64,000 nucleotides of DNA from Myxococcota bacterium (GTDB taxonomy: Bacteria > Myxococcota_A > UBA796), in assembly GCA_029251165.1 (NCBI GenBank), contig JAQXDW010000045.1, positions 290 through 64,289 on the forward strand. The letters are read 5' to 3'. This document shows, one piece after another, positions 1 to 64,000 of this stretch. The translations under genes were made by a program, and so were the position numbers. How positions within the stretch are numbered: position 1 is the stretch's first letter; every line of letters begins with the position of its first letter. The notes beneath the pieces were generated by a model. It was not told the origin of the DNA, did no database searches, and saw only the letters and a program-made list of their open reading frames with translations.

Positions 1-149
1 GTGTGGTGGAGTACGGCAGTCTGGATCGGAGTCGTGGGCCTCACAGCACCGGTGCATGCTGCGGTCTCTGGGCTGGTGCTTGGCGGGCTGTCCCATCGTC
101 ATGGGGTCTTGGTTGCGATCCTGGCGGCGCTGATCTGGAGGGTGGCTGG

Positions 150-887
150 ATGAGGGTTCATCAGCTGGGTGAGGCTGGACATGAGATCCTGGCGCTCCAC
201 GGATTCACCGGGAGCGGCATGGACTTCGAGGCGCTGGTGCCCCACCTGTCGGTCGGAATGCTGGCACCCGATCTGCCCGGTCACCTCGGGACACCACCGA
301 TGAGCATGCCCGAGGCCGTTGCTGCGCTGGCGCCCCTGGCGGAGGGGCGGGTGGTGATGGGCTACTCAATGGGAGGACGGACCGCGCTCCAGCTTGCCTG
401 TGCGGTGCCGGTTCGCGCGCTGGTGTTGATCGGCGCGACCCCTGGGATTGCGGATCTGGAGGCGAGGCGCGCCCGCCGGCTGGCGGATGCGTCGCTGGCG
501 AGACACATCGAGGCCTGCGGGGTCGAGGCGTTCCTGGCGGAGTGGATGAACAAGCCGATCATCGCCAGCCAGCAGCGCATACCGAGCCCGTGGCGAGAGC
601 GAATAATGACACGAAAGAGCCGCCACTCTGCGACCGGCCTCGCGGGAAGCCTGCTGGGGATGGGGACCGGATCGATGGCGTCGGTCTGGGGTTGTCTACC
701 GACCACTCCGATGCTGCTTGTGGTTGGAGAGGAAGATCGTAAATTCATGGCGATAGCGCAGTCTGTGGCCGAAGCGGCGGCTGGAGCTGAGGTCGCGGTG
801 GTCTCAGGCGTCGGACACTGCGCGCACCTGGAGGCGATCGAGCGAACCGCTTCGGTGATTCATCGTTTCCTTCAACGCCTTGGTTGA
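150..887 (+). CDS. alpha/beta-fold hydrolase (MenH-like esterase/thioesterase family)
   Basis: ORF 3..887 begins at a GTG; the first in-frame ATG is at 150 (MRVHQLG). It carries an HGFTGSG oxyanion region and a GYSMGGRTALQLA nucleophile elbow (GxSxG), as in alpha/beta hydrolases. It is convergent with the ligase gene downstream. Confidence 0.6.
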   Translation: MRVHQLGEAGHEILALHGFTGSGMDFEALVPHLSVGMLAPDLPGHLGTPPMSMPEAVAALAPLAEGRVVMGYSMGGRTALQLACAVPVRALVLIGATPGIADLEARRARRLADASLARHIEACGVEAFLAEWMNKPIIASQQRIPSPWRERIMTRKSRHSATGLAGSLLGMGTGSMASVWGCLPTTPMLLVVGEEDRKFMAIAQSVAEAAAGAEVAVVSGVGHCAHLEAIERTASVIHRFLQRLG

Positions 888-1080
888 GCGTAGAATTGAT
901 GTGTAACGGTCTGAATGTTGTTTTATGTTACGGGTGTTTCGCTGGCGTTCCGTCACATATGATGTCGCGGCCGTGCTGTGTCTCCGAGTGTCCCGGACGC
1001 GAGGATGGTCCGCGTACACCTTGTTGCCGTGGATTCTTCTCCCAGGCAGTCGACCTCCAGCAGCCGGAGCATCGCCCCGC

Positions 1081-2517
1081 TCACCGACCGCTCAGCATGG
1101 CCTCCAGCCGACGACGATCCACCTTTGCGTTGTGCCGTGGGTCCACCGGAACGGCCTCGACCTCGACCACCCGCACGCCACCTGCAGCCTCGGTGACCAT
1201 TGCCTCCCATCCCGCTGGGGCTCCGCTGACCGCACACGCCAGCACCGCCTCTCCGGCGACCTCCGCCAGCCCTGCCTTCACCACAAACGGCAGCAGCTCT
1301 GCGGGGGCCTCGACCTGCATCGGCCACACCCCACCGACCCGGCCTCCGGCGCGTCCCACCAGCCACAGCCGTCCGTCCGCGTCTCGGTAGCCAGCATCTC
1401 CGGTGCGGTGCCACACCCGGCCATTCTCGCGGACCTTGTTCTCTGCGTCGGCCTCGGGGTCCTGGTCGTATCCCTGGTTTACATGGGGGCCCGCGACGAG
1501 GATCTCGTCTTCATCGAGCCGCACCTGGAGCTGTCGAACCGGCTGCCCGACCAGCGCGCCTCGGCCGCTGCGGGCGCCGTCTTCTAAATCCTGGAGGTTC
1601 TCTCGTACCGGCAGCACTGCGATGGGCTCGGCCTCCGTGGAGCCATACACGATTGAAATCTCTGCTTCTGGTGCGGCTCTACACAGCGCCTTGAGCATCC
1701 CGACGGGAACCCTGGCACCGCCGGTGTGGAGGTGCTCCAGCCCGGAGAGGCACTCGCCACGCTCCAGGAGGCGTCGGGCGAGGGGGCCGAAGAACGCCGG
1801 AGAGCCAGAGATGCTGGTCACACCAACCGTGCGGATTTGGTCGATCAGGCGGTCGGGATCCACGTCGCCTGGACGGCGCAGATCGGCATCCGCCAGCACA
1901 CAGGTCGCGCCGCTGGCAAGGGAGTGGAGCAGGAAGACCGGCAGGGTCGGCATGTCGACGTCGCCTGGTGCCAGCCGGAGGTGCTCGGCGAGGATGCGGT
2001 GCTGGGTGAGCAGGAAGGCATGCGAGCGCGCGATGGCCTTGGGGGTGCCGGTGGTGCCGGTGGTGAACGTCAGCAGGGCAGGGTGATCACCGGGGTCGAC
2101 CGGCGGGATGACGCCCTGGATTTGGCTGAGCCTGCGGTGCGGTATCGGGATGAAGCCGGTCGAGACGTACAGCCCAAGTCCCCGCAGCGGACGAAGCTTG
2201 AGACGGAGGAGGTGGGCCCTGGGAGAGCCGATCATCGCCACAGGGGCATGTCGGGTGAGGATCGTGGAGATTGGTGCCGAGGGATCGATGAGCACCGCGG
2301 TTGCACCGACATGAAACAGGGCGAGCAGGGCGACGTACAGCTCGATGCTCATCGGAACGAGGAGGACCACCCGATCGCCTGGCCGCAGTCCGAGGTCCAC
2401 CAGCCCCCCAGCCACAGTCCCGACCCGCTGGCGGAGGGCTGTGAAGCTGAGTGTTCGACCATCGGGCTCGATGATTGCCGGTCGTTCGGCGTCCTGGAGG
2501 AGCGCGACGATGTTCAC
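1081..2517 (-). CDS. AMP-dependent synthetase/ligase (acyl-CoA or acyl-ACP ligase family)
   Basis: 478 aa. The AMP-binding signature LTFTTGTTGTPKAIARSH (T[SG]G[ST]TGxPK) is present. Its ATG overlaps the stop of the upstream GNAT-like gene (2514..2517), which suggests an operon. Confidence 0.8.
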   Translation of the reverse strand: MNIVALLQDAERPAIIEPDGRTLSFTALRQRVGTVAGGLVDLGLRPGDRVVLLVPMSIELYVALLALFHVGATAVLIDPSAPISTILTRHAPVAMIGSPRAHLLRLKLRPLRGLGLYVSTGFIPIPHRRLSQIQGVIPPVDPGDHPALLTFTTGTTGTPKAIARSHAFLLTQHRILAEHLRLAPGDVDMPTLPVFLLHSLASGATCVLADADLRRPGDVDPDRLIDQIRTVGVTSISGSPAFFGPLARRLLERGECLSGLEHLHTGGARVPVGMLKALCRAAPEAEISIVYGSTEAEPIAVLPVRENLQDLEDGARSGRGALVGQPVRQLQVRLDEDEILVAGPHVNQGYDQDPEADAENKVRENGRVWHRTGDAGYRDADGRLWLVGRAGGRVGGVWPMQVEAPAELLPFVVKAGLAEVAGEAVLACAVSGAPAGWEAMVTEAAGGVRVVEVEAVPVDPRHNAKVDRRRLEAMLSGR

Positions 2518-3338
2518 AGCGTCTTCTCAAACAAGACGTACTCTCGAATCCGCTCGCCGAGATCGCGAGAGATGCGCTGAGAGCGGTTGCCGTGTGCCAT
2601 CAGGGCATGGACTCCGCCGCCAGAGAAGCCCAGCGCAGCGCCGACTCGGTGCGTCTCTCCGACCAGCCAGCTTCCCAGTCCCAGCCCGCGAAATGCTGGC
2701 ATCACTGCAAGGGTCTTGATGACGAATTCCCCACGCTGTGGGCTGAAGGCATCGGGGTAGCTGAAGCAGAAGCCGCCCGGAGCACCGCTCGGTGAGCGGG
2801 CGAGCAGGGTGAGCTGCGGGGTGAGCAGCGGACGCACCGGAGCGTAGAGGGCTCCGAATGATTCACGGTCGATGGGGGTGTAGAAGGCGCTGTCGCCAAA
2901 CGAGGCCAGCGACATCTGCCAGAACAGATCCAGCGCGGACTCAAAGTCTCCCAGCGCGGTGAGATCCTCCAGCTGCCAGCCGGCAGCGCGCAGCGTGGTG
3001 TCTCGCTGGCGCGTGGCGGTGATCTGGGGAGTGTTTTCAGCATGGATCGAGGCGTAACGGTGCGCTTCGCTGTATCCTGCAGCCCGCCACGGGGCAGGGG
3101 AGGCGGTCGGCTCACCTGGAAAGTATGGCCGCTCGTTGGGGCCGATGTTGGCGCGGTACGCCGACCAGGTCGAGCCCGAGAGCGGGCCGAGCGCATGCGT
3201 GCAGCCGGCAGCACGCAGCCAGTCCTCTGCGGCCGTCAGCTCGCCGAGCGGATCGTCACTGGTCGGCGCACCGATACAGCCGACGGGGTGCAGGCCAGGA
3301 TTGACCCAGGCAGACAGCGGGGCGGGGGCAGTGCGCAT
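2514..3338 (-). CDS. GNAT-fold acyltransferase (candidate N-acyl amino acid / OlsB-like N-acyltransferase)
   Basis: 274 aa. The C-terminal region KTLAVMPAFRGLGLGSWLVGE resembles GNAT motif A (R/Q-x-x-G-x-G/A). It is translationally coupled to the AMP-ligase. The substrate is not inferable from sequence alone. Confidence 0.5.
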   Translation of the reverse strand: MRTAPAPLSAWVNPGLHPVGCIGAPTSDDPLGELTAAEDWLRAAGCTHALGPLSGSTWSAYRANIGPNERPYFPGEPTASPAPWRAAGYSEAHRYASIHAENTPQITATRQRDTTLRAAGWQLEDLTALGDFESALDLFWQMSLASFGDSAFYTPIDRESFGALYAPVRPLLTPQLTLLARSPSGAPGGFCFSYPDAFSPQRGEFVIKTLAVMPAFRGLGLGSWLVGETHRVGAALGFSGGGVHALMAHGNRSQRISRDLGERIREYVLFEKTL

Positions 3339-3360
3339 GGCTCAGTTTACTACTGACCGC

Positions 3361-5037
3361 TCAGAGCGTGATCTCGAAGGCGCTGTAGCTGGTGGTGGTG
3401 TTTCGAGGGAAGACCACCGCGCGGAGCTGACGGGCGAGGCAGTCGCGGACGGTGGTGTCTCCGCTGGTTACATCCAGGCCGATGAGCACGCCGAGCGGAG
3501 AGACATAGCCTCGGAGGCTCGTCTCGCTGGTGATGCAGGTGTCGACCCCGGTCCGAACGGGCTCGATCGCGTTGGTTACCTCGACGAGGCTCAGATCCGA
3601 TCGCGAGTCGGAGGCGACGGGCCGGAAGGTCATCTCGTCGGTCAGCTCCAGTCGCGGCGTGAGGACCAGCAGCTCTCCCTCGGGGACCGTGACCTCTTCC
3701 TCCCAGCTCTGGAAGCCGCTCGCCTCGATGCGCACGGTGAACGGCTCATCGATCGGGAAGGCCTCGTGGATATCGATCACCCCGCCCAGGCCCAGCGTCT
3801 GACCATCGATCACGATGTCTCCGGTCGGTGGGTCGGCGCGGACAACGAGGTGGGTCTGGGTGGAGGTTGCCATGTGCTGAAGCCCAGCGAGCAGGGGAAA
3901 GCCAACGAGGGCGGCCACTGTGAGCACCGCTCCGACGGTCAGCAGCTGCTTGATGTAGACCTTCCGTCGGATCTCGATGAGCACGGTCCGGTTGCCGCAG
4001 CGACGGGTGGCGATGGTCACCTGGACCTCGCCCCGATCCTCGGGCATCGCCATCGGATCGACGGTGACGGTGATGGTCTGCTCGGGCTGGCGGGGATCGA
4101 GCGTGGCCGGAGAGGCGCTCGCCCAGGGCTGATCGACCCGGATCGTGCCGGCCATCTCTCCGCGACCGGTGTTCTTCACCACGATGGAGAGGTTGAGCGG
4201 CTGTCGAGCCGGGCGGGGGCGGATGACATCGGGGGCTTCGACCACGAGCTTGGGAACAAGCAGGACCGGTCGGGTCCCTGTGACGACCGCTGCGACAGCC
4301 GCATCGAGCTCGGTGCTGGGCTCCTCGATGGACTCTGGAGTGATCGGTGCCAGCTCGCTGAGCGGCGGGGGCTCGGGGAAGATGCGCTGGTACTGGTAGT
4401 CGTACAGGCGACGACGCTCGGCATCTCCCAGCACCCACCACGCAGCCTCCAGCGCAGTGCTCAGGCGCCGAAACCGCTCGCGATCGGTGATGTTGTTGAT
4501 CCACTTCCGACGTCGCTTGTAGAACGTCTCCAGCTGCTCGTGCGGAAGGAGAGGGTGAATCCCCAGCGCGGAGTAGTGGTCCGGCAGCTCACCCGCGCGA
4601 ACCAGATCCTTCTCGGTGAGGATCCGATCCAGGCATCCCTCGGCGATGTCTGCGGGAATGCCGATTTGTTCTGCCTGCTTTGCAACTGCGATCTCCGCCA
4701 GCGGGGTGAACTCCCCGTGGATGAGCGCACCCAGGATGAACATCTCCAGCTGATCCAGGCCGCCGCTGCGGATCTGAGCGTCGATGAACCGGAGGTAGTC
4801 TGTCCGGCTCTGGAGGAGGAGGTCTCGGAGACGGCTGAAGTTTTGGATGAACCAGGTCGCTTCGGCGCGGTCCTGGGAATTGTCCTGCTGGCCCTGTGCC
4901 CAGCTGTGACGATCCTCAAGGCCGGCTTCGCTCTCTCGGATCGAGGCTGTTGGCTTAATCCTCAGGTATGCGAAGAGCGTCGGTGACTCAAAGCGCGCCA
5001 GGTCAGTGTGCAGCTGCTCAAATGTACGGAAATCCAT
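3361..5037 (-). CDS. membrane protein with degenerate J-like domain (no HPD), one TM segment and a PEGA-like C-terminal domain
   Basis: 558 aa. DHYSALGIHPLLPHEQLETFYKRRRKWINNITDRERFRRLSTALEAAWWVLGDAERRRLYD aligns to the DnaJ J-domain consensus, but HPD is replaced by ITD. A hydrophobic helix (LLTVGAVLTVAALVGFPLLAGL) follows. The C-terminus VVRADPPTGDIVIDGQTLG...TVRIEASGF is PEGA-like. The gene lies 22 nt upstream of the GNAT gene on the same strand. Confidence 0.5.
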   Translation of the reverse strand: MDFRTFEQLHTDLARFESPTLFAYLRIKPTASIRESEAGLEDRHSWAQGQQDNSQDRAEATWFIQNFSRLRDLLLQSRTDYLRFIDAQIRSGGLDQLEMFILGALIHGEFTPLAEIAVAKQAEQIGIPADIAEGCLDRILTEKDLVRAGELPDHYSALGIHPLLPHEQLETFYKRRRKWINNITDRERFRRLSTALEAAWWVLGDAERRRLYDYQYQRIFPEPPPLSELAPITPESIEEPSTELDAAVAAVVTGTRPVLLVPKLVVEAPDVIRPRPARQPLNLSIVVKNTGRGEMAGTIRVDQPWASASPATLDPRQPEQTITVTVDPMAMPEDRGEVQVTIATRRCGNRTVLIEIRRKVYIKQLLTVGAVLTVAALVGFPLLAGLQHMATSTQTHLVVRADPPTGDIVIDGQTLGLGGVIDIHEAFPIDEPFTVRIEASGFQSWEEEVTVPEGELLVLTPRLELTDEMTFRPVASDSRSDLSLVEVTNAIEPVRTGVDTCITSETSLRGYVSPLGVLIGLDVTSGDTTVRDCLARQLRAVVFPRNTTTSYSAFEITL

Positions 5038-5203
5038 TGTGGGACGGATCTACCTGAGCAGACGAGGGACCCGCAAGCTGCTCCTGCCCTTGAGAATGTC
5101 ATGAGTCTGTGGTCCGTTGACATCGGTGGTTGGTCGCACAACAGCGCAGCCTCTGTCGCTTCAGACTTTACCGGGAGCGCTGGACTGGGCATCATGGCTT
5201 CAG

Positions 5204-6712
5204 ATGTCGCGGTTCTACCACTTTACTGTCAGCACTCTCCGGTTCATCGTCCGGCGATACTTCCGCGAGGTCGAGGTCATCGGCCTGGAGCACCTGCCGG
5301 AAGACGGGGGCGGCATGCTGGTCTCTTGGCATCCCAACGGCATGATCGATCCGGGCCTCATCCTCACCCACTTCCCCCGGCAGGTCATCTTCGGTGCGCG
5401 TGATGGGCTGTTCCGATGGCCTGGCCTGGGCTGGATGATGAAGAAGATGGGGGCGGTTCCCATCTACCGGGCGATGGATCAGCAGCGCGCGGATCCTGAG
5501 GCGCGCCGGAAGGCCAACAACAAGAGCCTCAATGCGCTGGCGAGTGCGGTCGCGCAGGGGCGGTATTCCTGTCTGTTCCCCGAAGGCGACAGCCACGACT
5601 CTCCCAACCTGCTCGACCTCAAGACCGGCGCGGCACGCTTCTACTACCAGGCCCGAACGCTGAAGGCGGAGGGAAGCGAGGATCCGGTTATTATCCCGGT
5701 TGGTCTTCACTATGACGCCAAGCGGACGTTTCGTTCGAGTGTCCTGATCGCCTTTCATCCACCGATCTCGCTGTCGGAGTACCTGGGATCTCTGCCGGAG
5801 CCCGACGAGCCGCCTCAGCTGCTCAAGGAGCGCTATCGGGCACTGACCACGGAGATCGAGCGGGTGCTTCGTGAGGTGGTCCATGCCACGGAGAGCTGGG
5901 ATCTTCACTACCTGATGCATCGGGTCCGCAAGCTCTCGCGGGCGGAGCGAGGGGTTCGGGCTGGTGCGGAGCTCGACAAGCCGATGATGGCAGAGCGGAC
6001 GCTGGGCTTTGCCCGGGTCTGGGCGGGCTACTACACTCGGCTGGAGAGCCACCCAGAGCAGGTCGCGGTCCTCCGGTCGCGTCTGTCGGAGTATGATCAG
6101 GATCTCCGGGCGCTGGGGCTGGAGGATCACGAACTGGACAAGCCGCCCCGCCTGGCGAGTCCCTGGCTGGCTGCGATTCTTGCGCTACAGGTCGTCCTGG
6201 TGTTCTTCCTGCTGCCGCCGATTCTTCTGGTCGGCTACATCGTCAACCTTCCGCCGGCCCTGGGGCTGCTCGTGCTCTCCAAGAAGTTCTCCCGGCGCAG
6301 GAAGGACGAGTCCTCCATCAAGCTGATGTTCGGGGTCATCGCCTTCCCGGTCACCTGGCTCGCGGCGGGCATCGGGGCGGGCCTGACCCATTGGTGGCTG
6401 CACGAGCTGTTTCCCCGGATCCCCAACACCCCCGCCCTCGCTGGGCTGGTGGTGGTGCTGCTGGCGATATTCGGCGGGATGGTTGCGCTGCGGTACATCC
6501 GGCTGGCTCGGGAGACCGGCCGAGCGGTTCGGATTCGGCTGACCCGCGCGCGGCGCAGGCTGGCCCTGGCGCGGCTGCGGGTGGAGCGCTCGGAGCTGTA
6601 TGATGCGATCATGATGTTGGTGGGTGACCTCGATCTGCCTGGTGCTGTTCGTCCCGATGGCAAGGTCGTCTCAGATGAGCAGAACCAGCGCGCCAAAGGC
6701 TGGCTGAAGTAA
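5204..6712 (+). CDS. PlsC-family (lysophospholipid/glycerolipid) acyltransferase with a C-terminal multi-TM extension
   Basis: Acyltransferase motif I HPNGMIDPG (H-x4-D) and motif III FPEGDSHDSP are present. The C-terminal ~250 aa contains several hydrophobic helices. The start is taken at ATG 5204 (MSRFYHF); the ORF-track start at 5117 is a TTG. The gene is divergent from the 5037..1081 operon. Confidence 0.7.
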   Translation: MSRFYHFTVSTLRFIVRRYFREVEVIGLEHLPEDGGGMLVSWHPNGMIDPGLILTHFPRQVIFGARDGLFRWPGLGWMMKKMGAVPIYRAMDQQRADPEARRKANNKSLNALASAVAQGRYSCLFPEGDSHDSPNLLDLKTGAARFYYQARTLKAEGSEDPVIIPVGLHYDAKRTFRSSVLIAFHPPISLSEYLGSLPEPDEPPQLLKERYRALTTEIERVLREVVHATESWDLHYLMHRVRKLSRAERGVRAGAELDKPMMAERTLGFARVWAGYYTRLESHPEQVAVLRSRLSEYDQDLRALGLEDHELDKPPRLASPWLAAILALQVVLVFFLLPPILLVGYIVNLPPALGLLVLSKKFSRRRKDESSIKLMFGVIAFPVTWLAAGIGAGLTHWWLHELFPRIPNTPALAGLVVVLLAIFGGMVALRYIRLARETGRAVRIRLTRARRRLALARLRVERSELYDAIMMLVGDLDLPGAVRPDGKVVSDEQNQRAKGWLK

Positions 6713-7059
6713 TGCTGATCCTTCTGCTGGCCTGTGAGGGTGCGCCGTCGGACTCGGCTGCTCGGCTCGATGAGGTCCCAACGGTGCGTCCTGCGGAGTG
6801 CGCGGACGCACCGTCGGTGACCTGGGATGGGTGGGGAGAGGGGTTCGCCACGACGTGGTGCCAGCCATGTCACTCCGCGACGACCGAGGAGCGGAATGGT
6901 GCGCCGCCCGGCGTGGACTTCGACACGGAGGCGGAGCTGCGGTTCTGGTCTGATGCGGTTCGTCGGACGGTGCTGGAGGACGGCACCATGCCGGTAGGGG
7001 GAGGCGTCTCGGAGACGAACGCAGCGCTGCTGGAGATCCTGCTGGACTGTGGGCTGTGA
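6712..7059 (+). CDS. small lipoprotein with a CxxCH motif (PSCyt1-like, planctomycete-cytochrome-C-like domain)
   Basis: The ATG overlaps the TAA of the PlsC-like gene (TAATG). A lipobox LLLAC is present. WCQPCHS is a CxxCH motif, followed by a ...MPVGGG... segment similar to the 18301 protein. Confidence 0.5.
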   Translation: MLILLLACEGAPSDSAARLDEVPTVRPAECADAPSVTWDGWGEGFATTWCQPCHSATTEERNGAPPGVDFDTEAELRFWSDAVRRTVLEDGTMPVGGGVSETNAALLEILLDCGL

Positions 7060-7243
7060 TGTGCACGGCTGCGAATGCGGCAGCTGCAGTGTGCCCTCGA
7101 CGCATCTCAGCGCGGTTTTTTTCCCTGTCGAGTCGCCCTCATCGAGCCCTCGCTGGTCCTGTGCCGGCGCCGTGGCGGGCATCGCCCCACACTCCGGCAC
7201 TGAATGTGGCAGCACAACGCTGGTTCAGCGGTATGATTGTCCC

Positions 7244-8083
7244 ATGTGGCTGATGCTTGCCTGCCAGCCGGATCCGAGTCCGGCACCACCCTCCGATACC
7301 TCCACCATCTCCTCCTCAGAGACCGCTGAGCCAGCGCCGGAGGTGGTTGTCGAGATTCCTGCGCCTGTGCTGTCTGCGGAGGGCGTCGCGGCGGCCATCG
7401 AGTCGGTCTTCGTCAGCGGAATGCCCAGTCCGCTCCTGCCGAGACGGATCTACCTGGAGTCCTTCGCTGGTCGAGACTCCAGCTGTCCTGGCGGCAAGGG
7501 CTACAACCTGCCCGGGGCCTTCCAGGGCTGTGTCGCGGAGAGCGGCTGGCTGTATGCGGGGGTCGCGGAGTATGACGGCAGCGTCGATCCGGACGACCTT
7601 CGGGACTTCAGTCTGCTTGCGGACTGCTACATGATCGATCCGGACGGCAATTGGTTCGTCGCTGCCGGGGAGCTGCTGCTGGAGCACAGCGGAGATGAGA
7701 ACGGCGGGATGCTACACGCAGAGCTGAGCGGGACCTACAGCTTTGCCCCGGCGGGCGGCTGGATGGCTCCAGCGGGTGCCGGCGCGGTGCTCAGCCAGAG
7801 CGCTGCCTGGGATCACACGGGCTGGCAGCTCGCCATCGACGGTGTGGTCACCGACGGGACCACCTCCGTTCGCCTGGAGGATCTCTCGGTGAGCAGCGGA
7901 GAGTGTGCTGGCGTGCCCTCAGGGGTCTACGGGCTGCGCGGGGATGGCGGCTACTGGTACACCCTGGCGGGTGAGGACTGCGGCTGCGGGATGGTCACCT
8001 GGGCAGACGGCTCGCAGCTGGGCGAGGCCTGCGTGGATCTCTCCGCAGCATCCGCTGGACTCATCGAGGCGGTGCGCCAGTGA
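7244..8083 (+). CDS. hypothetical lipoprotein
   Basis: ORF 7049..8083; the internal ATG at 7244 gives MWLMLAC with a lipobox. The stop overlaps the next start (ATGA at 8080..8083). Confidence 0.45.
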   Translation: MWLMLACQPDPSPAPPSDTSTISSSETAEPAPEVVVEIPAPVLSAEGVAAAIESVFVSGMPSPLLPRRIYLESFAGRDSSCPGGKGYNLPGAFQGCVAESGWLYAGVAEYDGSVDPDDLRDFSLLADCYMIDPDGNWFVAAGELLLEHSGDENGGMLHAELSGTYSFAPAGGWMAPAGAGAVLSQSAAWDHTGWQLAIDGVVTDGTTSVRLEDLSVSSGECAGVPSGVYGLRGDGGYWYTLAGEDCGCGMVTWADGSQLGEACVDLSAASAGLIEAVRQ

Positions 8084-9744
8084 TCCTGCTCCTTCTTCTC
8101 TCCTGCGGTCAAGAGCGAACCCTCATCTGTATGGAGGGACACAGCCTGGGACCAGACGACGTCTGCTACCCCAACGACACCGCAGCACCCGACCCCCTCA
8201 CCCTCGACGACTCCGCCTACACCCGCCTCGATGCTCCCCGGCTGCTGCGCCGGATGAGCCTGGACCTGCTGGGCGTCCTGCCGCGCCAAGAGGCACTGGA
8301 TGCGGTGGAAGCCGATCCGTCGCAGCTTGCGGTCTATCGGGATGAATTCTTCCTGGACCCGCGCCTTGAGGAGCGCCTCGTCCTGCTGCTCTCAGAGCGG
8401 TGGCACACCCGGGTCGACGAGTTCCTGATCTTCTACCTGGAGTACCAGGAGCTGGCATTTGATGATGACAATGAGTATCCATTTGAGCGGTCGGTGGGAG
8501 AGGAGCCGCTGCGCCTGATGGCCCACGTCATCGCCAACGATCTGCCCTGGTCAGAGATCGTCACCGCCGACTACACCCTCGCCAATCCCCTGCTCGCGGA
8601 CATCTGGCCGATAGCCCATCCGGGCGGAGACGACTGGGCGGTCAGCACCTACACCGACGGACGACCCGCTGCCGGTGTGCTCTCTACAAACGGCCTGTGG
8701 TGGCGCTACTACAGCACCGTCACCAACTACAACCGGGCTCGGGTCGCTGCGATCACCCGCTTGCTGATCTGCGAGGACTATGCCTCTCGCTCGATCAGCT
8801 TCTCGGAGTCTGGAGCGCTGTCGGACGGGGCAGACCTTGAGGATGCGATCCGAGAGAGTCCGTACTGCATGGGGTGTCACTCCGCGATCGATCCGATCGC
8901 GGTGTCCCTGTTCGGGTTCTGGCCTGCGAACGAGTACAACATCCACGAGGTCGACGTCTACCACCCCGAGCGTGAGGCGATGGGGGCGGAGCTGCTGGGG
9001 GTCGAGGCGGAGTGGTATGGGGATCCGGTCTATGGTCTACACGAGCTGGGCCTGCACATCGCCGCCGATCCGCGCTTCTCCCGGTGCGCGGTGCAGAGCA
9101 TGGCGGAGCTGCTGTGGCGTCGGCCGATCGGGGTCGAGGACTTTGATCGCATCGAGCTCCTCCGGCAGGACCTGGAGTCTGCGGACCTGCGCATGCTCCC
9201 ACTGCTCACCGCAATCACCGACGACGCGGTCTACCAGGCCGGAGCCGTCGAGGGCAGCGACACGGCCGTCTCCACGCGCCTGATGACCCCCGATCAGCTC
9301 TCGGCCACGATCGCAGACCTCACCGGGTTCACCTGGACCTGGCGCGGCTTCGATCAGATGGACAACGACACCTACGGCTACCGCGCGCTGGCTGGCGGGG
9401 TGGATGGGGCCTACATCACCACGGCTCAGGAGTCTCCGGGCATGACCTGGGCGCTCGTCGTGCAGCGGCTCGCGGAGGCTGCGACCGGCTACGACCTCCG
9501 CAACGGACTGGCCAGCTCGACGATGCTTCAGGGAATCACTGAGGATGCCCGACCCGGCGATCCCGCGTTTGACCTCGTGCTCGACCAGCTGCACTGGCGG
9601 CTGTACGGGGTCCGACCAGATGATGCCTGGCGGTCTGATGTCTCGGCGCTCTGGGAGGCCATCTTCGCCAGCGAAGATGCCAAGACAGCCTGGCAGGCGG
9701 TGGCGGTGGCGATGCTGCGCGACCCAGCATTTGTGGGGTATTGA
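8080..9744 (+). CDS. DUF1549/DUF1553-type (PSCyt2/PSD1) lipoprotein with a CxxCH motif
   Basis: Lipobox LLLLSC. RRMSLDLLGVLPRQEAL matches the DUF1549 signature RRxxLDLxGxxP. YCMGCHSAIDPI matches the C-x2-CH...DP motif of DUF1553. The stop overlaps the next start at 9741. Confidence 0.65.
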   Translation: MILLLLLSCGQERTLICMEGHSLGPDDVCYPNDTAAPDPLTLDDSAYTRLDAPRLLRRMSLDLLGVLPRQEALDAVEADPSQLAVYRDEFFLDPRLEERLVLLLSERWHTRVDEFLIFYLEYQELAFDDDNEYPFERSVGEEPLRLMAHVIANDLPWSEIVTADYTLANPLLADIWPIAHPGGDDWAVSTYTDGRPAAGVLSTNGLWWRYYSTVTNYNRARVAAITRLLICEDYASRSISFSESGALSDGADLEDAIRESPYCMGCHSAIDPIAVSLFGFWPANEYNIHEVDVYHPEREAMGAELLGVEAEWYGDPVYGLHELGLHIAADPRFSRCAVQSMAELLWRRPIGVEDFDRIELLRQDLESADLRMLPLLTAITDDAVYQAGAVEGSDTAVSTRLMTPDQLSATIADLTGFTWTWRGFDQMDNDTYGYRALAGGVDGAYITTAQESPGMTWALVVQRLAEAATGYDLRNGLASSTMLQGITEDARPGDPAFDLVLDQLHWRLYGVRPDDAWRSDVSALWEAIFASEDAKTAWQAVAVAMLRDPAFVGY

Positions 9745-11006
9745 TGTCGATCAGCAGGCGAGGACTCGGCGGACTGATGGCGGGCGGGCTGCTCCTGCCC
9801 CGAGCGCTCCAGGCGGCCTCCGGTAGCGGGGATCGGAAGTTCCTGTTTGTCTTCTGTGTGGGCGGCTGGGATCCGACCTGGGTGTTCGCGGATCTGCTGG
9901 GCGCGCAGGATGTCTACACCGATCCGACCGCGGAGCTGGGCACGGCTGGCGGGCTGGAATTTGTCGACTCTGCTGGGCGGCCATCGGTTCGGAGCTTCTT
10001 TGAGCGCTACGGCGACCGGTGCTGCATCCTCAACGGCCTCGAGGTCCGCTCGATCACCCACGAGGCCTGTCGCCGCATCATCCTGACGGGCGGCACCGCT
10101 GGACTGACCGATGACTGGCCCGCAATCATCGCTGGGAACACCACCGACTTCACCCTGCCTGATCTGGTGCTCTCTGGACCGTCCTACACCTCGCAATACA
10201 CCGGCTCGGTGATGCGGGTTGGTCCCGACGGACAGCTCGGGAAGCTGCTGTCCGGGTCCGCCTTGTCCAGCAGCACGCTGCCGACACAGGCCCTCCCCGA
10301 GAGCGCCAACGCTGACATCGAGGCGTTCCTTCGCCGGCGCAGCGCAGCCGCCCAAGAGGTCGCAGCCGGTCAGTCCGCACAGTTCCTCCGGGACTTCGAC
10401 ACCTCGCTCGGGCAGCTTGATGCCATTCGGGCGATATCCGGGCAGCTGGATCTGTCGGTGAACGGTCTGAACTACGTCTACGTCCAGGAGCGCGTGCTCC
10501 CGGCGCTGGACTGCTTCGAGCTTGGGCTGACCCGCTGTGCTGTCGTAGAGCATGCCGGTGAGTGGGACATCGGCTGGGACAGCCACTCTGGCATCGATCG
10601 GCAGGGGGCGCACTACTCGGTGCTGTTTGACGATCTCGCTGGGATCGTGGAGACACTGTCTCAGCGCGCTGGCAGCCAGGGCGGATCGCTGCTCGATGAG
10701 GTCACGGTGGTGGTCTTCTCTGAGATGGGCCGCGCGCCACAGCTCAACGTCACCGGCGGCAAGGACCACTGGACCTACACCTCTGCGATGCTCATCGGCG
10801 CGGGGGTGGCCGGAGGCCAGGTCATCGGCGGCTACGACGACAGCCTCTTTGGGCGCGCGGTCGATCTCCGCACTGGCGCGACCACAGACAGCGGCTCTGG
10901 GCTGACAGCGGCGAACCTCGGGGCCACCCTGCTGGCCATGGCCGATATTGATCCTGCAGAATTTACCGAAGCGGAACCGATCAGCGCGGCGATGTCTGAG
11001 GGCTGA
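9741..11006 (+). CDS. DUF1501 family protein with a twin-arginine signal (sulfatase-like fold)
   Basis: The N-terminus MMSISRRGLGGLMAGGLLLPRALQAA is a Tat-type signal. The gene is paired with a DUF1549/DUF1553 protein immediately upstream. The overlapping 540-aa minus-strand ORF 9528..11150 is judged a high-GC shadow. Confidence 0.7.
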   Translation: MMSISRRGLGGLMAGGLLLPRALQAASGSGDRKFLFVFCVGGWDPTWVFADLLGAQDVYTDPTAELGTAGGLEFVDSAGRPSVRSFFERYGDRCCILNGLEVRSITHEACRRIILTGGTAGLTDDWPAIIAGNTTDFTLPDLVLSGPSYTSQYTGSVMRVGPDGQLGKLLSGSALSSSTLPTQALPESANADIEAFLRRRSAAAQEVAAGQSAQFLRDFDTSLGQLDAIRAISGQLDLSVNGLNYVYVQERVLPALDCFELGLTRCAVVEHAGEWDIGWDSHSGIDRQGAHYSVLFDDLAGIVETLSQRAGSQGGSLLDEVTVVVFSEMGRAPQLNVTGGKDHWTYTSAMLIGAGVAGGQVIGGYDDSLFGRAVDLRTGATTDSGSGLTAANLGATLLAMADIDPAEFTEAEPISAAMSEG

Positions 11007-11034
11007 GCGGCTCAGCGGTGGTGGGCACAGCGCA

Positions 11035-12348
11035 TCAGGTCGCCGCCCATGCCAGCGCACCCGCAAGCAGGCTCGCCAGGAGCCGTCGGCCGACGAGCCG
11101 CGTTCGAGACAGCAGCGCAAAGGCGAACACCCCTCCAGCGGCGGCCGCACCGATGCTCTTCAGCGGGAGGGTCGGATCGATCAGGAGGACGGGCAGCATC
11201 GGAGCCAGCGCGCCGGAGAAGCTGAGGGGAAGCCGCGGCCAGTCTCGGCTCTGCGCCATGTTCTGCATCGCGATCGCGCCGCCGGTCGCCAGGGTCGCCA
11301 GGTAGGGAACGAACAGGGTGTCGTCCTGGAAGTGCCCAAACGCCAGCACCACGATCATCGAGCCCATGGTGGCCGGGAAGATCTCGGTCATGTCGGTCTG
11401 ACGGACATCCTCTGCGGGTACGGCGGCGATGAAGATGCCGTAGAGGGCTGCGAGGGGAAGCGCCCAGCTCCAGCCGCCCAGCGCCCAGGCGAGCGTTCCG
11501 ACGAGGAAGACGGTCAGCCCGCCAGCCTCGGTGAGCCCGCTTCGTCCCCAGGTCAGCACCATCAGCGCCAGCGAGACGATCATTCCCTCGAACCAGCCGG
11601 ACAGCTCCGCCAGTCCCATCCGCAGCGAGCGCTCCAGGATGAGGAAGCAGGCATAGGGAATGAACAGGTTGTCGGTGCCGCGTACGCTGATCGCCTCGGT
11701 GGTGGTCGCCATGATCGCGACGACGAGGGTCACCAGCAGCATCTCTGGCCAGCCGGGACGACCCGCGAGGGCGAGCGCGGCGAGGACGATGGTGAAGGTC
11801 AGCCCGAAGAAGGTCAGCGATCCCTCGACCGAGCGGGCGCCGTCCATCACCCGGTAGCGCCGCCTCCCCACGCGCTTGCCGACGAGCGCTGCGCCAGTGT
11901 CAGAGATGGCGAGCACCACCACGGGCGGGCAGTACAGGAGCGGATCGCCACGGGACAGCCAGAAGATTCCGAGGACTGCGAGCGGGTAGTAGTACGCCCC
12001 TGAGGTCTGCCGCTCCACGCCGTGCACGCTCTCCAGCATCCCGGTCAGCTTTCCGCCGAGCAGGAGCACGAAGAACGCCGCAGCCAGGACGGCAACGGTC
12101 AGGGTGTGGTCGAGGAGCCAGGGAAAGGCCGCGACGATGAAGCCCGCGCCGAGGTGTGACAGCTTGCGGGTGTACTCCGTCTCGATCGAGAAGACGCGCC
12201 GGAGGACCTCACCCGCTGCAAACAGCAGCACGATCCCCACCGCGACTGCTGAGGCTCCTCTCCAGTCTGCCAGCACCGCCGCTGTGATCGCGCCCGGAAG
12301 ATCGGAGGGGATTTCCACACCGCCACTGTACCCTGCGCGAGACCGCAT
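11035..12348 (-). CDS. polytopic membrane protein, CTP-dependent lipid kinase-like (phytol/dolichol kinase / CdsA superfamily)
   Basis: 437 aa with many hydrophobic helices. ISDTGAALVGKRVGRRRYRVMDGARSVEGSLTFFG resembles the D-x-x-A-x-x-x-G...K(T/S)xEGS signature of dolichol/phytol kinases. Confidence 0.4.
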   Translation of the reverse strand: MRSRAGYSGGVEIPSDLPGAITAAVLADWRGASAVAVGIVLLFAAGEVLRRVFSIETEYTRKLSHLGAGFIVAAFPWLLDHTLTVAVLAAAFFVLLLGGKLTGMLESVHGVERQTSGAYYYPLAVLGIFWLSRGDPLLYCPPVVVLAISDTGAALVGKRVGRRRYRVMDGARSVEGSLTFFGLTFTIVLAALALAGRPGWPEMLLVTLVVAIMATTTEAISVRGTDNLFIPYACFLILERSLRMGLAELSGWFEGMIVSLALMVLTWGRSGLTEAGGLTVFLVGTLAWALGGWSWALPLAALYGIFIAAVPAEDVRQTDMTEIFPATMGSMIVVLAFGHFQDDTLFVPYLATLATGGAIAMQNMAQSRDWPRLPLSFSGALAPMLPVLLIDPTLPLKSIGAAAAGGVFAFALLSRTRLVGRRLLASLLAGALAWAAT

Positions 12349-12413
12349 GTGACGATCTCGGAACCGACGGACTTTCCTCTGTCGCGGTAGGATATTGGGC
12401 GCTGAGGGCCGAC

Positions 12414-14105
12414 ATGCGAATCTTCATCATCATGCTGCTCGGGGCCTGCTCAGGGGATGAGCCCGCGCCTGAAGACGGCTTCACCATGCCGCAGGCAGTG
12501 GTGGTCCTGCCCTCCCTTGAGGTCCAGTCACCAGAGCGGGCAGCCTTCATCGGGGCCAGCACTCTTGCGCTGTCTGGCGCTGTGGAAGCGGGCAGCGCGG
12601 CGCTCGATCGGCTGACCCTCAACAGCGACACCGACATCCCCCTCTCCAGCGACGGGGCGTTCAGCGTCCCCATCGGGTTGTCTCCTGGGATCAACATCTT
12701 CAGCCTCCGGGCAGAGGATCTCGGCGGAGAACGTGCGGTAGACGGGCGAGCGGTCTACGCCGGTCCGCTTTACCCGCCGGGGGAGCTGCTGGAGGAGTCG
12801 GTCCGCCTGCAGCTCGGGCCCGAGCTGCTCGACGATGACGACAGCGATCTTGATGACGTCGCCGGCATCGCCGAGTACTTGCTGGAGGATGTGGGCGTCG
12901 CGGATGCGGTCGTCGGGCAGACCATCGAGACTGCCTACGCCGATGTCACGCCGACGTCCCTGGACTTTGGCTCGGTCTCGGTCGATCTCGTCCCGACCAG
13001 CGAGGTGATCCTGGCGGAGGTGGTGCTCCATGACCTGTGGATGGACTTCGACGCCGAGCAGTGGGGGCTGTCCACCGATGGGTCCATCTGGGCAGACGCG
13101 GTGGTCCTGACCACTGTGCTGTCCATCTCTGGAGACACCGTCACCTCAAGCAGCACGGTCCTTGAATTGGAGGGCTACGGCGGCGAGATCGACTGGCTGC
13201 CGGATGCCATCCTGACCTGGGCGGAGGCGTACCTGGAGGAAGAGCTCGCGGCAACCACAGAGGCGCTGGTCACAGACTTGATGGGGGGGTACCTCGGCGC
13301 CTTTGCGATCGACACTGAGCTGCTGGACGGGGTCGTGCTCTCGGTGGCCCTGGCGGATGCCTCGGTGAGCGAAGCGGGCCTCCTGCTCCGGCTGGATGCA
13401 GCGGTTTCCGCGACCAGTGGAACGCTTCCTCCAGAGGCTGGCTCGGCAATCACCGATGGTCCGGCCCCTGACTGGCCCCTGTCAGATGCTCCGTTCTCTG
13501 TCGCAGTGGACGACGACCTGGTCAACCAGCTCTTGTTCGCGCTGTGGGGGGCCGGTGCGCTGTCGGGCTTTGAGTACGACGGCACGGCGCTGATCGCCCT
13601 GACCGGTGCAGAGATCGCGCCCCCGCTCGGACCCCTGGAGCGCCTGACCCTCGACATGGACCTCCCCCCGATGCTGGGCGAAGCCACTCAGGATGACATG
13701 GACGCCGATCTCTCACTGGGAGAGTGGCGCATGGCATTTCACCGAGACGACGGCGCGCTGCTGGCGTTCTCGGTCAACGTCCGGGTCGGCGCGCAGGTGC
13801 GCTTCACAGATGCCGATGCGCTGAGCCTGTCCCTGGACAACCGACCGTCGCTGATCACGATGGCGGTCGGTGTCACCGACTGGCCGTCCTCACTGGACGC
13901 GGGCGATCTGGCCGCGCTGGTCAAGCTGATGGTGCCGCCCCTGCTGGGCAACGCCGACAACTTCCTGCCCAGCATCACCCTCCCGCCGATCGAGCTGGGT
14001 GGCTTCAGCACGTCGATGGACGGCATTGCCCTGACGCCGCAGGCGCTCACGCTGTCTGTGGACGACGGCGGCTGGGTTGTGCTGGACGGCGCCTTCGGTC
14101 CGTGA
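12414..14105 (+). CDS. hypothetical acidic lipoprotein
   Basis: MRIFIIMLLGACSGDEP carries a signal peptide and lipobox. 563 aa, Asp/Leu-rich, no recognisable catalytic motif. Confidence 0.5.
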   Translation: MRIFIIMLLGACSGDEPAPEDGFTMPQAVVVLPSLEVQSPERAAFIGASTLALSGAVEAGSAALDRLTLNSDTDIPLSSDGAFSVPIGLSPGINIFSLRAEDLGGERAVDGRAVYAGPLYPPGELLEESVRLQLGPELLDDDDSDLDDVAGIAEYLLEDVGVADAVVGQTIETAYADVTPTSLDFGSVSVDLVPTSEVILAEVVLHDLWMDFDAEQWGLSTDGSIWADAVVLTTVLSISGDTVTSSSTVLELEGYGGEIDWLPDAILTWAEAYLEEELAATTEALVTDLMGGYLGAFAIDTELLDGVVLSVALADASVSEAGLLLRLDAAVSATSGTLPPEAGSAITDGPAPDWPLSDAPFSVAVDDDLVNQLLFALWGAGALSGFEYDGTALIALTGAEIAPPLGPLERLTLDMDLPPMLGEATQDDMDADLSLGEWRMAFHRDDGALLAFSVNVRVGAQVRFTDADALSLSLDNRPSLITMAVGVTDWPSSLDAGDLAALVKLMVPPLLGNADNFLPSITLPPIELGGFSTSMDGIALTPQALTLSVDDGGWVVLDGAFGP

Positions 14106-14111
14106 GTCGGC

Positions 14112-16604
14112 TCAGCGTGCCGCGAGCGCGGTGGTGAGTGTGGTGTACTCCTCGGAGAGGTAGAATGCGACCAAGGCGGCGATTCGAAGGGTGAGGTCTG
14201 GCAGGATCAGCACGCCGTCCGGACCGCGTCGGGCCAGGGCCGAGCGAAGCCCGACCCGCTCGGCGATCACCAGCTCGGCCGCCAGCCGGCTGTGAACGAG
14301 ACACATCGCACGAACGGTGGCGACCGGATCTCTGGAGAGGAGCAGCGCGGCTCGATCGGCAGTGAGCTGCATGGTGCGGTGGGCGGCCAGGACCCGGGCA
14401 GACTCTTGACCGACATCGTTCGTCTTGGCCTTCTGGGCGGGCATGAGCTTGCCCGCTGCGGCGGAGGCGGTGCCCATGTGCCCCGATGCGGTGCTCGCGG
14501 CACCTCCGGCGAAGTCTCCGAGCTTGCCGATGTTCTCCGCGACGACCTCGGTGAGGTTCGCCGCCTCGTCGACCTCATAGATCTGCCTCAGCCAGCTCAC
14601 CGGAATTACCTGGGCGACCGCCGCGTAGGTCCGCTGCTTTCCGATCAGATCCACCGGGATGAACTTCATGAACGGCAGGAAGAACGCGGCAGCCTCGATG
14701 GCTGTGGTGCCCTTGTCCCAGACGCCAGCCCAGACATCGCTGGAGGTGATTCGGCTGTGTCCGAAGCGGAGGTGGGCGATCTCTGCGCCGATGACTGCGC
14801 GCAGCTCTGCGGGGCGGAGGAAGAGATCGGAGGATGGGTTGAGGTGGTCCCCGCCGATGAGCAGGAACGGCTCCGGTCGCTCGTGGCTTCGGACCCCGAC
14901 ACGCTTCTGGCCCATCGAGATGAACCCGGGCACCGCAGGCATGCCGAGCGCCACGCAAGCACTGGCGATGGCGTCGACCACCTCAGGGTGACGCTGGACA
15001 CTGATCTGCTCGCAGAAGTCCTGGAGCGCCCCTTGCTCTGGCGGGCTGACCCGAGCCAGGGCGGCCTGCAGCCAGCCCATCGTGCCGCTCTCTCGCGCGA
15101 CTGGATGACGGACCGACTCAATCTGCGCAGGAGCGAGGGGGCGAGGCGGCGGTGGGCGATCCGCCTCTGAGGGAGTGAGGCCGCCAGGGTCGAGCAGGGT
15201 TCGGATCTGTGCCGCGCGGGGGGAGAGGAGCGGATCGTCGAGCTGCGCGAGTGCATCAAGGCGGGCGGAGACCAGGGGGAGGTGTCGGGCGAGCGCGGCG
15301 ACGGCGCTCAGCTCGGGGGTCGCATCGGGTCCGCGCGCGATGGCGAGCAGCTCCAGGGTCCGGATGTGCAGCGGTGGTCCGCCTTCTCCGGACGTCAGAT
15401 CCGCACCCGGTGGGGGCAGGACGGCGCGCAGCTCTTCATCCGGCAGCTTCTCCCAGCGGGGCTCCAAGATGGTCACCGCCTCGGCCCGACGGTCGGAGAT
15501 GATGAGGTGCTCGGCGAGCTCGAGATCGATCTCGGCCTGGGCGGACAGGTCCGTCACCTCGGCGAGCTGGAGGTCGCGGATCTGGCGATGAAGCGGGATG
15601 GCCCAGCTCGCGCTGTCGGTGGAGAGGGCGTCGAGCACCTCACCCAGCAGCATCCGAGACTCGGAGAGCGGCTGCTCCCACCGACGCGCCCAGAGGGTGA
15701 GGCGACCGGCGTCGGAGTCGGTGGTGGTCAGGTCACGCAGCGCTGCGCGTCGGCCGGCTGGATCCGAGCAGAGCACGGCCCGTGACAGCCGGTCGAGGGG
15801 GTCGAGGCTCTGGATGGCATCGAGCAGGGCTGTGGCAGCACCGGGATGACTCCGGAGGGCCAGCAGTCGAGCGGCTGCGCGCAGGCGACGATCCCGACTC
15901 TTGGCAGGGAGGGCATGCAGCGGAATGAGCCGCTCTAGACCACCCCGGGGCAGGCGCCATGTGTGCTCTCCGAGCATCGCGGTGTCTCGGGTGAGGCGGT
16001 TCTCCGTCAGCACGATGGGGGCCGCCGGCAGAGACTGCGTGTGGGCCTCGCCGTAGCGAGAGATGGCGACCAGTAGGGTGCGATCGGCGGTCATCAAGAA
16101 CCACATCGGAGCATCAACCTGACCGCCAATAGAGTCCGGGAAGGTGTGCTCTGATGCTGTCGGCAGCCAGGCGATGAGGGGCTCATTCGGGGCCAGCGCG
16201 CTGGAGAGCCAGAGGGTCTCCAGCGCGTCGCTGGGCTGCACAAACGGCCCGTCTGTTCGCGGCGGACGAACGGGATGAGCCGCTGCGATGCTCAGGCGGG
16301 TCCGGGCGATCATCACCCGGACGCGGTCGCCGGAGCCGATGGGGAGGGTGAACGCCTGGCCGCCGATGGCAATGCGATCCCCCATCGCCCGTCCCTGAAA
16401 GCGCAGCTCGGTGGCGCGTCCGAGATCGAGGACGGCACCAGGCGCGCCGGCGACTCCAGCAATGAACACTCCTCGGTCGGTGTGGCACAGCCAGGCGGGG
16501 GCCACGCCGCCGCCAGGAAGGGCGATGGGCTCCTTGAGGGCGATCTGTTCGTGGAGGGTGCCGAGCGCGTGGCCCATCAGGTAGCGGGCGAGCGGAGAGT
16601 CCAT
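14112..16604 (-). CDS. large protein with a C-terminal M48-like (HtpX/Ste24-like) domain and a degenerate zinc motif
   Basis: ELRAVIGAEIAHLRFGHS...QLTADRAALLLSRDPVATVRAM aligns to the M48 layout (AHELGH ... ADxxA...gdP), but the first His of HExxH is Ala. The start is taken at ATG 16604, which is preceded by GGGAGG 8 nt upstream and overlaps the upstream gene's stop; the ORF-track start is 16649. Confidence 0.5.
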   Translation of the reverse strand: MDSPLARYLMGHALGTLHEQIALKEPIALPGGGVAPAWLCHTDRGVFIAGVAGAPGAVLDLGRATELRFQGRAMGDRIAIGGQAFTLPIGSGDRVRVMIARTRLSIAAAHPVRPPRTDGPFVQPSDALETLWLSSALAPNEPLIAWLPTASEHTFPDSIGGQVDAPMWFLMTADRTLLVAISRYGEAHTQSLPAAPIVLTENRLTRDTAMLGEHTWRLPRGGLERLIPLHALPAKSRDRRLRAAARLLALRSHPGAATALLDAIQSLDPLDRLSRAVLCSDPAGRRAALRDLTTTDSDAGRLTLWARRWEQPLSESRMLLGEVLDALSTDSASWAIPLHRQIRDLQLAEVTDLSAQAEIDLELAEHLIISDRRAEAVTILEPRWEKLPDEELRAVLPPPGADLTSGEGGPPLHIRTLELLAIARGPDATPELSAVAALARHLPLVSARLDALAQLDDPLLSPRAAQIRTLLDPGGLTPSEADRPPPPRPLAPAQIESVRHPVARESGTMGWLQAALARVSPPEQGALQDFCEQISVQRHPEVVDAIASACVALGMPAVPGFISMGQKRVGVRSHERPEPFLLIGGDHLNPSSDLFLRPAELRAVIGAEIAHLRFGHSRITSSDVWAGVWDKGTTAIEAAAFFLPFMKFIPVDLIGKQRTYAAVAQVIPVSWLRQIYEVDEAANLTEVVAENIGKLGDFAGGAASTASGHMGTASAAAGKLMPAQKAKTNDVGQESARVLAAHRTMQLTADRAALLLSRDPVATVRAMCLVHSRLAAELVIAERVGLRSALARRGPDGVLILPDLTLRIAALVAFYLSEEYTTLTTALAAR

Positions 16605-16608
16605 CGGG

Positions 16609-18255
16609 TCAGCCTCCCAGAAGCTTCGCTGCAAGCTGTGGCTCTCCACCGATCTTGAGGAGCTGGGCGACGCGCTTTGTGAAGTCGGGATCCTTGTTGA
16701 GGTAGGCCCCGGCGCGGACCGCCTCCAGGTTGCCGCGTCGTGCCTGGGCGGCTGCGAGGACGACGATGCCGACCCCCTGCGGTCCGCCAGGCTGGCTGAG
16801 TGCGACAGTGACGGCTTCTTCCCAGGATCCGCTTCCCGCCAGCGCGATGGCGTAGTGGTCGATGATCATGCCGCGCGGCGGACAGCCCCGCTCTTCGATG
16901 GCCCACTTCGCGATCTCGGCGGCCTTTCGGGTCTGCTTGTCCTCGATGTGGGCGGATACGATGAGATCGCAGACGTCGCGGTAGGGGGGATCACCCTCGA
17001 GGGCCATGACCAGCAGCGGCAGCGCCTTGTCCAGCTCCTTGTCTCGGTGGTAGTACCAGCCGAGCCCGGCACCCGTGAAGGGGCTGGGCGAGACCCGATG
17101 GGCAGCCTCCCAGACCGTTCGGCTGTCCTGCCACTCCGGCAGCCGCAGCTGGAGCGCGATGATTCCGGGGATGGCAATGGCGGGCGCCAGCCATCGCGGC
17201 GGACGGGGAAGGACGGCCGCCATCGACAGCGCGAGACCGGCGAGGGCAAAGTAGAGGTAGCGCTCTCCGAGGAGGCCCTTGTCGAGGGTCGCGGCGAGGC
17301 TGGGGGCAAACGCGAGGCCGGCCCACAGCAGGCCGACCACCACCAGGGCATCCAGCCGGCTCTTGACCAGCGCGGCGACGACCAGCGCTCCGAACACCAG
17401 CAGCCCAGGAATGTTGGTGGCGATGTCGGGGAGGTAGCTGACGTGGCGTGCAGGACTCAGCGGCCATGGGAAAACCAGCAGGCGACCATACAGCGCGATG
17501 ATCTCCGCTGAGCGCCCGACGATGAGGGCGTAGCTGGACTCGCCGGGCATGATGCCCTCGTTGATCTCTGCGAGGCTGCGCAGTCCAAGGTAGAGGCCTG
17601 CGCTGATGATGAACGGCAGGTAGCGCTTGAGATCACCGGGGCGCTTGAAGCGGGCCAGATCGAGCACCACCAGCATGACCGGGGCGAGCACGGCGCTCTC
17701 CTTGGAGAGCAGCCCGCCGAGGAACAGCAGGCCCGCTCCGACAGCCTTTCTGGAGTCGAATTCCCGGTCGCTGACCAGCCAGATGGCGAACAGGCTCATC
17801 GCAGCGGCCATCGAGTCATTGCGCGCAGCGACCAGGGCGAGGACCTCAGCATTGACCGGGTGGAGGGCGAACAGGGTCGCGGCAGTGATCGCGGCGGCGG
17901 GGGTGACCAGCTTTCGGATCAGTCCGTGCAGCGCGACCACGACCAGGAGGTGCCACAGCAGGGAGTGAACGTGCGCGGCGGTCGCTGATAGACCGAACAG
18001 GGCGCGATCCACAGCCAGCGACAGCAGGAACATCGGCCGATAGTAGCCGCTCTTGAGGGCCTCCAGTCGCGTGGTCCCCCACAGATCCCGGGTGAAGAAT
18101 TCACCGATGTTGGCGAGAGAACCCGTGACCTGGTTGTCAAGGATCAAAGCCTCATCATCCCAGGACCAGCCCACCCCCCACAGTCGAGCGTAGGCCAGGG
18201 TTGTCACCAGCAGCAGGATCAACAGCGAGCGGTTTCGACGCAGCCAGGGGTTCAC
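16609..18255 (-). CDS. TMTC-like integral membrane glycosyltransferase (GT-C/PMT_2/DUF1736-type) with C-terminal TPR-like repeats
   Basis: About 10 predicted TM helices at the N-terminus with a WDDEALILDN motif (the FDDxxxIxxN motif of TMTC/PMT-like enzymes). The C-terminal soluble region has TPR-like helices. Confidence 0.6.
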   Translation of the reverse strand: MNPWLRRNRSLLILLLVTTLAYARLWGVGWSWDDEALILDNQVTGSLANIGEFFTRDLWGTTRLEALKSGYYRPMFLLSLAVDRALFGLSATAAHVHSLLWHLLVVVALHGLIRKLVTPAAAITAATLFALHPVNAEVLALVAARNDSMAAAMSLFAIWLVSDREFDSRKAVGAGLLFLGGLLSKESAVLAPVMLVVLDLARFKRPGDLKRYLPFIISAGLYLGLRSLAEINEGIMPGESSYALIVGRSAEIIALYGRLLVFPWPLSPARHVSYLPDIATNIPGLLVFGALVVAALVKSRLDALVVVGLLWAGLAFAPSLAATLDKGLLGERYLYFALAGLALSMAAVLPRPPRWLAPAIAIPGIIALQLRLPEWQDSRTVWEAAHRVSPSPFTGAGLGWYYHRDKELDKALPLLVMALEGDPPYRDVCDLIVSAHIEDKQTRKAAEIAKWAIEERGCPPRGMIIDHYAIALAGSGSWEEAVTVALSQPGGPQGVGIVVLAAAQARRGNLEAVRAGAYLNKDPDFTKRVAQLLKIGGEPQLAAKLLGG

Positions 18256-18300
18256 AGCAACTCCCGAGGAGCCCTATCATACGCATCGAATCAAAGGAGG

Positions 18301-18684
18301 ATGATGATGCGGACGATGGTACTGGCGCTGCTTATCGCGGGATGTGGGGACAAGGGGGACTCTGGTGTCGCTGAGCTGACCTTCGAGGAGGTCGACGCGG
18401 TCCTGGTTCAGTCCTGCGGCTTCTCTTCCTGTCATGGCGGCGCAGCGGGCGGGCTGACCCTGGATGGCGAGGACGATCATGCGGCCCTCGTCGGGGTGGC
18501 GAGCACGGCACAGACCGGTGCGACCCTGGTGGTCTCCGGAGATGCTGACGGCAGCTACCTCATCGAGAAGATGGAAGGTGGCAGCAGCATCATCGGAGAT
18601 CCGATGCCGCCTTCAGGGCTGCTGGACCAGGCCACCATCGATCAGATCCGCGACTGGATCGATCGCGGCGCGCCCAGCGACTGA
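18301..18684 (+). CDS. small PSCyt1-like (planctomycete cytochrome C domain) lipoprotein
   Basis: Lipobox LLIAGC. SCGFSSCHGGAAGGLTLDG...MPPSGLLDQATIDQIRDWIDRGAP fits the PSCyt1 pattern (C..CHG...GGL.L...MPP...L...I..WI..GA). AAAGGAGG lies just upstream of the ATGATGATG start. Confidence 0.6.
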   Translation: MMMRTMVLALLIAGCGDKGDSGVAELTFEEVDAVLVQSCGFSSCHGGAAGGLTLDGEDDHAALVGVASTAQTGATLVVSGDADGSYLIEKMEGGSSIIGDPMPPSGLLDQATIDQIRDWIDRGAPSD

Positions 18685-18687
18685 GGC

Positions 18688-19824
18688 TCAGTCCCAGGGC
18701 AGGGGAGCGAGCCACTGCTCGGCGTCGACGGAGATGCCATCGACGACCAGGCCCCAGTGCAGGTGCGGACCGGTGCTCTGCCCCGTCGAGCCGACCTGTC
18801 CGATGACCTCTCCAGCCTCGACGCGCTCACCCACCGTGAGCGCGACTGACGAGAGGTGGTTGTAGCTGGTGGAGACGCCTTGGCCGTGGTCGAGGATGAC
18901 GACGTTTCCGAAGATGTGCTGCCAGCCGGCGTGAAGCGCGATCCCCGCCGCGGCAGCCCGGACGGGGGTGCCGGTGATGTTGGCGAGGTCCGTTCCGTAG
19001 TGGTAGCTCCGTCGGCCATCGGAGTAGGTCCGATAGCGACCGAAGCCTGAGGTCCGCCGACCCTCAATGGGGCGCTGAAGCGGTCCGTCCCAGAGCGGGG
19101 CATCGGAGCGGACGGTGTAGGCATCGCGGCGCTCTTTCCGGGTGCGCGCGCGAGAAGGCTCGTCTGCACGGGCTGCGGTCTGCGTCTTGGAGAGGCGGAT
19201 GAAGCCTCCAGCGGGGAACGTGCCCGCGGCGATGTTCAGCGGGATGGTGGTCTCGGCGGTGTTTCCAGCGGCGTCTGTCGCAGACAGGGTGAGGGGAAAA
19301 TCACCTGGCTCCTGGGTGATGGCGATGCCGATCAGCGCCCGGTAGCGACCATCTTCGAGGGGGTAGAGGGGCCGCTGCCGGTCGAGGAAGGTCGCGCTTG
19401 TGGCGGCGACGGGCTCATCGCTGGTCAGCACGAGCCCCATGGTCTGCCCCTGCACGCCGCTGGTTGGAGCGAGAGCGAGGGTCGGCGCCGTGTTGTCGGT
19501 CGCCAGGGAGAGGCGGATCGCGCTGGTGTTTCCAGCGGCATCGGTCGCCTCGATGGAGAGCGCGTGGGCGCCGTCGGAGAGGGAGGCGGTGTCGATGTAC
19601 CAGGGGGTGCCAAGGAGGGACTGGGCCGGGGCATCGTCGATGCGAGTGGTGACCTGAGCACCGGGCTCAGCAAAGATCGAAACCGACACCGCTCCCCGGT
19701 GGTGAGGCTCGGACAGCGGTCGGACGGAGAGCACCGGCGGCTGCGAGTCGATGCAGGCGACGAGAAAGGCCAAAGGAATGGCCCGCTTCACAGCGAAATG
19801 ACACCCCGCAGAGCGAAGAGTCAT
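18688..19824 (-). CDS. M23 family (LytM-like) metallopeptidase lipoprotein
   Basis: HxxxD/HLH signature: ILDHGQGVSTSYNHLSS...GSTGQSTGPHLHWG. The start is taken at ATG 19824 (MTLRSAG...LAFLVAC lipobox) rather than the ORF-track 20031. Confidence 0.8.
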   Translation of the reverse strand: MTLRSAGCHFAVKRAIPLAFLVACIDSQPPVLSVRPLSEPHHRGAVSVSIFAEPGAQVTTRIDDAPAQSLLGTPWYIDTASLSDGAHALSIEATDAAGNTSAIRLSLATDNTAPTLALAPTSGVQGQTMGLVLTSDEPVAATSATFLDRQRPLYPLEDGRYRALIGIAITQEPGDFPLTLSATDAAGNTAETTIPLNIAAGTFPAGGFIRLSKTQTAARADEPSRARTRKERRDAYTVRSDAPLWDGPLQRPIEGRRTSGFGRYRTYSDGRRSYHYGTDLANITGTPVRAAAAGIALHAGWQHIFGNVVILDHGQGVSTSYNHLSSVALTVGERVEAGEVIGQVGSTGQSTGPHLHWGLVVDGISVDAEQWLAPLPWD

Positions 19825-19852
19825 ATCTTCCCTGCAACACCTGAGGCGTTCT

Positions 19853-20782
19853 ATGTCCCCCGCTCTGCTCACCATGCTGTCCTCCGCAGTCGCCAGTCCT
19901 CCACCCCCACCGATTGTAGACGGGGACACCACCGATGACTTTGCACAGGTCGGTGTGCTGGCGATGCGCTTTGGAGAGTATCGGGAGTCATTCTGCTCGG
20001 GCACGCTCATCCACCGCAGGTGGGTGCTCACCGCAGCGCACTGCCTCTCCGACCTCGATGCATATGTGCGCCACTACGGTGCTGAGATTGTGTTCATGGT
20101 CGGCAGCGACATGTCCAACGGTGACAGCATCACGGAGGAAGTCCTCGCGGTCGACTGGTTCGATCACCCCTCCTACAGCGCCCAGAGTCTCACCGGAGAC
20201 ATCGGGCTTGTCGAGCTCGATGAGGCGCTGTCGATGATGCCGATGCCGCTCAACGAGGAGCCACCCAGCGCGGACTGGAGCGACGAGCCGCTGACCTATG
20301 TAGGCTGGGGAGTGACCAGCGACAACGGCTACGACTCTGGGGTCAAGCGCTACGCTGAGATTCCGTACTACGAGCACGACGAGCAGTTCATCTACGCCTA
20401 CGACTCCGGCGGCTCCAACGTCTGCTACGGTGACTCTGGTGGGGCTGGTCTCGTCGGAAGCCCAGAGCAGGGCTACGCGATCGCTGGCGTGAACTCGTTC
20501 GTCTATCCCTCCTGCGTGGGCGGCTACTCTGGTGCCACCCGGGTCGATCAGTACATCGACTGGATCGCGGAGAGTGTTCCCCTGGAGGAGAACGTGTTCA
20601 CGGCGGATGACGTCGTCCTGGAAGACCTCCTCTCGGGTGGAGAGAGCAGCAACACCGTCCTGCCTGGAGATGGCAGCAGCAGCGACGACAAGTCCTCTGG
20701 CGGCTGCACTGTCGCACCGGTCGGTGGCTCGATGTCGCTGATCCTGCTCGGCGCACTCACGGTGTGGAGGCGTCGGGAATAA
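19853..20782 (+). CDS. trypsin-like (S1) serine protease with a C-terminal MYXO-CTERM-type sorting signal
   Basis: Signal peptide present. LTAAHC (His) and GDSGG (Ser) catalytic motifs. The C-terminus SSGGCTVAPVGGSMSLILLGALTVWRRRE has an invariant Cys, a TM helix and an RRR tail. Confidence 0.8.
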   Translation: MSPALLTMLSSAVASPPPPPIVDGDTTDDFAQVGVLAMRFGEYRESFCSGTLIHRRWVLTAAHCLSDLDAYVRHYGAEIVFMVGSDMSNGDSITEEVLAVDWFDHPSYSAQSLTGDIGLVELDEALSMMPMPLNEEPPSADWSDEPLTYVGWGVTSDNGYDSGVKRYAEIPYYEHDEQFIYAYDSGGSNVCYGDSGGAGLVGSPEQGYAIAGVNSFVYPSCVGGYSGATRVDQYIDWIAESVPLEENVFTADDVVLEDLLSGGESSNTVLPGDGSSSDDKSSGGCTVAPVGGSMSLILLGALTVWRRRE

Positions 20783-21103
20783 TCTTCCCGTCGGGGCATT
20801 GCATAGACACAACACATCAGCGGGTCTGGTCACGCGGTCACATCCTCTGGGAGAGGTCTGCGATGGGGTGCCCGATTCCAGCTCAAAAGAACTTTAGCAA
20901 TAGAGTTGACGGTTGGGTTGCCTTGAGGGCTATAGTCCTTACACATAAGAACATACGCTGGAGGCAGTCTTCAGCGCGCGAGCGGAGTTAGCCACTCCGA
21001 TTTCGCCGGATCCCGCCGTGAGGGCGGCGTCTCCCCACCATGGGTGCCGGTGGCTCTTGGTGGATAAGCAGGTCGGGACCTGTGAACATTAACGCACCGA
21101 AGA

Positions 21104-21116
21104 AAGGAGGTGATCC
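21104..21116 (+). promoter_or_regulatory. extended Shine-Dalgarno, equivalently a 16S 3'-terminus mimic on the minus strand
   Basis: AAGGAGGTGATCC. The minus strand reads CUGGAUCACCUCCUUUCU, an 18-nt identity to the canonical 16S rRNA 3' end. Confidence 0.4.
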
Positions 21117-21117
21117 A

Positions 21118-21159
21118 GTGAGTAAACCCTACGTGCATAGCCAGGTGGTGGCGAAGTAG
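21118..21159 (+). CDS. tiny 13-aa ORF (GTG start) downstream of the perfect SD; possible leader peptide
   Basis: GTG AGT AAA CCC TAC GTG CAT AGC CAG GTG GTG GCG AAG TAG, 7 nt after the GGAGG core. Confidence 0.15.
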   Translation: MSKPYVHSQVVAK

Positions 21160-21214
21160 TGGAGCACCGCGCATCGCTAAACAGATTTCGTCTGACGTGA
21201 ACTGTAAAGTGTAA

Positions 21215-21232
21215 TCCACTGGTATCAGTGGA
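21215..21232. other. perfect 7-bp stem hairpin TCCACTG-GTAT-CAGTGGA
   Basis: Read directly from the sequence. Its 3' arm overlaps one copy of the GGATATAGC motif. Confidence 0.5.
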
Positions 21233-21238
21233 TATAGC
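21228..21238 (-). promoter_or_regulatory. GCTATATCCA motif copy A
   Basis: The minus strand reads GCTATATCCACTG; see the finding on the recurrent motif. Confidence 0.3.
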
Positions 21239-21330
21239 GCAGCCCTTCTCCGGCGTAGATGTTGCGTTGCAACGACTGCGTTCCTTAGAATTGTGACACC
21301 GGGGTTCTGTTACGTTCCCGGCTACCACCG

Positions 21331-21410
21331 ACTCCCTCCAGGCACCGGGATGCACGTCCCGGGCAGGCGCAACCATTAGCCTGCATCTGCCTGGGGGGAG
21401 CTTTATTTTA
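21331..21410 (+). terminator. compound stem-loop followed by a T-rich tract (terminator-like, plus strand)
   Basis: The outer stem ACTCCCTCCAGGC / GCCTGGGGGGAGC (one G-U pair) encloses two inner hairpins, CCGGGA-tgcacg-TCCCGG and GCAGGC-gcaaccatta-GCCTGC, and is followed by TTTATTTTA. Confidence 0.35.
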
Positions 21411-21577
21411 CGGCATGACATCGCGCGTGGTGCGCGCAGTCTGAGCAGAAGTCACGGACGGAGTACGCTTGCTTCGTCGCGGATGGCCTGGCAGCAAAGA
21501 CGTGAGACCGTCCATCCATCTTGGGAGCACAGCGGAGGGGGTGTCGCTGGTGCGCTGAGCACGACCGCTGTGCTGCG

Positions 21578-22507
21578 CTATGGGAATGTCTTCCAGGCGC
21601 CATCGGTGGTGACGCTCGCCTCCAGCAGACCCAGCTCAACGAGGGCGGTCCGAGTGGCCGCCCAGCGGACGTCGGTCATCGCGCCGAGGCCGTCCTCGCC
21701 GAGAACGAACGGACGCTGTGCGTCGGTGATGCAGGCGAGCAGCTCGGGCTTGAGCTGGTCGTTGAGGCGCGCCAGCTCGGCGTTGGCCCGAGCCGGGTTG
21801 TCCAGGTATGCCTGCCAGGCGGCCCGGGTGGCTGCCACGAAGTCAGCGGTCCATGGCGGCGGCGGGTCGGAGACGGTCAGCAGCGCCGCGTACGGATTCC
21901 AGCCGACGTCGGCCGCCTTCAGGAAGCTGATGGAGGCACCCTGTCCCTCCGCGAGGCAGGGCTCAGAGGTGATGAACGCCTGCTGTCGAAAGGTCTCATC
22001 TACGAGGAAGGGGCCGATCGAGCCACCATACGGCACCGGCTCGATCTTGCCCTCCAGCCCGACCGTCTTCCACAAGAAGCTCTGGAACGGCGAGCCGATC
22101 TCGATGGCGAGCTGGCCATCGGTGAGATCCTGGAGCTGGGTGACTCCGCTGCTGCTGTGGACCATCACGCCCTGCGGGTTGATCTGGAGGCTGGGGAAGA
22201 CCCCGACCGCCTCGATGCCGCGGCTGCGCTTGACGAGCAGATCGTCTGCTGCGCTCAGGGCGGCCTCTGCCTGACCGGACGCCAGCAGCTCCAGGCTCGG
22301 CGCTCCGGGGCCGCCAGGGATGATGGTGACGTCGAAGCCGGCAGCCTCGTAGTGCCCGCCGAGCACACCCTCGTAGAAGCCACCAAACTCGGGCTCAGGG
22401 TACCAGTTCAGCGCCAGCCGGATGGGGGTGAGCGCCGGGGCGCCGGGCTGAGGGGCCGCGGCTTGTTCTGTCTGGGAGCCGCTACAGGCCAGGATCCACC
22501 ACACCAC
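21578..22507 (-). CDS. ABC transporter substrate-binding lipoprotein, NMT1/THI5-like (sulfonate/nitrate/HMP-type)
   Basis: Lipobox ILACSG. IRLALNWYPEPEFGGFYEG... is typical of NMT1/SsuA/ThiY-like binding proteins. It is the last gene of a minus-strand operon. Confidence 0.7.
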   Translation of the reverse strand: MVWWILACSGSQTEQAAAPQPGAPALTPIRLALNWYPEPEFGGFYEGVLGGHYEAAGFDVTIIPGGPGAPSLELLASGQAEAALSAADDLLVKRSRGIEAVGVFPSLQINPQGVMVHSSSGVTQLQDLTDGQLAIEIGSPFQSFLWKTVGLEGKIEPVPYGGSIGPFLVDETFRQQAFITSEPCLAEGQGASISFLKAADVGWNPYAALLTVSDPPPPWTADFVAATRAAWQAYLDNPARANAELARLNDQLKPELLACITDAQRPFVLGEDGLGAMTDVRWAATRTALVELGLLEASVTTDGAWKTFP

Positions 22508-23259
22508 TACTCACCTCCGTGCCAGCGCCCAATGCTCAGCTTCTCCAGCAGGCGTACCGCAGAGAAGAAGACCAGGGCAAGTACCGCCGCGGCGAAGATC
22601 GCCGCGAAGCTGGTGGCGGTGTCTGCGGATCGGGCCGATCGCAGCACCACAAAGCCCAGCGAGGGGGGGAAGCCGTTGGAGCCGACAAATTCACCGACGA
22701 TGGCCCCGATGACCGACAGCCCCGCCGCGGTGCGCAGCCCGGAGAACAGGAACGGCAGCGCGCTGGGAAGCCGGAGGTGGAAGAGGGTGGAGAGGAAGCC
22801 GGCCCGATACAGCGCGAACAGCTCAACCTGCTCGGTAGGCGTGGATCGAATGCCGAGGTTGGCGGCAGTGAGGACCGGGAAGAACGAGACGATGGCTGCG
22901 CTGGCGACTGCCGGAGGAAGCCCGTAGCCGAGCCAGACCACCAGCAGCGGGGCGATGGCGACGATCGGCACGGTCTGTAGCAGGAGCGCGTAGGGGTACA
23001 GCGCTGCCTCCAGCCACTTCGAGCGCGAGAACAGCATCGCTCCAAGCAGCCCGAATCCGACCGCGATGAGCATCCCGATGAGCGAGGCGACGGCGGTGGT
23101 GGCGGTGGCCTCGGCGAGGATCGGGGCACCGCTGATGCTGGCCTGGAGCACCTCATGAGGAGAGGGCAGCAGGACGGGAGGGTAGCGCGATGCCAGCGCA
23201 GCCCAGCCGGAGAGCAAGACCCCGGCGGTGAGGACCGGGAGCAGGTGCGCGAGCTTCAC
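22507..23259 (-). CDS. ABC transporter permease (binding-protein-dependent inner-membrane component, SsuC/TauC-like)
   Basis: 250 aa with about 6 hydrophobic helices. The stop overlaps the SBP start and the start overlaps the ATPase stop. Confidence 0.75.
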   Translation of the reverse strand: MKLAHLLPVLTAGVLLSGWAALASRYPPVLLPSPHEVLQASISGAPILAEATATTAVASLIGMLIAVGFGLLGAMLFSRSKWLEAALYPYALLLQTVPIVAIAPLLVVWLGYGLPPAVASAAIVSFFPVLTAANLGIRSTPTEQVELFALYRAGFLSTLFHLRLPSALPFLFSGLRTAAGLSVIGAIVGEFVGSNGFPPSLGFVVLRSARSADTATSFAAIFAAAVLALVFFSAVRLLEKLSIGRWHGGE

Positions 23260-23954
23260 AGCGCGCCCTCCAGTGCTGCAACCAGCGCGACAACCGCCGG
23301 CGCGTGACGATCTCGCGGCCGCGGCGTGGTGAGCGTGGTGTCTTCCGCGATGGTGACCGGCTGTCCGGCCAGGACCACCACCCGGTCACCCAGCAGGACC
23401 GCTTCTTCCAAGTCATGGGTGACCATGACGACGGTCGTCGAGAGGCTCTCAGTCAGGGAGAGGAATTCAGTGTGCATCTGGCGACGGGTCAGCGCATCGA
23501 GGGAGGAGAACGGCTCATCCATCAGGAGCAGCGCCGGCTGCGTCACCAGGGCGCGCGCGAGGCTGACCCGCATCCGCATTCCGCCCGACAGCGCCCGGGG
23601 CAGCGATGAGGACGCGTCAGCCAGCCCGACCCGCCCCAGCGCCTCGCGGGCCTGCTCCCGTCGGGTCGTGGCATCGAGCCCGGAGAGCTTCAGCGGCAGC
23701 GCAACATTGTCCAGCGCGCTGAGCCAGGGCAAGAGGTTGGGGGACTGGAAGACAAAGGCGCGGCTGGACAGCGGCGCGCTGACGCTCCCAGACTCGGGCG
23801 TGAGCAGGCCTGCGAGCAGGCGCAGGATGGTGGACTTGCCACACCCGCTCGCCCCCACCAGCACGGTGATGCTCCCCGGCGCGATGGACAGGGAAAAGTC
23901 CGCTGCGATGCACGGGCCATCGGGCCAGGAGAACGAGACGCTGCTGAGCTTCAT
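23256..23954 (-). CDS. ABC transporter ATP-binding protein (SsuB/TauB-like)
   Basis: Walker A GASGCGKST, ABC signature LSGGMRMRVSLARAL, Walker B LLLMDEPFSSLD. Confidence 0.85.
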   Translation of the reverse strand: MKLSSVSFSWPDGPCIAADFSLSIAPGSITVLVGASGCGKSTILRLLAGLLTPESGSVSAPLSSRAFVFQSPNLLPWLSALDNVALPLKLSGLDATTRREQAREALGRVGLADASSSLPRALSGGMRMRVSLARALVTQPALLLMDEPFSSLDALTRRQMHTEFLSLTESLSTTVVMVTHDLEEAVLLGDRVVVLAGQPVTIAEDTTLTTPRPRDRHAPAVVALVAALEGAL

Positions 23955-23972
23955 CCGTCTGCTGAGGACAGA

Positions 23973-25379
23973 CTACAGCGCATTCGTCCAGCTCATGCTG
24001 TCGGAGTCGGCGTTGCTGTGCGTGCCGTCGCGGGTGACGGAGGCGTAGGTCTTGCCGGTCGCCTCTTGCCACCGCTTCCGGGCGTTGTAGAGGGTCTTGG
24101 CACCGGACTGGATGCCGTAGACGGCATGCCGCAGGGCGCCCGGGTTCCAGACGCGCCCCTCGATGAGGTCGTCATCGGGGGAGATGAGGCCTTGCTCACG
24201 GGCAAGCTGTGCGAGCCGAGTGTGCGGGTAGATGCGGATCGGCTGCATCAGCAGGAGGGTGAACATCCGCAGCTTGCCGCCGAGCTCCCAGCGGGCGTGG
24301 GCGAGGAACTTGACGATGCTCATCAGGCTGCGGAGATCTTCTCCTGGAGAATTCAGGAAGAAGCTGTACTCGACGTCCATGTTGTGCTTCTTGGCGACCT
24401 GGACGGTGTAGAGCATGTCCTCGTAGCGGAAGTTCTTGTCGAGGTTCTTGAGCATCCGATCATCGACGTGATCGGGGGAGAACGACAGCAGCCCGCAGCC
24501 GGCACGCTTCAGCCAGATGATCAGCTCATCAGGGAGGGTCTTGCGGTGCTCGTTGAACCACGCCGACCACTGCACGTCGAGCTTGCGGCGGACGATCTCC
24601 TTGCAGATGTCGATGGCGTGGGCGACGGGGATGTTGAAGATCTGGTCGCAGAAGAAGAACTGTCGGACGCCGTACGTGTGAACCATGTCCTCGATCTCGT
24701 CCACGACGTCGTTGGCTGGACGCATGCGGACGTTGTGGCCGAGGAGGAACGTATCGGAGCAGTGGATACAGCGGAGCGCGCAGCCCCGCTTGGCCTGGAG
24801 TCCGACGCTGACGAAGGACGAGGCGAGGTAGGGCTGGTGAGGCACCAGATCGCGCCGGGGGTGGCGCAGCGACTTGAAGTCGACCTTGGAGGGCGGTCCG
24901 GTGTACTTCACCTCCTCGCCATCTCGGTAGTAGACCCCGGGAACCTTCCAGGGTGCGTTCAGGGTCTCTAAGAGCTGCGGGAGGCGCTCTTCGGCTTCTC
25001 CCCAGATGCCCATGTCGATGGCGTTGACCCGCTTCATCATCGCCTCTGCATAGAGGCTGAACGCGGTACCACCGGCGATGACCTTCACGCTGGGGCACTT
25101 CTTCTTGATGAGAAGGATGGTGTCCTGCTGGGGCTCAAAGTCGTCGGTGTACTTGTGGGGCATCCCGACCTTCATGTTGCGAAGGGAGATACCGACGACT
25201 TCAGGACTGAACCGGTCGAGGCATGCAGCGAGCGCCTCAAACGGGGCATCCCGGTGAAGGTTGAGATCGAAGATCTCGACATCGTGACCATCGAGATGGG
25301 CCGCCAGGTAGGCGAGCCCGATCGGATAGACCAGCTCCATGTCGAGTGCTGTAAAGGCCTGAACCAGAAGGACGCGCAT
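23973..25379 (-). CDS. cobalamin-binding-domain radical SAM protein (class B rSAM)
   Basis: N-terminal B12-binding-like Rossmann region (VKVIAGGTAFSLY). The CxxxCxxC cluster GCALRCIHCSD is followed by a radical-SAM core. The start is an ATG immediately preceded by a GCTATATCCAG motif. Confidence 0.8.
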   Translation of the reverse strand: MRVLLVQAFTALDMELVYPIGLAYLAAHLDGHDVEIFDLNLHRDAPFEALAACLDRFSPEVVGISLRNMKVGMPHKYTDDFEPQQDTILLIKKKCPSVKVIAGGTAFSLYAEAMMKRVNAIDMGIWGEAEERLPQLLETLNAPWKVPGVYYRDGEEVKYTGPPSKVDFKSLRHPRRDLVPHQPYLASSFVSVGLQAKRGCALRCIHCSDTFLLGHNVRMRPANDVVDEIEDMVHTYGVRQFFFCDQIFNIPVAHAIDICKEIVRRKLDVQWSAWFNEHRKTLPDELIIWLKRAGCGLLSFSPDHVDDRMLKNLDKNFRYEDMLYTVQVAKKHNMDVEYSFFLNSPGEDLRSLMSIVKFLAHARWELGGKLRMFTLLLMQPIRIYPHTRLAQLAREQGLISPDDDLIEGRVWNPGALRHAVYGIQSGAKTLYNARKRWQEATGKTYASVTRDGTHSNADSDSMSWTNAL

Positions 25380-25384
25380 GTCAC

Positions 25385-25395
25385 TGGATATAGCC
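25385..25395 (-). promoter_or_regulatory. GCTATATCCAG motif copy B, 4 nt upstream of the rSAM ATG
   Basis: The coding strand reads GCTATATCCAGtgacATG with no SD, which suggests a leaderless -10 element. Confidence 0.35.
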
Positions 25396-25458
25396 CGACC
25401 CTGTAGGGCATGCCCAAGGTCTAATGATGTCCTTTGATTAAGACGACTTAGGTGGGTT

Positions 25459-25704
25459 TTAGACGAACAGTGTCAGCTGGTTGCCGATGATCGGCCGCTG
25501 GCAGAGTCCGTGGAGGGTCTCCAGCGACAAAGGGATTCCCGTTGCATCGAGTGCCCTCAGCTCCGCTCCGTGTGGGGGAGAGACCATCGTCACGACAGCC
25601 AGACCGGGGGGAACCGGGGAGCCATCTCCATAGGGCTGCCAGCGTCCAGCGCCGGTGAGGGTCGCCCGGTGGCTGCTGCTGTATCGAATCTGTAAGTGAA
25701 GCAT
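25459..25704 (-). CDS. possible small protein (81 aa) upstream of the B12-rSAM gene
   Basis: ORF MLHLQIRYSSS...NQLTLFV. Third-position GC is moderately high (~75% by hand count). It has no SD or recognisable domain, so the call is speculative. Confidence 0.2.
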   Translation of the reverse strand: MLHLQIRYSSSHRATLTGAGRWQPYGDGSPVPPGLAVVTMVSPPHGAELRALDATGIPLSLETLHGLCQRPIIGNQLTLFV

Positions 25705-25763
25705 GACCGCAGGTGTTGACGTGGCAACACCGAGTGTACGACTTCACGGACCTGGATTCAACG

Positions 25764-26921
25764 TCACCAGTCCCGAATCTTCCGGGGCTCACCCTCTGGG
25801 AACGACAGCATCTCCCAGGTGACGAACAGTCGGGGACGTCGATCGAGCACGGGCTCCAGCGCGGTCCCGATCGAGACGTGGGTGCAGTCCTCGCACAGCA
25901 GGGCGCCGAGGTGAGCGGGTGAGCCGATGACGAGGTCCATGGCTTCCTCGAACGTCGCGGCTGCTGCTACGTTCTCGGTGTGGTCGGCTCTTGGATGGGC
26001 GAGGCGGGCGGCGCGGTCGGGGACTCCCTTCGTCACGCCGGGAATGCGGTGGGCAATTACTCCGCTGGAGGCCATCAGTGCGGCATGCTCTCTCGCCACG
26101 CTCTCGAACAGCTCGAAGCGCTTGAGGCGCGGAAGCCCACGCTCCGTCCGCAGCGTCTGGAGTGCGTCATACAGCGCGTCCTCCGACTGATGTGGGTTGG
26201 GCGGGAGGAGCGCAGCGGCGCTCAGCGCGGGGAGGGGTGGCGGGATGGTGTCGACAAAGACCGAGAAGAGAAGCGCGACCCGGGCATCCTGCTGCTCTCC
26301 AGTGATGACCTCCACCCGCCACTCTCCTGGGGTCTCGAATCGATCCAGCCACCGCGCGACGCCCGAGCGAATCGTCAGCTCGATCACCGGACTGTCTGGC
26401 GGCGCGAGGAACAGGCGGCTGTTTCGATCAACCGGAGTGAGCAGGTCCATTCGGACGGCGAGGGTCTCGTCGAGCTCGAGTCGAGCGGGCAGCGGATCAA
26501 CATCGGCAACATGCGGTGCCCAGCCGAGGATCCACAGGGTGATTCCGTCTCCAAAAGTCCGGCTGACGAGTCCGAGGTCGACGGGGAGTCCGTCGGCGGA
26601 CAGCAGCGCCTGCTCGACAAGGGCATCAGGAAAGGCCCCCCCGGTGATCTGCCGGGCAAACCGCGCCTGTCCCGGAAAGCCCGCACGGGCAGCGGCGAGA
26701 GAGGCTGCAGCGGGCGGGATTCGGGCGGTGCGATCCCGCATCACCATCAGCAGATCCTCCGCGGCGCTGACCAGCCCGAGGTCCCACTGCCCGTCTGGGA
26801 TGATGGCGAGGAGCTGCTGTCCGCTGTCATCGGCGGGCTCGCCAGGGCGATAGCGGACCTGCGGCGTGATGACACGGGGCGTGACGGGCGGGCGGCAGCC
26901 CAAGGCGAGGAGGAGAAGCAT
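25764..26921 (-). CDS. lipoprotein with a C-terminal CAP/SCP (YkwD-like) domain
   Basis: MLLLLALGC lipobox. The C-terminus HTENVAAAATFEEAMDLVIGSPAHLGALLCEDCTHVSIG matches the CAP signature (GEN...W..SPGHR.N.L....H.G). ATG 26921 is preceded by GGATATATCCAGcttcATG; the alternative GTG 26948 abuts the upstream stop. This protein is a paralogue of the next one (shared PGEWxxEx region). Confidence 0.6.
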   Translation of the reverse strand: MLLLLALGCRPPVTPRVITPQVRYRPGEPADDSGQQLLAIIPDGQWDLGLVSAAEDLLMVMRDRTARIPPAAASLAAARAGFPGQARFARQITGGAFPDALVEQALLSADGLPVDLGLVSRTFGDGITLWILGWAPHVADVDPLPARLELDETLAVRMDLLTPVDRNSRLFLAPPDSPVIELTIRSGVARWLDRFETPGEWRVEVITGEQQDARVALLFSVFVDTIPPPLPALSAAALLPPNPHQSEDALYDALQTLRTERGLPRLKRFELFESVAREHAALMASSGVIAHRIPGVTKGVPDRAARLAHPRADHTENVAAAATFEEAMDLVIGSPAHLGALLCEDCTHVSIGTALEPVLDRRPRLFVTWEMLSFPEGEPRKIRDW

Positions 26922-26925
26922 GAAG

Positions 26926-26937
26926 CTGGATATATCC
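26926..26937 (-). promoter_or_regulatory. GGATATATCCAG motif copy D, 4 nt upstream of ATG 26921
   Basis: Same spacing to the ATG as copy B. Confidence 0.3.
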
Positions 26938-26944
26938 TTCTGTC

Positions 26945-28033
26945 TCACTCGCTGGCGGCGTTGAGCGCCATCGAGATGCCCTCGGTGGTGACCTGTGCCT
27001 GAATGCCTGTGAGTCGCAGTCCTGGATGGAGCAGCACGGCTCTCTCATCGATGGACCACATCAGCGTGTCAATGCACACCGCGACGGTGCGTCCCTCGCA
27101 GGTCAGCTGGCCCACGGGGCCGCCGACGAAGCCTGCGGCACGAAGCCGCGCCTCGCCCCGCTCCTTCTCCCAGCTTCCCGCGAGCGAGAGCTCAAGGGGG
27201 TAGCCGGCGAGGGTCTCCAGGGTGGGATCGATCTGGAGGTGGGGAAGGTCGAAGGCATCTCGAATGCTGTTGACCAGCTCATACGCCAGCGCGCTCGCTT
27301 CTGTCGGGCTCGGGGTGGGCTCGCCGGGCAGGGTGAGGATCGGAGCTGGCGGGGTGTCCATGTCGACGTGTAGTGGCACCGAGAGCACCGTGTTGCTCCG
27401 CTGGGTCAGCTCCAGCCACCACTCTCCCGGCTCGCTGAGGATCGGCTCCTCGGACATCAGGCCGCTGGTCTCGACACTTGAGGGCGACAGGAGGCGCCAG
27501 CCCTCTGCATCGGTCTTTAGCGACAGCGCTGCGCCGAGGGGGAGCTCTCGCTGGAAGGCACCGATGGTGACCCGAGGACGCCCGATGAGCGCGACCCAGC
27601 GGTCGGAGCCACCCGAGCGTGCCCGGACCAGTCCGATCTGATCTCCGCTCACCAGGAGACGCTGGAGCTCAGCGAGCAGGGTCTCCGGGATGTTGTCCTG
27701 CCGCACGCTGGCGACCAGCAGGCTCCGGACGGGGTGGGGGTAGCCGGACCGAACCGCTGCCCATCGCGCGTTGCTCAGCTCTGGGGCGAACGGCTGCTCC
27801 AGGGCCAGCGCGGTCGCTGCGCCAGATAGGGATTCTTGCCATGGAAGCCCCACGGAGACGGCCTGTGCGATGAGCGGATCTCGCGGCTCGCTGATGCCGG
27901 TGGCGTAGAGCTCTCCATCCGGTGCTGGCAGGATCGGTGCCGGCGGGAGCGGGGGAGGAGGAGGCTCTTTGGGAGCGCAGGAGAGCAGTGTGAGGAACAA
28001 CATCAGGTGGGGCCTCAGCAAGATGCGGACCAC
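26945..28033 (-). CDS. lipoprotein, paralogue of the 25764..26921 protein
   Basis: LMLFLTLLSCAPKEPPPPPLPP lipobox followed by a Pro-rich linker. The central region is similar to the neighbour (…SEPGEWWLEL vs …TPGEWRVEV). The start is either GTG 28033 or ATG 28003. Confidence 0.5.
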   Translation of the reverse strand: MVRILLRPHLMLFLTLLSCAPKEPPPPPLPPAPILPAPDGELYATGISEPRDPLIAQAVSVGLPWQESLSGAATALALEQPFAPELSNARWAAVRSGYPHPVRSLLVASVRQDNIPETLLAELQRLLVSGDQIGLVRARSGGSDRWVALIGRPRVTIGAFQRELPLGAALSLKTDAEGWRLLSPSSVETSGLMSEEPILSEPGEWWLELTQRSNTVLSVPLHVDMDTPPAPILTLPGEPTPSPTEASALAYELVNSIRDAFDLPHLQIDPTLETLAGYPLELSLAGSWEKERGEARLRAAGFVGGPVGQLTCEGRTVAVCIDTLMWSIDERAVLLHPGLRLTGIQAQVTTEGISMALNAASE

Positions 28034-28251
28034 CCCCTACCCCGGCATGCGCCGGTCCTACACTCGAAATCGTGTCACCAGGCTCCACATCTGCCCGACA
28101 TTCTGTCATCGAGAAGCTACGATTCACCGTGCTGGGGCACAGTTGTCCCGGTAAGATTGCCCCACCTGGACATGGGAGTGAGCCAGAATTGGCGTTGTAT
28201 CGTATTACGAAAACGGCGCGACTCTTGCTATGGTTGGTCTGCGGAGGATTG

Positions 28252-29223
28252 ATGCAAACCCCACCCTGCTCTGCCCTGTTTCTGCTGCTTGCTGTCGGCT
28301 GTGCGCCAGACAACAACATCAACATCCTTGCTCAAGCCGACCTCTTCTACCAAGAAGGGGCGAGCGCCGTTGACATCCTGTGGGTCGTCGATGACTCCAT
28401 CTCCATGCAGAACGAGCAGGAGCAGGTCGCGGAAGGGTTTCAGGCATTCATCAGCTCACTACAGTCGAAGAACGTTGACTTTCAGCTCGGCGTGACCACC
28501 ACAGACATGGACCTCACCACCCCGCTGCGTGGCCGGCTCATCGGACGCCCGGAAGTGCTGACGCCCGACGATGACTACATCTCGATGTTTGAGGAGCGGG
28601 TCCTGGTCGGGATCGAGGGATCGGACAAGGAGCGCGGTCTCCAGGCCGCGGCCTCGGTCCTCCTTGAGGACAACCTGGGGTTTGTCCGTGAGGACGCTGG
28701 ACTGGCGGTGATCTTTGTCTCTGACGAGAACGACTGCTCCGATGACAACGTCATCCCCGACGAGGCCGAGGGGGTGCGCTGCTACGATGAGCCCGATGTC
28801 CGTGTGCCGGTTCAGCGCTACATCGATGATCTCCTGGAGCTCAAGGGAGAGCAGCGACTGTCGGTCTCCAGCATCATCGGTCCGACCCTCTCAGAGGGCT
28901 GTGAAGGCTCCTGGCCTGGGCTGCGGTATCAGAGCGTCTCTGAGCGCCTTAATGGCCTGCTCGGCAACATCTGTGAGGCTGACTACGCCGAGCTGATGTC
29001 TCAGATCGGCGAGCGGATAACCGACCCCATTCGAACCTTCTATCTTGACTATGCTCCCATCGAGGAGACCATCGAGGTCTCCGTCGACGACGAGATAATC
29101 GATCAGGATGTTCGCTCTGGCTGGACCTACGATGCCGAGCAGAACACCATTAATTTCGATGGGGTGTGGGTGCCGCCCTTTGAGAGCAGCATCGCGGTTC
29201 GCTACGACATTGCTGGAGGGTGA
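28252..29223 (+). CDS. von Willebrand factor type A (VWA) domain lipoprotein
   Basis: Internal ATG 28252 gives MQTPPCSALFLLLAVGCAPD with a lipobox. MIDAS motif DDSISM (DxSxS) in ILWVVDDSISMQNEQ, plus downstream ...TTTDM. Confidence 0.65.
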   Translation: MQTPPCSALFLLLAVGCAPDNNINILAQADLFYQEGASAVDILWVVDDSISMQNEQEQVAEGFQAFISSLQSKNVDFQLGVTTTDMDLTTPLRGRLIGRPEVLTPDDDYISMFEERVLVGIEGSDKERGLQAAASVLLEDNLGFVREDAGLAVIFVSDENDCSDDNVIPDEAEGVRCYDEPDVRVPVQRYIDDLLELKGEQRLSVSSIIGPTLSEGCEGSWPGLRYQSVSERLNGLLGNICEADYAELMSQIGERITDPIRTFYLDYAPIEETIEVSVDDEIIDQDVRSGWTYDAEQNTINFDGVWVPPFESSIAVRYDIAGG

Positions 29224-29311
29224 GGGCTGCTGCCAAGGGGGGCGTGACAATCCAGGACAAATTGGCGGTTGCTCTCTGCCTTGAGGTGGCTAACTGACAG
29301 TGGGAGCCATC

Positions 29312-29722
29312 ATGATCAAGATCAACGCCAGCCCTCTGGTCATTGCCGCCGCCCTTGGTCTCCTCGGACCGGCAGCGCTGCTCGAGGATGATGAGACCGA
29401 AGGACTTGGTGGTCTCTGGGAGCGCACGTCGGCTTCTCGCGAGGCGGGGCTGCCTGATGTCAGCCTGCTCCCTGGTCTGCTCGGTGATCGCATACAGCTC
29501 CTCCCGCTGGACGACAGCTACGTGCTTGATGAAGGCAACGGCCGAGACTCTGGCATGAGCAGCTGGAGCGTCGAGCCAGTGGTCCTCCAAGAGCTCAACG
29601 TCGCGAACGCAGAAATCACCCGCGAATTCCACACTGAGGACGACACCCTGAAGATCCGCACCGTGGTCTCACAGGAAGGCGAAGTCCTCGAGTACAGTGA
29701 CTGCTATACCCGCGTGGGCTGA
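29312..29722 (+). CDS. small secreted hypothetical protein
   Basis: MIKINASPLVIAAALGLLGPAALL signal-like N-terminus. The ORF-track start at 29300 is a GTG. Confidence 0.4.
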   Translation: MIKINASPLVIAAALGLLGPAALLEDDETEGLGGLWERTSASREAGLPDVSLLPGLLGDRIQLLPLDDSYVLDEGNGRDSGMSSWSVEPVVLQELNVANAEITREFHTEDDTLKIRTVVSQEGEVLEYSDCYTRVG

Positions 29723-29742
29723 GTATCCGAAGTGACCTGATA

Positions 29743-29800
29743 CGCCGCTCCAGTCAGAGACGCCGCTCCAGTCAGAAACGCCGCTCCAGTCAGAGACGCT
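29743..29800. repeat. 3 x 18-bp tandem repeat (CGCCGCTCCAGTCAGAGA, middle copy has one G>A change) plus a partial fourth unit
   Basis: Read directly from the sequence. It lies between convergent genes, immediately 3' of the flp stop codon. Confidence 0.8.
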
Positions 29801-29809
29801 GTCCCGAGC

Positions 29810-29983
29810 TCAGTTCAGCGCAGCCGTGATCGCGGTTGAGGCATACGTCCAAACGTTCACCGCGCTTCCGGCGAAGGCGACGAGCCCAGCAATGATTCCG
29901 ACGCTGACCAGAGACGCGATGAGCGCGTACTCCATTCCGGTGGATGCCGCGTCATCATTCCACAGCTCAGTGAGTGTGCGCAT
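29810..29983 (-). CDS. flp: Flp/Fap family type IVb pilin (not in the ORF track; 57 aa)
   Basis: The reverse strand encodes MRTLTELWNDDAASTGMEYALIASLVSVGIIAGLVAFAGSAVNVWTYASTAITAALN. This contains the Flp motif G-x4-EY followed by a hydrophobic helix. A strong SD GAGGAGGGGAGG lies upstream. Confidence 0.6.
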   Translation of the reverse strand: MRTLTELWNDDAASTGMEYALIASLVSVGIIAGLVAFAGSAVNVWTYASTAITAALN

Positions 29984-30104
29984 CCTGACCTCCCCTCCTC
30001 ATAAGAATAGTATCGGAATTCCTCCTTCAGCTAAACACTCTCGGTGTCTCTTCTTCACGAGGAATACAATAATACACTCATCTGGATACTGATTACAGGG
30101 GGAA

Positions 30105-30839
30105 ATGATGCACCTGAAGGGCACTTTTTTCGGCTTTCTGGGCTTGCTTTTCACCTCGAATGCCTACGCTGTACCCAGCTCTGGAGCGGAGTGGCTCGGG
30201 CACATTGACTCGGTTGCTCGGGTTGATGACGCCCACATGGTCCTTGAGCTGACGGTGACGGATTCCCGAGGCGAGCAGGCTGGCCGTACCATCGAGATCT
30301 GGCAGAAGGGAGATGACAAGCGGATTGTCCGTATGGTTGAGCCGACTCGTCTCAAGGGCGTCGGGCTGCTGGTCACCCACGGAGATGCCCTCCACCTCTT
30401 CCTCCCCCAGTACCCTCCAGCACGCCGTGTGATCGGCAGCAAGCGGGCAGATGCATTCATGGGGACCGACTTTGCGGTCGATGATCTCGCTCGGATCGGC
30501 TTCGCAGAGGACTATGACGCCGAGATCATCGGCGCTGAGGACGGACTGACCCGCCTGAAGCTGACGCCCCGAGTCGACACCGGCTCGGCTCAGGTTGACC
30601 TCTGGGTTGGGGAGGACGGGGTCATCCGGCGGCTGGATCACCTCGACAAGCGCGGCGCCGTCACTCGGCGGCTGACGATGGATGATGTCCGCCTGGAGGG
30701 CGAGACTCTGCTGGCACACCGCCTGGAGGTCGTCGATCTCAAGCGCACCCGGAGCACCGTGGCGGTTCTCCAGTCGGCGGTGCTTGAGCAGGGACTGTCT
30801 GATGAGCTATTTACGGTGAGTGCGCTGGAAAATCCCTGA
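30105..30839 (+). CDS. LolA-like outer-membrane lipoprotein-sorting protein family
   Basis: Signal peptide MMHLKGTFFGFLGLLFTSNAYA. Its length and pattern are similar to the 34470 protein. Confidence 0.5.
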   Translation: MMHLKGTFFGFLGLLFTSNAYAVPSSGAEWLGHIDSVARVDDAHMVLELTVTDSRGEQAGRTIEIWQKGDDKRIVRMVEPTRLKGVGLLVTHGDALHLFLPQYPPARRVIGSKRADAFMGTDFAVDDLARIGFAEDYDAEIIGAEDGLTRLKLTPRVDTGSAQVDLWVGEDGVIRRLDHLDKRGAVTRRLTMDDVRLEGETLLAHRLEVVDLKRTRSTVAVLQSAVLEQGLSDELFTVSALENP

Positions 30840-30871
30840 ATTTTGGGCAGATGGCGCGCACGGGAGCACAA

Positions 30872-31411
30872 ATGAGACACCTACTGTTGATGGCGACCTC
30901 TATCGGCATCGCGACCCTGTCTGCCTGCGGTGACAAAGACGACACCGGAGCATCGGCACCATTTGAGGCCGGTGAATTCCTGTTCACCAACACCGCGGTC
31001 AGCGATGCCTGCCTCGACGGTGGCTTCACTGTGCTGTTCCTCCCCGAGGGAGACGGCTCGGAGAGCGACTGGGCCTATCCCATTGAGCTTCCGGGCTGGG
31101 ACAGCCTGCCAGCCAGCTACTCCATCCAGCTCCAGGAGCCGTTCTCCAGCATGGAGATCACGGTCACCGATGGTGGAACCGATCAGCTCGCGATGGCTGG
31201 CGCGCTCCAGAGCGGAGTGGTGTTTAACGAGGACTCCTACCCCGACTGCACCGTCGACCTCAGCATCGATGCAACCATCAACATTGAGACCAGCACCACC
31301 GTCACCGGCCAGGCGTTCATGAGCGTCAGCAACGCGAGCGGCGACACCTGCCCAGTCTTTAACGGCACTCCCTGCCAGGTCGCCCTGGACTTCTACGGCT
31401 CGCGTAAGTAG
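30872..31411 (+). CDS. hypothetical lipoprotein
   Basis: MRHLLLMATSIGIATLSACGDKDD lipobox. The stop overlaps the next start. Confidence 0.5.
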   Translation: MRHLLLMATSIGIATLSACGDKDDTGASAPFEAGEFLFTNTAVSDACLDGGFTVLFLPEGDGSESDWAYPIELPGWDSLPASYSIQLQEPFSSMEITVTDGGTDQLAMAGALQSGVVFNEDSYPDCTVDLSIDATINIETSTTVTGQAFMSVSNASGDTCPVFNGTPCQVALDFYGSRK

Positions 31412-32739
31412 TGCTGCTCTTGCTCTCCGGGCTTGTGTCGGCGGAGGAGCTTGAGGCCGGCGCATCACTGACGACCAACCTGAGGCTCTCTCCGTCGGGG
31501 TACTGGCTGGACTTTCGGGACACAGCCATGTTCTCGCCGTGGACCTCGGCTCGGATCGGTCATCGTGTTCGCGCGCGGGGGAACCTCGACGTCCGGCTGC
31601 ACAACACCTCGTCCTTTGATGACATCGATGGGGCCAGCACCGTGACCGGCACCCAGCCCTGGTCGCTTCGCGTCCGAGATGCCTGGCTCGCGACCCGTGG
31701 CGAGCATGTTTCGCTGAAGGTCGGGGTGCAGCGCATGGCGTGGGGAGTGGGAACCGGGATCAGCCTGGTCGACAACCTGAATCCCTGGGACCTCGAGGAT
31801 CCGACTCGATTTGATCGCAGACTCTCGACACCTGGCGTCCACGCCGTGGGGAGCTTTGGGGATCTCTCGGTGGAGGGGGCATGGATGCCGTTCTTCGTCG
31901 CAGGGGCCCTGCCGACGTCTGGTGTCTCGCTGACTGCGGGCTCTGAGGATGTCTTTGACGCCCAGGCGACCGGCGCAGCGGGCATCGAGATCCGTGAGCT
32001 TCAGACCCGCGTGAGCCTGCCAGACCGTGCGATCTGGAGCGGAGGCTTCGGCGGACGACTGCGCTGGAGCGGGGCGCGGGCGGATCTCGCCCTGTCGCTC
32101 TACCGCGGCCACGACACCCTTCCCCAGGTCGACGGCGATGTCTTGCTGACGGGCTTCCAGACTGACGCCGATCGGGTCGATGTCGGTGTCCCGCTCGTCT
32201 ATCCGGCTCAGGGTGTCGGCGGTCTGGAGGTGAAGGGCGAGCTCTTCTCTGGGATCTCTGGGTGGGTCGAGATCGCCGCAGTGCGCCCCGCCGAGACTGC
32301 CGCGACCACCAGCCTTGCGCAGCTGGAGTCGCTGGAGAAGCTCGGGACCATTCAGGAAATCCCTGACCCGCTGCCGAGGACCGTGACCCAGGATGGTACG
32401 CCCTACCTCAAGTGGCTCGTCGGACTCGACCGTTTCTTTGGGCCGGTCTACCTCAACGTCCAGTGGCTCCATGGCTTCCCGACCGAGCGCCAGGCTTCTG
32501 ATCTTCGGGACTACGCCTTGCTGACTTCTCGGTGGGGCATCACTCCAACACTCCGACTCGATGCTGCTGCAGCCTCAGATGTCGCCGGCTGGCTGGGAAG
32601 CGTCGGGCTGACCTGGCTGTACGCGGACACCGTAGAGTTCTCTGCTGGCGGGGTCTATATCGGTGGCCAGGACGGCAGCGCCCTGGCGGGCTTCTCCGGC
32701 GTAAGCCACGGTCGGATGTCCGCGAAGATGTCTTTCTGA
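31411..32739 (+). CDS. putative outer-membrane beta-barrel protein
   Basis: N-terminal signal. The sequence shows alternating amphipathic Gly/aromatic-rich segments and a C-terminal ...SAKMSF ending in Phe, typical of OMPs. Confidence 0.45.
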   Translation: MLLLLSGLVSAEELEAGASLTTNLRLSPSGYWLDFRDTAMFSPWTSARIGHRVRARGNLDVRLHNTSSFDDIDGASTVTGTQPWSLRVRDAWLATRGEHVSLKVGVQRMAWGVGTGISLVDNLNPWDLEDPTRFDRRLSTPGVHAVGSFGDLSVEGAWMPFFVAGALPTSGVSLTAGSEDVFDAQATGAAGIEIRELQTRVSLPDRAIWSGGFGGRLRWSGARADLALSLYRGHDTLPQVDGDVLLTGFQTDADRVDVGVPLVYPAQGVGGLEVKGELFSGISGWVEIAAVRPAETAATTSLAQLESLEKLGTIQEIPDPLPRTVTQDGTPYLKWLVGLDRFFGPVYLNVQWLHGFPTERQASDLRDYALLTSRWGITPTLRLDAAAASDVAGWLGSVGLTWLYADTVEFSAGGVYIGGQDGSALAGFSGVSHGRMSAKMSF

Positions 32740-32742
32740 GGC

Positions 32743-34434
32743 TTACTCTGCGGCGGGCGGCGCAGCTTCGCTGGCAGCCTGCGCTGGACGGGCGGGGGGT
32801 GTCAGGGCGACCTCCAGGTATCGCTTGAGGGCGTCGGTCTGAGACGAATCCGGCAGCATCTTTCGGATGCGCACTGGCATCGGGGTTCCAGGATCGGCCT
32901 GGATGAGGTTCTCCTGGAGGTGGGGGCCGACCTTGCTGTTGGCCACGGGCTCACCGACGCTGGCAACGATGCCCTCGAACAGGGTTGCCTCCGTGGCGTA
33001 GGCGTACAGGAAGTTCTGTGAGTAGCCTGGGTAGTTCCAGGTGAGGCTGGAGAGCAGCGCGGTGTCGAAGGTCAGGCCACGCTCGTTGATTCCGGGGACT
33101 GGCAGACCGGTCAGCTCGGCGCGGAGGTCTGCGGCGTAGCGGGTGAGGGCGACCAGATCCTCAGGGCTCTCGTAGAGTCGCTTCTCGACCAGGGTGTCGA
33201 CGATCCCGTCGGTGATCTGGACTGCGACATTCCGGGCGCGCTGATTCTGGAATGGCTCGCGCAGCGCCTCGGGGAGCTCGGGCACATAGCGCTCGGTGAA
33301 GCTCGGCTCGTAGAGGATGCGCTCGAACAGGCCCGCGAAGCCCTCGAGCCAGGGTGCGGGTGGGCTCCAGAGGGCCGGACTGGCGGCCTGACTGGCGGGG
33401 AGAAGCTGCCACCAGATTGCGTGTCCGCCTTCGTGGGCGAGGGCCTCATACTGCCAGGTCGACCAGCGGCGGTCCTGGCTGATGACGATCGCGACGTTGT
33501 CGGGCGGGCGAATCGGGAAGCCGTAGGCCCCTGGACGGGCATAGCGACGAGGCTCGGTGTGGATCTGCCAGCCGCTCGCCGGCAGGCCCATGTCCTGAAA
33601 CGCCGTGACGACGCGTTCCTCGGCGAGGTCGGCGTCGAAGTAATTGTTCGCCTCGTCTCCCAGGCTGATGAGGCCAGCGGCACGCCGGAGGGTGGGGAGG
33701 TTGGCCTGGGTGACGGTGAGGTTGGTCTCTGCGGCTGCTCCCTGGATGGCCTGGAAGGCTGCGGCATTGATCGGCTCGACGATCGGCTTGAGCTTGTCGA
33801 GAAACGACTCGACCTGCGCGGGCTTCAGGCCGTTGGTTGCCAGAGACAGCTCCCAGTAGTTGGAGAACCCTGCCCGAACCGCGACCGAATTGCGCAGCTT
33901 GATGAGCGCCTGGAAGTCGTCGTCGAGCACCTGGAGTTGGTGCTCGATGTGCTCTCCGTACAGCTCAGACCGGGTCTCCTCGTCGAGGTTCGGGGCGCTC
34001 TCGCTGATGTCGTCCCAGCCGCGATCGAGGGTGACGGTGGTCATGCCATCGGGGGAGGACCAGCTCACCTCATCGCTAGACTCCTCCTCCAGTCGTCCGA
34101 GCAGTCGGGTCTCTTCGGCCTTCTCGTTGGCGGTCCAGGAGCTGAATTGGAGAGACTCCAGCCAGTAGGCTTCGCCCTTGATTCGCTCTGGTGTCCCGGG
34201 CGATGAGGCTCGGGACTCGGAGATGGCCTGCTGGAGCTTCTTCTGGCGGAAGAAGGTGACCCGCGCCTTCTCGGCAGCAGCACGCCGCTGCCGGGCCTCC
34301 TTGTTGCGAACATTCCGAGCGTTGTCTCGCTCGGCAGCACCGAGGCTGACCATGATCTCGGTGTACTCGCTGTCGAACTCAGCGAGGGGATCGGTGACCG
34401 CATCGCATGCGGCAAGGAGGAATAAGATTGACAT
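32743..34434 (-). CDS. zinc metallopeptidase (HExxH) lipoprotein, M32/M2-like
   Basis: Lipobox LFLLAAC. YEALAHEGGHAIWWQLLP contains the HExxH zinc-binding motif, resembling HE[ST]GHALY of M32 carboxypeptidases. Confidence 0.55.
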   Translation of the reverse strand: MSILFLLAACDAVTDPLAEFDSEYTEIMVSLGAAERDNARNVRNKEARQRRAAAEKARVTFFRQKKLQQAISESRASSPGTPERIKGEAYWLESLQFSSWTANEKAEETRLLGRLEEESSDEVSWSSPDGMTTVTLDRGWDDISESAPNLDEETRSELYGEHIEHQLQVLDDDFQALIKLRNSVAVRAGFSNYWELSLATNGLKPAQVESFLDKLKPIVEPINAAAFQAIQGAAAETNLTVTQANLPTLRRAAGLISLGDEANNYFDADLAEERVVTAFQDMGLPASGWQIHTEPRRYARPGAYGFPIRPPDNVAIVISQDRRWSTWQYEALAHEGGHAIWWQLLPASQAASPALWSPPAPWLEGFAGLFERILYEPSFTERYVPELPEALREPFQNQRARNVAVQITDGIVDTLVEKRLYESPEDLVALTRYAADLRAELTGLPVPGINERGLTFDTALLSSLTWNYPGYSQNFLYAYATEATLFEGIVASVGEPVANSKVGPHLQENLIQADPGTPMPVRIRKMLPDSSQTDALKRYLEVALTPPARPAQAASEAAPPAAE

Positions 34435-34469
34435 GCCCCCACTGTAGCAGAGATGGGGTTGTCACCGCC

Positions 34470-35192
34470 CTACCGCTCAAGCCATCGCTGGCTGAAGACC
34501 TCATCCTCGAGGGGTACGGAGAAGGCCAGCTCCGCGAACACCAGCTCGGTCTGGGATCCGGCCTGGATCTTGTCGACCACCAGCATGTGGGTGGGGAATT
34601 TCCGGCCGCCCTCGTACTCGCGAACCTCGGTGAGCGTCCAGCTCTTCACCAGCATCCCGGAGCTGGCGTAGAGATCCTCATGGACCGGGACCATGTGCTC
34701 CTTGTCGATCCAGCTCATTCGACGAGGGTAGGCGACATCGCTGCTGCGTGCCGTCAGCTCAAGCTGCCAGCAGTCGCGACCCTCGACGACCTCTTCACCG
34801 ACCACGGTGGCGCTGTACAGCTCTCGGAACTGGGTGGTCTGGAGGAGATCTTCATAGGAGAGGTTGCTGCCCATCAGTCCGTCGCGGAGCATGTGCCCGG
34901 AGATCTTCTGGACCTTCTCGACGCTGGGGAAGTAGGTCCACATCTCGCCGCCGCGCTTGAGCATGCGGGTGCCCTTGTCTCGGGCAGGGGCCTCAAATTC
35001 AATGGCGGCTTCATCTGCGCCACGACCGAAGCTCTCCATCTCGTAGACCTTCACCCGCTTGCCAGTGGTGACGGTCATCTGGAGGCTGGCAGAGCGGGAG
35101 TCGAAATTCATGTTCTGATCGACGCTGGCGAGCACGGTGTCGGCGTCGGGAGTGGCGAAGGCAGTGGCGATGGAAAGCAGGATGGCAAGCAT
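34470..35192 (-). CDS. LolA-like outer-membrane lipoprotein-sorting protein family
   Basis: Signal peptide MLAILLSIATAFA. It is the last gene after two FtsX permeases and an ABC ATPase. Confidence 0.6.
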   Translation of the reverse strand: MLAILLSIATAFATPDADTVLASVDQNMNFDSRSASLQMTVTTGKRVKVYEMESFGRGADEAAIEFEAPARDKGTRMLKRGGEMWTYFPSVEKVQKISGHMLRDGLMGSNLSYEDLLQTTQFRELYSATVVGEEVVEGRDCWQLELTARSSDVAYPRRMSWIDKEHMVPVHEDLYASSGMLVKSWTLTEVREYEGGRKFPTHMLVVDKIQAGSQTELVFAELAFSVPLEDEVFSQRWLER

Positions 35193-35196
35193 TGGG

Positions 35197-36483
35197 TCAT
35201 CTCCGAGCGCGCATGGCTGTGACGGGTTGGATCCGGGCTGCCCGCATGGCGGGGGAAGCCGAGCCGATGAAGGCCATCAGGATCCCAAGGATGAACGAAA
35301 TTACCGAGAGCTGATAGCTCCAGTCGGGATGCAGGGTGCGGTTGGCTGGAATTGTGTCGGGAAGATTGGATGCGGCAGTTCCGAGATCAACACCAGTGGA
35401 CTCCATTATCAGCGATGCGATTGTACCGAGTGTGACGCCCAGCGCGCCTCCGATGGCCGAGATGACCAGTGCCTCGATTACGAACATCAACACCAGCGCC
35501 CAGACCTTCATCCCCATCGCGCGAAGTACACCGATCTCCGCAGTACGCTCCAGCACGCTCATCAGCATGGTGTTGAGCACCCCAAGCGCTGTGATGAACA
35601 CGATGATGAGCGCGATGGTGCCCATGATGACCCGGGCATACCCGAGCAGTGAAGCGAACGGCTCGCGGGTGTCCCAGGAGGAGAGGACCAGCCCCGCGGG
35701 GTTGCCCTCCAGGTCTGTGACACCGCCGGCCTCTGCCAGCGCGGGGAGGGTTGGCTCGATGGAGGCCATCAGCGCGCGCGCCTCGTGACGATCCGCACCA
35801 AAGATGAGCAGCTCGATGCTGCCGTCAGGGATGTCGGCCATCCAGCGCGCCTTCTCCAGGGGCACGAAGACCTGCTTGTCGAACAGCCCGTTGCCGGTGT
35901 CGAGCACCCCGACCACATCAACCCGGATCGGAGAGAGCGAGCCATCCTGGGTCTTGCCCAGAAAGATCGCCTCGTCTCCAGCAGCGATGCCCATGTTCGC
36001 GGCCAGGGTGCGGCCGATGAGCGCCTGCTTGTCGTTGTCTTCAGCGGAGAAGAATCCCCCGTCGATGACCTGATTGGAGAAGCCGAGGACGTCGTCAAAG
36101 TAGTCCACGGGTGCGCCGACCAGCATCGCGAAGACCGAGCCAAGCTCGTTGCCCTCTACGCTGGCAGCCACGCCGACCTGGATGCGAGGGTGGACGGTCT
36201 CTACTGCGGGATTCTCCGAGAGCTTCTCGATGAGGGCAGCGTCATCGGGGATGTTCTCGTACAGCGGCATCAGCCGCTCTCGCGCCGCGAAGCCCTCTGT
36301 GACCATGCGGACGTGGCCGTTGGCCTGCACGGAGGCATGGATGAAGTTGCCGTGGATGCCCTGGACCCAGGAGAGCCCGATGGTCAAGAGCGCGCAGCCG
36401 AGCATCACTGTCGCGGCGGTGAGCATGGAGCGGCGGCCGTTGCGCAGGACGTTGCGGAAGGCGAGCTGGATGATCGTCAGCAT
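35197..36483 (-). CDS. FtsX-like ABC transporter permease (LolC/E / MacB-type)
   Basis: 428 aa. An N-terminal TM helix, a large periplasmic domain and three C-terminal TM helices (FtsX topology). Confidence 0.8.
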   Translation of the reverse strand: MLTIIQLAFRNVLRNGRRSMLTAATVMLGCALLTIGLSWVQGIHGNFIHASVQANGHVRMVTEGFAARERLMPLYENIPDDAALIEKLSENPAVETVHPRIQVGVAASVEGNELGSVFAMLVGAPVDYFDDVLGFSNQVIDGGFFSAEDNDKQALIGRTLAANMGIAAGDEAIFLGKTQDGSLSPIRVDVVGVLDTGNGLFDKQVFVPLEKARWMADIPDGSIELLIFGADRHEARALMASIEPTLPALAEAGGVTDLEGNPAGLVLSSWDTREPFASLLGYARVIMGTIALIIVFITALGVLNTMLMSVLERTAEIGVLRAMGMKVWALVLMFVIEALVISAIGGALGVTLGTIASLIMESTGVDLGTAASNLPDTIPANRTLHPDWSYQLSVISFILGILMAFIGSASPAMRAARIQPVTAMRARR

Positions 36484-36486
36484 CGG

Positions 36487-37710
36487 TCAGTCAGCCTTCA
36501 CTGCATCGGCAGGGTTCAGGGTGGAGGCGTGCCAGGCGGGGTAGGCGCTGGAGAGAATGGAGACGACGAAGCCGAAGACCAGCGAGAAGATGACCGGACC
36601 CCAGGTGAACTGCATGTAGAGGGTGGAGGACATCGAGGTCTCACCGAGTGAGTTGGTGAGGCCGGAGATGTCGATTCCGTGAGAGGCGAACCACCAGACC
36701 ACCGCGCAGCCGACGCCGGCGCCGAGCACACCAGCGGTCAGGCCCATCACGCCCCCCTCCAGCAGGAACAGCGACTGGATGCCGCGGCGGGACATGCCCA
36801 TCGCGCGGAGCGTTCCGACCTCTCGGACCCGCTCGTAGGTCGCCATGATGACGGTGTTGGCGATGCCGAGCGCCGAGATGAGCATCAAGATGAGCACGAC
36901 CAGGGAGATCGCCTGCCGTCGGAAGGCGTTGAGGGCGATGAGATCAGCGACTTCCTGGAGGGAAGACTGTGCAGTCCAGCCTCCCACCGACAGCTCCGGG
37001 ATGATGCCGTCGGACAGCCCGCGCCGCTTGAGCCGCACCGCGATGTGGGTGCGTGCCTCGCCGGGCTCGACGAGCCTCACGGCGTTCTCCATGGGCATCC
37101 AGACCGACATCGCGTCGACCGCGGGGCTTCCGGCGGTGACGATGCCGGTGATCTGGTAGGGCAGGGCGTTGATCGCACCGGCCATGGTGTGTGCGTTGAG
37201 GACCACCGAGTCTCCAGCAGACAGCTCCAGCATCGACGCCAGGCCTGCGCCCATGGCGATCTGACCATCCTCGGTGGGCCAGGCGCCCGCGACCGTCCAC
37301 GTCTCGCGAGGGAAGACCGCGGCCTCCGCTTCTGCGCGGTAGCCGATGACCTTCATCCGCACGCTGTCCATGCCGCTGACCATCCGGGCGGAGAACCACA
37401 GCCGAGTGGCGTAGGCCTCGATGCGCTCATCCGTCAGCGCCGCTGCCAGGCTCGCCTCGATCGGGGCGGCCTTGTCGAGCGGATAGTTGAGGTTGTCGGA
37501 TGGAAATTCCGCTGGCCGCAGCAAGACATGGCCCGAGGAGGTGTCTTCCTGGGCGCGGATGACGTTCTCATCCAGTCCGTCCACCAGGCCAAATCCCATG
37601 ATCAGCACGCTGACCCCGGCGATGACCGCGGCGGAGGTGATCAGGGTGCGGCGGACATTGCGGGTGAGGTTGCGGAACGCCAGGCTGACGATCAAAGACG
37701 CCCGCATCAC
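36487..37710 (-). CDS. FtsX-like ABC transporter permease (second copy)
   Basis: 407 aa with the same topology. The start overlaps the ATPase stop. Confidence 0.8.
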   Translation of the reverse strand: MMRASLIVSLAFRNLTRNVRRTLITSAAVIAGVSVLIMGFGLVDGLDENVIRAQEDTSSGHVLLRPAEFPSDNLNYPLDKAAPIEASLAAALTDERIEAYATRLWFSARMVSGMDSVRMKVIGYRAEAEAAVFPRETWTVAGAWPTEDGQIAMGAGLASMLELSAGDSVVLNAHTMAGAINALPYQITGIVTAGSPAVDAMSVWMPMENAVRLVEPGEARTHIAVRLKRRGLSDGIIPELSVGGWTAQSSLQEVADLIALNAFRRQAISLVVLILMLISALGIANTVIMATYERVREVGTLRAMGMSRRGIQSLFLLEGGVMGLTAGVLGAGVGCAVVWWFASHGIDISGLTNSLGETSMSSTLYMQFTWGPVIFSLVFGFVVSILSSAYPAWHASTLNPADAVKAD

Positions 37711-38393
37711 TTCTCCTCGATCCGCTGCAGCTCTCCGTCGAGGATGTGTACGATCCGTCGCGCGTGGTTCACCACCATCGGGTCGTGCGTGGAGAACAGG
37801 AAGGTGGCGTCGTGCTCATCGTTGAGACGCTGCATGATCTCCAGGATCTGAGCAGAGTTCTTGGAGTCGAGGTTGGCGGTTGGTTCGTCGGCAATGACCA
37901 GGGCGGGCTCCTTGACCAGCGCGCGGGCGACCGCGACTCGCTGCTGCTGACCACCGGAGAGCTGGCTGGGACGTCGGTCCATGAACTTCTCCAGGCCGAC
38001 CCCGACCAGCGCCGCGCGCACCCGATCCTGCCGCTCGCGCTTGGGCGGATCGTCGGAGAGCTGGAGGGCCAGCTCGACGTTCTCGAAGGCAGAGAGCACC
38101 GGGATGAGGTTGAAGCTCTGGAAGATGAACCCGATCTTCTGTGCGCGCAGCACCCCCAGGGCATCCTCAGACAGCGTGCTGACGTCCTGACCCTCGATGA
38201 GGACCTGACCCTTTGTGGGCACATCGAGCAGACCAATGAGGTTGAGGAGGGTGGACTTTCCGCTGCCCGATGGTCCGGAGAAGACGGTGAATTCTCCAGA
38301 ATTAATCGAGACACTGACGCCCTTTACTGCCGGTACCTCGACTTCGCCCATGCGATAGATCTTGTGGACATCGACCAGCTCGCAGATCGCCAT
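37707..38393 (-). CDS. ABC transporter ATP-binding protein (LolD/MacB-ATPase-like)
   Basis: Walker A GPSGSGKST, signature LSGGQQQRVAVARAL, Walker B LVIADEPTANLD. Confidence 0.85.
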   Translation of the reverse strand: MAICELVDVHKIYRMGEVEVPAVKGVSVSINSGEFTVFSGPSGSGKSTLLNLIGLLDVPTKGQVLIEGQDVSTLSEDALGVLRAQKIGFIFQSFNLIPVLSAFENVELALQLSDDPPKRERQDRVRAALVGVGLEKFMDRRPSQLSGGQQQRVAVARALVKEPALVIADEPTANLDSKNSAQILEIMQRLNDEHDATFLFSTHDPMVVNHARRIVHILDGELQRIEEK

Positions 38394-38436
38394 ACATCCT
38401 CCCCGAGGGAGGGGCCTGTAACCAGGATGTAGAGAG

Positions 38437-39036
38437 TCAGCGGATCTTGAGGAGCCCCACAGACATCCTTTTCACCATCTCGGCAGCGGATCCTGGAGGC
38501 GTAAGCTCTGGAACCCCTAAGGACAGCTGGTATGCACCGGTGACCGCAGACAGGATCGCTGCGGTGATCGCGTCGGCGTCATCGACTGCTGCTGTGTCCT
38601 CGGACAGCACTGCCGCGACGATGCTGCGAAGCCGGGCGGCGTCTGTGGTGAGCAGCTCTTGGTAGCGGGTGCCGATCGTGGGCATGCGGAGGGCAGCCGC
38701 GCCGATCTGCACCCAGCAGGCTACCAGGCGGGGATCGCTGGCGGTGTCGATAGCAAGGTGGGCGTCGATCCAGGCCTCCAATGCGACACGGGGCGGGGCA
38801 TCTGGTGAGATGCGCTGCTCAAACCGAGCGGTGATCGCCTCCTCGATGGTGTCGAGGACCGCCAGCAGGATCTTCTCCTTGCTGCCGAAGTGGTAGTGCA
38901 GCAGGCCTGCCGTGAGGCCCGCGGCGGCTGCGATGGCTTGGATGCTGGCGCGCTCGTAGCCTGCGGTGGCCATCACGGTGAGCATGCCGTCCACGATCTC
39001 GGCGCGACGCGCGCGGCTGTTGCTGGGGCGGGGCAC
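38437..39036 (-). CDS. TetR/AcrR family transcriptional regulator
   Basis: The HTH region ...ATAGYERASIQAIAAAAGLTAGLLHYHFGSKE is TetR-type. The start is taken at GTG 39036, which has GGAG 5 nt upstream; the ORF track extends to 39276 through a low-complexity Arg/Pro stretch. Confidence 0.7.
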   Translation of the reverse strand: MPRPSNSRARRAEIVDGMLTVMATAGYERASIQAIAAAAGLTAGLLHYHFGSKEKILLAVLDTIEEAITARFEQRISPDAPPRVALEAWIDAHLAIDTASDPRLVACWVQIGAAALRMPTIGTRYQELLTTDAARLRSIVAAVLSEDTAAVDDADAITAAILSAVTGAYQLSLGVPELTPPGSAAEMVKRMSVGLLKIR

Positions 39037-39044
39037 GGCGGCTC

Positions 39045-39419
39045 CTAAAGTCCGAGGGGGCCGCCGGCGGCCTTCCAGGCCTTGTAGCCACCGGTCATCG
39101 AGCAGGCGCCCTCGTAGCCCATCCGGTGGAGGCTGTCGGCAGCGAGCGCGGAGCGGCTCCCGTCCTCGCAGTAGAGAATCAGCTCGACCTCGACCTTGCG
39201 GTAGTAGATCTCCACGTCGCGCTCGATGGTGCCCTTGGAGAGGTGTCGGGCACCGGGGATGTGGCTGTGCAGCCACTCGCGATCCTCGCGCACGTCGATG
39301 AGGTTGATCAGCTCGCCCTTGCTGTGGCGCGCCAGGACCTCAGCGAGAGAAACCTCTTTGATCCGGAACCGGGCGTCCTGGACGAGGTTGGAGAATCGAA
39401 TCGCGTGCTTGGACATCAT
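39045..39419 (-). CDS. single-domain rhodanese-like sulfurtransferase
   Basis: DVREDREW..HIPGA and an active-site loop YCEDGSRS in a 124-aa protein. Confidence 0.75.
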   Translation of the reverse strand: MMSKHAIRFSNLVQDARFRIKEVSLAEVLARHSKGELINLIDVREDREWLHSHIPGARHLSKGTIERDVEIYYRKVEVELILYCEDGSRSALAADSLHRMGYEGACSMTGGYKAWKAAGGPLGL

Positions 39420-39445
39420 CGCTTCCTGTACGCGAAGACTCTACA

Positions 39446-40123
39446 TCACTGAGAAAACCGCAGCGGGTAGCCGAACGTGAAGCCGTCGGGCATGTCGTGG
39501 GGGGGGAACGCGGCGTAGCGGAGGGTGTCGGTGATGCAGCCCGTCAGCACCTTGTCCAGACCACCGCTGTCGCTCACCCGCACTCCGGCGACCTGTCCGC
39601 TGCAGGCCACCGTGATGTCCAGGGTGACCACCCCCACCGGCCAGTCGCCGTCGATGCAGCGGCTCACCTGCCCGACGAAGGCATCCATGGCACCGGTGAC
39701 CTGGCTGTGCGACAGCCCGACGCTGGCGACCATCTCGGGCTCATCGCCGTCGACCTCGGAGAGCGAGGGGCCGTCGAGGCAGGGCTGCTCGGCGGGCATG
39801 GAGAGGCCGCCCGCTGGCGCCGGCGAGGTGGCTGAGATGCTGCGCCCGCCGCCGCCGCTGCTGCGCTTCCGGGGAGCCTTCTTCGCGGAGGGTGCCGACG
39901 AGGCCACGATCTCGCCCTCTCCTGGAATCGTGAGGACCTGATCGATGTCGATGAGGTCGCCAGAGATGCCGTTGGCCTGCCGCAGCGCAGCGACCGTCAC
40001 GCCGTACTCCCGGGCGATCTTGGAGAGGGAGTCGCCCTTGACGACGGTGTAGGTGACCGGCGGCGGGGCGGTCGGGGTGGGCTCGCAGGCGAGCATTCCG
40101 AGCAGGATGAGCATTGGAGTCAC
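39446..40123 (-). CDS. LysM domain lipoprotein
   Basis: Lipobox LGMLAC. YTVVKGDSLSKIAREYGVTVAALRQANGI...LTIP matches a LysM domain. Confidence 0.7.
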   Translation of the reverse strand: MTPMLILLGMLACEPTPTAPPPVTYTVVKGDSLSKIAREYGVTVAALRQANGISGDLIDIDQVLTIPGEGEIVASSAPSAKKAPRKRSSGGGGRSISATSPAPAGGLSMPAEQPCLDGPSLSEVDGDEPEMVASVGLSHSQVTGAMDAFVGQVSRCIDGDWPVGVVTLDITVACSGQVAGVRVSDSGGLDKVLTGCITDTLRYAAFPPHDMPDGFTFGYPLRFSQ

Positions 40124-40148
40124 ATAACGAGTAGGCTGTCAGCCATCC

Positions 40149-41219
40149 GTGAGGTGTGCAGTGTCGCTGGGGGTCATTGAGGGATTCTACGGGGAGACCT
40201 GGGGCTGGCGAGCGCGGACTGAGGCGCTGCCCTTTCTGGCTGCGGCGGGCTTCACCTTCTTCATCTACGCTCCCAAGGGCGATCGTCGCCTGCGCCGGGA
40301 GTGGCGCACTGCCCATGACTCCGCAGATGCCAAGGAGCTCCGGGACTTCGGCACGGCGTGTCGGGCGGTCGGCATCGGGTTCGGGGTCGGTCTGACCCCG
40401 CTGGCGCTGCATGAGGCGTGGGACGGCGAGGGGAGGTCGGACCTGGAGCGGCGCCTGGAGAGCCTCAAGACGCTGCGGCTGGACTGGCTCGGCGTGCTGT
40501 TCGACGACATGCGTGGTGACATGCCGCACCTCGCCCAGACCCAGGCTGACATCGTGAAGGTCGTTGCCGACTCCGGCGTGGCCGCGCACCTGATGATGTG
40601 TCCGACCTATTACTCCGACGCCCCCATCCTCGATCGCTTGTTTGGTGACCGACCTGCGGGCTACCTCGGCGCGCTGGGCCGGGCGATGGACAACGCGGTC
40701 GACATCTGCTGGACCGGAGAGAAGGTGGTTTCTCCGAATTACACCGCCGCACACCTCGAGCGGGTCGCCGATGAGATGGGGCAGAAGCCGCTCATCTGGG
40801 ACAACTATCCCGTCAACGATGGCCCCCGGATGTCACGGTTCCTCCACCTCGCCGCGCCAGACCGTGGTCCAGAGATCCTGCCGCGTGTCGCGGGCCTGAT
40901 GATGAATCCGATGAACCAGAGCTGGCTGAGCCGGATCCCGATGCATGCGGCGGCAGAGAGCCTCCAGGGCAGGGGAGCGGGCAGCACGGAAGCGGACACC
41001 ATGCAGGCCATTGACAAGCTCCTCCCAGCGGCGCTCGCCGGTCAGCTTTCTGTGGACTGGCGGGCGTTCCAGGAGAACGGCATGGAGACGCTCCAGGACA
41101 CGGAGCGGGACGAGCTGCTCCGGATCTACACCGGCCTCGAGCACCCCGCAGCTGCCGAGATCGTGCGCTGGCTGAAGGGCGACTACGCGGTCAGTGCGGA
41201 GATCCTGACCGACGTCTGA
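40149..41219 (+). CDS. GH84-like (O-GlcNAcase / beta-N-acetylglucosaminidase family) protein
   Basis: The N-terminal GVIEGFYGETWGW matches the GVVEGFYG.PW signature opening the GH84 catalytic TIM barrel. Confidence 0.5.
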   Translation: MRCAVSLGVIEGFYGETWGWRARTEALPFLAAAGFTFFIYAPKGDRRLRREWRTAHDSADAKELRDFGTACRAVGIGFGVGLTPLALHEAWDGEGRSDLERRLESLKTLRLDWLGVLFDDMRGDMPHLAQTQADIVKVVADSGVAAHLMMCPTYYSDAPILDRLFGDRPAGYLGALGRAMDNAVDICWTGEKVVSPNYTAAHLERVADEMGQKPLIWDNYPVNDGPRMSRFLHLAAPDRGPEILPRVAGLMMNPMNQSWLSRIPMHAAAESLQGRGAGSTEADTMQAIDKLLPAALAGQLSVDWRAFQENGMETLQDTERDELLRIYTGLEHPAAAEIVRWLKGDYAVSAEILTDV

Positions 41220-41699
41220 GTGCCAGGAGACCCGTCAGCAGAATCAGCGTGCTGTCTTGGGCTGCTGAGCACGGACCGATGTCGAGCCGGACGGTGACGC
41301 TGTCGCCTGGCGTGAGGGGCAGGGGAGCGAGAATGACGGTGCTGTCAAGGGCATCGAGGTCCGCCAGCCCTCCGCCTTCCGCAGCCAGGACCGTGAGAGC
41401 CCCCGGCGGCTGGGACGGCTGCGAGCGCGCTGGGCAAAGATACCGACCTCCGTCCAGTCTGGGTTGTTTCGCGTACGGTGAGAGCCTCAGTGGATCGTCT
41501 CCGGGGCGATCCGGTCCATAAAGACGAGCGCCTACAGGTGGAAGAAGTCGTATGTCCAGGTAAATCCAACCTCATCGAGGGCGATGATCGCGCTCACGTC
41601 GCGCCAGAAGTCGTCGAGGTGAGCGGCTCGGGGGCTCATGACCGGTGCGATAGGGGTGAGGGAGGTGGTCATGGTGGATACAGTGCCCTTGGAGGCGTG

Positions 41700-42100
41700 A
41701 TGCTGCTGCTGCTGCTGGCCTGTGGGGCCATATCCGATCCGGTTTCGGACTGTCTGACGGAGTATTCCGCGGACGCCGGCTATGGCTGGGCTCATGACGC
41801 TGGGGCAGGCATGAGCGCAGAGGATGCAGCGGAAGACTGCGCAGATGAAGGCCGAGAGGCCTGTGATGCGGCGGAATTCCTCACCCGAGATGCCGCGTTC
41901 TGCCTGGCGAGCCTGTCGGGGCTGGCCGAGGGGGTCGAGGACTGGGAGGCGGGCCTGACTTACCACTACCAGTATGAGGTGGTCGTCTGGAACGTGGTCA
42001 GCACCTCGTTCTCCGATCCGGGCTACTACGCCGGCGAGACGGTGAGCTTTGATGCGAACACCGGCGAGAACCTGGGCCGCACCGGCTGGGAGGCAACACC

Positions 42101-42104
<4 letters not shown>
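41700..42104 (+). CDS. small hypothetical lipoprotein
   Basis: Internal ATG 41700 has GGAGG 5 nt upstream and gives MLLLLLACGAISDP with a lipobox. The stop overlaps the ABC-F start. Confidence 0.4.
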
Positions 42105-43972
<1,868 letters not shown>

Positions 43973-44016
43973 CGGCTCGTCGTCCTGTGGAGTAAAACCA
44001 CCACGGAGGCTCCTAC

Positions 44017-44814
44017 ATGCTGTTCGCCCTGACCTTCTCCATTCTCGGCTGCAAGAACGTCGATCCTGCCCCTGAGAACCTCGACGCGCTGGCCCACTAC
44101 TACTGGGACCACTTCGACGATGCAGACGACGACGCCGTGGCCGGAGGTGTGCAGAACCTCCACGCCGCGATCCAGGGCAGCACTCGGGAGGACGTCTCCG
44201 ACGGCTCGATCTCCAACCTCACCGTCGACCAGCTCGCGCTGATCGGCATGGAGAGCGAGGACCCCTCAGATGCCTACGGGGTCTACATCGCCAACCTCAT
44301 CGAGGGCTGCAGCCTCGAAGAGATCGAGTACCTCACCTACGCCTCCAACCAGGACGAGCTGCACCCCGGCACCTACGTCACCTACGACCGCGAGTACGGA
44401 GAGGACATCGACGCCTACCTCGCCCGAGAGGAAGACGTCCTGACCTGGGTGACCACCTACGAGGTCTCCGGGTTCGCCTCTGACTACACCGCCCAGCTCG
44501 ACGGCTGGCTCCGCTACGTCCCGGCGCTCGATTCCGAGACCTCGCCCTACGGCCCGATGCTGCTGTCTCGCGGCGTGCTCAAGGATCCGGCCTACTTCAG
44601 CGGCTCTGATGAGCGGGCGCTGTTCCAGGACTACCAGCTGGAGGTCTTCTACGAGCGCGCTCCCGGTGAGATCCTGCACTTCTACGTGATCTGGCGGGAC
44701 ATGGTTCCCCTGGCAAACCAGGACTTCTCCTCCGGGTCCACCCAGCGCCTCGTCCTCGACGGCCTGGCCGAGTGGGACGCAGACTCCGAGGCCTACTGCG
44801 CCGGAGAGATGTAG
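44017..44814 (+). CDS. hypothetical acidic lipoprotein
   Basis: MLFALTFSILGCKN lipobox. Asp/Tyr-rich. Confidence 0.5.
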   Translation: MLFALTFSILGCKNVDPAPENLDALAHYYWDHFDDADDDAVAGGVQNLHAAIQGSTREDVSDGSISNLTVDQLALIGMESEDPSDAYGVYIANLIEGCSLEEIEYLTYASNQDELHPGTYVTYDREYGEDIDAYLAREEDVLTWVTTYEVSGFASDYTAQLDGWLRYVPALDSETSPYGPMLLSRGVLKDPAYFSGSDERALFQDYQLEVFYERAPGEILHFYVIWRDMVPLANQDFSSGSTQRLVLDGLAEWDADSEAYCAGEM

Positions 44815-44820
44815 ACCGCG

Positions 44821-45801
44821 ATGCCGAGCCTTCCCCCGATGGTCACCTTTGCTGCGCCCTCCGGGACCGGCAAGACCACCCTCCTTGAGGGCGTCATCGG
44901 TGCGCTGGTCGGGCGCGGGTACCGGGTCGCGGTGCTCAAGCACGATGCCCACCGGCTGACGCTCGACAAGCCCGGCAAGGACTCCTGGCGGTTCCGTCAG
45001 GCCGGCGCGTGGCGGGTGGTGGTCGCCAGCAGCGAGCAGCTCGGGCTGTTCTCTTCGCTGGACGGTCCGATCTCACTGGCGGGCGTCTCGGACACCCTGC
45101 TCCCCGGCGCAGACATCGTGCTCACCGAGGGCTTCCGCCGCGCGGGGCTGCCGACCATCCTGGTCCGTCGAGCCGGGGCCTCGGATCCCACCTGGGAGAT
45201 GCCGGAGAACCTCGTCGCGATCGCCACCGACCGCCCCGAGCCCGGGCCGCTGCCGTGCCTCCCGCTGGATGCGCCGGCTGCGGTCGCCGACTTTATTGAG
45301 TCCCGGTGGCTCTCCGCTGCTGCGCCGGCCCGACCGGTCACCGCTGCGCTGCCCATCGGTGCCGACATCGCCCCCGACCTCCAGCGCCGCTGGATCGCCC
45401 GGGCCCGGGAGCAGTTCGGCGACAACGTCTTGCTCATCGCCGATGCAGACGCCGCCCCGGTCGGGGATGCGCGCATCGTCACCGACATCCGCCCCGGCCT
45501 CGGCCCGCTCGGGGCGCTCCTCACTGCGCTCGCTGCCTCCGAGACGCCGGACGTGCTGCTGTGGGGCGTGCGCCACTGGCAGGAGCACCCCGACCGCATC
45601 GCAGCGATCCGGGCCGCGGCACCGCGCGCGGATGCTGCGGTGCCGATGCAAGACGGCTTCCCGGAGCCGCTGCTGGCCCGGTACGGTCACCGGTGCCTGT
45701 CCGCGATCCAGGGGGCCCTGCTGAGCGGGGAGCGGCGAATGAACGCCTGGTGGGGGCAGGTCCACGTCTGCTGTATTGCTGAGGAGGACTGGCGGGGCTG
45801 A
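44821..45801 (+). CDS. MobB-MobA fusion (molybdopterin-guanine dinucleotide biosynthesis)
   Basis: N-terminus FAAPSGTGKTTLLEGV...VLKHD is a MobB P-loop. The C-terminal half (…GPLGALLTALAA…FPEPLLARYG…) resembles MobA guanylyltransferase. Confidence 0.65.
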   Translation: MPSLPPMVTFAAPSGTGKTTLLEGVIGALVGRGYRVAVLKHDAHRLTLDKPGKDSWRFRQAGAWRVVVASSEQLGLFSSLDGPISLAGVSDTLLPGADIVLTEGFRRAGLPTILVRRAGASDPTWEMPENLVAIATDRPEPGPLPCLPLDAPAAVADFIESRWLSAAAPARPVTAALPIGADIAPDLQRRWIARAREQFGDNVLLIADADAAPVGDARIVTDIRPGLGPLGALLTALAASETPDVLLWGVRHWQEHPDRIAAIRAAAPRADAAVPMQDGFPEPLLARYGHRCLSAIQGALLSGERRMNAWWGQVHVCCIAEEDWRG

Positions 45802-45803
45802 GG

Positions 45804-45843
45804 GGGACTCTGCGATTGGGGCTGGGACTCTGCGATTTGAGCT
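45804..45843. repeat. 2 x 20-bp direct repeat GGGACTCTGCGATT(G/T)G(G/A)GCT
   Basis: Read directly from the sequence, just 3' of the mobAB stop. Confidence 0.7.
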
Positions 45844-46139
45844 TGCCGACGCGTTCTGTTCGCCTGCGGCTCTCAGCTTCGGGGCATTCCACTTCGGGGG
45901 GTGCTCTTTCACCGCTTGGTTGAGGCTGGCTATTCTATGAGCCATGCTTTTTTCTGTCCACTGCGGGCCGACACAGACCTGACGGTCTGCTTTCGTTGCC
46001 CTCCGTTCGAGGGGGCTGCACTCCCGGCGCTTGCGTCTCTCGACGCTGCGCTCTGGTCGCCGCTCCCCTGCGACCCCCAGCCGAACGCAACCACTCATCG
46101 ATTTCACGCACCCACAAGGGATCAGCGTGGAGCACCACA

Positions 46140-46168
46140 GGGCACCGGGAGCACTCCCCCCGGTGCCC
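46140..46168. terminator. perfect 10-bp stem hairpin GGGCACCGGG-N9-CCCGGTGCCC immediately 3' of the MVP-like gene stop
   Basis: Read directly from the sequence. There is no U-tract, so it may be a bidirectional or Rho-assisted terminator between convergent genes. Confidence 0.4.
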
Positions 46169-46175
46169 GGGGCAC

Positions 46176-48983
46176 TTACTTCTCCGCGCTGCCATTCTTC
46201 TCCGGCAGCATTCCCTCAATCGTGCGCCCCAGCCGCGTCCCGCCGACGACATCCTGCAGGATGCTGGCGACGTCCTTGCCCTGGAACAGGCTCACGAGGT
46301 TCATGTTCGCCGCGACCTCCTCCAGCAGCATCTTGTCGCCGACCGCAGTCAGTGCCTCCACCAGCGCAGGCTGGACGGCCTTGCGCTCTGCGACCGTCGC
46401 CGCGCTCTGTGCCGCCAGCTCCTCGAGTCGGATCCGGGTCATCTCGGCCTCGTGGGTCTGCGCTTCTGCATGGCGGAGCCGGTCAGCCTCGACGGCTGCT
46501 GCGATCGCTTTCTCAGACTGGGCCAGCTTCGCGGCGCTCTCCTGGTGCTCGCGGGCCAGCCGAGCGGTCAGCTCGCCCTCGAGCCGGGACGACGTGAGGC
46601 GGACCTCTTCTGCGGAGACCTTCTCTCGGCTCGCCAGCGTCAGCAGCTCGCGCTCGTGCTCCAGCTTCGCGACCACGCTCTCCAGCGCCGCCCGACGGGT
46701 CCGGGCCTCCTGGAGCATCTCCATGCGCTGCCGCTCGATGTCGTGGCGCAGCTTCTCGCTCCGCAGCTTCTCCTCTCCCTGGCGGTCGGAGATGTGCAGG
46801 CTGACGCTCTCTCGCTGCACGCCCTCCAGCAGGCCCGCGATCTCCTGGTCGAGGATGGTGCTGGAGAGCACCTCCACCTCCGTGACCCGCATCCCGTTCT
46901 CACCAAATGGGCGCCCGGTGCGGCCCTGCTCGGTCTTCTCGCCGAGGATGGTGTCTCGAATGACGCCGGGCACGTTGGGCCACAGCGCAGTCAGCGAGAG
47001 CTGGCGGCAGCGGCTTCGGACCAGCGAGCGGAGGTGATCGCAGAGCACCCCGACGTAGTTCTCGTGGGTGAACCACTGGTCCTTGTGGGCATCATCGAAG
47101 GTGACCTGGTAGCTGACTCGGATGTGCAGCTCGACGAAGTCGGCGGTCTGTGCCCGGATGACGTCGGTCACCCGGTTTCCGACGGTGCGCAGGAAGCAGG
47201 TCTTGATCACCTGCTTGTCGGCCTTCGGAGTGCCGGTAGAGAGGGTCATGGAGACCAGCGTCTCTTCGTACTCCAGCAGCTCCATGCACGGACCCTGGAT
47301 CACCCGGTAGCCGTCTGAGGAGGCGGCCATGATCGCGGTGTTCGGGGGCACGGTGATCGAGATGGCCCAGGGGGTGACCATCGGCTTGAGGGTCTTCTTG
47401 TGGGGCTCTCCCTCTGCGATCCAGAGGTTCCACTGCTCGGTCGGCACCCGCCGGGTGATCTGGACCTCCTTGCGCGGATCGACGAGGTATGACCGCTTCC
47501 CACGGACCAGCCGCGCCTCGCCGCTCTCCAGATCCCGGACGTAGATGCCGCTCTTCTGATCGATGCCGATCGCCTCGATGAAGGTCTCGGTGTGGTCGTT
47601 GCCGAAGTGGGGCTGACCGTTGAGGGGATCGAGGATCTCGATCTCGTTGAACGGAAAGAAGAACGAATTGACCCCGGTGAGGATCATCTCATCGCCTGGA
47701 TAGTAGATCTCCTGGGGCAGCTCGGCTCCACGAGGCAGCCGGACGGCCAGCTTCTCCCTCGGGATCTGCCGGATGAACCGCAGCCAGAGCCCGCGCTGGG
47801 GCAGCAGCTCATAGGCGTAGTAGATCCGGTTGCTGGAGCCCTCGGTGAGGAAGGTGTCGTAGGGGCCTGGGAAGACGCGGGCCGGGCCGACCTTGATCTG
47901 CCGCTTGCCGTCGGCGTCGAGGATGACGCAGAACTCCTTCTCACCGAGCACCACCGCCTGACGGATGAGGCGGTTCTTGCGGACCTCTCGCTCCAGCGCG
48001 CTGCGGTGGATCGGGCTGTTGAGCAGCGCCTGGATGGTCTCGGAGGTCAGCGAGCCGTCGCTGCCGCCTTCAAGACGAGGAGGCGCAGCAGGGCGCTGAG
48101 AGATCTGCTGCTGGATGGCCTGTCGCCGCCGGGGGCTCTGGTCCGTCTTGCTGCGTCGGCTGCGCTTGGAGTACCGCTGCGGCTCCGCCTCAAGCTCCTC
48201 AGCGGACTGCTCCGCCACGATGAACTCTTGGTCTACGATGTCTGGCTCGCGAGCGAACTCCGGCAGCGGCATCTCCTTGAGGATGCGGCGTGCCGCATCG
48301 GCGGTGACCTGTCTGCCGTTGCCATCGACCGAGAGATCCGGGACCACATCGACGCCGGTTGGCGGGATGTAGAGCTGGGTGTCCAGGCCACGGATCACGA
48401 TGAGCTGGCCACGGGTCAGGTTGATCTCGCTGGTGGAGATGTCATCAGCCGGGGCATCTTCCTCGACGGTCGCGCTGGTGATCTGCGCGGAGCGGGCCGT
48501 GATCTCGTAGTAGGGAGCCGTCGGATCGACTCCACCGTAGACCTTGACGACGAGGTACTGGTTGCTGGCGAGCTCGTGGGCATCGCGGACCTCGCAGCGC
48601 TGGCCGGGGCGGAGATAGAACGAGCAGGGACCCGGGATCATCGCCCGCGTTCCGTTCTTGAGCTGCTTGGGCTCGTTGCGGTTGGGGCGGAAGTGCCCGT
48701 TGGGGTGGCCCTCCTCGCGCTCGTTGAGGGGGTTGAACAGCACCGCATACTGGGAATCGGTGACCTCGACCATGCGCTGCGGGCGGTTGTTGGGGCTCTC
48801 GGAGAAGCCACCCCGACCATCATCGACCACCACCCGGTCTGCGGCGGTGGGGGAGACCATGGTGGGGCCGACGTGGAGGATGACCTCTCCCTTGTCGTCG
48901 TCCTGCACCCAGAGGAACTCTCGCTCGGTGACCGGAATCTTGCTGCGGCTGCCGCGTGCAGCTTCAGAATCGTATCGGCTCAT
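46176..48983 (-). CDS. major vault protein (MVP) homologue
   Basis: 935 aa. Several segments align by eye to human MVP. [22 protein letters not shown]...[11 protein letters not shown] aligns with [18 protein letters not shown]...[31 protein letters not shown] aligns with [98 protein letters not shown] aligns with the MVP shoulder region [76 protein letters not shown]. A long Glu/Ala/Arg-rich coiled coil then matches the cap-helix. Confidence 0.8.
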   Translation of the reverse strand: [935 protein letters not shown]

Positions 48984-49082
48984 GTTGACCTCTTTCTTGT
49001 TTTCTTCAGACCACGAGATGCCCCACCACCGAGGGGACGATGGAGCGTGTGCTCGCTGGCTGGAGCTGGGGGCTGGCTGCCT

Positions 49083-49101
49083 AAGTGTAGATCTAACACT
49101 T
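49083..49101. promoter_or_regulatory. near-perfect palindrome AAGTGTAGATCTAACACTT in an AT-richer promoter region upstream of the MVP-like gene
   Basis: Inverted repeat AAGTGT/ACACTT around a GATC core, about 100 bp upstream of ATG 48983. A TATACT-like element is nearby on the coding strand. Confidence 0.35.
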
Positions 49102-49151
49102 ATGGCTGAGAGTCATCCAGCAGTTCTAGTATAAATACGGATTTAGCTGAA

Positions 49152-49928
49152 CTACAGTCCCGCGAGACGTGCGGTCATGACAAACCCAGTCGCAGTCTCT
49201 GACCGGCCCTCTGGTGGGAATCGCCGCCGCAGCTCATCGGCATCTGCGACGTCGATGACCTCAAAGTCGAGCCGCCTGAGCAGGCCGGAGAGATCCTCGG
49301 GGTGGATGGCAAACCGAACCGGCTGACCGAGGTGGCTGAGCTGCGCTGGACGCGTCGCCATTGACCGGCCATCCAGCACCAGCAGCGATCGGGGTGTACA
49401 CAGCGATCGGATCGCGCTGAGGGTGGCCTTGACCTCGGCGCGGCTGGAGAACATTGCTCCACCCTCCCAGAGAAACAGGCTCCGCGTCGCAGGAGAGAAC
49501 CCCGCAGATCGCAGCGCAACCGACAGCGGGCCTTCTGGACTGACCCGAACCCGCTCGGCCATCTCGACCGCCGTGATGGCAAAGATCGTTCTATCGCTGA
49601 GTGCATCGGCGAACCGCCAGGGACGGGTGTCGTAGTCCCCCACGATGAGAACGACCTGTCCGGGATCGGGCGAGGTGAGGAACCGGGTGAGGGCGTGGTC
49701 GAAGTAGCTCGACCGTCGCAGCACATACTGGGCTTCCGCGAGGCTCACCCCCCGTGGTCTTCCCCGAATACGCTCGATGAGGCCTGGGCTGGGGAGGAGC
49801 CGGTTGACGAACGAATCGCCTGCCAGCTGCATGCGGATCTGACCCGCGATGGCAGCGGCATGGGCAGTGCTCTGGTGATTCTGAGTTGCGTTGGTCAGCG
49901 GGCCGGCTCCAGATAGGGAGTACACCAC
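49152..49928 (-). CDS. class I SAM-dependent methyltransferase, LCMT/TIGR00027-like (O-methyltransferase)
   Basis: VLIVGDYDTRPWR (VxLGAGxDTRxxR-like) and LWEGGAMF motifs. The start is taken at GTG 49928, because the ORF-track start at 50072 would overlap the convergent glutaredoxin gene by ~130 bp. Confidence 0.55.
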   Translation of the reverse strand: MVYSLSGAGPLTNATQNHQSTAHAAAIAGQIRMQLAGDSFVNRLLPSPGLIERIRGRPRGVSLAEAQYVLRRSSYFDHALTRFLTSPDPGQVVLIVGDYDTRPWRFADALSDRTIFAITAVEMAERVRVSPEGPLSVALRSAGFSPATRSLFLWEGGAMFSSRAEVKATLSAIRSLCTPRSLLVLDGRSMATRPAQLSHLGQPVRFAIHPEDLSGLLRRLDFEVIDVADADELRRRFPPEGRSETATGFVMTARLAGL

Positions 49929-49943
49929 AACAGGAGGCCACCC

Positions 49944-50309
49944 ATGCCCATTCGAGATCGTCTGCGGCGGCTGCTGAGCCTCGAGAAGCCCGCATCTCCA
50001 CCCGCCGAGCGCGCCAAGCCGGCTCCGGAACCCACGCCGACTCCGAGCACTCCGGCCGCGCGCCCTGAGCACACGCTCGTCCTCTACAAGTACGACGCCT
50101 GCCCGTACTGTCGTCGGGTGATGCAGGTCGTCGACAGACTCCGCCTCCAGGGCACCATCGAGTATCGAGACACCCGGACCGAGCCGAAGTGGCGCGGTGA
50201 CCTGCAGGAGCGCACTGGCCGTACGCAGGTGCCGTGCCTGTTCATCGACGGCGAGGCGATGTTTGAGTCTGCAGACATCGGCGACTGGCTCCAGAGCAAC
50301 TACGGATGA
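49944..50309 (+). CDS. glutaredoxin-family protein with a 35-aa Pro/Ala-rich N-terminal extension
   Basis: Active site CPYC in LVLYKYDACPYCRRV. AGGAGG SD upstream. The stop overlaps the next start. Confidence 0.75.
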   Translation: MPIRDRLRRLLSLEKPASPPAERAKPAPEPTPTPSTPAARPEHTLVLYKYDACPYCRRVMQVVDRLRLQGTIEYRDTRTEPKWRGDLQERTGRTQVPCLFIDGEAMFESADIGDWLQSNYG

Positions 50310-51049
50310 GGCGACTGATGGCTGGAGGACTCATTGTGCTGGGAGCCGTGGTGGCCGTCAGCGTGGTCGGCGGTGTCATCGTCAGTGATCCCCGGCCAGA
50401 GGGCATGCCCGGTCCCGCCGCAGAGGCCTTGACCGGTGCGCTCCAGTCCAGCGTCAACGTCGCGGCCTGGGAGCAGACCGGCGCGGTGGAGTGGACCTTC
50501 GGCGGGCGACAGACTCACCTCTGGGATCGCACTCGGCACCTCGATCGGGTGCAGTGGGGCAACAAGACTGTCCTCATCGACCTCTCCACCCAGCAGGGGC
50601 GGGCCTGGGTCGACGACGAAGAGGTCACCGGAGACAAGGCTGAGCGCCTGGTCGAGAAGGCCTGGGCGTTCTGGTGCAACGACGCCTTCTGGCTCAACCC
50701 GGTCGCCAAGATGCGTGACGAAGGCACCACCCGAGGTCTCGTCGAGCTTCCCGAAGGAGACGCCCTCCTCATCAGCTACAGCAGCGGCGGCGTCACCCCA
50801 GGGGATGCCTACCTCTGGATCCCGGGTGAGGATGGCCGACCGGCGTCCTGGCGGATGTGGGTCTCGATCATTCCGATCGGCGGCATACCCTCCAGCTGGG
50901 AAGACTGGCAGCCCCTCTCGACCGGCGCGATGGTCTCGACCAGACACAAGATGGGACCAGTGAGTCTGGAGGTGACCGGGCTCTCGGGAGCAGCCACGCT
51001 CAGCGAGCTGTACCCAGACAATGACCCGTTCGCTCCGCTTCTTCAGTAG
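50306..51049 (+). CDS. hypothetical membrane-anchored protein
   Basis: N-terminal TM helix LMAGGLIVLGAVVAVSVVGGVIV followed by a Trp-rich soluble domain. Confidence 0.45.
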   Translation: MRRLMAGGLIVLGAVVAVSVVGGVIVSDPRPEGMPGPAAEALTGALQSSVNVAAWEQTGAVEWTFGGRQTHLWDRTRHLDRVQWGNKTVLIDLSTQQGRAWVDDEEVTGDKAERLVEKAWAFWCNDAFWLNPVAKMRDEGTTRGLVELPEGDALLISYSSGGVTPGDAYLWIPGEDGRPASWRMWVSIIPIGGIPSSWEDWQPLSTGAMVSTRHKMGPVSLEVTGLSGAATLSELYPDNDPFAPLLQ

Positions 51050-51151
51050 AGCGCTGATTCTTCAGTAGAGCGGAGAGAGTGAATTCAGTGGATGACCTTC
51101 ATGTGGGCTGGTATTATTTGGTTGGTTGACCAAACAATAAATGGGGTTGCC

Positions 51152-52513
51152 ATGATCTCGCTGATTCCCAGTGCCCTGACCCGCTCGGAGTGTGCTGCGC
51201 TCATCCATCGCCTGACACCGGGCTTTCAGCGCTGCGGGACGGCATACCCGCCCTCATATCGGAGCAACGATCGGCAGGTCTTCGATGACCCTGCTCTCGC
51301 GGCCTCCCTTGCTGCTCGGCTGGGGGAGCACCTGCCGGCGTGTCACCGCGGCGGTCGGCTGGTCGGGGTCAACCATCGCCTGCGGGGCTGTCGCTATCGG
51401 CCTGGTCAGCAGTTCTCTCGCCACCTCGACGGCATCCACCACCACTCAGACACCGTACGCTCGGCCCTGACCTTCATGATCTATCTCAACGATGCTGCTG
51501 AATTTTCTGGCGGTGACACCCGGTTCTTCGCCAGCCGAACCGCTGATGCGGTCACCCACCGCATCACCCCGGCGGCCGGCAGCGTGGTTCTCTTTGACCA
51601 CGACCTGTGGCACGACGGCGAGACGGTCACCGATGGGGTGAAGTTCATCCTTCGGAGTGACCTCCTGTACGAATTCCCCCATCGACCCACTCAGGGACAC
51701 CGTGGCTACATCTGGGCGATCCAGCCGCTGTCAGACGGCACCGTGGCGACCGGGGGGCGGGACACCACCATCCGCATCTGGCGGGGGGCGGACTGCGTGG
51801 CGGTCTTGCCAGGACATGACCTCTCGGTGACGGCGCTTGCGGAGGATGGCCTCGGTCGTCTGTGGAGCGGCAGTCGTGACGGCACGGTGCGGATCTGGGC
51901 GCGGCGTCGTGAGCGCTGGTCCCTTGTCGAGACCCGACACGTGCACGACGGTGCGGTGCTGCGGCTGCTCGCTGGACCTGGCGGAGTGGTCAGCTCCGGG
52001 GCGGACGGGATGGTGTGCTGTGACAGCACGCGCCGACAGACCGGACAGGGCTGGGTGTGGGATCTGGCCTGGAGCCCCGGCGGCGGCCTGCTCACGGCTG
52101 GTGAGGATGGTCGGGTCTGCTGTGATGGCGCAGCGATTGTCCACAGCGATGAGCCGATCTGGTCGGTCGCTGTGATGCCGGATGGAGCCCCCGTTGCTGG
52201 GGATGCCGCCGGGCGGATTCACCACAGCGGTGCGATCCTTCCGGCACACTCGGGGGGCATTCGGGCGCTGCTGCCGCTGCCTGACGGGTCGCTGCTGTCT
52301 GCAGGGGAGGACAACATGGTGCGGCTCAGGGGGCGCGCGGTCGTTGTCCACGACGACTTCGTGACCGCCCTCGCGCGGGTCGATGGCGCGGTGCTGTCCG
52401 CCAGCTACGACGGATCGCTGCGGAGGACCTCGCTGGCGGCCCTCTCACCGGATCGTACGGCTCCCTCCATGAAGCCGGTCCAGACCGAGGCGGTCTCCGT
52501 CCCTGCCCAGTGA
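51152..52513 (+). CDS. 2OG-Fe(II) oxygenase (prolyl 4-hydroxylase-like) fused to C-terminal WD40 repeats
   Basis: HLDGIHHHSD...GGDTRFF...HDLWHDGETV matches the HxD...H iron-binding triad of P4H-type dioxygenases. The C-terminal half has repeated GHD..V/..DG.LWSGSRDGTVRIW WD40 units. The ATG at 51152 follows an AT-rich leader. Confidence 0.65.
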   Translation: MISLIPSALTRSECAALIHRLTPGFQRCGTAYPPSYRSNDRQVFDDPALAASLAARLGEHLPACHRGGRLVGVNHRLRGCRYRPGQQFSRHLDGIHHHSDTVRSALTFMIYLNDAAEFSGGDTRFFASRTADAVTHRITPAAGSVVLFDHDLWHDGETVTDGVKFILRSDLLYEFPHRPTQGHRGYIWAIQPLSDGTVATGGRDTTIRIWRGADCVAVLPGHDLSVTALAEDGLGRLWSGSRDGTVRIWARRRERWSLVETRHVHDGAVLRLLAGPGGVVSSGADGMVCCDSTRRQTGQGWVWDLAWSPGGGLLTAGEDGRVCCDGAAIVHSDEPIWSVAVMPDGAPVAGDAAGRIHHSGAILPAHSGGIRALLPLPDGSLLSAGEDNMVRLRGRAVVVHDDFVTALARVDGAVLSASYDGSLRRTSLAALSPDRTAPSMKPVQTEAVSVPAQ

Positions 52514-53721
52514 ATCCGGTCCACCGGCCGCGTGAGGGCATCTCCATGCACCGACAGGGTCAGCGGCCCACACACTCCAACCGGACAGCCTCGGGTCCAT
52601 GGATCCTCCGACCAGTCCTTGATCACGAGCTCGACGGGGGTTCTGGCGTCGGGGCCAAACCAGCGGGTGAGCGCTCCGAGCGCCTCCGTGCGCTGCTGGT
52701 GGACGGGGAGGGCGGTGAACCGACGGGCAGGCTCGCCGACGATGAAGCCGACCAGGGCTGCGGTGCCGTCTGGGGTGGTGTTGTCAAAGACCACCGTGAA
52801 CGGCCGGCCGTCTGCCACGACCTCCCCAGACAGGCTCGCCTCTCGCCAGAACGGTCGGTCATAGAGCGCGATGAGCTTGGTCGTTGCGCCCATCGGCATG
52901 CGCTGACAGAGCTGATCGCGACTGGCGGGCAGCTCGGGTGAGTAGCGGATGCGACCGGCGAGGACCGGCGAGATCGCCACGATGATCCGATCGGCGGTGT
53001 GCTGACCGCCGTCGGTGGTCACGACCACACGCTCGCCGGACTGATCGATGTGTCGGACGGGCTGCGACAGCCGCACGTCGAGGCCCTCCGCGAGTCGCTC
53101 GCACAACTGCTGCGCCCCGCCGACCAGCCGATCCTGCTGCGCGCCGTCTTCGATCTCGATGAGCGGTCGGATGCCCCCAGCAGCGCGGGCGTAGGAGAGG
53201 AAGTGAAGGGCCGAGACGGTGTCGGGATCCGAACCCAGTACCACCCGAACCGCAGCCGTCACCACCCGGCGCACGCTCTGGGTGCGGGTGCGCTGCCGTA
53301 CCCACTCTCCCATGGTCAGCACATCCAGTCCCGGCTCGTTGAAGCCCTGTGACAGCCGGCTGATCTGCCCCTCCATCCGCCGCAGCAGCACCTCCAGCTC
53401 GATGAGGGCGAGGGGGTGGAGCGAGGGAGTGTTGCCGCTGTAGTGCCCCAGCTTTCCGTCGAGATCGAGGATCTTGGCGCCGTGGTGGAAGGTCGGGAAG
53501 GTCTCGATTCCGAGCGCCTCGCACAGGGCATGCATGCGCTCTTGGGTCGGGCCGATCCACTGTGCGCCGAGATCAATGCTGGTGCTGCCCACGGTCTGGG
53601 TGAGGGTGCGACCACCGACCCGGTCTCGTGCCTCGACCACGGTCACCTGCTCACCCGCTCTTGTCAGGGCTTTCGCTGCTGTCAGCCCGGCGAGCCCTGC
53701 GCCGACGATGAGGACATCCAT
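52405..53721 (-). CDS. flavin-containing amine oxidase (FAD-dependent, MAO/PAO family)
   Basis: N-terminal dinucleotide fold VLIVGAGLAGLTAAKAL...VVEARDRVGGR. The C-terminal ...EGAVRSGERAA is typical of the family. Confidence 0.8.
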   Translation of the reverse strand: MDVLIVGAGLAGLTAAKALTRAGEQVTVVEARDRVGGRTLTQTVGSTSIDLGAQWIGPTQERMHALCEALGIETFPTFHHGAKILDLDGKLGHYSGNTPSLHPLALIELEVLLRRMEGQISRLSQGFNEPGLDVLTMGEWVRQRTRTQSVRRVVTAAVRVVLGSDPDTVSALHFLSYARAAGGIRPLIEIEDGAQQDRLVGGAQQLCERLAEGLDVRLSQPVRHIDQSGERVVVTTDGGQHTADRIIVAISPVLAGRIRYSPELPASRDQLCQRMPMGATTKLIALYDRPFWREASLSGEVVADGRPFTVVFDNTTPDGTAALVGFIVGEPARRFTALPVHQQRTEALGALTRWFGPDARTPVELVIKDWSEDPWTRGCPVGVCGPLTLSVHGDALTRPVDRIHWAGTETASVWTGFMEGAVRSGERAASEVLRSDPS

Positions 53722-54033
53722 GACCCCACGCTATCACTGACCAGCGGCGCCGTCAGAGCGGTGGTCAGCAGCACGGACTGTGATCGCCTCTTCTCGCCCG
53801 TCGATGTGTCGATCTGGCCTCATCTCAGGCTCTCGTGCTGGTCACAAGCCATCTCGGAACGCTTTCCTTGTGGAAGCCTCAGCGGGGCTGCGCGTGGTGC
53901 TTTGGCGGCATCCTCCAGCCCGTTCTGGGATGATCCTGCGGTGCTGGAGATGCTGGCGGTCGAGGAGGGGCGCATGGGCTGACGTTGTCGTCTCTCGGAG
54001 GCAGAGCACCGGACGCGGGATAGAGCCTCGTTC

Positions 54034-55797
54034 ATGTCCTCACCCCTGCTCCGACTGCTCCGTCGCATTGATCACCACCGCCGTCAGGTGTGGCTCGCTG
54101 CACTCTGCTCCGTGCTCAACAAGATCTTCGATCTGGCGCCGCCGGTGCTCATCGGCGCGGCACTGGATGTCGTCGTGGAGCAGGAAGACTCTCTGCTCGC
54201 ACAGCTCGGTGTCACCGACGTGGTCCATCAGCTCGTCCTGCTCGCGGCGCTGACGGTGCTGGTCTGGGGGCTGGAGTCGGTGTTTGAGTACGCCTTCGCC
54301 TGGCTGTGGCGGACGCTCGCTCAGACGGTCCAGCACGAGCTGCGCCTGGATGCCTACGCCCACATCCAGGACCTCGACATGGCCTGGTTCGCCGAGCGGT
54401 CTCGGGGCGGTCTGATGAGCGTGCTCAACGACGACATCAACCAGCTGGAGCGGTTCTTAGACGGCGGCGCGAACAACATCCTCCAGGTGGCCACGACCGC
54501 CGTTGTGGTCGGCGCGACCTTCTTCGGGGTCTCCGCCGGGGTCGCGGTCTGGGCCATCGCGCCGGTGCCGCTCATCCTGTGGGGCAGCTTTCGCTTCCAG
54601 AAGACCATCGCCCCCCGCTACGCTGCGGTCCGCGAGAAGGTCGGCGCGCTCAACGCCATCCTCGCCAACAACCTCTCCGGCATCGCCACCATCAAGAGCT
54701 TCACCAGCGAGGAGCGCGAGGTCGCGCGGCTCTCGGCAGCCTCGGAGGCCTACCGCTCGGCAAACAAGCAGGCCATCGCGGTCTCTTCGGCGTTCTCTCC
54801 GCTCATTCGGATGGCGATCGTGATCGGCTTCACCGCGACCATGGTCTACGGTGGCTGGCTGGCGATCCACGGTGAGATCGCGGCAGGCGCTTACACGGTG
54901 CTCGTCTTTCTCACCCAGCGCCTGCTCTGGCCGCTGACCCGGCTCGGCGAGACCTTCGATCTCTACCAGCGCGCGATGGCGAGCACGACCCGGGTGCTCG
55001 ACCTGCTGGACACCCCCGTCCAGATCACCGACGGCGAGACGGTGCTCACGGAGGTGAAGGGAGACGTCTGCTTTCAGGACATCTCGTTTGCCTACCCCGA
55101 GCGGCCCCCGCTGCTGGCTGACTTCTCCCTGACCATCCCTGCCGGCAGGACCGTCGCCATCGTCGGCTCTACTGGCTCGGGAAAGTCGACCCTCCTGCGC
55201 CTGCTGCTGCGGTTCTTTGATGTCGACAGCGGCCAGGTGACCCTCGACGGCCACGACGTGCGCGATCTGACCCTTGCCTCGCTGCGGCAGTCGGTCGGCG
55301 TGGTCAGCCAGCACGTCTTCCTGTTCCCCGGCACGGTCCGCGACAACATCGTCTATGGTCGAACCGACGCCACCGACGATGCGGTCTTTGCGGCCGCGAA
55401 GCTGGCGGAGGCCCACGACTTCATCTCTGCGCTGCCCCAGGGCTACGACACCGTCATCGGTGAGCAGGGACAGAAGCTCTCCGGCGGCCAGCGGCAGCGC
55501 CTCTCCATCGCGCGCGCGGTGCTCACCGACGCCCCGATTCTCGCCCTCGACGAGGCCACCAGCGCCGTAGACAACGACACCGAGGCGGCCATCCAGCGCT
55601 CGATGCGCAAGCTCGCTGAGGGGCGCACGACCATCGTCATTGCCCACCGCCTCTCCACCATCCGCCACGCCGACGAGATCGTGGTGATGGAGGGGGGTGT
55701 CGTGGTCGAGCGCGGTCGCCATGAGGAGCTGGCGGACGCCGGCGGCCGGTATGCGCGGCTGTGGGCCGTCCAGACCGGCACGAGCGACGCCGCTTGA
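54034..55797 (+). CDS. ABC exporter, fused permease/ATPase (MsbA-like)
   Basis: Six N-terminal TM helices. Walker [10 protein letters not shown], signature [15 protein letters not shown], Walker [12 protein letters not shown]. Confidence 0.85.
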
Positions 55798-56072
55798 TGC
55801 TGTCTTCGTTGCGCTCGTGCACCGCTGCTGGCTGCATGGATGCTCGGGAGCCTGCGCCGACTCCGGTTGTGTGGCTCTGATGCGGACACGTTCCAGAGCC
55901 GCCGCGTCCACCTGACGCGGACCGAGCCTTCTGCCTCGACGCCATCGGCATCGCAGCGGCTCCCGCCACCCACAGCTCCTCCGGTGTCGGGTGTCTTCAG
56001 GGCACGGACTGCTGGCGCGGCTGACCTGGATGCCATCCGCTTGGTGGGACGCGAGTCGGATACGGTGTCTGT

Positions 56073-57422
56073 GTGCTGCTGATTTTTTTTGCCTGTCAGA
56101 GTCCCGATCCCCTTGAACAGGCAGAGACGGAGTGGATCGAGGACATCACCGTGCAGACCAGCGCGGCGATTCCTGCGGTCCTCACTGTCGGCTTCACGAC
56201 ACCGGCTGACGCCACCGCCTGGGTCGAGTTCGGTGCCGAGAACAGCACCGAGCGGCTCACTCCACAGAGCCAGGGAGCGGCGCACACCCACCACCTCCTC
56301 GGCCTGCCCCCGCTGACCGATGCGCAGCTCCAGATCGTCACTGTGGTCGACGGTGAGGAGCACCGCAGCGGCGTGCTGGTGGAGCAGACCGGCCAGCTCC
56401 TCCCGAGCACCCCGCTGCCGGAGGTCACGATCAACAACTACGCGCCGTCTCCGCATGCCGCGGTGCTGATCAGCCTGTTCTCCGACCCCACACACGTCCT
56501 GATGATGGGGCTCGACGGGACCGTGTTCTGGTCGATTCAGACCGGTGCGTCTGGGGAGCGTGGTGGGCTGGGCTGTCAGCCTGCGATGTCCGATGGGCTC
56601 ATCTTCTACAACTCATTTGAGATCGAGGGCTGGGCCGAGGGCTTCATTGAGTCGGTTGCCCTCGACGGGAGCCCGGTTGCTCAAGTGGAGACCCCCGGCG
56701 CGCACCACTTCTTCGAGCGGCTGCCCGACGGCACCCTCGCCTGGATGGCGATCGAGCCCCGCGAGGTGGACGGCATGGGAACAGTCGTCGGCGATCAGGT
56801 CATGATCCGGTCTCCCGACGGGACGCAGCGCAGCCTGATCTCGCTGTGGGACCACCTTACGGTCTATGAGACCAGCACATGGGAGCAGCCAGCCTACGGC
56901 GGCGCAGACTGGACCCACGGCAACGGGCTGACCTACAGCGACGATCGTGACTCGTTTCTCATCAGCACTGGCGGGACCGATCTCATCCTTGAGGTCACCA
57001 GCGACGGGGAGCTCGTGCGGCAGATCGGCGGCGTCGAGGCTGTCGACGGGGACTACTCCTTCAACCCTCCCAACACCGCCTTCAGCTATCCGCATGGTCC
57101 GCACTTCAGTGCCTCTGGAGAGCTGCTGATGATGTCGACGGTCAACAACCGCAGCCGGCTGGTCGGCTACGAGATCGACGATGCGCAGTATCGGCTGACC
57201 GAGAGCTGGAGCTATGGCGAGGACCGCAAGAGCGTGGTCCAGGTGCTCGGTGAGGTCGAGGAGCTCGACGACGGCAACCTCCTGGTGAGCTGGGGCTCCC
57301 TGGGGACGCTGCAGGTCGTGACGCCGGAAGGGGAGATCCTCTGGGAGGCTCAGACGGGCTTCGGAAGCCTCATCGGGCAGGCGCACCTGCTGGAGAGTCC
57401 GTACCGCGTCGGATCGCCATGA
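56073..57422 (+). CDS. hypothetical lipoprotein, beta-propeller-like
   Basis: GTG start MLLIFFACQSPD with a lipobox. Repeated Gly/Asp/Trp-containing strands. Function unclear; an arylsulfotransferase-like fold is possible but unsupported. Confidence 0.45.
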   Translation: MLLIFFACQSPDPLEQAETEWIEDITVQTSAAIPAVLTVGFTTPADATAWVEFGAENSTERLTPQSQGAAHTHHLLGLPPLTDAQLQIVTVVDGEEHRSGVLVEQTGQLLPSTPLPEVTINNYAPSPHAAVLISLFSDPTHVLMMGLDGTVFWSIQTGASGERGGLGCQPAMSDGLIFYNSFEIEGWAEGFIESVALDGSPVAQVETPGAHHFFERLPDGTLAWMAIEPREVDGMGTVVGDQVMIRSPDGTQRSLISLWDHLTVYETSTWEQPAYGGADWTHGNGLTYSDDRDSFLISTGGTDLILEVTSDGELVRQIGGVEAVDGDYSFNPPNTAFSYPHGPHFSASGELLMMSTVNNRSRLVGYEIDDAQYRLTESWSYGEDRKSVVQVLGEVEELDDGNLLVSWGSLGTLQVVTPEGEILWEAQTGFGSLIGQAHLLESPYRVGSP

Positions 57423-58530
57423 GTGCACAGAGCAGGGCGAGGCTGCCGACCCCGGCGCCGCAGATGAACAGCCAGCGGGTCTCCATCAGCTCCACCACCC
57501 GGCTCGCCCCGACCAGCCCGATCATCGAGCCCACTCCGCCGACTGCTGCGGCGAGGAGGCCCTGCGCAGAAGTCGCGACGGCCTTCGGTGCGCGATCCGC
57601 GACCAAGGCCACGCCCGAGATCCAGAACGCGCCGAAGGTGATCCCGTGCAGGGACTGACAGGCCACCAGGGCCGGTCCGGTGTCCACCATCGAGGTCAGC
57701 AGCCAGCGCACAACCGCCAGGGCGGTCGCGAACAGAAAGACCCGCTCTGCTGAGAACCGGGACAGCAGCCAGCCTGCGCTGCTCATCACTCCGATCTCGA
57801 CCGTCACCCCGACCGCCAGGGCCACGCCCGCCCACCAGGAGGCGAGGGACAAGGCATCCATGTGGACCGCCAGGAAGCTCGTCGCGGCCACGTGGGCGGA
57901 GAAGTGCAGGGCAGAAGCGGCGAGGATCCACCGCAGAGAGCGGTTCCTGGAGAGCACCCGCAGGGCCGGCAGGATGCTGCGCTTCGGGCTCGGCGGCGGG
58001 CTGGGCAGCACCCAGGTCAGCAGCGCGGTCAGGACCGCCAGCACGATCCCCGGGGTGAGCTGTCCGAGGGCAAGGTGCTCCACGAGGAGCGGCACACAGG
58101 CGACCGAGACGAGGAAGCCGATCGAGCCCCATCGCCTCAGGCGACCGTAGCTGCCCCGGTCGTCCCCGAGCACCGCCAGGGCCATGCCGTCGACCACTGG
58201 TGCCATCGGTGCCCGCCCGATCGACAGCACCAGCAGCGCCGCGCTTGCCCACCAGCCGAGCACCATCGAGGTGCCCATTAGGCCCGCTGCCGCCAGCATC
58301 GTCGCGATCCGGAGGACCGAGCCGTGGATCTGGAGTCGGTCAGCCAGCATGCTCCACGCCGGCCCGGCGACCAGTCGCCCAAGCGGCAGCATTCCCATCG
58401 CGATCGCCAGCTGCCAGCCCGACAGCCCGCGGGACTTCAGATCCAGCGCGAGGTACGGCATCACCGCGCCGAGGACCGAGAACGATGCGAAGTACAGTGC
58501 TGCGATCCAGCCTCTGCTCAGGGTCCTCAC
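57370..58530 (-). CDS. MFS transporter
   Basis: 12 predicted TM helices. The MFS loop motif region GRLVAGPAWSMLADRL is present. Confidence 0.75.
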   Translation of the reverse strand: MRTLSRGWIAALYFASFSVLGAVMPYLALDLKSRGLSGWQLAIAMGMLPLGRLVAGPAWSMLADRLQIHGSVLRIATMLAAAGLMGTSMVLGWWASAALLVLSIGRAPMAPVVDGMALAVLGDDRGSYGRLRRWGSIGFLVSVACVPLLVEHLALGQLTPGIVLAVLTALLTWVLPSPPPSPKRSILPALRVLSRNRSLRWILAASALHFSAHVAATSFLAVHMDALSLASWWAGVALAVGVTVEIGVMSSAGWLLSRFSAERVFLFATALAVVRWLLTSMVDTGPALVACQSLHGITFGAFWISGVALVADRAPKAVATSAQGLLAAAVGGVGSMIGLVGASRVVELMETRWLFICGAGVGSLALLCALMAIRRGTDSPAGAPAR

Positions 58531-59987
58531 GGTGCCGGAATCCGGACCACGGAGGCCTCGATGGTGACGCCGTCAGCGTCGACGATTGATGCGGTCAAGC
58601 CCTCGCCGGGGACGACGGAGAGCAGGGCTGCGTTGAAGGTGTGGCTGCTCTCGTAGAGCACCTCGGGGCTGAAGGTTGGATCCAGCGGCGGGGGATCTCC
58701 GGTCCAGGCCGACAGCGGACCAGAGATGAACTCATGGAAGACAAGGGGAGCACCGTTGTCATCGAGATCGATGCTGTAGCGGAGACTGCGGACGTGGTGG
58801 ACATCGGTGGTGACAAACACCAGCCCGGTCACCCCGGCGACATCCAGCGCGGTGAGGATCTCGGTCAGCTCATGCTCAAAGCCAGTGGTCGTCGAGGTGT
58901 CGGCCATGCCCTCTGGCGCAGCTGCGCCGATCCCGTTGGCCCAGCCATCTCGGCCCGCCTCCCAGGCCCGGCTGCCGGTGGGGGTGGAGATCGGCACGTC
59001 GATGCTGACCACCTTCCAGATCGCCTGTGAGGTCGTCAGGCCAGCGATAAGGCGCTGCTTCTGCTCGACGCCGAGGAGGGTCTTCTCTGGACCATCTGCC
59101 GCTCGGTTGCTGCTTCGGTGGCTGCGGGCATCGACGATGAACAGATCGACCTCCGGGCCCCATGCGAAGCGGCGCTCGATGCGTGCTCCGTCGACCGGCG
59201 ACCAGCGGAGGAACGCGGCCCGTCCGTGCTCGACGAGCTGCACGAAGCCTGGCCGCGACTCGTCTCCGGTGAACCACGCCGGCCAGGGGGCCCCGAAGTC
59301 GTTGACCACCTCGTGATCGTCCCACTGGCTGATCATCGGGGTCTTCGACAAGAACCGCCGCAGCCCTGGGTCGGCGTGGTTGTAGGCCCAGTGCGCATCC
59401 AGGGTGTCAGCAGCAGCATTCCAGTCGACGATCCGGTCGGTGACCGCGTGGAATGTGGCGGGAACGGTCGGCACGCCGGCTGGCGAGGTGTCTGTGCAGC
59501 GTCCGTCGGCGTAGATCATGTCGCCGTTGGCGATGAACAGGTGCGGCTCCAGTGCTGCGAGGGCATCGAAGATTCGGTAGCCCCCATCGACGGGACGGCA
59601 GTGCCCCTGTCCGCCGAGATCGCCGCCGACGATCAGGCGCAGCGGTGCAGGAGCCTCCGGCGCAGTCTGGAGGCTGCCTGAGGCCTCACCGCAGGCCCCA
59701 TCGGCATCGCAGGCTGAGACGGTGTAGCGGACCTCGCTGCCTGCTGGCAGGCCCGTCAGCTTCAGCTTTCCGGTGCCCATCGGCCCTGTCTGGACGGGGC
59801 CGACCGTCTGCTCGCCGACGCGGACCGAGAGCCGATCCCCCTCCAGCGCGCGGGCCCAGATGATCGCGGAGGTTGTGGTGACATCGCCCGAGGCGACCCA
59901 TGGGGCCTGGAGTGGTGGGGCGGCCTTGGGATCTGGAGCGGATGGCGAGTCTGGTCTGGTGCAGCCGAGGAGGGCGATGATCAGCAT
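58527..59987 (-). CDS. PhoD-like alkaline phosphatase lipoprotein
   Basis: Internal ATG 59987 is preceded by GGGAG and gives MLIIALLGCT with a lipobox. Metallophosphatase motifs FIANGDMIYADG and WDDHEVVNDF are present. Confidence 0.8.
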   Translation of the reverse strand: MLIIALLGCTRPDSPSAPDPKAAPPLQAPWVASGDVTTTSAIIWARALEGDRLSVRVGEQTVGPVQTGPMGTGKLKLTGLPAGSEVRYTVSACDADGACGEASGSLQTAPEAPAPLRLIVGGDLGGQGHCRPVDGGYRIFDALAALEPHLFIANGDMIYADGRCTDTSPAGVPTVPATFHAVTDRIVDWNAAADTLDAHWAYNHADPGLRRFLSKTPMISQWDDHEVVNDFGAPWPAWFTGDESRPGFVQLVEHGRAAFLRWSPVDGARIERRFAWGPEVDLFIVDARSHRSSNRAADGPEKTLLGVEQKQRLIAGLTTSQAIWKVVSIDVPISTPTGSRAWEAGRDGWANGIGAAAPEGMADTSTTTGFEHELTEILTALDVAGVTGLVFVTTDVHHVRSLRYSIDLDDNGAPLVFHEFISGPLSAWTGDPPPLDPTFSPEVLYESSHTFNAALLSVVPGEGLTASIVDADGVTIEASVVRIPAP

Positions 59988-60130
59988 GGCTCCCTGATAA
60001 CTACAGCCGCCCTTCGCTCCAGCATCTCCGGTGCTTTTTTCTGTGAGGACTGTCCCCACAGTCTGAAATCTTGTCGGCTCGTGGTGTCCTCTGGACGTCG
60101 TGGTGTATGCGCCCTCCTCGGCTGGCCTGC

Positions 60131-60538
60131 TCAGCTCAGCAGCGTCACCGTCAGCCGTCGCGCTCGGGCGGCCAGGCGATGCTCCCAGACAAAGACCCCC
60201 TGCCAGGTTCCCAGATCGAGCCGGCCGCCTCGGACGGGAATGGTCAGCGCGGTGGCGGTGACTGCACAGCGGACATGAGCGGGCATGTCATCGGGGCCCT
60301 CGTCGGTGTGTCGGTACAGCGGATCGCCGTCTGGGATCAGGCGTGCAAAGAACGCCTCCAGGTCGGTCCGAACGTCTGGATCCGCGTTCTCCTGGATGAG
60401 GAGTGAGGCCGAGGTGTGGTGAATGAACACACTGCACAGCCCGCTGCCGGTCGTCCCGGAGAGCGCCGCCTGGATCCGCTCGGTGATCTCGTGGAGGCCG
60501 CGCGGCAGCGGCGGGAGGGTGATGGTGGTCTGGTTCAT
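60131..60538 (-). CDS. YjbQ/UPF0047 family protein (secondary thiamine-phosphate synthase-like)
   Basis: 135 aa with ...SASLLIQENADPDVRTDLE...HTDEGPDDMPAHV... typical of UPF0047. Confidence 0.7.
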   Translation of the reverse strand: MNQTTITLPPLPRGLHEITERIQAALSGTTGSGLCSVFIHHTSASLLIQENADPDVRTDLEAFFARLIPDGDPLYRHTDEGPDDMPAHVRCAVTATALTIPVRGGRLDLGTWQGVFVWEHRLAARARRLTVTLLS

Positions 60539-62787
60539 CTCGGCTCCTGCTTGAAGCGGAAGAAGCCCCGGCTGGCCATCGCTGGGACCAGGAGGAGGTC
60601 GGTCAGCAGTGCAATGATCAGCGCTGCGGGGATGAAGGTGCCCATGAGCCAGATCGAGAAGTAGTCCGACAGCGCAAGCGGGATGAAGCCGAGGACGAGG
60701 ATGATTGTGGTGAACAGGATGCCTCGTCCTGCGAACTGAAAGGTTCGCCGTATGGCCTGCGGCAGGGGCGCGCGCTGAGCCTCCAGGCGCATTCGGACGA
60801 GGAAGTGGATGGTGTCGTCCACCCCGATGCCGATCGCGATCATCGCTGGGATGAAGGTGTCGGAGTCCACATCAGTCCACAGCAGCCCCGCGATGCCGCC
60901 CACGGCCAGCATCGGCAGCACGTTGGGCAGGATGCTGAGCAGACCGTTTCGCACCGAGCGCAGCCCCAGCATCATCATCACTCCGATGGAAGAGATGGAG
61001 AAGAGCAGCCCGGTCCGCTGGCCGGTGAGCAGGTTGTCGAGGAAGCCACCAAACAGGGTGGTGAGGCCGGTGGCCTCAAGCGATGCCTCTGGCGGAAGGT
61101 GGACCTCGGCGAGGGTGCGGGCGTGCGCTGCAATCTCTGCGGTGTGTCGAAGGGCGCCGGAGTCCACCCGGGCGATCATCTTCGCGGTGGTGCGCTCGAA
61201 GTTCAGCATGCTGTCGAGGCTCTCGCCGCCGGACATCTCAAACAGCAGAAGGTACTGGGCCAGCGCCTCTCGGCTCTCTGGCAGCGGGCCGGTGCCGCCG
61301 AGGGTGCCGTGCAGTCCGTCGAGGACGTCCACCACAGACAGCACTGCGTCGACGCCCTCCAGTGCGGAGAGATCGTCCTGAATCGCGGCCATGCCGTGGA
61401 TGATCGAAGGCTCCATCACCCCGGCGGGGGCGTCAACATACAGCTCGATGATGTTGCTGCCGCTGAACGCGGAGCGGATGAACTCGGCGTCTTGTCGGAC
61501 GGTGGTCGCTGGGCTGAGGCGGGTGATGATCTCCGTCTCCAGATGGATCTTGCTGACGCCGTACAGCATGACTGCGGTGAACATCGCGAAGCCGAGGATG
61601 ATCGGTATGTCCCATCGGCTGGTGAAGGCTGCGAGCCGATCCAGTCGGCTGTCGAGGTGAGCCGCGCGCTCCGGAGCAGGAGCCGGGGTGTCCAGCAGCG
61701 ACATCAGGACCGGCATCAGCGTCACCGTGACCAGGAGCGCCATGCTCACCCCGAAGCCGAGCACCAGGCCGACAACCTGGTAGACCGGGGTGGGAATGAG
61801 GGCCAGAGAGATGAAGCCGAGGAACGTCGTGGCGCTGGTCAGCACACAGGCCGTGCCGACCTCTGAGGCGCTGTTCTCGATCGCGGCTTGCTTGTCGTGA
61901 CCGGCGGACAGCTCGATGAGGTAGGCGCTCCAGAGGTGAATGGAGTCCGAGATCGCGACCACCATCACCACCGCCGGCACGATGCTGGCGAAGATGCTCA
62001 GCTCCCGGTCAATGAGGACCGCGAAGCCCATGGTCCACAGCACCGCCATCAGCGAGACTCCAGAGGCGACCAGGACCGGCAGCAGCCGTCGGAACAGGAA
62101 GAAGACCGAGCCGATGACCGCGAGGACGGTCAGCGGAAAGAGCTGGATGATGTTGGTGGTGCTCTGCTCCATCACCGCGCTGACCATCGCGAGGTAGCCC
62201 CCACGCCGAAGATTCTGGAGGCCTTCTTCTTCGAGAATGCGGGAGACCTCAGCCACCAGCTGAGGCCCCTCCTCGGCAGAGCGGTCTGGGTTGGGGCGCA
62301 TCGAGACGGCGACGGCCGCGTGCGGACCGCTCTCTGAGAGCATGAGTCCACCCACGCTGGGCTCTCCACGCAGGGCATCGGTCAGCGCTGCGGTGCGCCC
62401 TGGCTCCTCTCGGGCCGCCTCGCCATAAGTGCGCACGGTGAGCATTCCGTCTGACTCGGTCAGCTCGATGGCATCCAGCAGGCTCACCACGTCGCCGACC
62501 TCGGGCAGCGCCTCCAGGCGAGCCACCGCAGCCTCCAAGCGGTCCAGCGCCGCGACCGACAGCGGCTCCGGCTCGTCGTAGGCGACGATGAGCACTTCGT
62601 CTCCGCCGAATTCTGATGCGCGCGCCTTGTAGCTGGTGTACTCCGGGCTGTTCCCGAGCAGCATCTTCTCCATTGAGGTGGCGATGATCGCCTGAGAGAG
62701 GCTGGCTGCGGCCGCGAGGGAGACGAGCGTGAGTCCCAGCAGGACCAGCTTGGGGTGTCGGAGGATGAGTCGGACCCAGGTAAGCAT
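60535..62787 (-). CDS. MMPL/RND-superfamily transporter (HpnN-like, two 6-TM bundles)
   Basis: 750 aa. TM1 is followed by a large periplasmic loop and five TM helices, and this arrangement is duplicated. A GxxxD/E RND-type motif is present in the TM4-like helices. Confidence 0.8.
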   Translation of the reverse strand: MLTWVRLILRHPKLVLLGLTLVSLAAAASLSQAIIATSMEKMLLGNSPEYTSYKARASEFGGDEVLIVAYDEPEPLSVAALDRLEAAVARLEALPEVGDVVSLLDAIELTESDGMLTVRTYGEAAREEPGRTAALTDALRGEPSVGGLMLSESGPHAAVAVSMRPNPDRSAEEGPQLVAEVSRILEEEGLQNLRRGGYLAMVSAVMEQSTTNIIQLFPLTVLAVIGSVFFLFRRLLPVLVASGVSLMAVLWTMGFAVLIDRELSIFASIVPAVVMVVAISDSIHLWSAYLIELSAGHDKQAAIENSASEVGTACVLTSATTFLGFISLALIPTPVYQVVGLVLGFGVSMALLVTVTLMPVLMSLLDTPAPAPERAAHLDSRLDRLAAFTSRWDIPIILGFAMFTAVMLYGVSKIHLETEIITRLSPATTVRQDAEFIRSAFSGSNIIELYVDAPAGVMEPSIIHGMAAIQDDLSALEGVDAVLSVVDVLDGLHGTLGGTGPLPESREALAQYLLLFEMSGGESLDSMLNFERTTAKMIARVDSGALRHTAEIAAHARTLAEVHLPPEASLEATGLTTLFGGFLDNLLTGQRTGLLFSISSIGVMMMLGLRSVRNGLLSILPNVLPMLAVGGIAGLLWTDVDSDTFIPAMIAIGIGVDDTIHFLVRMRLEAQRAPLPQAIRRTFQFAGRGILFTTIILVLGFIPLALSDYFSIWLMGTFIPAALIIALLTDLLLVPAMASRGFFRFKQEPR

Positions 62788-62844
62788 GGAGACGAGGGTA
62801 CCGCATGGCTGGAGTTGCCGGATTTATCGGCGCTCGAGCGCACC

Positions 62845-62855
62845 TTGGATATAGC
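62845..62855 (+). promoter_or_regulatory. GGATATAGC motif copy C, 8 nt upstream of the AI-2E ATG and ~57 nt upstream of the divergent MMPL gene
   Basis: TTGGATATAGCttgatgcgATG; the reverse strand reads AAGCTATATCCAAGG. Confidence 0.3.
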
Positions 62856-62863
62856 TTGATGCG

Positions 62864-63898
62864 ATGGATAGCTCTCGATCTGCGTTCCGTGCCCTCCTTG
62901 CTGTGGCTGCCGTCGTGGTGGTTCTGGCCGGACTCCAGGCCGCCCGCACCGTGCTCCTCCCGTTCCTGTTTGCAGCTGTGCTTGCGATCATGATGCTTCC
63001 GTTAGTGATGTGGATGGAGCGCAATCGGCTGCCCCGTGCGGTCGCGATCATCGCTGCGGTGCTCACTGTGCTGTCTGTCCTGGTCCTTGTCGCCTCGTTC
63101 ACGGCACAGTCCATCCAGGAATTCGGGGGACGGCTTCCGATCTACCAGCAGGCCTTGACCGGGACGTTCGACGAGCTGCTGCGCTGGTTGGCTGAGCGCG
63201 GGGTGGACTTCTGGGCGCTGAACCTCCAGGACTCTTTTGATCCGGGCTCGGTGATGTCGGTGGTCGGCACCACCCTCAACGGAGTGCTGGAGATCCTCTC
63301 CAACACCATCCTCGTCACCATCACCATGGCGTTCATGCTCGCGGAGGCCTCGGCCTTCCCCGACAAGCTCGCCCGTGCGTTCCCGGAGGGCACCGACAGC
63401 GATGGCGAGATCGGTGGCTGGAGCGCGCTGGTGACCTCCGTCCAGCGCTACCTGCTGCTCAAGGCGATGACCAGCGGCCTGACTGGCGTCTTGGTCTGGT
63501 TCCTGCTGACGGCCCTGGGGGTAGAGTCGCCGATATTGTGGGGATTCTTCGCCTTTGTGATGAATTTCATCCCGACCATCGGCTCGATCATCGCTGCGGT
63601 GCCGGCGGTCCTGCTCGCCCTCATCCTCATCGGTCCCTGGGTCGCTGCGATGACTGCTGCTGGCTACCTCGTCATCAATGTCGGCATCGGCAACGTGCTG
63701 GAGCCGCGGGTGATGGGGGGGCAGCTCGGGCTGTCCCCGATGGTGGTCTTCCTCTCGCTGGTCTTCTGGGGCTGGATGTGGGGACCGGCGGGGATGCTGC
63801 TGAGCGTTCCGCTTACGGTGGTCATCCGCAGCATCATGGCCCATCGCCCGGAGACCGCCTGGCTTGCCACCCTGCTCGGTCCCAACCAGCGAGCGTGA
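62864..63898 (+). CDS. AI-2E family transporter (PerM/TqsA/YdiK-like, UPF0118)
   Basis: 344 aa with about 8 TM helices and the conserved C-terminal ...GLLLSVPLT... region. Confidence 0.8.
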   Translation: MDSSRSAFRALLAVAAVVVVLAGLQAARTVLLPFLFAAVLAIMMLPLVMWMERNRLPRAVAIIAAVLTVLSVLVLVASFTAQSIQEFGGRLPIYQQALTGTFDELLRWLAERGVDFWALNLQDSFDPGSVMSVVGTTLNGVLEILSNTILVTITMAFMLAEASAFPDKLARAFPEGTDSDGEIGGWSALVTSVQRYLLLKAMTSGLTGVLVWFLLTALGVESPILWGFFAFVMNFIPTIGSIIAAVPAVLLALILIGPWVAAMTAAGYLVINVGIGNVLEPRVMGGQLGLSPMVVFLSLVFWGWMWGPAGMLLSVPLTVVIRSIMAHRPETAWLATLLGPNQRA

Positions 63899-64000
63899 GC
63901 CCTACCGGGAGGCGACCCCGGTGCCCGCTCCAGCGCCGAGCCGCTGCGCGGTCCGCATGAGGCTGATGAGCTCTGCGTCGTCTCCGCCGGGGCGCTGTGC

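Follow-up and report, generated by a model that had tools for sequence, protein, structure and literature searches.

The window analysed is a 64,000-nucleotide stretch of DNA from a Myxococcota bacterium. An earlier note on this DNA placed five genes between positions 150 and 6712, and all of them are found at their claimed coordinates in the list of open reading frames. Homologues of each gene are conserved in other assemblies, showing that the five are real and not chance open reading frames. With a sixth gene located beyond the span of that note, the features are as follows.

150..887, plus strand: alpha/beta-hydrolase of 245 aa (Abhydrolase_6, E 3e-19), convergent with the ligase gene
1081..2517, minus strand: AMP-binding ligase of the ANL superfamily, 478 aa (PF00501, E 2.6e-43), core component
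2514..3338, minus strand: tandem-GNAT acyltransferase of 274 aa, core component, translationally coupled to the ligase
3361..5037, minus strand: J-like/PEGA-like membrane protein of 558 aa, between the GPAT-like and GNAT genes
5204..6712, plus strand: Sct1/Gpt2-like membrane acyltransferase of 502 aa (PF01553, E 5.3e-17), divergent from the GNAT operon and referred to as GPAT-like
11035..12348, minus strand: CTP_transf_1-like polytopic membrane protein of 437 aa, third conserved member of the module

In all readable loci, both of the Myxococcota type (9/9) and from other phyla (8/8), the GNAT gene adjoins the ligase gene. In the window, the TGA stop of the GNAT gene and the GTG start of the ligase gene share 4 bp (GTGA), as expected from the translational coupling proposed in the earlier note. 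Of the 11 unfused loci for which gene coordinates are precise, nine have a start/stop overlap, of 4 bp in eight of them and of 8 bp in L019, and at L016 the two genes form a single 931-aa GNAT–ligase fusion (P0230). The pairing of ligase and acyltransferase, which that note put forward as a test of its reading, is thus strongly conserved. The pair is also found together with a CTP_transf_1-like gene in Gemmatimonadota, Acidobacteriota, Bacillota and Alphaproteobacteria, within operons of 6-8 genes that have a biosynthetic appearance. These sister operons of other phyla add UbiA, DUF3419 (the BtaA family) and an enzyme of PEP-synthase/Rph-like type, and in some cases HMG-CoA reductase or a P450, and there is no PF01553 gene in the cross-phylum core. 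As UbiA, a PEP-synthase-like gene, DUF3419 and HMG-CoA reductase were not found within the 64-kb window, the cluster may here yield a different or a truncated product. In the best explanation, the window carries a widespread but uncharacterised three-gene module, made up of the ligase, the GNAT and the CTP_transf_1-like protein, in its Myxococcota form, accompanied here by the GPAT-like acyltransferase and the alpha/beta-hydrolase; we found no literature on a ligase–GNAT–membrane-protein module of this kind.

The third member of the module is homologous to an unannotated gene of ~450 aa in the operons of Gemmatirosa, Acidobacteriota, Brevibacillus and Roseinatronobacter (tblastn E 2e-46 to 3e-18), and has a homologue in seven of the eight other-phylum loci. 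In L005 and L012 the homologue lies close to the cluster, near the PlsC-like gene. The 437-aa protein contains multiple hydrophobic segments, and its residues 58-242 match PF01148 below the gathering score (E 7.4e-4, 19.9 bits against 24), with the Brevibacillus homologue also giving a weak CTP_transf_1 match. Comparison with E. coli CdsA by hhalign is not significant (E 0.2).

The ligase has a complete catalytic set, with the motifs A3 (TTGTTGTPK), A5 (YGSTE), A7 (TGD) and A8 (GRAGG) each present and the A10 lysine, K465, in PRHNAK. These motifs and the PF00501 match uphold the part of its earlier description that called it an AMP-dependent ligase, but not the part that made it a fatty-acid-type enzyme, since the best NCBIfam match, PRK09274, reaches 325.7 bits against a curated cutoff of 478. 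The OleC model scores 203 bits (cutoff 900), and the protein falls under the curated cutoffs of all named families among the NCBIfam models. The SFDF-Asp region of an amino-acid-adenylating enzyme corresponds to a gap in the alignment, and the ligase has no Asp there. Over its full length it is 35-41% identical to the ligases that adjoin GNAT homologues in other phyla.

The structure model of the GNAT protein is a high-confidence tandem GNAT, and its nearest folds, MAB_4324, MshD and GlcN N-acetyltransferase, are small-molecule amine N-acetyltransferases. The R-x-x-G-x-G CoA-binding loop is conserved, and the N-terminal half has an invariant motif of its own, GxTWxxYR…PxFxGEP. Six arginines are invariant in the close family (R62, R70, R112, R231, R258 and R265), with R62 and R265 still invariant across 40 diverse members, and this conservation suggests an anionic acceptor. 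As acyl donor the GNAT probably uses what the coupled ligase makes rather than acetyl-CoA. Among family members there are putative fusions of the GNAT to DUF3419 (P0215) and to an MMPL domain (P0194).

The start of the divergent acyltransferase at 5204 agrees with the 502-aa NCBI protein P0020, which is 100% identical. Its motifs HPNGMID (HX5D), VPIYR, FPEGDSHD and IIPVG are invariant in 36 homologues and fit Table 1 of PMC4207751. The N-terminal fold resembles PlsC (5kym) and plant GPAT (1iuq), and the stretch from aa 316 to 435 contains three or four hydrophobic helices. The ~250-aa C-terminal extension that the earlier note regarded as unusual turns out to be usual in the family, which has 894 matches at E <= 1e-5, those listed being about 470-550 aa long; several members carry the JGI label G3P/DHAP acyltransferase. 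Judged by sequence, the protein is a member of a large Myxococcota family of ~500 aa with the motifs of fungal Sct1/Gpt2 GPAT/DHAPAT enzymes. Two other assignments were rejected: canonical PlsC, given the fungal-type HX5D and FPEGxSHD motifs of the family, and the OlsA suggested earlier, whose models give 25.9 and 20.3 bits where the cutoff is 300.

In L004, L005 and L022 the GPAT-like and GNAT genes are direct divergent neighbours, 35-41 bp apart. This layout is kept down to 50% GNAT identity although other flanking genes change, and in a rough NJ tree of the family the GNAT-adjacent GPAT-like genes are split between two separate branches. However, orthologues of 57-59% identity occur in unrelated neighbourhoods of other Myxococcota (L009, L010), and in L011 and L021, both on short contigs, no GPAT-like gene is located directly upstream of the GNAT gene. 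Inherited synteny beside a housekeeping gene could therefore account for the adjacency.

The two remaining genes of the window cluster are less constant. The 558-aa protein has hydrophobic segments, a J-like domain at aa 149-217 (CbpA/DnaJ, E 3e-4) in which no HPD motif was found, and a sub-threshold PEGA match (E 0.0067). Its gene, earlier counted as part of the cluster, is missing from the more distant versions of it (L004, L005 and L022) and is matched in L012 only as a 223-aa fragment. It is a lineage-specific insertion and probably lies outside the core. The alpha/beta-hydrolase, with the nucleophile elbow G71-Y-S-M-G, scores 172.9 bits with the MenH model (cutoff 208.55). It lies near the ligase–GNAT pair in L001-L006, sharing an operon with ABC-transporter genes at L001 and L004, and in L021 it is directly upstream on the same strand; it is not in the other-phylum operons. 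This gene is a possible accessory component, although its MenH-like sequence and its operon with transporter genes count against a part in the cluster.

The lipid-related context recognised in the earlier note is supported by the membrane acyltransferase with its Sct1/Gpt2-type motifs and narrow divergent spacing, the CTP_transf_1-like protein, UbiA and DUF3419 in sister operons, and the putative GNAT fusions to DUF3419 and MMPL, and the cluster product is probably an acylated membrane lipid. The analysis directly establishes families, folds, motifs, the coupling of genes and their conservation, and from these we infer, tentatively, a scheme that includes all of the substrates, the order of the steps and the very participation of the GPAT-like gene. 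The ligase would convert a carboxylic acid, probably fatty or otherwise lipophilic, to its CoA thioester, which the GNAT would use to N-acylate an anionic amine-bearing acceptor, possibly an amino acid or a lipid head group. The lipid anchor would come from the GPAT-like enzyme, a relative of acyl-CoA-using yeast enzymes, through acylation of glycerol-3-phosphate or DHAP, and the CTP_transf_1-like protein may phosphorylate or CDP-activate a lipid intermediate. This route would yield an N-acylated amino- or phospholipid by means of enzymes that have no relationship to OlsB and OlsA.

The reading offered earlier was that the GNAT adds a 3-hydroxy fatty acyl group to an amino acid and a PlsC-like enzyme an ester chain, giving an ornithine-lipid-type aminolipid. 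Genes for an N-acyltransferase and an O-acyltransferase do adjoin, and the invariant arginines are compatible with an amino-acid acceptor. However, OlsB is a single-domain GNAT of the Acetyltransf_5 family, whereas none of the 40 GNAT family members compared has an Acetyltransf_5 match and the fold here is an MshD-type tandem; moreover, the donor of OlsB is acyl-ACP, so that no ligase is required. The OlsA scores given above also argue against this scheme, as does the presence of the motifs of GPAT/DHAPAT enzymes, whose substrate is glycerol-3-phosphate or DHAP. The cluster is not an ornithine-lipid (OlsB/OlsA) system, and even a pathway of similar logic is most improbable. We also consider it very unlikely that the GNAT serves in regulation, as a protein acyltransferase of the Pat/AcuA kind that inactivates the ligase by acylation of the A10 lysine. 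Acetylation of AMP-forming acyl-CoA synthetases at their catalytic lysine is a well-established activity of certain GNATs, some of which are encoded beside their targets, and tight pairing and fusion would be compatible with such a role. The targets of Pat and AcuA carry the motif PxxxxGK, however, and PRHNAK lacks its glycine; the small-molecule nearest folds, the biosynthetic-looking operons around the pair and the putative fusions to DUF3419 and MMPL speak against regulation too.

Two further alternatives are rather unlikely, though they deserve more weight. The module may make a non-glycerolipid metabolite, for example an isoprenoid-derived one, with the adjacent GPAT-like and hydrolase genes being inherited synteny. 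The cross-phylum core without PF01553, its UbiA, PEP-synthase/Rph-like and DUF3419 partners (sometimes with HMG-CoA reductase or P450), the unrelated neighbours of GPAT-like orthologues elsewhere and the missing adjacency in L011 and L021 are all in its favour, and are countered by the survival of the divergent order among changing flanks, the narrow intergenic gap and the two tree branches. It is similarly doubtful that the locus is a salvage or remodelling system, a split analogue of Aas in which the hydrolase would free fatty acids, the ligase re-activate them and the Sct1/Gpt2-like enzyme re-esterify them to glycerol-3-phosphate, DHAP or lysolipids, leaving the GNAT a side role. The yeast enzymes Sct1 and Gpt2 act on G3P and DHAP with acyl-CoA (PMC4207751), so an adjoining acyl-CoA ligase would make sense; the hydrolase is retained close to the pair, and in L004 a 3β-HSD/epimerase-type reductase gene overlaps the GPAT-like gene, fitting an acyl-DHAP route. 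The PF01553 domain does match the Aas model, but weakly, at 41 bits and far under the cutoff of 1221, and salvage leaves unexplained both the constant coupling or fusion of ligase and GNAT and the occurrence of the pair without a PF01553 gene in other phyla.

Compared with known systems, the acyltransferase is most readily set beside Sct1(Gat2)/Gpt2(Gat1) (KEGG K13507), also membrane proteins, with which it shares motifs I (HX5D, HxNxφφD), II (φPφxR), III (FPEGxSHD) and IV (φφPVG), with spacings that fit the fGPAT-B class of PMC4207751 Table 1. It differs in being bacterial and about 500 aa long, in having Asp rather than Gly at position 5 of motif III, and in how far apart motifs II and III lie (~35 residues, against 97-132 in Sct1/Gpt2 proper). 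The N-terminal domain of the 437-aa protein aligns to PF01148 positions 70-215, as represented by CdsA, dolichol kinase and phytol kinase VTE5, and its motif DxGAxxxGxxxG…KSxEGS aligns with E. coli CdsA; beside its sub-threshold score, it is set apart by an extra C-terminal membrane domain of ~200 aa without known relative. The GNAT is just 13-14% identical to the tandem GNATs MAB_4324 (7q3a), MshD (1ozp) and GlcN N-acetyltransferase (5kf1), and the motif of its N-terminal half is its own. OleC and PRK09274, a fatty-acid-CoA-ligase-like family, are the top named families for the ligase, which scores beneath both cutoffs; unlike in the OleC system, there is no OleA thiolase here, and the adjoining hydrolase fits MenH-type models, with no OleB-type among the listed matches. 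E. coli Aas, an acyl-ACP synthetase fused to a 2-acyl-GPE acyltransferase, likewise brings together an ANL ligase and a PF01553 acyltransferase, but the genes here are separate and divergent, and the interposed GNAT is the constant partner of the ligase. With OlsB/OlsA and the GlsB/GlsA type, the cluster has in common adjoining N-acyltransferase and PF01553 O-acyltransferase genes and an expected lipid product; it differs in its ligase-coupled tandem GNAT and its GPAT/DHAPAT-type acyltransferase. Pairs of ANL ligase and GNAT are known from mycobactin (FadD33(MbtM)/MbtK), fusarinine (SidI/SidF) and glycine conjugation (ACSM/GLYAT). The likeness to these is one of logic, namely adenylate-forming activation of an acid followed by GNAT-fold transfer to an amine, whereas the partners here are coupled or fused and are found beside membrane-lipid enzymes.

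A ligase, tandem-GNAT and membrane-protein module that is found across phyla occurs here in a reduced form specific to Myxococcota, encoded beside a predicted GPAT/DHAPAT of the yeast type. All the genes that the earlier note had placed at 150-6712 were recovered in the ORF list and by Pfam and NCBIfam scans, in a region of uniform GC content, and the translational coupling it described for the GNAT and ligase genes is borne out by the overlap of their stop and start codons. The genes are:

150-887, + strand: α/β-hydrolase (Abhydrolase_6, E 3e-19; GYSMG nucleophile elbow)
1081-2517, - strand: AMP-binding ligase, 478 aa (PF00501, E 2.6e-43; all ANL core motifs)
2514-3338, - strand: GNAT-fold protein, 274 aa; its stop overlaps the GTG start of the ligase as GTGA
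3361-5037, - strand: 558-aa protein (J-like domain, weak PEGA match)
5204-6712, + strand, divergent: PF01553 acyltransferase (GPAT-like); the 502-aa product is identical to NCBI protein P0020

Searches for close relatives of the GNAT protein found few: 19 proteins, 2 GTDB species representatives and 3 short metagenome contigs. Of the loci compared here (L001 to L022), all those of GNAT relatives in Myxococcota that extend far enough keep the pairing of ligase and acyltransferase noticed earlier, with the GNAT gene followed by the ligase gene and usually with a 4-bp overlap. Divergent orientation of the GPAT-like and GNAT genes is seen in the window, L001-L003, L004, L005/L006, L012 and L022, and holds to 50% GNAT identity, with a start-to-start gap of 35-41 bp where the 558-aa gene is missing. 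There is no GPAT-like gene directly upstream of GNAT in L011 and L021, both of which are short contigs. In L001-L006 the α/β-hydrolase gene is found close to the pair; in L021 it immediately precedes it on the same strand. The pair's neighbours in this lineage are the GPAT/DHAPAT-type acyltransferase and the α/β-hydrolase. GPAT-like orthologues with 57-59% identity in two other Myxococcota (L009 and L010) have unrelated neighbours, and in a rough NJ tree the GNAT-adjacent copies fall in two separate branches. Linkage of the GPAT-like gene to the GNAT-ligase pair is plausible but not proven.

The motif set of the ligase is that of a complete adenylate-forming enzyme of the ANL superfamily: A3 (TTGTTGTPK), A5 (YGSTE), A7 (TGD), A8 (GRAGG) and the catalytic A10 lysine (in PRHNAK) are all present. 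Its product would be an acyl-CoA, as the alignment shows no counterpart of the Asp with which amino-acid-adenylating enzymes bind the α-amino group, and its best family is fatty-acid-ligase-like. It scores 325.7 bits against that family (PRK09274, fatty-acid-CoA ligases), under the curated cutoff of 478, and 203.1 and 154.8 bits against the OleC β-lactone synthetase models, for which the cutoffs are 900 and 850. An OleABCD-like olefin pathway had been prompted by the OleC-like ligase, the adjoining α/β-hydrolase and a 3β-HSD-type reductase in L004; it was rejected as there is no OleA and the ligase scores far under the OleC cutoffs. A menaquinone context, with a MenH-like hydrolase and a MenE-like ligase, was also rejected, given a MenE score of 92 bits against a cutoff of 330 and no neighbouring men genes. 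The hydrolase itself reaches 172.9 bits with the MenH model TIGR03695 (cutoff 208.55), and its neighbours in L001 and L004 are ABC-transporter genes, with no men genes. In these two loci (L001 9869-13642 and L004 9510-13418) it ends an apparent operon of an ABC ATPase, a protein of ~320 aa and an ABC-2-type membrane protein, and the start of the window falls just inside this operon.

The GNAT protein has a marginal Acetyltransf_1 match in the Pfam scan, and none in NCBIfam and PDB sequence searches. AlphaFold, run on an alignment with 19 homologues, confidently predicts (pLDDT 89.6) a tandem GNAT of two domains, and the C-terminal half retains the CoA-binding loop R217-G-L-G-L-G222, so that both the predicted fold and the CoA pyrophosphate-binding loop Q/R-x-x-G-x-G/A place it in the GNAT superfamily. 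The N-terminal half carries an invariant motif specific to the family and several invariant arginines. An aminoacyl-tRNA-dependent transferase of the MprF/FemX type was considered and rejected: folds of that kind rank lower, and the protein keeps its full CoA loop. The earlier note had compared the protein with OlsB, which has a single-domain GNAT fold and uses acyl-ACP as acyl donor, whereas the protein in the window is modelled as a two-domain tandem. When 40 diverse members of the GNAT family were scanned at a maximum E-value of 10, none matched PF13444 (Acetyltransf_5, OlsB/N-acyl amino acid synthase), all 40 matched Acetyltransf_1 and 14 matched Acetyltransf_6. On these domain matches, namely 0/40 for Acetyltransf_5 and 40/40 for Acetyltransf_1, the GNAT protein is not related to OlsB.

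The acyltransferase encoded divergently from the pair had been described as PlsC-like with an unusual C-terminal extension, and OlsA was the proposed counterpart. Neither identity holds. Scores are 25.9 and 20.3 bits against the OlsA equivalog models NF052552 and NF052553 (cutoff 300), and 44.2 bits against the PlsC/AGPAT model TIGR00530 (cutoff 102.95). In place of the HX4D and FPEGTR expected of PlsC, the protein has HX5D (HPNGMID) and FPEGDSHD; common to both is only the general PF01553 fold. Nor is the extension unusual, since it is the norm among the 894 family matches at E ≤ 1e-5, which come from Myxococcota and related MAGs and of which those listed are mostly ~470-550 aa. Several of these carry the JGI name G3P/DHAP acyltransferase. 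The N-terminal ~240 residues are predicted to fold as in PlsC and plant GPAT; the C-terminal half consists of long hydrophobic helices in a bundle, for which structure comparison gave no match.

Four motifs, H43PNGMID49 (HX5D), V85PIYR89, F125PEGDSHD132 and I163IPVG167, are invariant across 36 homologues, with H43, P44, N45, G46 and D49 the invariant positions of motif I. In a phylogenetic study of fungal GPATs, which does not cover bacterial relatives, HX5D and FPEGGSHD are described as unique to the fungal microsomal GPAT/DHAPATs Sct1/Gpt2 (PMC4207751). The fungal motif I pattern HxNxφφD, i.e. HX5D (PMC4207751, Table 1), is matched by H43-P-N-G-M-I-D49. The fungal motifs III (FPEG[G/T/I]S[H/Y]x) and IV (φφP[V/C]G), which lie 26-35 residues apart (PMC4207751), correspond to F125PEGDSHD132 and I163IPVG167 with a spacing of 30 residues, although position 5 of motif III is Asp rather than Gly, Thr or Ile. 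The spacer between motifs II and III is 97-132 residues in Sct1/Gpt2 proper (fGPAT-A) and 21-104 in fGPAT-B (PMC4207751); that of the GPAT-like protein, at ~35 residues, is outside the former range and within the latter only. Judged against these published motifs, the protein passes most of the tests for a fungal-type GPAT/DHAPAT and probably belongs to this class. Across a large group of Myxococcota there is a predicted GPAT/DHAPAT bearing the motifs that mark the fungal microsomal enzymes, a finding relevant to the start of glycerolipid synthesis and possibly to ether-lipid synthesis in these bacteria.

Several arrangements were observed around GPAT-like genes elsewhere. In L004 (370-2798) the GPAT-like gene shares one base with a gene for a 3β-HSD/NAD-epimerase-type reductase, an overlap that would fit a pair of DHAP acyltransferase and acyl-DHAP reductase. 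In a Sandaracinaceae MAG (L010 11154-14632) the GPAT-like gene is followed, 1.7 kb downstream, by two lipoxygenase genes in tandem, and in another MAG (L009 10225-13602) it is immediately followed by two group II intron reverse-transcriptase genes of identical length (RVT_1 + GIIM).

A profile search over 1.84 billion cluster representatives extended the GNAT family to 2857 relatives at E ≤ 1e-3, of which 633 reach E ≤ 1e-30; the majority are full-length matches of ~330 aa. Three fusion proteins are among them. P0230 joins GNAT to an AMP-binding ligase and was confirmed on its contig; P0215 (DUF3419 with GNAT) and P0194 (MMPL with GNAT, partial) are known from protein records alone. Relatives in other phyla lie in a recurrent operon, variable in gene order and membership, of GNAT, ligase, UbiA prenyltransferase, a PPDK_N/Rph/PEP-utilizer enzyme, DUF3419 (the BtaA family) and a membrane protein of ~450 aa, with HMG-CoA reductase and P450 as occasional members. 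Its carriers include Gemmatimonadota, Bacillota and Alphaproteobacteria, cultured strains and a plasmid among them, and also Acidobacteriota.

Loci of the GNAT-ligase pair and its operon in other phyla
Acidobacteriota, L007 4610-13761: operon copy
Planctomycetaceae, L008: GNAT-ligase pair alone kept, next to a divergent PEP-synthase-like gene
Gemmatirosa kalamazoonensis, L013 4024-12570: conserved 6-8-gene operon
Complete or large metagenomic contigs, L014 10001-20179 and L017 10001-20224: conserved 6-8-gene operon
Contig with the GNAT-ligase fusion, L016
Brevibacillus laterosporus B9, L018 1287-12675: conserved 6-8-gene operon
Roseinatronobacter sp. S2 plasmid, L019 523-8507: conserved 6-8-gene operon

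PGAP labels the Roseinatronobacter GNAT and membrane protein as hypothetical, and no literature was found on the GNAT/ligase/UbiA/DUF3419 gene set. By tblastn, the 64-kb window has no homologue of UbiA, the PEP-synthase-like enzyme, DUF3419 or HMG-CoA reductase. It does encode a homologue of the ~450-aa membrane protein (11035-12348, - strand, 437 aa; 33% identity, E 2e-46), and in L005 and L012 the counterpart of this gene is within 1-2 kb of the GPAT-like gene. The tandem, CoA-binding GNAT is the constant partner of the ligase, coupled or fused to it, and the membrane protein is co-conserved with both.

The N-terminal domain of the 437-aa protein contains a ISDTGAALVGKRVGRRRY…RSVEGS motif, which hhalign sets on the corresponding motif of E. 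coli CdsA, not significantly (E 0.2). The isolated domain matches PF01148 (CTP_transf_1) with E 7.4e-4 and 19.9 bits, where the gathering score is 24, and the Brevibacillus homologue does so with E 6e-3, also under the gathering score; full-length proteins gave no match, nor did a PDB profile search with the 437-aa protein. Relationship to CdsA, dolichol kinase and phytol kinase is probable but unproven. Between the GPAT-like and CTP_transf_1-like genes of the window (8080-11006) is a gene pair encoding a PSCyt2/PSD4-like protein (554 aa) and a DUF1501 protein (421 aa), of which L001 has a second copy (15332-18195, 47-48% identity) on the opposite side of the cluster.

The 558-aa gene is confined to the closest relatives, save one fragment in L012. 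The J-like region of its product (aa 149-217) matches CbpA/DnaJ with E 3e-4, and the HPD tripeptide of J-domain co-chaperones is found nowhere in the protein. Further genes of the window include the following:

23973-25379, - strand: B12-binding radical SAM enzyme
46176-48983, - strand: 935-aa vault-protein-like gene (major vault protein shoulder PF11978, E 1.5e-20; weak Vault_3)
51092-52513, + strand: fusion of a 2OG-Fe(II) oxygenase with WD40 repeats
58527-60059, - strand: PhoD phosphatase
60535-62787, - strand: MMPL/RND transporter, ~50 kb away from the cluster (an MMPL-domain fusion is seen in one distant GNAT relative)

As a working model, the ligase would make an acyl-CoA, the GNAT protein would transfer the acyl group to the amine of an anionic acceptor, the GPAT-like enzyme would use acyl-CoA to build a glycerolipid anchor, and the CTP_transf_1-like protein would phosphorylate or CDP-activate a lipid intermediate. 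For the sister operons of other phyla, the amine acylated by GNAT could come from the DUF3419/BtaA-like enzyme, and a prenyl anchor, instead of an acyl one, from UbiA; the DUF3419-GNAT and GNAT-ligase fusions fit this order of amine formation followed by acylation. We propose this scheme tentatively, as a real possibility rather than the probable answer. It is doubtful whether one can go further and regard ligase, GNAT and CTP_transf_1-like protein as a portable “head-group” module of a new class of bacterial membrane lipid, with anchors that differ by lineage: acyl via the yeast-type GPAT/DHAPAT in Myxococcota, and prenyl via UbiA in Gemmatimonadota, Acidobacteriota, Bacillota and Alphaproteobacteria, with the amine from the BtaA-like enzyme in the latter.

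Among other explanations, the product may not be a glycerolipid at all and the synteny may be coincidental, as the unrelated neighbours in L009 and L010 could suggest; with the divergent arrangement kept to 50% GNAT identity, we consider this unlikely. An Aas-like salvage unit would likewise bring together ligase and acyltransferase functions, and seems improbable to a similar degree, the cluster proteins falling outside the Aas family. The tight coupling of the pair might also reflect regulation of the ligase by GNAT, as with Pat/AcuA. The lysine acylated in Pat/AcuA targets sits in a PxxxxGK motif, however, whereas the A10 region of the ligase reads P-R-H-N-A-K, with no Gly preceding the Lys, and such regulation is very unlikely. 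Least probable is the OlsB/OlsA-like aminolipid cluster of the earlier note, which joined a ligase, an N-acyltransferase and an O-acyltransferase; against it stand the absence of Acetyltransf_5 matches and the low OlsA scores, and its odd PlsC is not a PlsC.

Should the module indeed produce a lipid, its pathway would be an aminolipid or acyl-lipid one independent of OlsB and OlsA. If this reading is wrong, the cluster would be an ordinary acyl-CoA ligase/acetyltransferase pair adjoining a housekeeping acyltransferase. Gemmatirosa kalamazoonensis, Brevibacillus laterosporus B9 and Roseinatronobacter sp. S2, all of them cultured and tractable, also carry the module, so the lipid hypothesis is open to direct testing. 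The cluster proteins are not members of the OlsB, OlsA, PlsC, Aas, OleC or PRK09274 families, and the gene set, while composed of familiar enzyme chemistries, is uncharacterised and widespread. In its logic it resembles the known pairs of ANL ligase and GNAT N-acyltransferase, and in part it resembles aminolipid pathways.

Follow-up and report, generated by a model that had tools for sequence, protein, structure and literature searches.

A predicted rre-like small RNA with an extended Shine-Dalgarno sequence in a non-coding gap of a Myxococcota genome

The window analyzed here is a 64,000-nt stretch from a Myxococcota bacterium (assembly GCA_029251165.1, contig JAQXDW010000045.1). The gap of interest, at positions 20783-21577, lies between a trypsin-like protease gene on the left (+ strand, ending at 20782) and a gene for an NMT1/NitT-TauT-type binding protein on the right (- strand, stop at 21578). 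A first-pass annotation had described this gap as lower in GC and without a credible ORF, and the measurements agree: its GC content is 0.54-0.59 versus 0.61-0.71 in the flanks, the codon-position GC signal seen in both flanking genes is not found within it, and its three ORFs of 75-110 aa have no Pfam match. A minus-strand protein gene in the gap was rejected because of the missing Pfam match and GC3 signal. Rfam models, SSU and tmRNA included, gave no match at gathering thresholds anywhere in the window, rRNA families gave none around the locus at E <= 10, and ARAGORN called neither a tRNA nor a tmRNA in the whole window. A tmRNA-like RNA was rejected based on the ARAGORN result and the negative Rfam tmRNA search.

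The comparison with related genomes proposed by the first-pass annotation revealed a conserved unit of about 20906-21410, so that the earlier delimitation of the locus at ~800 bp stands for this part and not for the whole 795-bp gap. The stretch 20783-20905 is unconserved in a relative with 83% identity, and ~130 nt inside 21411-21577 are absent from a relative with 95% identity. Syntenic Myxococcota relatives keep the RNA block itself, with 95, 83, 71 and 64% identity in the flanking binding protein, and two other relatives (87% and 76% identity) lack it at the same position. The syntenic loci were found by way of the binding protein rather than the motif described below, and all of them retain AAAGGAGGTGATCCAGTG plus the small ORF (sORF). 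Another 21 loci came from marine metagenomes by means of a retrieval pattern that fixed the Shine-Dalgarno sequence (SD), the GTG and CCCTACGTG, and the invariance of these positions in the metagenome set is therefore by construction. Compensatory changes are abundant across the 25 homologues drawn from syntenic Myxococcota MAGs and marine metagenomes. A structured small-RNA locus that combines a tiny ORF, an idealized SD and a compound terminator had been suspected from the window alone, and conservation with compensatory changes in the relatives bears this out.

The predicted product of the conserved unit is a + strand RNA of ~468 nt (20943-21410), an rre-like structured small mRNA/sRNA whose block is conserved in the syntenic loci L121, L123, L128 and L130; the transcript, its start site and its ends are predictions from sequence. 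Both the U tail and the many G-U pairs in covarying helices point to the + strand, and a single-sequence fold of the window RNA has an MFE of -195.5 kcal/mol (z = -3.5). Just upstream is a promoter-like site (20906-20936), with TTGACG at 20906-20911 separated by a 19-nt spacer from TATAGT at 20931-20936, which would place the start site near 20941-20945. Both hexamers are kept in L123, where the spacer is variable, and other members have TTGAC(A/G)-N18-19-(C/T)ATAGT or TTGGnn-N17-TACnAT in the same place. A scan of the window for the sigma-70 consensus did not call this site, because the atypical spacer is longer than 18 nt. The predicted RNA ends in a three-way intrinsic terminator (21332-21410; helices 2-4 of alignment A3), which consists of an outer stem (21332-21343/21389-21400), hairpin T2 with the loop UGCACG (21345-21362), hairpin T3 (21363-21384) and the U-rich tail CTTTATTTTA (21401-21410). 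Its three helices have 12, 6 and 4 pairs, of which 8, 3 and 2 are changed on both sides, with 83-98% paired. A scan with the terminator consensus did not call this compound structure (its loop exceeds 8 nt); the nested stem-loop reported earlier is nonetheless located here.

The most conspicuous element within the RNA is the extended SD AGAAAGGAGGTGATCCAG (21101-21118, + strand), whose reverse complement is CTGGATCACCTCCTTTCT. The minus-strand match of 18 nt to the 16S rRNA 3' terminus, on which the first-pass annotation had focused, is real, and AGAAAGGAGGTGATCCAG is the sole match in the window with up to 3 mismatches allowed. With ~2e-6 exact occurrences of an 18-mer expected in 2 x 64 kb, chance is excluded as its source. 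The last G of the 18-mer is the G of a GTG start codon (21118), so that perfect pairing of at least 16 nt to the 16S 3' end reaches the first base of the start codon, as judged against the canonical bacterial 16S 3' tail and not the host's own. None of the retrieved loci includes a 16S 3' end, and a literature search for a Myxococcota 16S 3' end sequence found nothing. The extended SD is retained in the relatives located by synteny rather than by motif. Furthermore, the CC2171 consensus of Rfam and 120+ loci contain an identical 19-mer, which lies at the 5' end of hundreds of unrelated small RNAs. Judged from these sequence comparisons, the 18-mer is a product of selection for pairing with the 16S tail and not of descent from rDNA, since only 18 nt match, the match is antisense to 16S, no rRNA family is found, and the 19-mer sits on unrelated small RNAs. 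In the literature, matches to the motif sequence are dominated by AAGGAGGTGATCCAGCC, a universal 16S reverse PCR primer.

The GTG opens an sORF (21118-21159, + strand) of GTG plus 12 codons and TAG, with the predicted peptide VSKPYVHSQVVAK. It is preceded by a 5' domain of five hairpins. P1 (20957-20975; GCTGGAG-GCAGT-CTTCAGC) is predicted by RNAalifold, and its stem differs by compensatory changes between the window, L121 and L123 (CTGGAG/CTTCAG, CTGAAG/CTTCAG and CTGAGG/CCTCAG). P2 (20978-21006; helix 1 of alignment A2) has a conserved loop (Y)HAGCM, in which AGC is invariant, and 6 of its 10 pairs are changed on both sides; the corresponding count for P3 (21008-21034; GGATcCCGCC-GTGAG-GGCGGcGTCT; A2 helix 2) is 8 of 9, with 96.8% of cells paired. 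P4 (21035-21063) has a covarying inner stem (A2 helix 3) and a 9-nt loop that contains the 5' strand of a pseudoknot, CCGGTG (21047-21052). P5 (21068-21083; A2 helix 5) is the nearly invariant hairpin GCAGGTCGGGACCTGT, 96.5% paired; the 14-mer CAGGTCGGGACCTG occurs once in the window and, among the 151 loci compared, in family members only. The 3' strand of the pseudoknot is the linker CACCG (21095-21099), directly ahead of the extended SD, and this loop-linker pairing (A2 helix 4) is 90.3% paired, with UA/CG swaps at two pairs and AU/GC at a third. Over the 5' domain and pseudoknot together, 89.4% of cells are paired versus 36-47% with slid partners, 24 of 34 pairs are changed on both sides, and none of 500 shuffles scores as high as the real alignment.

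In many members the linker is also the lower strand of a helix that sequesters the SD. A universal "linker switch" between the pseudoknot and this helix was considered and then downgraded, since the pairing of the linker with the region past the sORF clearly favors the cognate partner in only about half of 20 members. Most members carry an anti-SD mimic (CGCCUCCUU, CCACCUCUUU, CAUCACCU) 0-12 nt past the stop codon, and in most the predicted duplex of this mimic with linker and SD has a free energy of -23 to -34 kcal/mol (z = -4 to -6). In the subgroup of the window the SD-mimic duplex is weak (z = -0.5 to -2). The mimic falls within a variable central region (21160-21298 in the window) whose length and sequence differ between subgroups. 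Here the window has a degenerate anti-SD-like CCCTTCTCCGGCG (21243-21255), the 10-bp palindrome CGTTGCAACG (21265-21274) that had been reported before, and the hairpin ATCCACTG-GTAT-CAGTGGAT (21214-21233), which had been recorded as perfect over 7 bp and in fact has 8.

The sORF itself takes part in the fold. The last base of codon 9 and codons 10-12 (GGTGGTGGC, 21144-21152) pair with GCTACCACC (21321-21329), just ahead of the terminator, in a long-range helix (A3 helix 1) that is 96.7% paired; 5 of its 9 pairs are changed on both sides, and one pair alternates between GC and AU in a 10:9 ratio. This helix and the terminator together are 93.3% paired versus 39-55% when slid, with 18 of 31 pairs compensatory, and RNAalifold independently predicts the 5'-domain, long-range and terminator helices. 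The single-sequence fold adds a hairpin, CCGGGG-(loop)-CCCGG (21299-21321), before the long-range 3' strand; its CCGG.../...CCCGG arms are visible in most members and overlap that strand by 1-3 nt. A further contact could form if ACGUGC in the sORF kisses the GCACGU loop of T2; neither side varies in the unbiased set, and the sORF side was fixed by the metagenome retrieval pattern.

The closest known systems are the rreB and rreR "ribosome-regulated expression" small mRNAs of alpha-proteobacteria (Hahn et al., RNA Biol 2017, PMC5711450). In the rre RNAs, as in the window, an extended SD (16-17 nt there) is the perfect complement of the 16S 3' end and ends in the first base of a GTG, and the 19-mer GAAAGGAGGTGATCCAGTG is identical; the extended SD of the window RNA corresponds to the "17c-region" of rreB. 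The sORF has 14 or 18 codons in rre (14 in rreB) and 13 in the window. Both kinds of RNA have the SD partly sequestered in predicted structure, and both are conserved within a clade while their genomic context is not conserved between clades. The rre genes are free-standing, with their own promoter and terminator, and the same layout is predicted in the window. The differences lie in lineage (Myxococcota rather than alpha-proteobacteria), in size (~468 versus ~165 nt for rreB, or about three times the length), in the peptide, which is unrelated to those of rre, and in the position of the motif, which is near the 5' end in rreB whereas in the window it follows a covarying ~150-nt 5' domain with a pseudoknot. 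For rreB, 30S binding, weak translation and start-codon-dependent stability were established by experiment, with conversion of the start codon to a stop codon raising RNA stability and overexpression giving no growth phenotype (PMC5711450). The corresponding properties of the window RNA are expected by analogy. The rreB authors doubted ribosome titration on grounds of stoichiometry (PMC5711450). No follow-up work on rre genes was found in the literature searched, the citing papers all being from the same laboratory.

Two validated Rfam families also share features with the window RNA. CC2171 (RF01867) is a Caulobacter sRNA whose expression has been validated in Caulobacter and Methylorubrum. 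The Rfam check suggested by the first-pass annotation identified no family at gathering threshold, but it did yield a weak CC2171 match at 21095-21233 (+) of 19.4 bits (E = 0.13, against a gathering score of 75), carried by the 19-mer. Motif-bearing alpha-proteobacterial loci score 83-91 bits against the same model, above threshold. The CC2171 model starts with the identical 19-mer, and in its consensus early sORF codons pair with a segment ahead of the terminator and enclose internal hairpins, a layout that the window shares; it has no 5' domain and no detectable similarity to the window beyond the motif. Ms_IGR-5 (RF02471), a validated and NAD-capped sRNA, comes from Mycobacterium smegmatis and further Actinobacteria. 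Its first nucleotides, ACACAAGGAAGGAGGUGGUCC, nearly repeat the extended SD of the window, and it likewise lacks the 5' domain. Window positions 20600-21800 have no match to it at E <= 10, and the highest score within the window family, that of L148, is 21.8 bits (E = 0.66), short of the threshold of 45. A Methylomirabilis locus (L074) that served as positive control for Ms_IGR-5 (67.7 bits) has the exact 19-mer and a 15-codon sORF ending in ...UGUGAGGUGAUUGUAACGUAG, where the Myxococcota sORFs end in ...UGCAAGGUGAUGACACCGUAG; after the stop come CCUCCUC, a strand GCAGUCACC that could pair with the sORF, and a CCCCGA... terminator stem, so that the order of blocks matches that of the Myxococcota family. 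The sORF-to-3' helix proposed for Ms_IGR-5 comes from this one sequence and differs from the Rfam consensus. An nhmmer profile of the region past the GTG found no alpha, beta or Methylomirabilis locus (E < 5 for alpha and beta), and the Ms_IGR-5 comparison with the window family was likewise negative. In view of this result, kinship with the rre RNAs is one of hallmark and architecture, not demonstrated homology.

We consider it likely that the gap holds a free-standing + strand gene for a ~468-nt structured small mRNA/sRNA of the rre kind, which would operate by gated docking on the 30S subunit. This mechanism, which we infer from rreB and from the anatomy of the RNA, would begin with the extended SD docking the RNA on the 16S 3' tail with unusually high affinity. 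As in rreB, the over-long SD and the GTG start would hold sORF translation low, and engagement of the ribosome at the start codon would influence the fate of the RNA. Competing pairings within the RNA, that of the SD with the anti-SD mimic and that of the linker with the P4 loop, could gate the docking site. Translation of the sORF would require the ribosome to open the long-range helix by which the 3' domain is closed, so that the conformation or turnover of the RNA would be tied to ribosome occupancy. In physiological terms, the locus could deliver a 30S-associated regulator, a peptide, or both.

The main alternative is that the locus is a tiny protein gene with a functional 13-aa peptide, the RNA structure giving only stability and a strong ribosome-binding site. 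The GTG start and a short frame are kept in the syntenic relatives over the full range of flanking-protein identity (95-64%), as is PYV[HL]SQVVAK, and 16 of the 20 complete members have the length of 13 codons; in codon 7 most of the variation falls on the third base (CTT/CTC/CTA and CAT/CAC), and the rreB/rreR authors treat both of their genes, which are conserved within clades, as small-protein genes (PMC5711450). Against this, codons 8-9 vary at the first base and not the third, codons 10-12 covary with a distant RNA strand, and the stop is displaced in 4 of the 20. Moreover, the 19-nt RNA motif is identical across the alpha, beta, Phycisphaerales and Myxococcota families although their sORF peptides are unrelated, the rreB peptide is unstructured and its translation weak by design (PMC5711450), and a covarying ~150-nt 5' domain with a pseudoknot is hard to explain for 13 amino acids. 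On balance a peptide-only gene appears unlikely.

Far less probable is a cis-acting leader, either attenuator or riboswitch, in which translating the mini-ORF would regulate a gene downstream; this would be the attenuator sense of the leader-peptide locus that had been proposed. The mini-ORF, the alternative pairings and the terminator are formally the ingredients of an attenuator, and in L143, L144, L142 and L145 a same-strand ORF starts soon after the terminator. Nevertheless, the window and its syntenic relatives have a convergent gene next, and neighboring genes differ between loci, both of which argue for an independent gene; the predicted transcript also ends in a terminator of its own. 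The terminator domain is strong and present in every member, and the sORF contains no run of regulatory codons. The last alternative, a decayed remnant of an rRNA operon or a protein pseudogene with the 18-mer as relic, is effectively refuted. The minus strand does match the 16S 3' end, and the island is absent from the same position in two relatives, but no rRNA or other Rfam family is matched, coding periodicity and Pfam matches are lacking, and decay would not leave a block that persists, with compensatory changes, in relatives with as little as 64% flanking-protein identity. The first-pass annotation was thus correct that this is not an intact rRNA remnant, nothing resembling 16S beyond the 18 nt; its suggestion of a co-opted rRNA-derived fragment does not hold up, given the antisense orientation and the occurrence of the 19-mer on unrelated small RNAs.

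The preferred reading, a free-standing rre-like RNA, is that of a known design, the extended-SD small mRNA of rreB/rreR and CC2171, which is here in a much larger form in marine Myxococcota; the first-pass annotation had not recognized it as a design already on record. Such RNAs have been described once, in 2016, with rre RNAs reported only in alpha-proteobacteria and thought confined to them (PMC5711450). Covariation in the Myxococcota reveals the mini-ORF as a physical part of a long-range helix and places the linker of the docking site in a pseudoknot, and the shared design links CC2171 with Ms_IGR-5. The result is a broad comparative basis for asking what extended-SD RNAs do at the ribosome, along with elements that can be mutated: the SD extension, the anti-SD mimic, the pseudoknot and the sORF-to-3' helix.

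A bolder reading, which we regard as quite doubtful, is that extended-SD RNAs are widespread ribosome-directed riboregulators and that in Myxococcota a 5' sensor domain gates 30S docking, with the RNA acting in trans. The pseudoknotted sensor would bind a ligand, a protein or a physical cue and thereby expose an ultra-high-affinity docking site; the RNA would then capture, mark or park 30S particles, and the mini-ORF would serve as a release or turnover device. If true, this would be the ribosome counterpart of 6S RNA, the global regulator that sequesters RNA polymerase by substrate mimicry. 6S RNA has neither sequence nor structural relation to the window RNA, and the analogy is that a structured RNA offers a core machine an idealized ligand, an open promoter in the one case and a perfect 30S initiation site in the other.

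As far as the present evidence goes, extended-SD RNAs range over alpha- and beta-proteobacteria, Myxococcota, Phycisphaerales and Methylomirabilis, and probably also Actinobacteria by way of Ms_IGR-5. Similar motif-plus-terminator RNAs were found in Burkholderiales/Nitrosomonadales, Phycisphaerales and Methylomirabilis, and the motif scan detected promoter-motif-terminator units in beta-proteobacteria and Phycisphaerales.

The stop codons of a trypsin-family protease gene (19853-20782, plus strand) and of an NMT1/NitT-TauT-type substrate-binding protein gene (21578-22507, minus strand) border a gap of 795 bp. Third-position GC is strong in both flanking genes and absent from the gap in every frame checked. 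With a GC content of 0.54-0.59 versus 0.61-0.71 in the flanks, and no Pfam match for any mechanical ORF within it, the gap is indeed AT-richer than its surroundings and devoid of a credible ORF, as the first-pass annotation held. The reported match to the canonical 16S rRNA 3' end also stands: AGAAAGGAGGTGATCCAG (21101-21118, plus strand) is the sole match in the window even with up to three mismatches, whereas chance would supply about 2e-6 exact copies of an 18-mer in 2 x 64 kb. The other features described are there too, namely the tiny ORF, with a GTG start and 13 codons plus stop (21118-21159, plus strand), the palindrome at 21265-21274 and, with CTTTATTTTA as its end, the nested terminator (21332-21410, plus strand); the hairpin described as a perfect 7-bp stem is present (21214-21233) but is 8 bp long.

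A permissive Rfam scan, one of the checks proposed for this region, returned a single weak match, to the Caulobacter sRNA CC2171 (RF01867; 19.4 bits versus a gathering score of 75), whose family consensus includes the exact GAAAGGAGGUGAUCCAGUG. Scanning one genome per species for the 19-nt form of the motif yielded at least 120 loci, nearly all from alpha-proteobacteria among the matches listed. The alpha-proteobacterial loci have a -10-like element and a CAACAAC tract 5' of the motif and an ORF of 12-30 codons 3' of it, the peptide changing between clades (MSHCH..., MSRVILERGVGT..., MSYTKRCHLAGIAR), and representatives reach 83-91 bits with the CC2171 model. The peptides from Bradyrhizobium and Rhodobacterales are those of the rre ("ribosome-regulated expression") small mRNAs of Hahn et al. 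(PMC5711450), which were reported from four alpha-proteobacterial orders only. The 165-nt rreB mRNA of Bradyrhizobiaceae has 17 nt of perfect complementarity to the 16S 3' end, taking in the GTG start codon's first base, followed by a 14-codon small ORF (sORF); the sORF of rreR from Rhodobacterales has 18 codons (PMC5711450). The rreB RNA co-sediments with 30S subunits, an association that requires the 5' extension of the Shine-Dalgarno (SD) sequence; both the length of the SD and the use of GTG as start codon keep its translation weak, removal of the start codon stabilises the RNA, and neither a function nor a phenotype was found (PMC5711450). Because the CC2171 consensus, the alpha-proteobacterial loci and the published rreB and rreR share the motif, the 18-mer is an extended SD selected for pairing with the 16S tail rather than a piece of rDNA. 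The earlier suggestion of an rRNA-derived fragment was rejected, since the Rfam scans gave no match to rRNA families.

The source organism is an uncultured member of the Myxococcota, as judged from the closest homologues of the binding protein, which belong to MAGs with that label, and from the weak likeness of the protease C-terminus to a myxosortase-dependent protein. Syntenic loci were collected through the binding protein, not through the motif. They contain the RNA block at binding-protein identities of 95% (L121), 83% (L123-126), 71% (L128/129) and 64% (L130), with AAAGGAGGTGATCCAGTG and the sORF kept in every one of these loci; it is missing at L122 (87% identity), where there is a 14-bp gap, and at L127 (76%), where unrelated DNA is found. 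Comparison with related genomes thus shows conservation in syntenic relatives down to 64% identity. The neighbourhood shared by 16609-25379 of the window and L122-L130, in some cases with the RNA island and in others without it, includes a B12-binding radical-SAM enzyme, a NitT/TauT-type ABC transporter (ATPase, permease and binding protein), the trypsin-like protease with a myxosortase-type C-terminus (weakly like a myxosortase-dependent protein), an M23 peptidase and a PMT_2 glycosyltransferase. A further 21 marine loci came from metagenomes searched with GGAGGTGATCCAGTG-N6-CCCTACGTG; in them GGAGGTGATCCAGTG and CCCTACGTG are invariant by construction, as these bases were fixed in the search pattern. 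In one marine subgroup (L135, L136, L146, L147, L150), and only there, genes of ~210 aa (MK.TADMS..EL...) and ~370 aa (…DIVARG..G.G.SE.EALAI…) lie upstream, divergent from the RNA.

Conservation runs from a promoter-like site (TTGACG-N19-TATAGT, 20906-20936, plus strand) to the U tail, and the predicted RNA therefore spans about 20943-21410 (~468 nt) on the plus strand, the strand being assigned from the abundance of G-U pairs and from the U tail. The promoter-like hexamers are constant among relatives and their spacer is variable; other subgroups have TTGGnn-N17-TACnAT at this position. The 5' domain contains hairpins P2-P5 and a pseudoknot between the P4 loop (CCGGUG, 21047-21052) and a linker directly 5' of the SD (CACCG, 21095-21099), and the 3' part contains a long-range helix between GGUGGUGGC (21144-21152; the last base of sORF codon 9 and codons 10-12) and GCUACCACC (21321-21329), directly 5' of the terminator. 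In the 5'-domain alignment (24 sequences), P2, P3, the inner P4 stem, P5 and the pseudoknot are 89.4% paired versus 36-47% with partners slid by 1-3 columns, and in the sORF-to-terminator alignment (20 sequences) 93.3% of cells are paired versus 39-55%; the slid controls are somewhat flattering, since the structures were derived in part from these sequences, a limit that leaves the counts of double-sided changes unaffected. Both sides have changed in 24 of the 34 pairs of the 5' domain, and none of 500 shuffles reached its covariation score. Pairing reaches 90% in the pseudoknot by itself, where UA and CG replace each other at two positions. The long-range helix is 96.7% paired and compensatory at five of its nine pairs (in another subgroup it reads GGUGAUGAC/GUCAUCACC), and covariation extends to the outer terminator stem and both inner hairpins. 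RNAalifold recovered the helices of both alignments independently, and the predicted fold of the window RNA has an energy of -195.5 kcal/mol (z = -3.5). Judged by its conserved block, covarying helices and U-tailed terminator, the element is a real, conserved, structured RNA gene with a predicted transcript, in keeping with the small structured RNA locus first proposed.

In most members a mimic of the 16S tail (CGCCUCCUU, CCACCUCUUU, CAUCACCU) lies 0-12 nt 3' of the stop codon, with a predicted pairing to the SD and linker of -23 to -34 kcal/mol (z = -4 to -6). The window subgroup has an insertion of ~85 nt bearing the 8-bp hairpin, and its mimic (CCCUUCUCCGGCG, 21243-21255) is degenerate, lies away from the usual position and pairs weakly. 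In a swap test the linker part of the SD-mimic helix clearly preferred its cognate partner in only about half of 20 members, and a strict two-state "linker switch" is therefore treated as a subgroup feature. By analogy with rreB, the RNA would dock through its extended SD on the 16S rRNA 3' tail in 30S subunits, its translation would be held back by the over-long SD and GTG start, and events at the start codon would affect its stability. The anatomy suggests that docking may be gated by competition within the RNA itself, from the anti-SD mimic and from the pseudoknot in which the neighbouring linker is held. To elongate through the sORF, a ribosome would have to unwind the helix closing off the 3' domain, and its engagement could in this way be linked to the conformation and decay of the RNA.

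Less probably, the locus is a plain peptide gene, a reading that accords with the mostly retained frame and length of the sORF. It fits poorly with the covariation of sORF bases with a distant strand, with first-position variation in codons 8-9 and with an identical RNA motif across clades that nevertheless encode unrelated peptides, and it leaves the covarying 150-nt 5' domain unexplained. An attenuator of a neighbouring gene, the sense in which a leader-peptide locus had been considered, was rejected in view of the convergent orientation of the next gene and of contexts that differ among loci. The reading as a relic of an rRNA or a pseudogene failed all of its tests (Rfam, Pfam, codon-position GC and covariation in both alignments).

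The structured RNA gene carries the defining hallmark of rreB and rreR, and it has the layout of the CC2171 consensus, in which early sORF codons pair with a segment 5' of the terminator. It falls below the homology thresholds of both CC2171 and Ms_IGR-5, and a profile of its post-GTG sequence found no matches in the other, non-Myxococcota loci; on sequence criteria it is an rre element by hallmark, not by homology. Ms_IGR-5 (RF02471) is an uncharacterised actinobacterial sRNA family with a near-copy of the motif at its start (Rfam RF02471). A member in a Candidatus Methylomirabilis MAG (L074, 1663-1865, minus strand; 67.7 bits) carries the exact alpha-type 19-mer, and its sORF end, CCUCCUC element, strand capable of pairing with the sORF and CCCCGA terminator stem are collinear with the Myxococcota core, which is suggestive of kinship between the two. 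Motif-sORF-terminator units of ~130-175 nt occur in Burkholderiales/Nitrosomonadales (L021, L027, L098, L119), there with a conserved -10-like element 5' of the motif as well, and in Phycisphaerales (L019, L087), and the predicted extended-SD RNAs therefore range more widely than the alpha-proteobacteria. The window element is a much larger form of a kind of RNA that is on record but little noticed, and it comes from a phylum new to that kind; the extended-SD hallmark was already published, and the novelty here lies in the architecture, in the spread across phyla and in a connection between two orphan Rfam families.

Alpha-type rre sORFs (MSHCHH... and MSHCLSPQ... between the pair) are also present in MAGs labelled Hydrogenophaga (L084) and Parcubacteria (L091), which points to horizontal transfer or binning contamination. 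In Streptomyces sp. NBC_00019 (L049) the 19-mer precedes a 51-codon Cys-rich ORF (…CCWSSILDGCQFFSLTISSCHSCTNTGS), which may be a peptide precursor merely with a very strong ribosome-binding site. Among viral contigs, AAGGAGGTGATCCAGTG lies 5' of recurrent small basic phage ORFs of 43 aa starting VPGKHYGRGSGYMNGSS... or of 35-38 aa starting VSKIGKTSYPYTVKR... or VPKVGKTSYPYTVKG... (L155, L161-L163, L171, L175; L154, L164, L180), and phages may make small proteins from a GTG start preceded by an extended SD. Alpha-type units of the rreB or CC2171 kind inside contigs classed as viral or proviral (L152, L153, L170, L158, L174, L178) may mean either that prophage calls took in host DNA or that phages carry such units. 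Between the terminator and the binding-protein stop (21411-21577), ~130 nt of the window are missing in the 95%-identical relative (L121); within this stretch lie the two arms of a 9-bp inverted repeat, GCACAGCGG at 21527-21535 and CCGCTGTGC at 21565-21573.

Follow-up and report, generated by a model that had tools for sequence, protein, structure and literature searches.

Leaderless mRNAs are a known bacterial route to gene expression without a ribosome-binding site. In the genomes that GeneMarkS-2 assigns to its 'group C', a Pribnow box is found 6-8 nt from the start (PMC6028130), and Mycobacterium, Streptomyces, Corynebacterium and Deinococcus deserti are among the members of the group (Cortes 2013 and de Groot 2014, cited in PMC6028130). 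For the delta-proteobacteria, leaderless genes have been predicted in 8 of 33 genomes, with an average of 15.8% of genes (Zheng et al. 2011, PMC3160421), and for myxobacteria the pexR transcript has been suggested to be leaderless (PMC12754779). No maps of transcription start sites for the Myxococcota lineage considered here were found in the literature that we searched.

The locus described here belongs to a 64-kb stretch of DNA, hereafter the window, from an uncultured Myxococcota genome. As in group C, a TA...T hexamer lies at a fixed short distance from ATG or GTG, there is no Shine-Dalgarno (SD) site, the -35 region is poorly defined, and SD-led genes coexist with those of leaderless type. 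The locus differs from group C in its host, an uncultured member of the Myxococcota, and in the box initially flagged, that of a radical-SAM gene, which ends in C and not in T. With the delta-proteobacterial predictions and pexR it shares the phylogenetic neighbourhood and the reliance on the promoter-to-start distance. Those cases, however, concern cultivated genomes and other genes, whereas here orthologues are compared, and SD site and box alternate at one gene.

The genes around the sites encode a 362-aa protein without a family match, a CAP-domain lipoprotein, a B12-binding radical-SAM protein and a NitT/TauT-type ABC importer, and a divergent pair of MMPL and AI-2E transporter genes is located at the far end of the window. 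The closest relatives, numbered with the prefix L, are L119 (96% identity for the CAP protein), L001 (95% for the radical-SAM protein) and L120-122 (82% for the CAP protein). The preliminary description had reported four occurrences of an AT-rich 10-mer, GCTATATCCA, and proposed it as a -10 element for leaderless mRNAs. Exact copies number three, all on the minus strand, at 25385-25394 (site A), 21229-21238 (site C) and 62846-62855 (site D), and the fourth site, 26927-26936 (site B), holds a one-mismatch copy, GATATATCCA. The spacings quoted were right, with GCTATATCCAGtgacATG before ATG 25379, GATATATCCAGcttcATG before ATG 26921 and, on the plus strand, TATAGC 8 nt before the AI-2E ATG 62864. 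These starts had also been said to lack SD sites, and no SD-like word is indeed present 5-10 nt before any of the three; nor do GGAG, GAGG or AGGA occur within 20 nt of ATG 25379, 62864 or 62787. The features are collected in Table 1.

Table 1. Positions of candidate promoter elements, copies of the 10-mer, starts preceded by a box, and island RNA counterparts in relatives
Feature	Position	Strand	Remarks
Exact copy of the 10-mer, site C	21229-21238	-	Poorly conserved middle segment of the island RNA; half of hairpin 21214-21233
One-mismatch copy GCTGTATCCA	24763-24772	-	Within the radical-SAM coding sequence, CxxxCxxC codons
ATG start codon of the B12-binding radical-SAM gene (23973-25379), proposed transcription start	25377-25379	-	Pfam, NCBIfam, orthologues
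Candidate -10 hexamer TATATC, radical-SAM gene (site A)	25387-25392	-	Within 10-mer 25385-25394; 7 nt (25380-25386) to ATG 25379
TTGGGCATGCCC, possible -35 (TTGGGC, 19-nt spacer)	25406-25417	-	Overlaps palindrome GGGCATGCCC; GGGCATGC kept in L119, L120 and L001
TATATC in the one-mismatch copy 26927-26936 (site B)	26929-26934	-	7 nt before ATG 26921 of the CAP-domain lipoprotein gene
Candidate -10 TACCCT, MMPL gene	62795-62800	-	7 nt before ATG 62787
Candidate -10 TAGCTT, AI-2E transporter gene	62852-62857	+	6 nt before ATG 62864; 4-nt overlap with the complement of the 10-mer 62846-62855
Window starts with a strict box	3338, 12318, 34434, 53721, 56073, 62787, 62864, 7244
Window starts with a looser box	25379, 26921, 54034
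Island RNA in relatives	L119 14079-14596; L120 15331-15848; L123 4216-4587; L126 5038-5435

We think it likely that a minority of genes are expressed as leaderless mRNAs from -10 boxes close to their start codons, and that the 10-mer is not the unit. RNA polymerase carrying the housekeeping sigma factor would recognise a -10 box of the Pribnow type, TAnnnT, usually after G/C, which would end about 6 nt, and occasionally 5-8 nt, before the start codon. The first transcribed base would be the A of the ATG or one beside it, and ribosomes would initiate on the 5'-terminal AUG without an SD site. Sequence comparison leads us to infer promoter activity for the boxes and a transcription start at the ATG.

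The radical-SAM gene and its orthologues

The protein encoded downstream of site A contains the Pfam domains B12-binding and Radical_SAM. Its start codon is secure, because MRVLLVQ forms the N-terminus of all 38 orthologues and the NCBIfam models align residue 2 of the protein with profile position 1. The 60 nt before the ATG were compared at these 38 loci, which come from freshwater and other Myxococcota MAGs and share 64-95% protein identity. At 17 of them a strict TANNNT, typically GCTATGGT, lies 5-8 nt before the ATG, and all 17 are without an SD site; at nine others GGAG or GAGG lies 5-9 nt before the ATG, and all nine are without a proximal box. Box and SD site are found together at none of the 38 loci (Fisher's exact P = 0.002, a value that is only indicative since the loci are related and the counts non-independent). 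In four of the nine SD loci GCTA[A/G]GT, which contains TANNNT, is placed 23-24 nt upstream, an arrangement that would imply a short leader.

The boxes of the orthologues read G[C/G]TAnnnT or TATRNN and end 5-8 nt before the ATG. The sub-group of the window (window, L001-L006, L119, L120 and L123) has TAT[A/G]NN in that position and lacks the final T, and at site A itself TATATC has a C where a near-invariant final T would be expected, with a spacing of 7 nt versus a modal 6 nt. L119 and L120 share GGGCTATATCCA with the window at an unchanged distance from the ATG, with both flanks changed in L120, and the site in L001 reads GGGATATATCTA, with two mismatches to the 10-mer. The 12-nt identity in L120 exceeds the hexamer and could point to a protein-binding site there. 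Further upstream, TTGGGCATGCCC might serve as a -35 element.

That a -10-like box precedes the SD-less ATG of this gene had been claimed in the preliminary description, and the claim stands, with the position of the box kept in the orthologues and its presence mutually exclusive with that of an SD site. The reading of the radical-SAM gene as leaderless in geometry, with a -10 box that would place the transcription start on the ATG, holds well.

A second conserved block, GTAGCCcgcccGACAG (TGT-N10-ACA-like), precedes the radical-SAM -10 box by about 22 nt in L010, L020-L026, L038 and others, and it may bind a regulator or serve the divergent gene as promoter. The palindrome GGGCATGCCC of the window (25406-25415) occupies a similar position. 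The spacer between the CAP and radical-SAM genes (25380-25763 in the window) measures about 360-390 nt and includes an AT-rich stretch in the window, L119, L120 and L001; in distant loci (e.g. L003, L007, L014, L015 and L032) it measures about 35-100 nt. ORFs of 81-114 aa in the spacer show 49% protein conservation, compared with 88-95% for the neighbouring genes, and a 91-aa gene is called in the spacer of L120.

Boxes at other genes and across the lineage

The CAP lipoprotein gene starts at ATG 26921 (MLLLLALGC), because in L120 a TAG stop codon and then GGAG, 5 nt before the ATG, directly precede the equivalent codon; in that locus an SD site stands in place of a box. Distant CAP orthologues start in overlap with the upstream stop, as ATGA or GTGA, and a comparable in-frame GTG is found at 26948 in the window. 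This GTG, which would make copy B coding, was dropped as the start in view of the stop and SD site in L120. A TA-box ends 7 nt before the CAP ATG in the window (TATATC), in L119 (TACGTC) and in L001 (TAAGGC), with upstream sequences that are non-homologous. The proposal that this copy is a leaderless box is favoured by the spacing, the conserved start and the TA-box in these three, but the SD site in L120 and the upstream gene, only 23 nt away from ATG 26921, speak against it. The near-copy at 26927-26936 may be an internal leaderless promoter of the CAP gene, a possible but unproven role; the alternative would be that ribosomes re-initiate 23 nt past the stop codon of the preceding gene. Copy B marks the exact point at which the window and L001 cease to be syntenic (L001 1-213 versus window 26927-27140), and L001 is without the 362-aa upstream gene, unrelated and apparently non-coding DNA being found in its place.

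The unusual last base of these boxes might instead reflect a genus-specific alternative sigma factor or an activator-dependent promoter class (TATAYC, without the final T). The radical-SAM boxes of the close relatives end in a base other than T (TATATC, TATACC, TATGAC, TATGAA and TATGGG, with L126 as a possible exception), and the three CAP boxes at their common distance, together with the conserved GGGCATGC palindrome in the -35 region, could be read in the same way. However, distant radical-SAM orthologues use canonical TANNNT at the same place, and the TANNNC class is weakly supported statistically, as TANNNC ends 7 nt before a start in 13 cases versus 4.9, a weak enrichment with P = 0.002 uncorrected for multiple tests. 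We therefore regard a separate factor as unlikely and keep to leaderless transcription from ordinary -10 boxes.

At the divergent transporter pair, both boxes are strict TANNNT hexamers within 5-8 nt of the start, TAGCTT-6-ATG for AI-2E and TACCCT-7-ATG for MMPL. The corresponding sequences in L039, where the 10-mer of site D is retained, are TAGCCT-6-ATG and TAGCCT-7-ATG, the latter at the same place within diverged flanks, and AI-2E orthologues of about 42% identity show TAAGCT, TATCCT or TATTGT ending 6-7 nt before ATG or GTG. The Pfam domain of the AI-2E protein begins at residue 12, and the orthologue starts align. Of the earlier view of AI-2E, the leaderless part is borne out by the conserved box and the missing SD site, but the hexamer chosen, TATAGC at 8 nt, is in the wrong register, because the complement of the 10-mer gives only TAGC of the conserved TAGCTT at 6 nt. 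At this site the 10-mer would thus supply the first four bases of the AI-2E box. The leaderless geometry of AI-2E is well supported, and the box would be its promoter and the ATG its presumed transcription start. A role of the same copy as the MMPL promoter, also suggested before, has been given up: on the minus strand it lies 59 nt upstream of the MMPL ATG 62787 and is unneeded, the MMPL gene having its own box.

For the lineage-wide counts, ORFs were defined by GC3 (the G+C content by codon position) with a heuristic of our own instead of a trained gene finder, and radical-SAM orthologues and duplicate N-termini were removed. Over the window and its relatives (0.64 Mb, as opposed to a whole genome), TANNNT ends 6 nt before ATG in 20 cases, compared with 3.45 per position (P = 9e-10; about six-fold), and 6 nt before GTG in 16 cases, compared with 3.43 per position. 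Both TAY and TAR hexamers show the peak at this distance, so that it is not created by in-frame stop codons, and no such peak is seen before internal in-frame ATG or GTG codons. 

Within the window, about 8-11 of some 50 genes have leaderless geometry, and many others have clear GGAGG sites; the mix matches both group C and the 15.8% estimate. Start 53721 is anchored by the GxGxxG motif of a FAD-binding fold at the N-terminus, with profiles from residue 1-3. At start 34434, that of a 563-aa lipoprotein gene, the box is kept in L119 and L120 although the N-terminal codons and the flanks diverge. A GTG at 28072, with TACACT 7 nt upstream, was rejected as a start, the relatives starting downstream with a GGAGGA SD site.

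Lipoprotein-like N-termini are only 8-12 residues long (M-L-L-x-L-L-x-A/G-C) and lack a charged n-region, in leaderless-type and SD-led genes alike. They are found in the window at 34434, 7244, 56073, 8080, 6712, 59987, 44017, 40114 and 26921, and at many related loci, and gene callers may extend genes with such short signals wrongly upstream.

Scans in the style of E. coli detected no canonical -35/-10 pair and no terminators at the three sites; such scans are expected to miss leaderless promoters of high G+C content, and the result is uninformative here. The missing pair could also be taken to mean that the boxes are coincidental and that the genes depend on upstream promoters, leadered mRNAs and an SD-independent or coupled start of translation. 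The box at site A, without the canonical final T, would fit this explanation, as would the CAP gene, whose closeness to the gene upstream and whose start-stop overlap in distant orthologues suggest coupling. Coincidence leaves unexplained, however, the fixed distance of the TA-box in the orthologues and its exclusivity with the SD site, as well as the roughly six-fold peak 6 nt before starts, which internal ATG and GTG codons do not show. We consider it quite improbable, and leaderless expression from -10 boxes remains our preferred reading.

The 10-mer and the island RNA gene

The three exact copies of GCTATATCCA in the window compare with 0.04 expected from dinucleotide shuffles, and none of 100 shuffles reaches three. 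When one mismatch is permitted, two further copies appear, that of site B and GCTGTATCCA inside the radical-SAM gene, the latter taken as chance. AT-rich 10-mers with at least three copies number 15 in the window, compared with 2.6 in shuffles; most are coding words, and GCTATATCCA is the sole fully intergenic one among the 15. In shuffled intergenic DNA, an AT-rich 10-mer with at least three intergenic copies arises in 7 of 1000 trials. The recurrence of GCTATATCCA is unusual in that it exceeds a composition-only expectation, a null that leaves out the TA-boxes flanked by G+C common to promoters and is applied to a word chosen post hoc. Another frequent word, CCTCATCGAG, with 13 copies, was rejected as an element since it spells Leu-Ile-Glu codons in coding sequence. 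An 18-nt unit, ACGCCGCTCCAGTCAGAG/A, is present in at least three tandem copies at 29743-29800 on the plus strand, in the intergenic stretch 29723-30104.

No exact copy of GCTATATCCA was found in the related genomes L001-L038 (about 580 kb), so that it is not a lineage-wide element, and beyond the window exact copies occur at orthologous sites only (L119 and L120 for site A, L039 for site D). Its placement relative to genes also differs from copy to copy. At site A it stands 4 nt before the ATG, where it contains the presumed radical-SAM box; at site C it lies inside an RNA gene, probably on the opposite strand, with no adjoining start codon; and at site D it is either distant from the MMPL ATG or, reversed, overlaps the AI-2E box. 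Neither a constant position and orientation nor recurrence in related genomes, as would characterise a cis-element, was observed. The idea of the 10-mer as a recurring functional unit has accordingly been abandoned in view of these differing registers, orientations and distances, the loss of copy C in relatives and the separate MMPL box. GCTATATCCA is not a functional entity in itself, and overlaps what look like ordinary -10 boxes at two or three sites. A shared promoter-like composition (G/C, TATA, G/C) and chance together give the best explanation of why the three exact copies are identical.

That GCTATATCCA or GGGCTATATCCA is instead a genus-specific operator for a transcription factor, laid over -10 regions and defining a regulon of the radical-SAM/ABC operon and the AI-2E/MMPL pair, would agree with the improbable number of intergenic copies and with the retention of the whole word at site A (L119, L120) and site D (L039) while flanks change, but we hold it to be very unlikely, given that the word is neither a palindrome nor paired with a repeat, that its copies differ in orientation and distance to genes, that copy C falls midway along an RNA gene and is missing from L120, L123 and L126, that L001 has two mismatches at site A and the 580 kb of relatives no exact copy, and that retention concerns two orthologous sites only, over short evolutionary distances. 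We give equally little credence to a specialised promoter/operator module in which GGGCTATATCCA and the upstream GGGCATGC palindrome, served by a dedicated factor, would tie the same operon to the same transporter pair. Ordinary -10 boxes of leaderless genes, which the word happens to overlap, account for sites A and D in our preferred reading.

Site C has a different setting. What had been called a non-coding island (20785-21589) is a conserved gene for an RNA of about 470 nt (plus strand, 20906-21409). About 500 nt of the island are better conserved than the flanking coding DNA, and compensatory changes affect 20-24 predicted base pairs. A 13-bp G+C-rich closing stem (21332-21344 / 21388-21400), followed by a U-run, is present in four of four lineages. 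The promoter-like sequence TTGACG-N19-TATAGT (20906-20936) is kept in L119 and L120, the closer relatives, and two helices show G.U pairs on the plus strand where the minus strand would show A.C mismatches. The plus strand is the likelier transcript because of the U-run after the stem, the promoter in closer relatives and this G.U/A.C asymmetry, the same features that disfavour a minus-strand fragment or mimic of the 16S rRNA 3' end. The RNA gene lies downstream of the NitT/TauT binding-protein gene in L119, L120-122, L123/124 and L126, and in every case it converges on the 3' end of the gene for the substrate-binding protein of the radical-SAM/ABC cluster. Its absence from L001 had raised the possibility of an insertion, which was rejected since the island is present in L119, L120, L123 and L126; L001 and L125 carry deletions.

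The copy at 21228-21238 had also been counted as a promoter element. It has no adjoining start codon, lies within the conserved RNA gene and is lost in relatives (one mismatch in L119, no TATA in L120, and a middle segment diverged or deleted in L123 and L126). We reject copy C as a conserved promoter; it is a poorly conserved hairpin arm in an unrelated RNA gene, one that is probably read from the other strand.

An invariant AGAAAGGAGGTGATCCAG (21101-21118) in the island RNA is a perfect complement of the 16S rRNA 3' tail and is followed by CCCTACG. A 13-codon ORF (21118-21159) would encode MSKPYVHSQVVAK, and its changes between species are mostly synonymous or fall in codons 2-3. The RNA could serve as the message for a small protein or could base-pair with the 16S tail. 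When the island was folded as a single sequence, the z scores of -1.9 and -1.7 fell short of significance, and a 10-bp inverted repeat (21234-21243 / 21572-21581) is at chance level. Rfam returned no gathering-level match in the window and the tRNA scan no hit, so that no riboswitch or known RNA explains the sites. Against RF01867 (CC2171), an sRNA of Caulobacter and Methylobacteriaceae and its sole, weak database match, the island RNA scored 19.4, 14.8 and 11.8 bits, below the gathering threshold of 75. The two have the box GAAAGGAGGUGAUCCAGUG on the same strand in common, but the RF01867 model spans 159 nt compared with about 470 nt for the Myxococcota RNA, which is not a member of the family.

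Significance for the Myxococcota

The architecture seen here has already been described in other bacteria, and the window adds a new, unsurprising example in the Myxococcota; nothing is altered in the mechanism of leaderless initiation itself. For annotation, gene starts in these freshwater Myxococcota need a leaderless model, as many will otherwise be misplaced. Cases in point are the very short lipoprotein signal peptides of the form MLLxLLxAC and the CAP gene, called as 385 aa versus 391 or 394 aa. Switching from SD-led to leaderless initiation at single genes might be frequent within the Myxococcota. For evolution, the replacement of a -10 box by an SD site, and the reverse, at one and the same gene offers a clean natural example of a change in the mode of initiation.

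Follow-up and report, generated by a model that had tools for sequence, protein, structure and literature searches.

By its sequence, the gene at positions 46176..48983 of the window (the whole 64-kb stretch of DNA analysed) is a true bacterial relative of the eukaryotic vault-building protein, the major vault protein (MVP). It lies on the minus strand and encodes 935 amino acids plus a stop codon, with an ATG start. The Pfam MVP_shoulder model (PF11978) matches at 73.8 bits against a cutoff of 25 (E = 1.5e-20, profile positions 3-118 of 118), HMMER aligned the protein to rat MVP from the PDB with 1e-20, and hhalign aligned it to human MVP with a probability of 99.8% (E = 2.4e-28, 29% identity over 474 columns). 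Taken together, the Pfam, PDB and hhalign scores place the similarity far above chance and bear out the earlier note, which had proposed an MVP homologue here from alignments made by eye. HMMER with rat MVP and hhalign with human MVP each recovered all three of those alignments: residues 350-371 and 479-493 align to MVP, and the shoulder block TPKADKQ...SYQVTF corresponds to residues 585-629. The strand was not stated in that note. In the hhalign comparison with human MVP, homology is significant from repeat R6 to the cap-helix. The gene is a new member of a known family; with annotations and in silico publications already covering that family, no new principle emerges from the window.

The protein is organized as about three repeats, a disordered insert, four R6-R9-like repeats, a shoulder, a 169-residue helix and a conserved tail, giving about seven repeats compared with nine in rat MVP. 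All regions of the protein are given here with their minus-strand coordinates. The N-terminal block (residues 15-215, 48339..48941) comprises approximately three divergent MVP-type β repeats that are R1-R3-like. The earlier note had suggested a search with Pfam profiles, and its outcome was divided: MVP_shoulder matched, but the canonical Vault (PF01505) and Vault_2 models matched neither this protein nor its relatives, so that the N-terminal 340 residues are unassigned by sequence models alone. Compared with the single human sequence in a shallow alignment, the N-terminal block gave hhalign probabilities of 40% and 11%; with a diverse profile these rose to 84.6% and 57%. A search for internal repeats, comparing the block with R6-R9 of the same family, gave a weak signal (probability 27%). 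Structure prediction from close relatives only (55-99% identity) gave a pLDDT of 61 and an unusable N-terminal half, whereas adding divergent Patescibacteria-type relatives to the alignment made this half usable in a second prediction. An array of MVP-type β repeats is present N-terminal to the shoulder, and in structure comparison the repeat region of the predicted model resembles MVP structures only.

The insert (residues 220-313, 48045..48326) is hypervariable and predicted to be disordered, with pLDDT below 50 in both models. Among 73 relatives the variable region, residues 236-337 of this protein, ranges from 78 to 134 residues with a column conservation of 0.18-0.5. It holds a small conserved DQSxRxRQ motif in which Q282, R285 and R287 are invariant. 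We considered a net-basic RNA-binding tail and rejected it because the net charge of the insert is close to zero across the family. A conserved helix follows (residues 314-339, 47967..48044) and runs into the R6-like repeat; models 1 and 2 both predict helices at 314-322 and 324-339, and residues 327-341 are nearly invariant. The four repeats equivalent to R6-R9 (residues 340-602, 47178..47966) have a pLDDT of 90-98 and a length fixed at 264-269 residues across the family, and hhalign places residues 344-602 onto residues 274-520 of human MVP. Vault_4 (residues 471-502, 18.9 bits) and Vault_3 (residues 544-598, 25.1 bits) fall below cutoff in this protein; among 45 relatives they were found in 42 (best E = 6.3e-6) and in all 45 (best E = 7e-10) respectively.

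The SPFH-like shoulder domain (residues 603-712, 46848..47177) is predicted with pLDDT of 85-96, and MVP_shoulder was found in every one of the 45 relatives. Adjoining it, residues 713-881 (46341..46847) form one continuous predicted helix of 169 residues (DSSP; pLDDT 74-86), which is the cap-helix equivalent and coincides with the coiled coil that had been noticed at this position. In the hhalign alignment this helix pairs with the human cap-helix as far as residue 790, and the two have the same composition (E 17%, A 17%, L 12%). Although its sequence is poorly conserved, its length stays within 165-169 residues in 73 relatives. No hydrophobic periodicity emerged from Fourier analysis, but the human cap-helix, used as a control, gave no signal either, so the test cannot discriminate. 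The C-terminal tail (residues 882-935, 46179..46340) occupies the cap-ring position and is conserved within the family: column conservation reaches 0.84-0.85 at residues 860-900, and G882, D883, K884 and N893-L896 are invariant. The phmmer alignment with rat MVP extends to residue 888 of the query and 820 of the rat protein; in a profile comparison by hhalign, residues 855-935 showed no significant similarity to human MVP 770-893 (E = 0.48).

The protein therefore shares with eukaryotic MVP (rat and human; PDB 4V60, 9BW5 and 6BP7) the order of β repeats, SPFH-like shoulder, very long helix and tail, together with an almost identical helix composition. Both are soluble, the bacterial homologue being computed to have neither a signal peptide nor a membrane segment, and in both cases a single gene appears sufficient. 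They differ in that the bacterial proteins carry a disordered insert of 78-134 residues in place of the R4-R5 region, have about seven repeats rather than nine, possess N-terminal repeats too divergent for Pfam Vault and Vault_2, and lack a detectably conserved cap-ring. The eukaryotic vault is a 78-mer assembly accompanied by TEP1, PARP4 and vault RNA, whereas the bacterial homologue is known here from its sequence and a predicted structure.

On balance we favour, with moderate confidence, a native, chromosomal, stand-alone prokaryotic protein of the MVP branch that would most likely self-assemble into a cytosolic ring or cage. We infer the cage assembly purely from homology. By analogy with MVP and the SPFH cage proteins, the shoulder and the long helix would hold neighbouring copies together laterally, closing them into a high-order ring and yielding a dome or barrel in the cytoplasm, and the R1-like N-terminus may join two halves. 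Repeats R3-R5 of human MVP dock PARP4. Because the insert occupies the same position in the chain, we speculate that cargo or partners may be tethered by this built-in segment. The predicted geometry could differ greatly from that of the vault, given about seven repeats instead of nine and an insert of about 100 residues. A bolder version, which we regard as possible but not probable, is a true closed vault-like cage in Polyangia, Patescibacteria and huge phages, with a shorter, seven-repeat wall and the insert acting as a cargo tether. If this were true, the vault would be an ancient prokaryotic nanocompartment that was later inherited or acquired by eukaryotes, and not a eukaryotic invention.

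The strongest competitor to a cytosolic cage, although we think it rather unlikely, is a membrane-associated dome of the SPFH type (flotillin, HflK/C, prohibitin, stomatin-like) that caps a patch of inner membrane and organizes or shields membrane proteins. SPFH/Band-7 cage proteins (HflK/C, flotillin, prohibitin, stomatin, QmcA) likewise have an SPFH fold and, after it, a long helix responsible for ring and dome assembly, and they were the second-best structural matches to the predicted model. However, the bacterial MVP has no transmembrane segment, hairpin or lipobox, its maximum 19-residue Kyte-Doolittle (KD-19) value is 1.1, below about 1.6, and its N-terminus is polar. There is no NfeD-like or protease partner nearby, and the N-terminal 600 residues form an MVP repeat wall that is missing in classical SPFH proteins. 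Nor did a generic SPFH/band-7 domain come up by sequence: Pfam Band_7 (PF01145) matched neither this protein (E ≤ 1) nor 45 close relatives (E ≤ 0.01).

We consider it improbable that the protein forms a defence-related or nucleotide-sequestering shell, an idea that draws on analogy with the human MVP pocket and with the TIR-like NADase of TEP1. Human MVP binds NAD+/ADP(-ribose) between adjacent shoulder domains (PMC12280208), TEP1, itself an NADase, is related to a bacterial antiphage system (bioRxiv 10.64898/2026.05.01.722283), and the presence of MVP-like genes in huge phages would fit a role in phage-host conflict. The human pocket consists of R437, R504, K506, R507, P508, H509, R511, L517, D521, F522, W545, P565 and K573 (PMC12280208), and ten of these 13 residues (all except R437, P565 and K573) could be mapped through the hhalign alignment. 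K506 and L517 are retained as K587 and L598, and D521 corresponds roughly to N603, all three being invariant in the family. Most are replaced in the alignment to the human protein (R504 by T, R507 by A, P508 by D, H509 by K, R511 by V, F522 by R and W545 by V), which speaks against such a shell. The pocket is, however, not family-defining, since its conservation varies even among animals (PMC12280208). PADLOC gave no match, the neighbourhood contains no gene for a TIR, PARP or NADase protein, and the MVP gene is outside any defence island, its neighbours being housekeeping genes.

To judge by its surroundings, the MVP gene stands alone, with its own upstream palindrome and terminator hairpin. 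Between it and the next gene upstream lies a 168-bp AT-richer intergenic region (48984..49151, minus strand), presumed to contain the MVP promoter, although a scan for the σ70 consensus upstream of the gene gave no promoter match. The inverted repeat AAGTGT-N7-ACACTT (49083..49101), a candidate operator, lies about 100 nt ahead of the start codon and occurs once in the 64-kb window where 0.03 copies are expected. The block ATAAGTGTTAGA-NNN-ACACTTAGG is invariant in the window and in the related loci L001 and L074 while its flanks diverge; in the other 72 genome loci the palindrome is missing. L001 and L074 also keep the start codon and the Shine-Dalgarno-like GAGAGGTCA, and L001 retains the intergenic region even though its upstream gene differs. 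The earlier suggestion of a regulated promoter with a palindrome is supported inasmuch as three related genomes share the palindrome as a conserved footprint. Expression is probably driven from the gene's own promoter by a putative lineage-specific regulator that would bind the palindrome. Eight nucleotides past the stop codon, a perfect 10-bp GC-rich hairpin (46140..46168, minus strand), with arms GGGCACCGGG and CCCGGTGCCC 9 nt apart, is a probable terminator stem. On this side the MVP gene is convergent with a MobB/MobA-like gene (44821-45801).

The neighbours named in the earlier note are all present. An LCM-superfamily methyltransferase (49152-50072; Pfam LCM 28.1 bits, TIGR00027 51.6 bits against a cutoff of 93.55, and no PDB relative by sequence) lies directly upstream on the same strand, followed by a glutaredoxin (49944-50309, plus strand), a 2OG-Fe(II) oxygenase-WD40 (P4H-WD40) fusion (51092-52513, plus strand) and an amine oxidase (52405-53721, minus strand). 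It is most improbable that these genes form a vault-like multi-component system with MVP in which the WD40 fusion takes the place of TEP1, and synteny largely refutes it. They are adjacent in the window and keep the same order in an 88%-identical relative (L074/L075). There, however, the methyltransferase and MVP genes are part of a collinear region in which unrelated housekeeping genes keep their order as well, across >20 kb, which points to recent common ancestry. Each of the four is a neighbour in at most one of 73 related loci. The link to the methyltransferase and the WD40 protein that had been proposed failed when homologues were compared: the LCM gene adjoins MVP in 0/73 loci and is absent upstream of it in L001 (90% identity), the WD40 fusion recurs in 1/73 with a weak match, and the amine oxidase in 0/73. 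The intergenic region with its conserved footprint parts MVP from the methyltransferase, and MVP does not share a strand with the WD40 fusion, the glutaredoxin or the unannotated ORF between those two. Nor does the fusion look like TEP1, as its WD40 matches are generic and the TEP1 propeller models reached 21-22 bits where 89 and 32 are required.

Clustering of all flanking ORFs from 74 loci yielded no family-wide neighbour cluster. The biggest groupings were of two kinds: generic Ser/Thr kinases, seen at 19 loci on either side and on either strand, and a MutS-domain-V protein encoded upstream of MVP in ten Polyangium-type loci. Neither the MVP gene nor the window gave a match in PADLOC, NCBIfam or Rfam; no Rfam family, vault RNA included, appeared anywhere in the 64 kb, and no TROVE, PARP, VIT-vWA, TEP1- or PARP4-like genes were seen among the genes annotated at about 38.4-55.8 kb. 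TEP1, PARP4 and vault RNA are also absent from many eukaryotic vaults.

The earlier note had called bacterial MVP homologues rare and uncharacterized. They are not rare: we found 1,250 clusters of prokaryotic relatives at 50% identity (E ≤ 1e-3), at least 446 close relatives and 73 species-level genomes from Polyangia and Planctomycetota that carry an MVP homologue, with further relatives in Patescibacteria and huge phages. NCBI or JGI already lists many of these under the name 'major vault protein'. In the literature searched they are indeed experimentally uncharacterized. Bacterial homologues, including myxobacterial ones, are described in silico by Daly 2013 (PMC3762200) and Sokolskyi 2019 (bioRxiv 10.1101/872010), with Corallococcus, Plesiocystis, Enhygromyxa, Saprospira, Microscilla and Herpetosiphon among the carriers. 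Those proteins, known only from sequence analysis, also include Myxococcota members, have a similar identity to eukaryotic MVP (about 25%) and belong to the 'chemotroph' branch, not to the cyanobacterial eukaryote-like branch; the present gene comes from a different genome, of an uncultured Myxococcota lineage, and a Nannocystaceae locus (L037) is among its orthologues. The parts of these two reports that we read make no mention of the 3 + insert + 4 layout, of a stand-alone gene or of relatives in Patescibacteria and huge phages.

That the gene was recently acquired from a eukaryote, or is an assembly contaminant, can practically be dismissed: eukaryote-to-bacterium transfer was raised as a possible origin of bacterial homologues by Daly et al. 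2013 (PMC3762200), but the protein is only about 29% identical to human MVP, GC, GC3 (0.87) and codon usage (r = 0.94 with neighbours) match the flanking genes, orthologues with 55-99% identity spread through Polyangia with deeper branches at 30-47%, and all sampled prokaryotic groups are about equally far from human MVP (50-108 bits).

What vaults do has been debated since 1986, and a culturable, genetically tractable bacterial system would make the question testable; the cultured carriers include Polyangium fumosum DSM 14668, P. jinanense and Minicystis rosea DSM 24000. The analysis sharpens the target to a single gene without an obligatory partner and with a 3 + insert + 4 repeat layout. 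Because the distribution extends to Patescibacteria and huge phages, it argues against the link to gliding motility proposed earlier. MVP-like proteins have been described in the gut phages ctOa11 and ct2Ri15 (bioRxiv 10.1101/2023.11.10.566534), and those we found in the huge phages LR756500/501/503 share 32% identity over 81% of the query. Phage and bacterial proteins align over nearly their full length and have the MVP_shoulder and Vault_3 core in common; the phage protein is virus-encoded, is shorter (809 residues) and also touches Band_7.

The open reading frame at 46176–48983 is genuine: read from the minus strand, it opens with ATG and specifies 935 aa. Pfam profiles placed MVP_shoulder at 73.8 bits (cutoff 25; E 1.5e-20), with Vault_3 (25.1 bits) and Vault_4 (18.9 bits) slightly below their cutoffs; across 45 relatives the three models matched 45, 45 and 42 proteins respectively. 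HMMER searches of the PDB returned MVP chains only (∼1e-20). Human MVP, for which our reference was identical to the deposited chain 11dr_A across all 893 residues, aligned to the family profile over residues 274–790, from beta repeat R6 to most of the cap-helix (hhalign probability 99.8%, E 2.4e-28, 29% identity). Residues 1–343 of the bacterial protein stayed unaligned in this comparison and had no matches to Pfam repeat models. The alignments to MVP made by eye in the earlier note were all reproduced, by HMMER against rat MVP and by hhalign against human MVP. Its identification of an MVP homologue is correct and now has structural support.

An AlphaFold model based on close relatives had an overall pLDDT of 61 and a poor N-terminal half. 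In a Foldseek search with this model, 12 MVP entries ranked on top (E 5.6e-20 to 1.8e-16), ahead of the SPFH cages, which began at 4.8e-6. An exhaustive profile search uncovered divergent full-length relatives at 30–47% identity, and a word-indexed search with their profile gave ∼80 proteins, Patescibacteria predominating. A second model, of residues 1–610, was predicted from a diverse alignment including Patescibacteria-type relatives and reached a pLDDT of 84.8 and a pTM of 0.73, with the N-block at ∼95 and residues 220–310 predicted to be disordered. An SPFH domain plus coiled coil and nothing more, the alternative raised in the earlier note, was rejected on the R6-to-cap-helix match, the MVP-first Foldseek ranking and the well-modelled N-block.

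Secondary structure of the second model, read together with the alignments, gives the domain layout. About three repeats (aa 15–215) are followed by a short helix and a hypervariable disordered insert (aa 220–313), a conserved helix (aa 314–339), four repeats equivalent to R6–R9 (aa 340–602), the shoulder (aa 603–712), a single 169-aa helix (aa 713–881) and a conserved tail (aa 882–935). The protein has about seven repeats, whereas rat MVP has nine. Among 73 relatives the R6–R9 block (264–269 aa), shoulder (110–115 aa) and long helix (165–169 aa) are near-constant in length; the variable region (aa 236–337 here) spans 78–134 aa, has a net charge near zero and keeps DQSxRxRQ as its sole motif. 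The tail is strongly conserved inside the bacterial family, and its similarity to the human cap-ring was undetectable (E 0.48). In human MVP, residues line an NAD+/ADP-ribose pocket that is variable even between animals (PMC12280208); of the ten pocket residues mapped through the hhalign alignment, three are retained or similar in the bacterial protein and seven are replaced.

Computation establishes the domain layout, the solubility of the protein and the stand-alone, native state of its gene; the assembly described next is inferred. MVP and the SPFH cage proteins both close into rings through lateral packing of the SPFH-like domain and the long helix behind it. We suggest for this reason that the bacterial protein most likely self-assembles into a high-order ring and hence a cytoplasmic dome or barrel, and by analogy we consider such a ring or cage reasonably probable. 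The constant lengths of helix, shoulder and R6–R9 would suit components of a geometric assembly. The wall of the particle would be shorter than the rat vault's, and the R1-like N-terminus is a candidate joint between two halves. That a true closed vault-like particle is built seems rather doubtful. The insert corresponds in chain position to R4–R5, beside the PARP4 docking place on human MVP (R3–R5), and on this positional analogy could be a built-in tether. We regard a membrane-associated SPFH-like dome as unlikely; the protein, soluble by computation, has no membrane-spanning hydrophobic segment.

The idea that MVP acts with its neighbours as partners is largely refuted. The LCM-type methyltransferase (49152–50072, −), glutaredoxin (49944–50309, +), 2OG-Fe(II) oxygenase–WD40 fusion (51092–52513, +) and amine oxidase (52405–53721, −) are all present beside the gene, and an 88%-identical relative (L074) keeps the full gene order. 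Since the kept order spans > 20 kb of unrelated genes, however, it is ordinary synteny of close relatives. A tblastn survey of 73 species-level genome loci with an MVP orthologue found the methyltransferase and the amine oxidase at none and the WD40 fusion at one (weakly), so these neighbours do not travel with the MVP gene. Clustering of all flanking ORFs yielded no family-wide neighbour; the biggest clusters comprised Ser/Thr kinases of a generic kind and, limited to Polyangium-type loci, a gene with MutS domain V. At three Patescibacteria loci the MVP-like gene is stand-alone among unrelated neighbours. Nor does the WD40 fusion hold up as a TEP1 analogue, its similarity being generic to WD40 (TEP1 propeller models 21–22 bits; cutoffs 89 and 32). 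No vault RNA or any other Rfam family was found in the window, and PADLOC did not recognize the 935-aa protein.

In a 90%-identical relative (L001), other genes lie upstream and the break lands just beyond the MVP promoter region (L001:1–3354 against window 49152–52513). Two ORFs (670 and 264 aa; no Pfam or NCBIfam matches) stand in for the methyltransferase–glutaredoxin–WD40 block, and the downstream MobB/MobA-like gene is retained. At ten Polyangium-type loci (L019:7665–9920 and nine others), a ∼620–750 aa protein with MutS domain V (69 bits) is encoded immediately upstream of MVP in the same orientation, at a median distance of 85 bp. This gene is not in the window, and its product may be a genus-level operon partner of Polyangium-type MVP.

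The previously noted palindrome is present and conserved in three genomes. The inverted repeat AAGTGT-N7-ACACTT (49083–49101), within the 168-bp region upstream of the MVP gene, occurs once in the 64-kb window against 0.03 copies expected by chance. A 24-nt block, ATAAGTGTTAGA-NNN-ACACTTAGG, is invariant at this site in the window and at its counterparts in L001 (3235–3253) and L074 (about 9880–9900) amid diverged intergenic sequence, and was not found at the remaining 72 genome loci; it is a clean phylogenetic footprint of a putative DNA-binding regulator. A perfect 10-bp hairpin lies 3' of the stop codon and the next gene is convergent. With its own footprint, hairpin and convergent neighbour, the MVP gene thus stands as a self-contained unit, and its candidate operator is specific to the lineage. 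It is also native, because its composition and codon usage agree with those of its neighbours.

Bacterial MVPs are not rare, contrary to the earlier note. There are at least 446 close relatives (the best 120 listed share 55–99% identity and have 910–980 aa), and a profile search reached 1,250 clusters (50% identity) at E ≤ 1e-3, 590 of which also pass E ≤ 1e-30. Among the carriers are Polyangium species in culture, Minicystis rosea, MAGs of Byssovorax and Nannocystaceae, and further MAGs that bear the label Planctomycetota or, in one case, Thermoanaerobaculia. Orthologues in these bins, assigned to Planctomycetota (L022, L023, L034, L035, L038, L061) and Acidobacteriota (L024, the Thermoanaerobaculia MAG), are 54–56% identical, which suggests inter-phylum transfer or mis-binned Myxococcota contigs. 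The prokaryotic groups sampled are at roughly equal distance from human MVP (50–108 bits). Many entries are already named 'major vault protein' (NCBI, JGI) or 'Major vault protein shoulder domain-containing protein' (UniRef). Daly et al. (2013; PMC3762200) report homologues in Corallococcus, Plesiocystis and other bacteria ∼25% identical to eukaryotic MVP, with MVP-like folding and docking predicted, and Sokolskyi (2019; bioRxiv 10.1101/872010) describes homologues in Myxococcales, Cytophagales and Oscillatoriales. The window protein belongs to this known, annotated prokaryotic branch. Whether bacteria build vaults is a real and testable question, raised before the present window; the literature searched contained no experimental work on bacterial vaults.

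A sister clade (P0277–P0324; loci L076, L077, L078) has the same N-terminal architecture at 30–47% identity, is MVP_shoulder-positive (850–1110 aa), and its MVP-like gene is also stand-alone. Its sources are mostly Patescibacteria/CPR (Buchananbacteria, Moraniibacteriota, Parcubacteria), with one bin labelled Candidatus Nanoarchaeia. This membership contradicts the link to gliding motility proposed in the 2019 and 2023 preprints (bioRxiv 10.1101/872010; 10.1101/2023.11.10.566534). On a 469-kb Parcubacteria contig, 2.9 kb without a called gene (L077:2083–5000) lie directly upstream of the MVP-like gene. Huge phage genomes (462–735 kb) carry an 809-aa MVP-like protein, 32% identical over 81% of the query (MVP_shoulder 99.9 bits, Vault_3 43 bits, Band_7 26 bits), for example at L079:2959–5388 in the 735-kb 'uncultured phage' LR756501.1 and also in LR756500.1 and LR756503.1. 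All three records lack annotation; two phage MVPs were described in the 2023 preprint (10.1101/2023.11.10.566534). PLSDB held no plasmid relatives.

The 3' ends of the convergent WD40 fusion and flavin amine oxidase genes overlap by 109 bp, and the overlap is called likewise in L074. The oxygenase domain of the fusion matches the PADLOC '2OG, CAS-associated' model (7.6e-15), probably generically. No PDB entry is related in sequence to the methyltransferase, whose LCM/TIGR00027 match is restricted to the C-terminal part. Counted from the first GTG, the methyltransferase ORF has 306 aa, but the gene call for the L074 orthologue gives 257 aa, and translation probably begins downstream of 50072.
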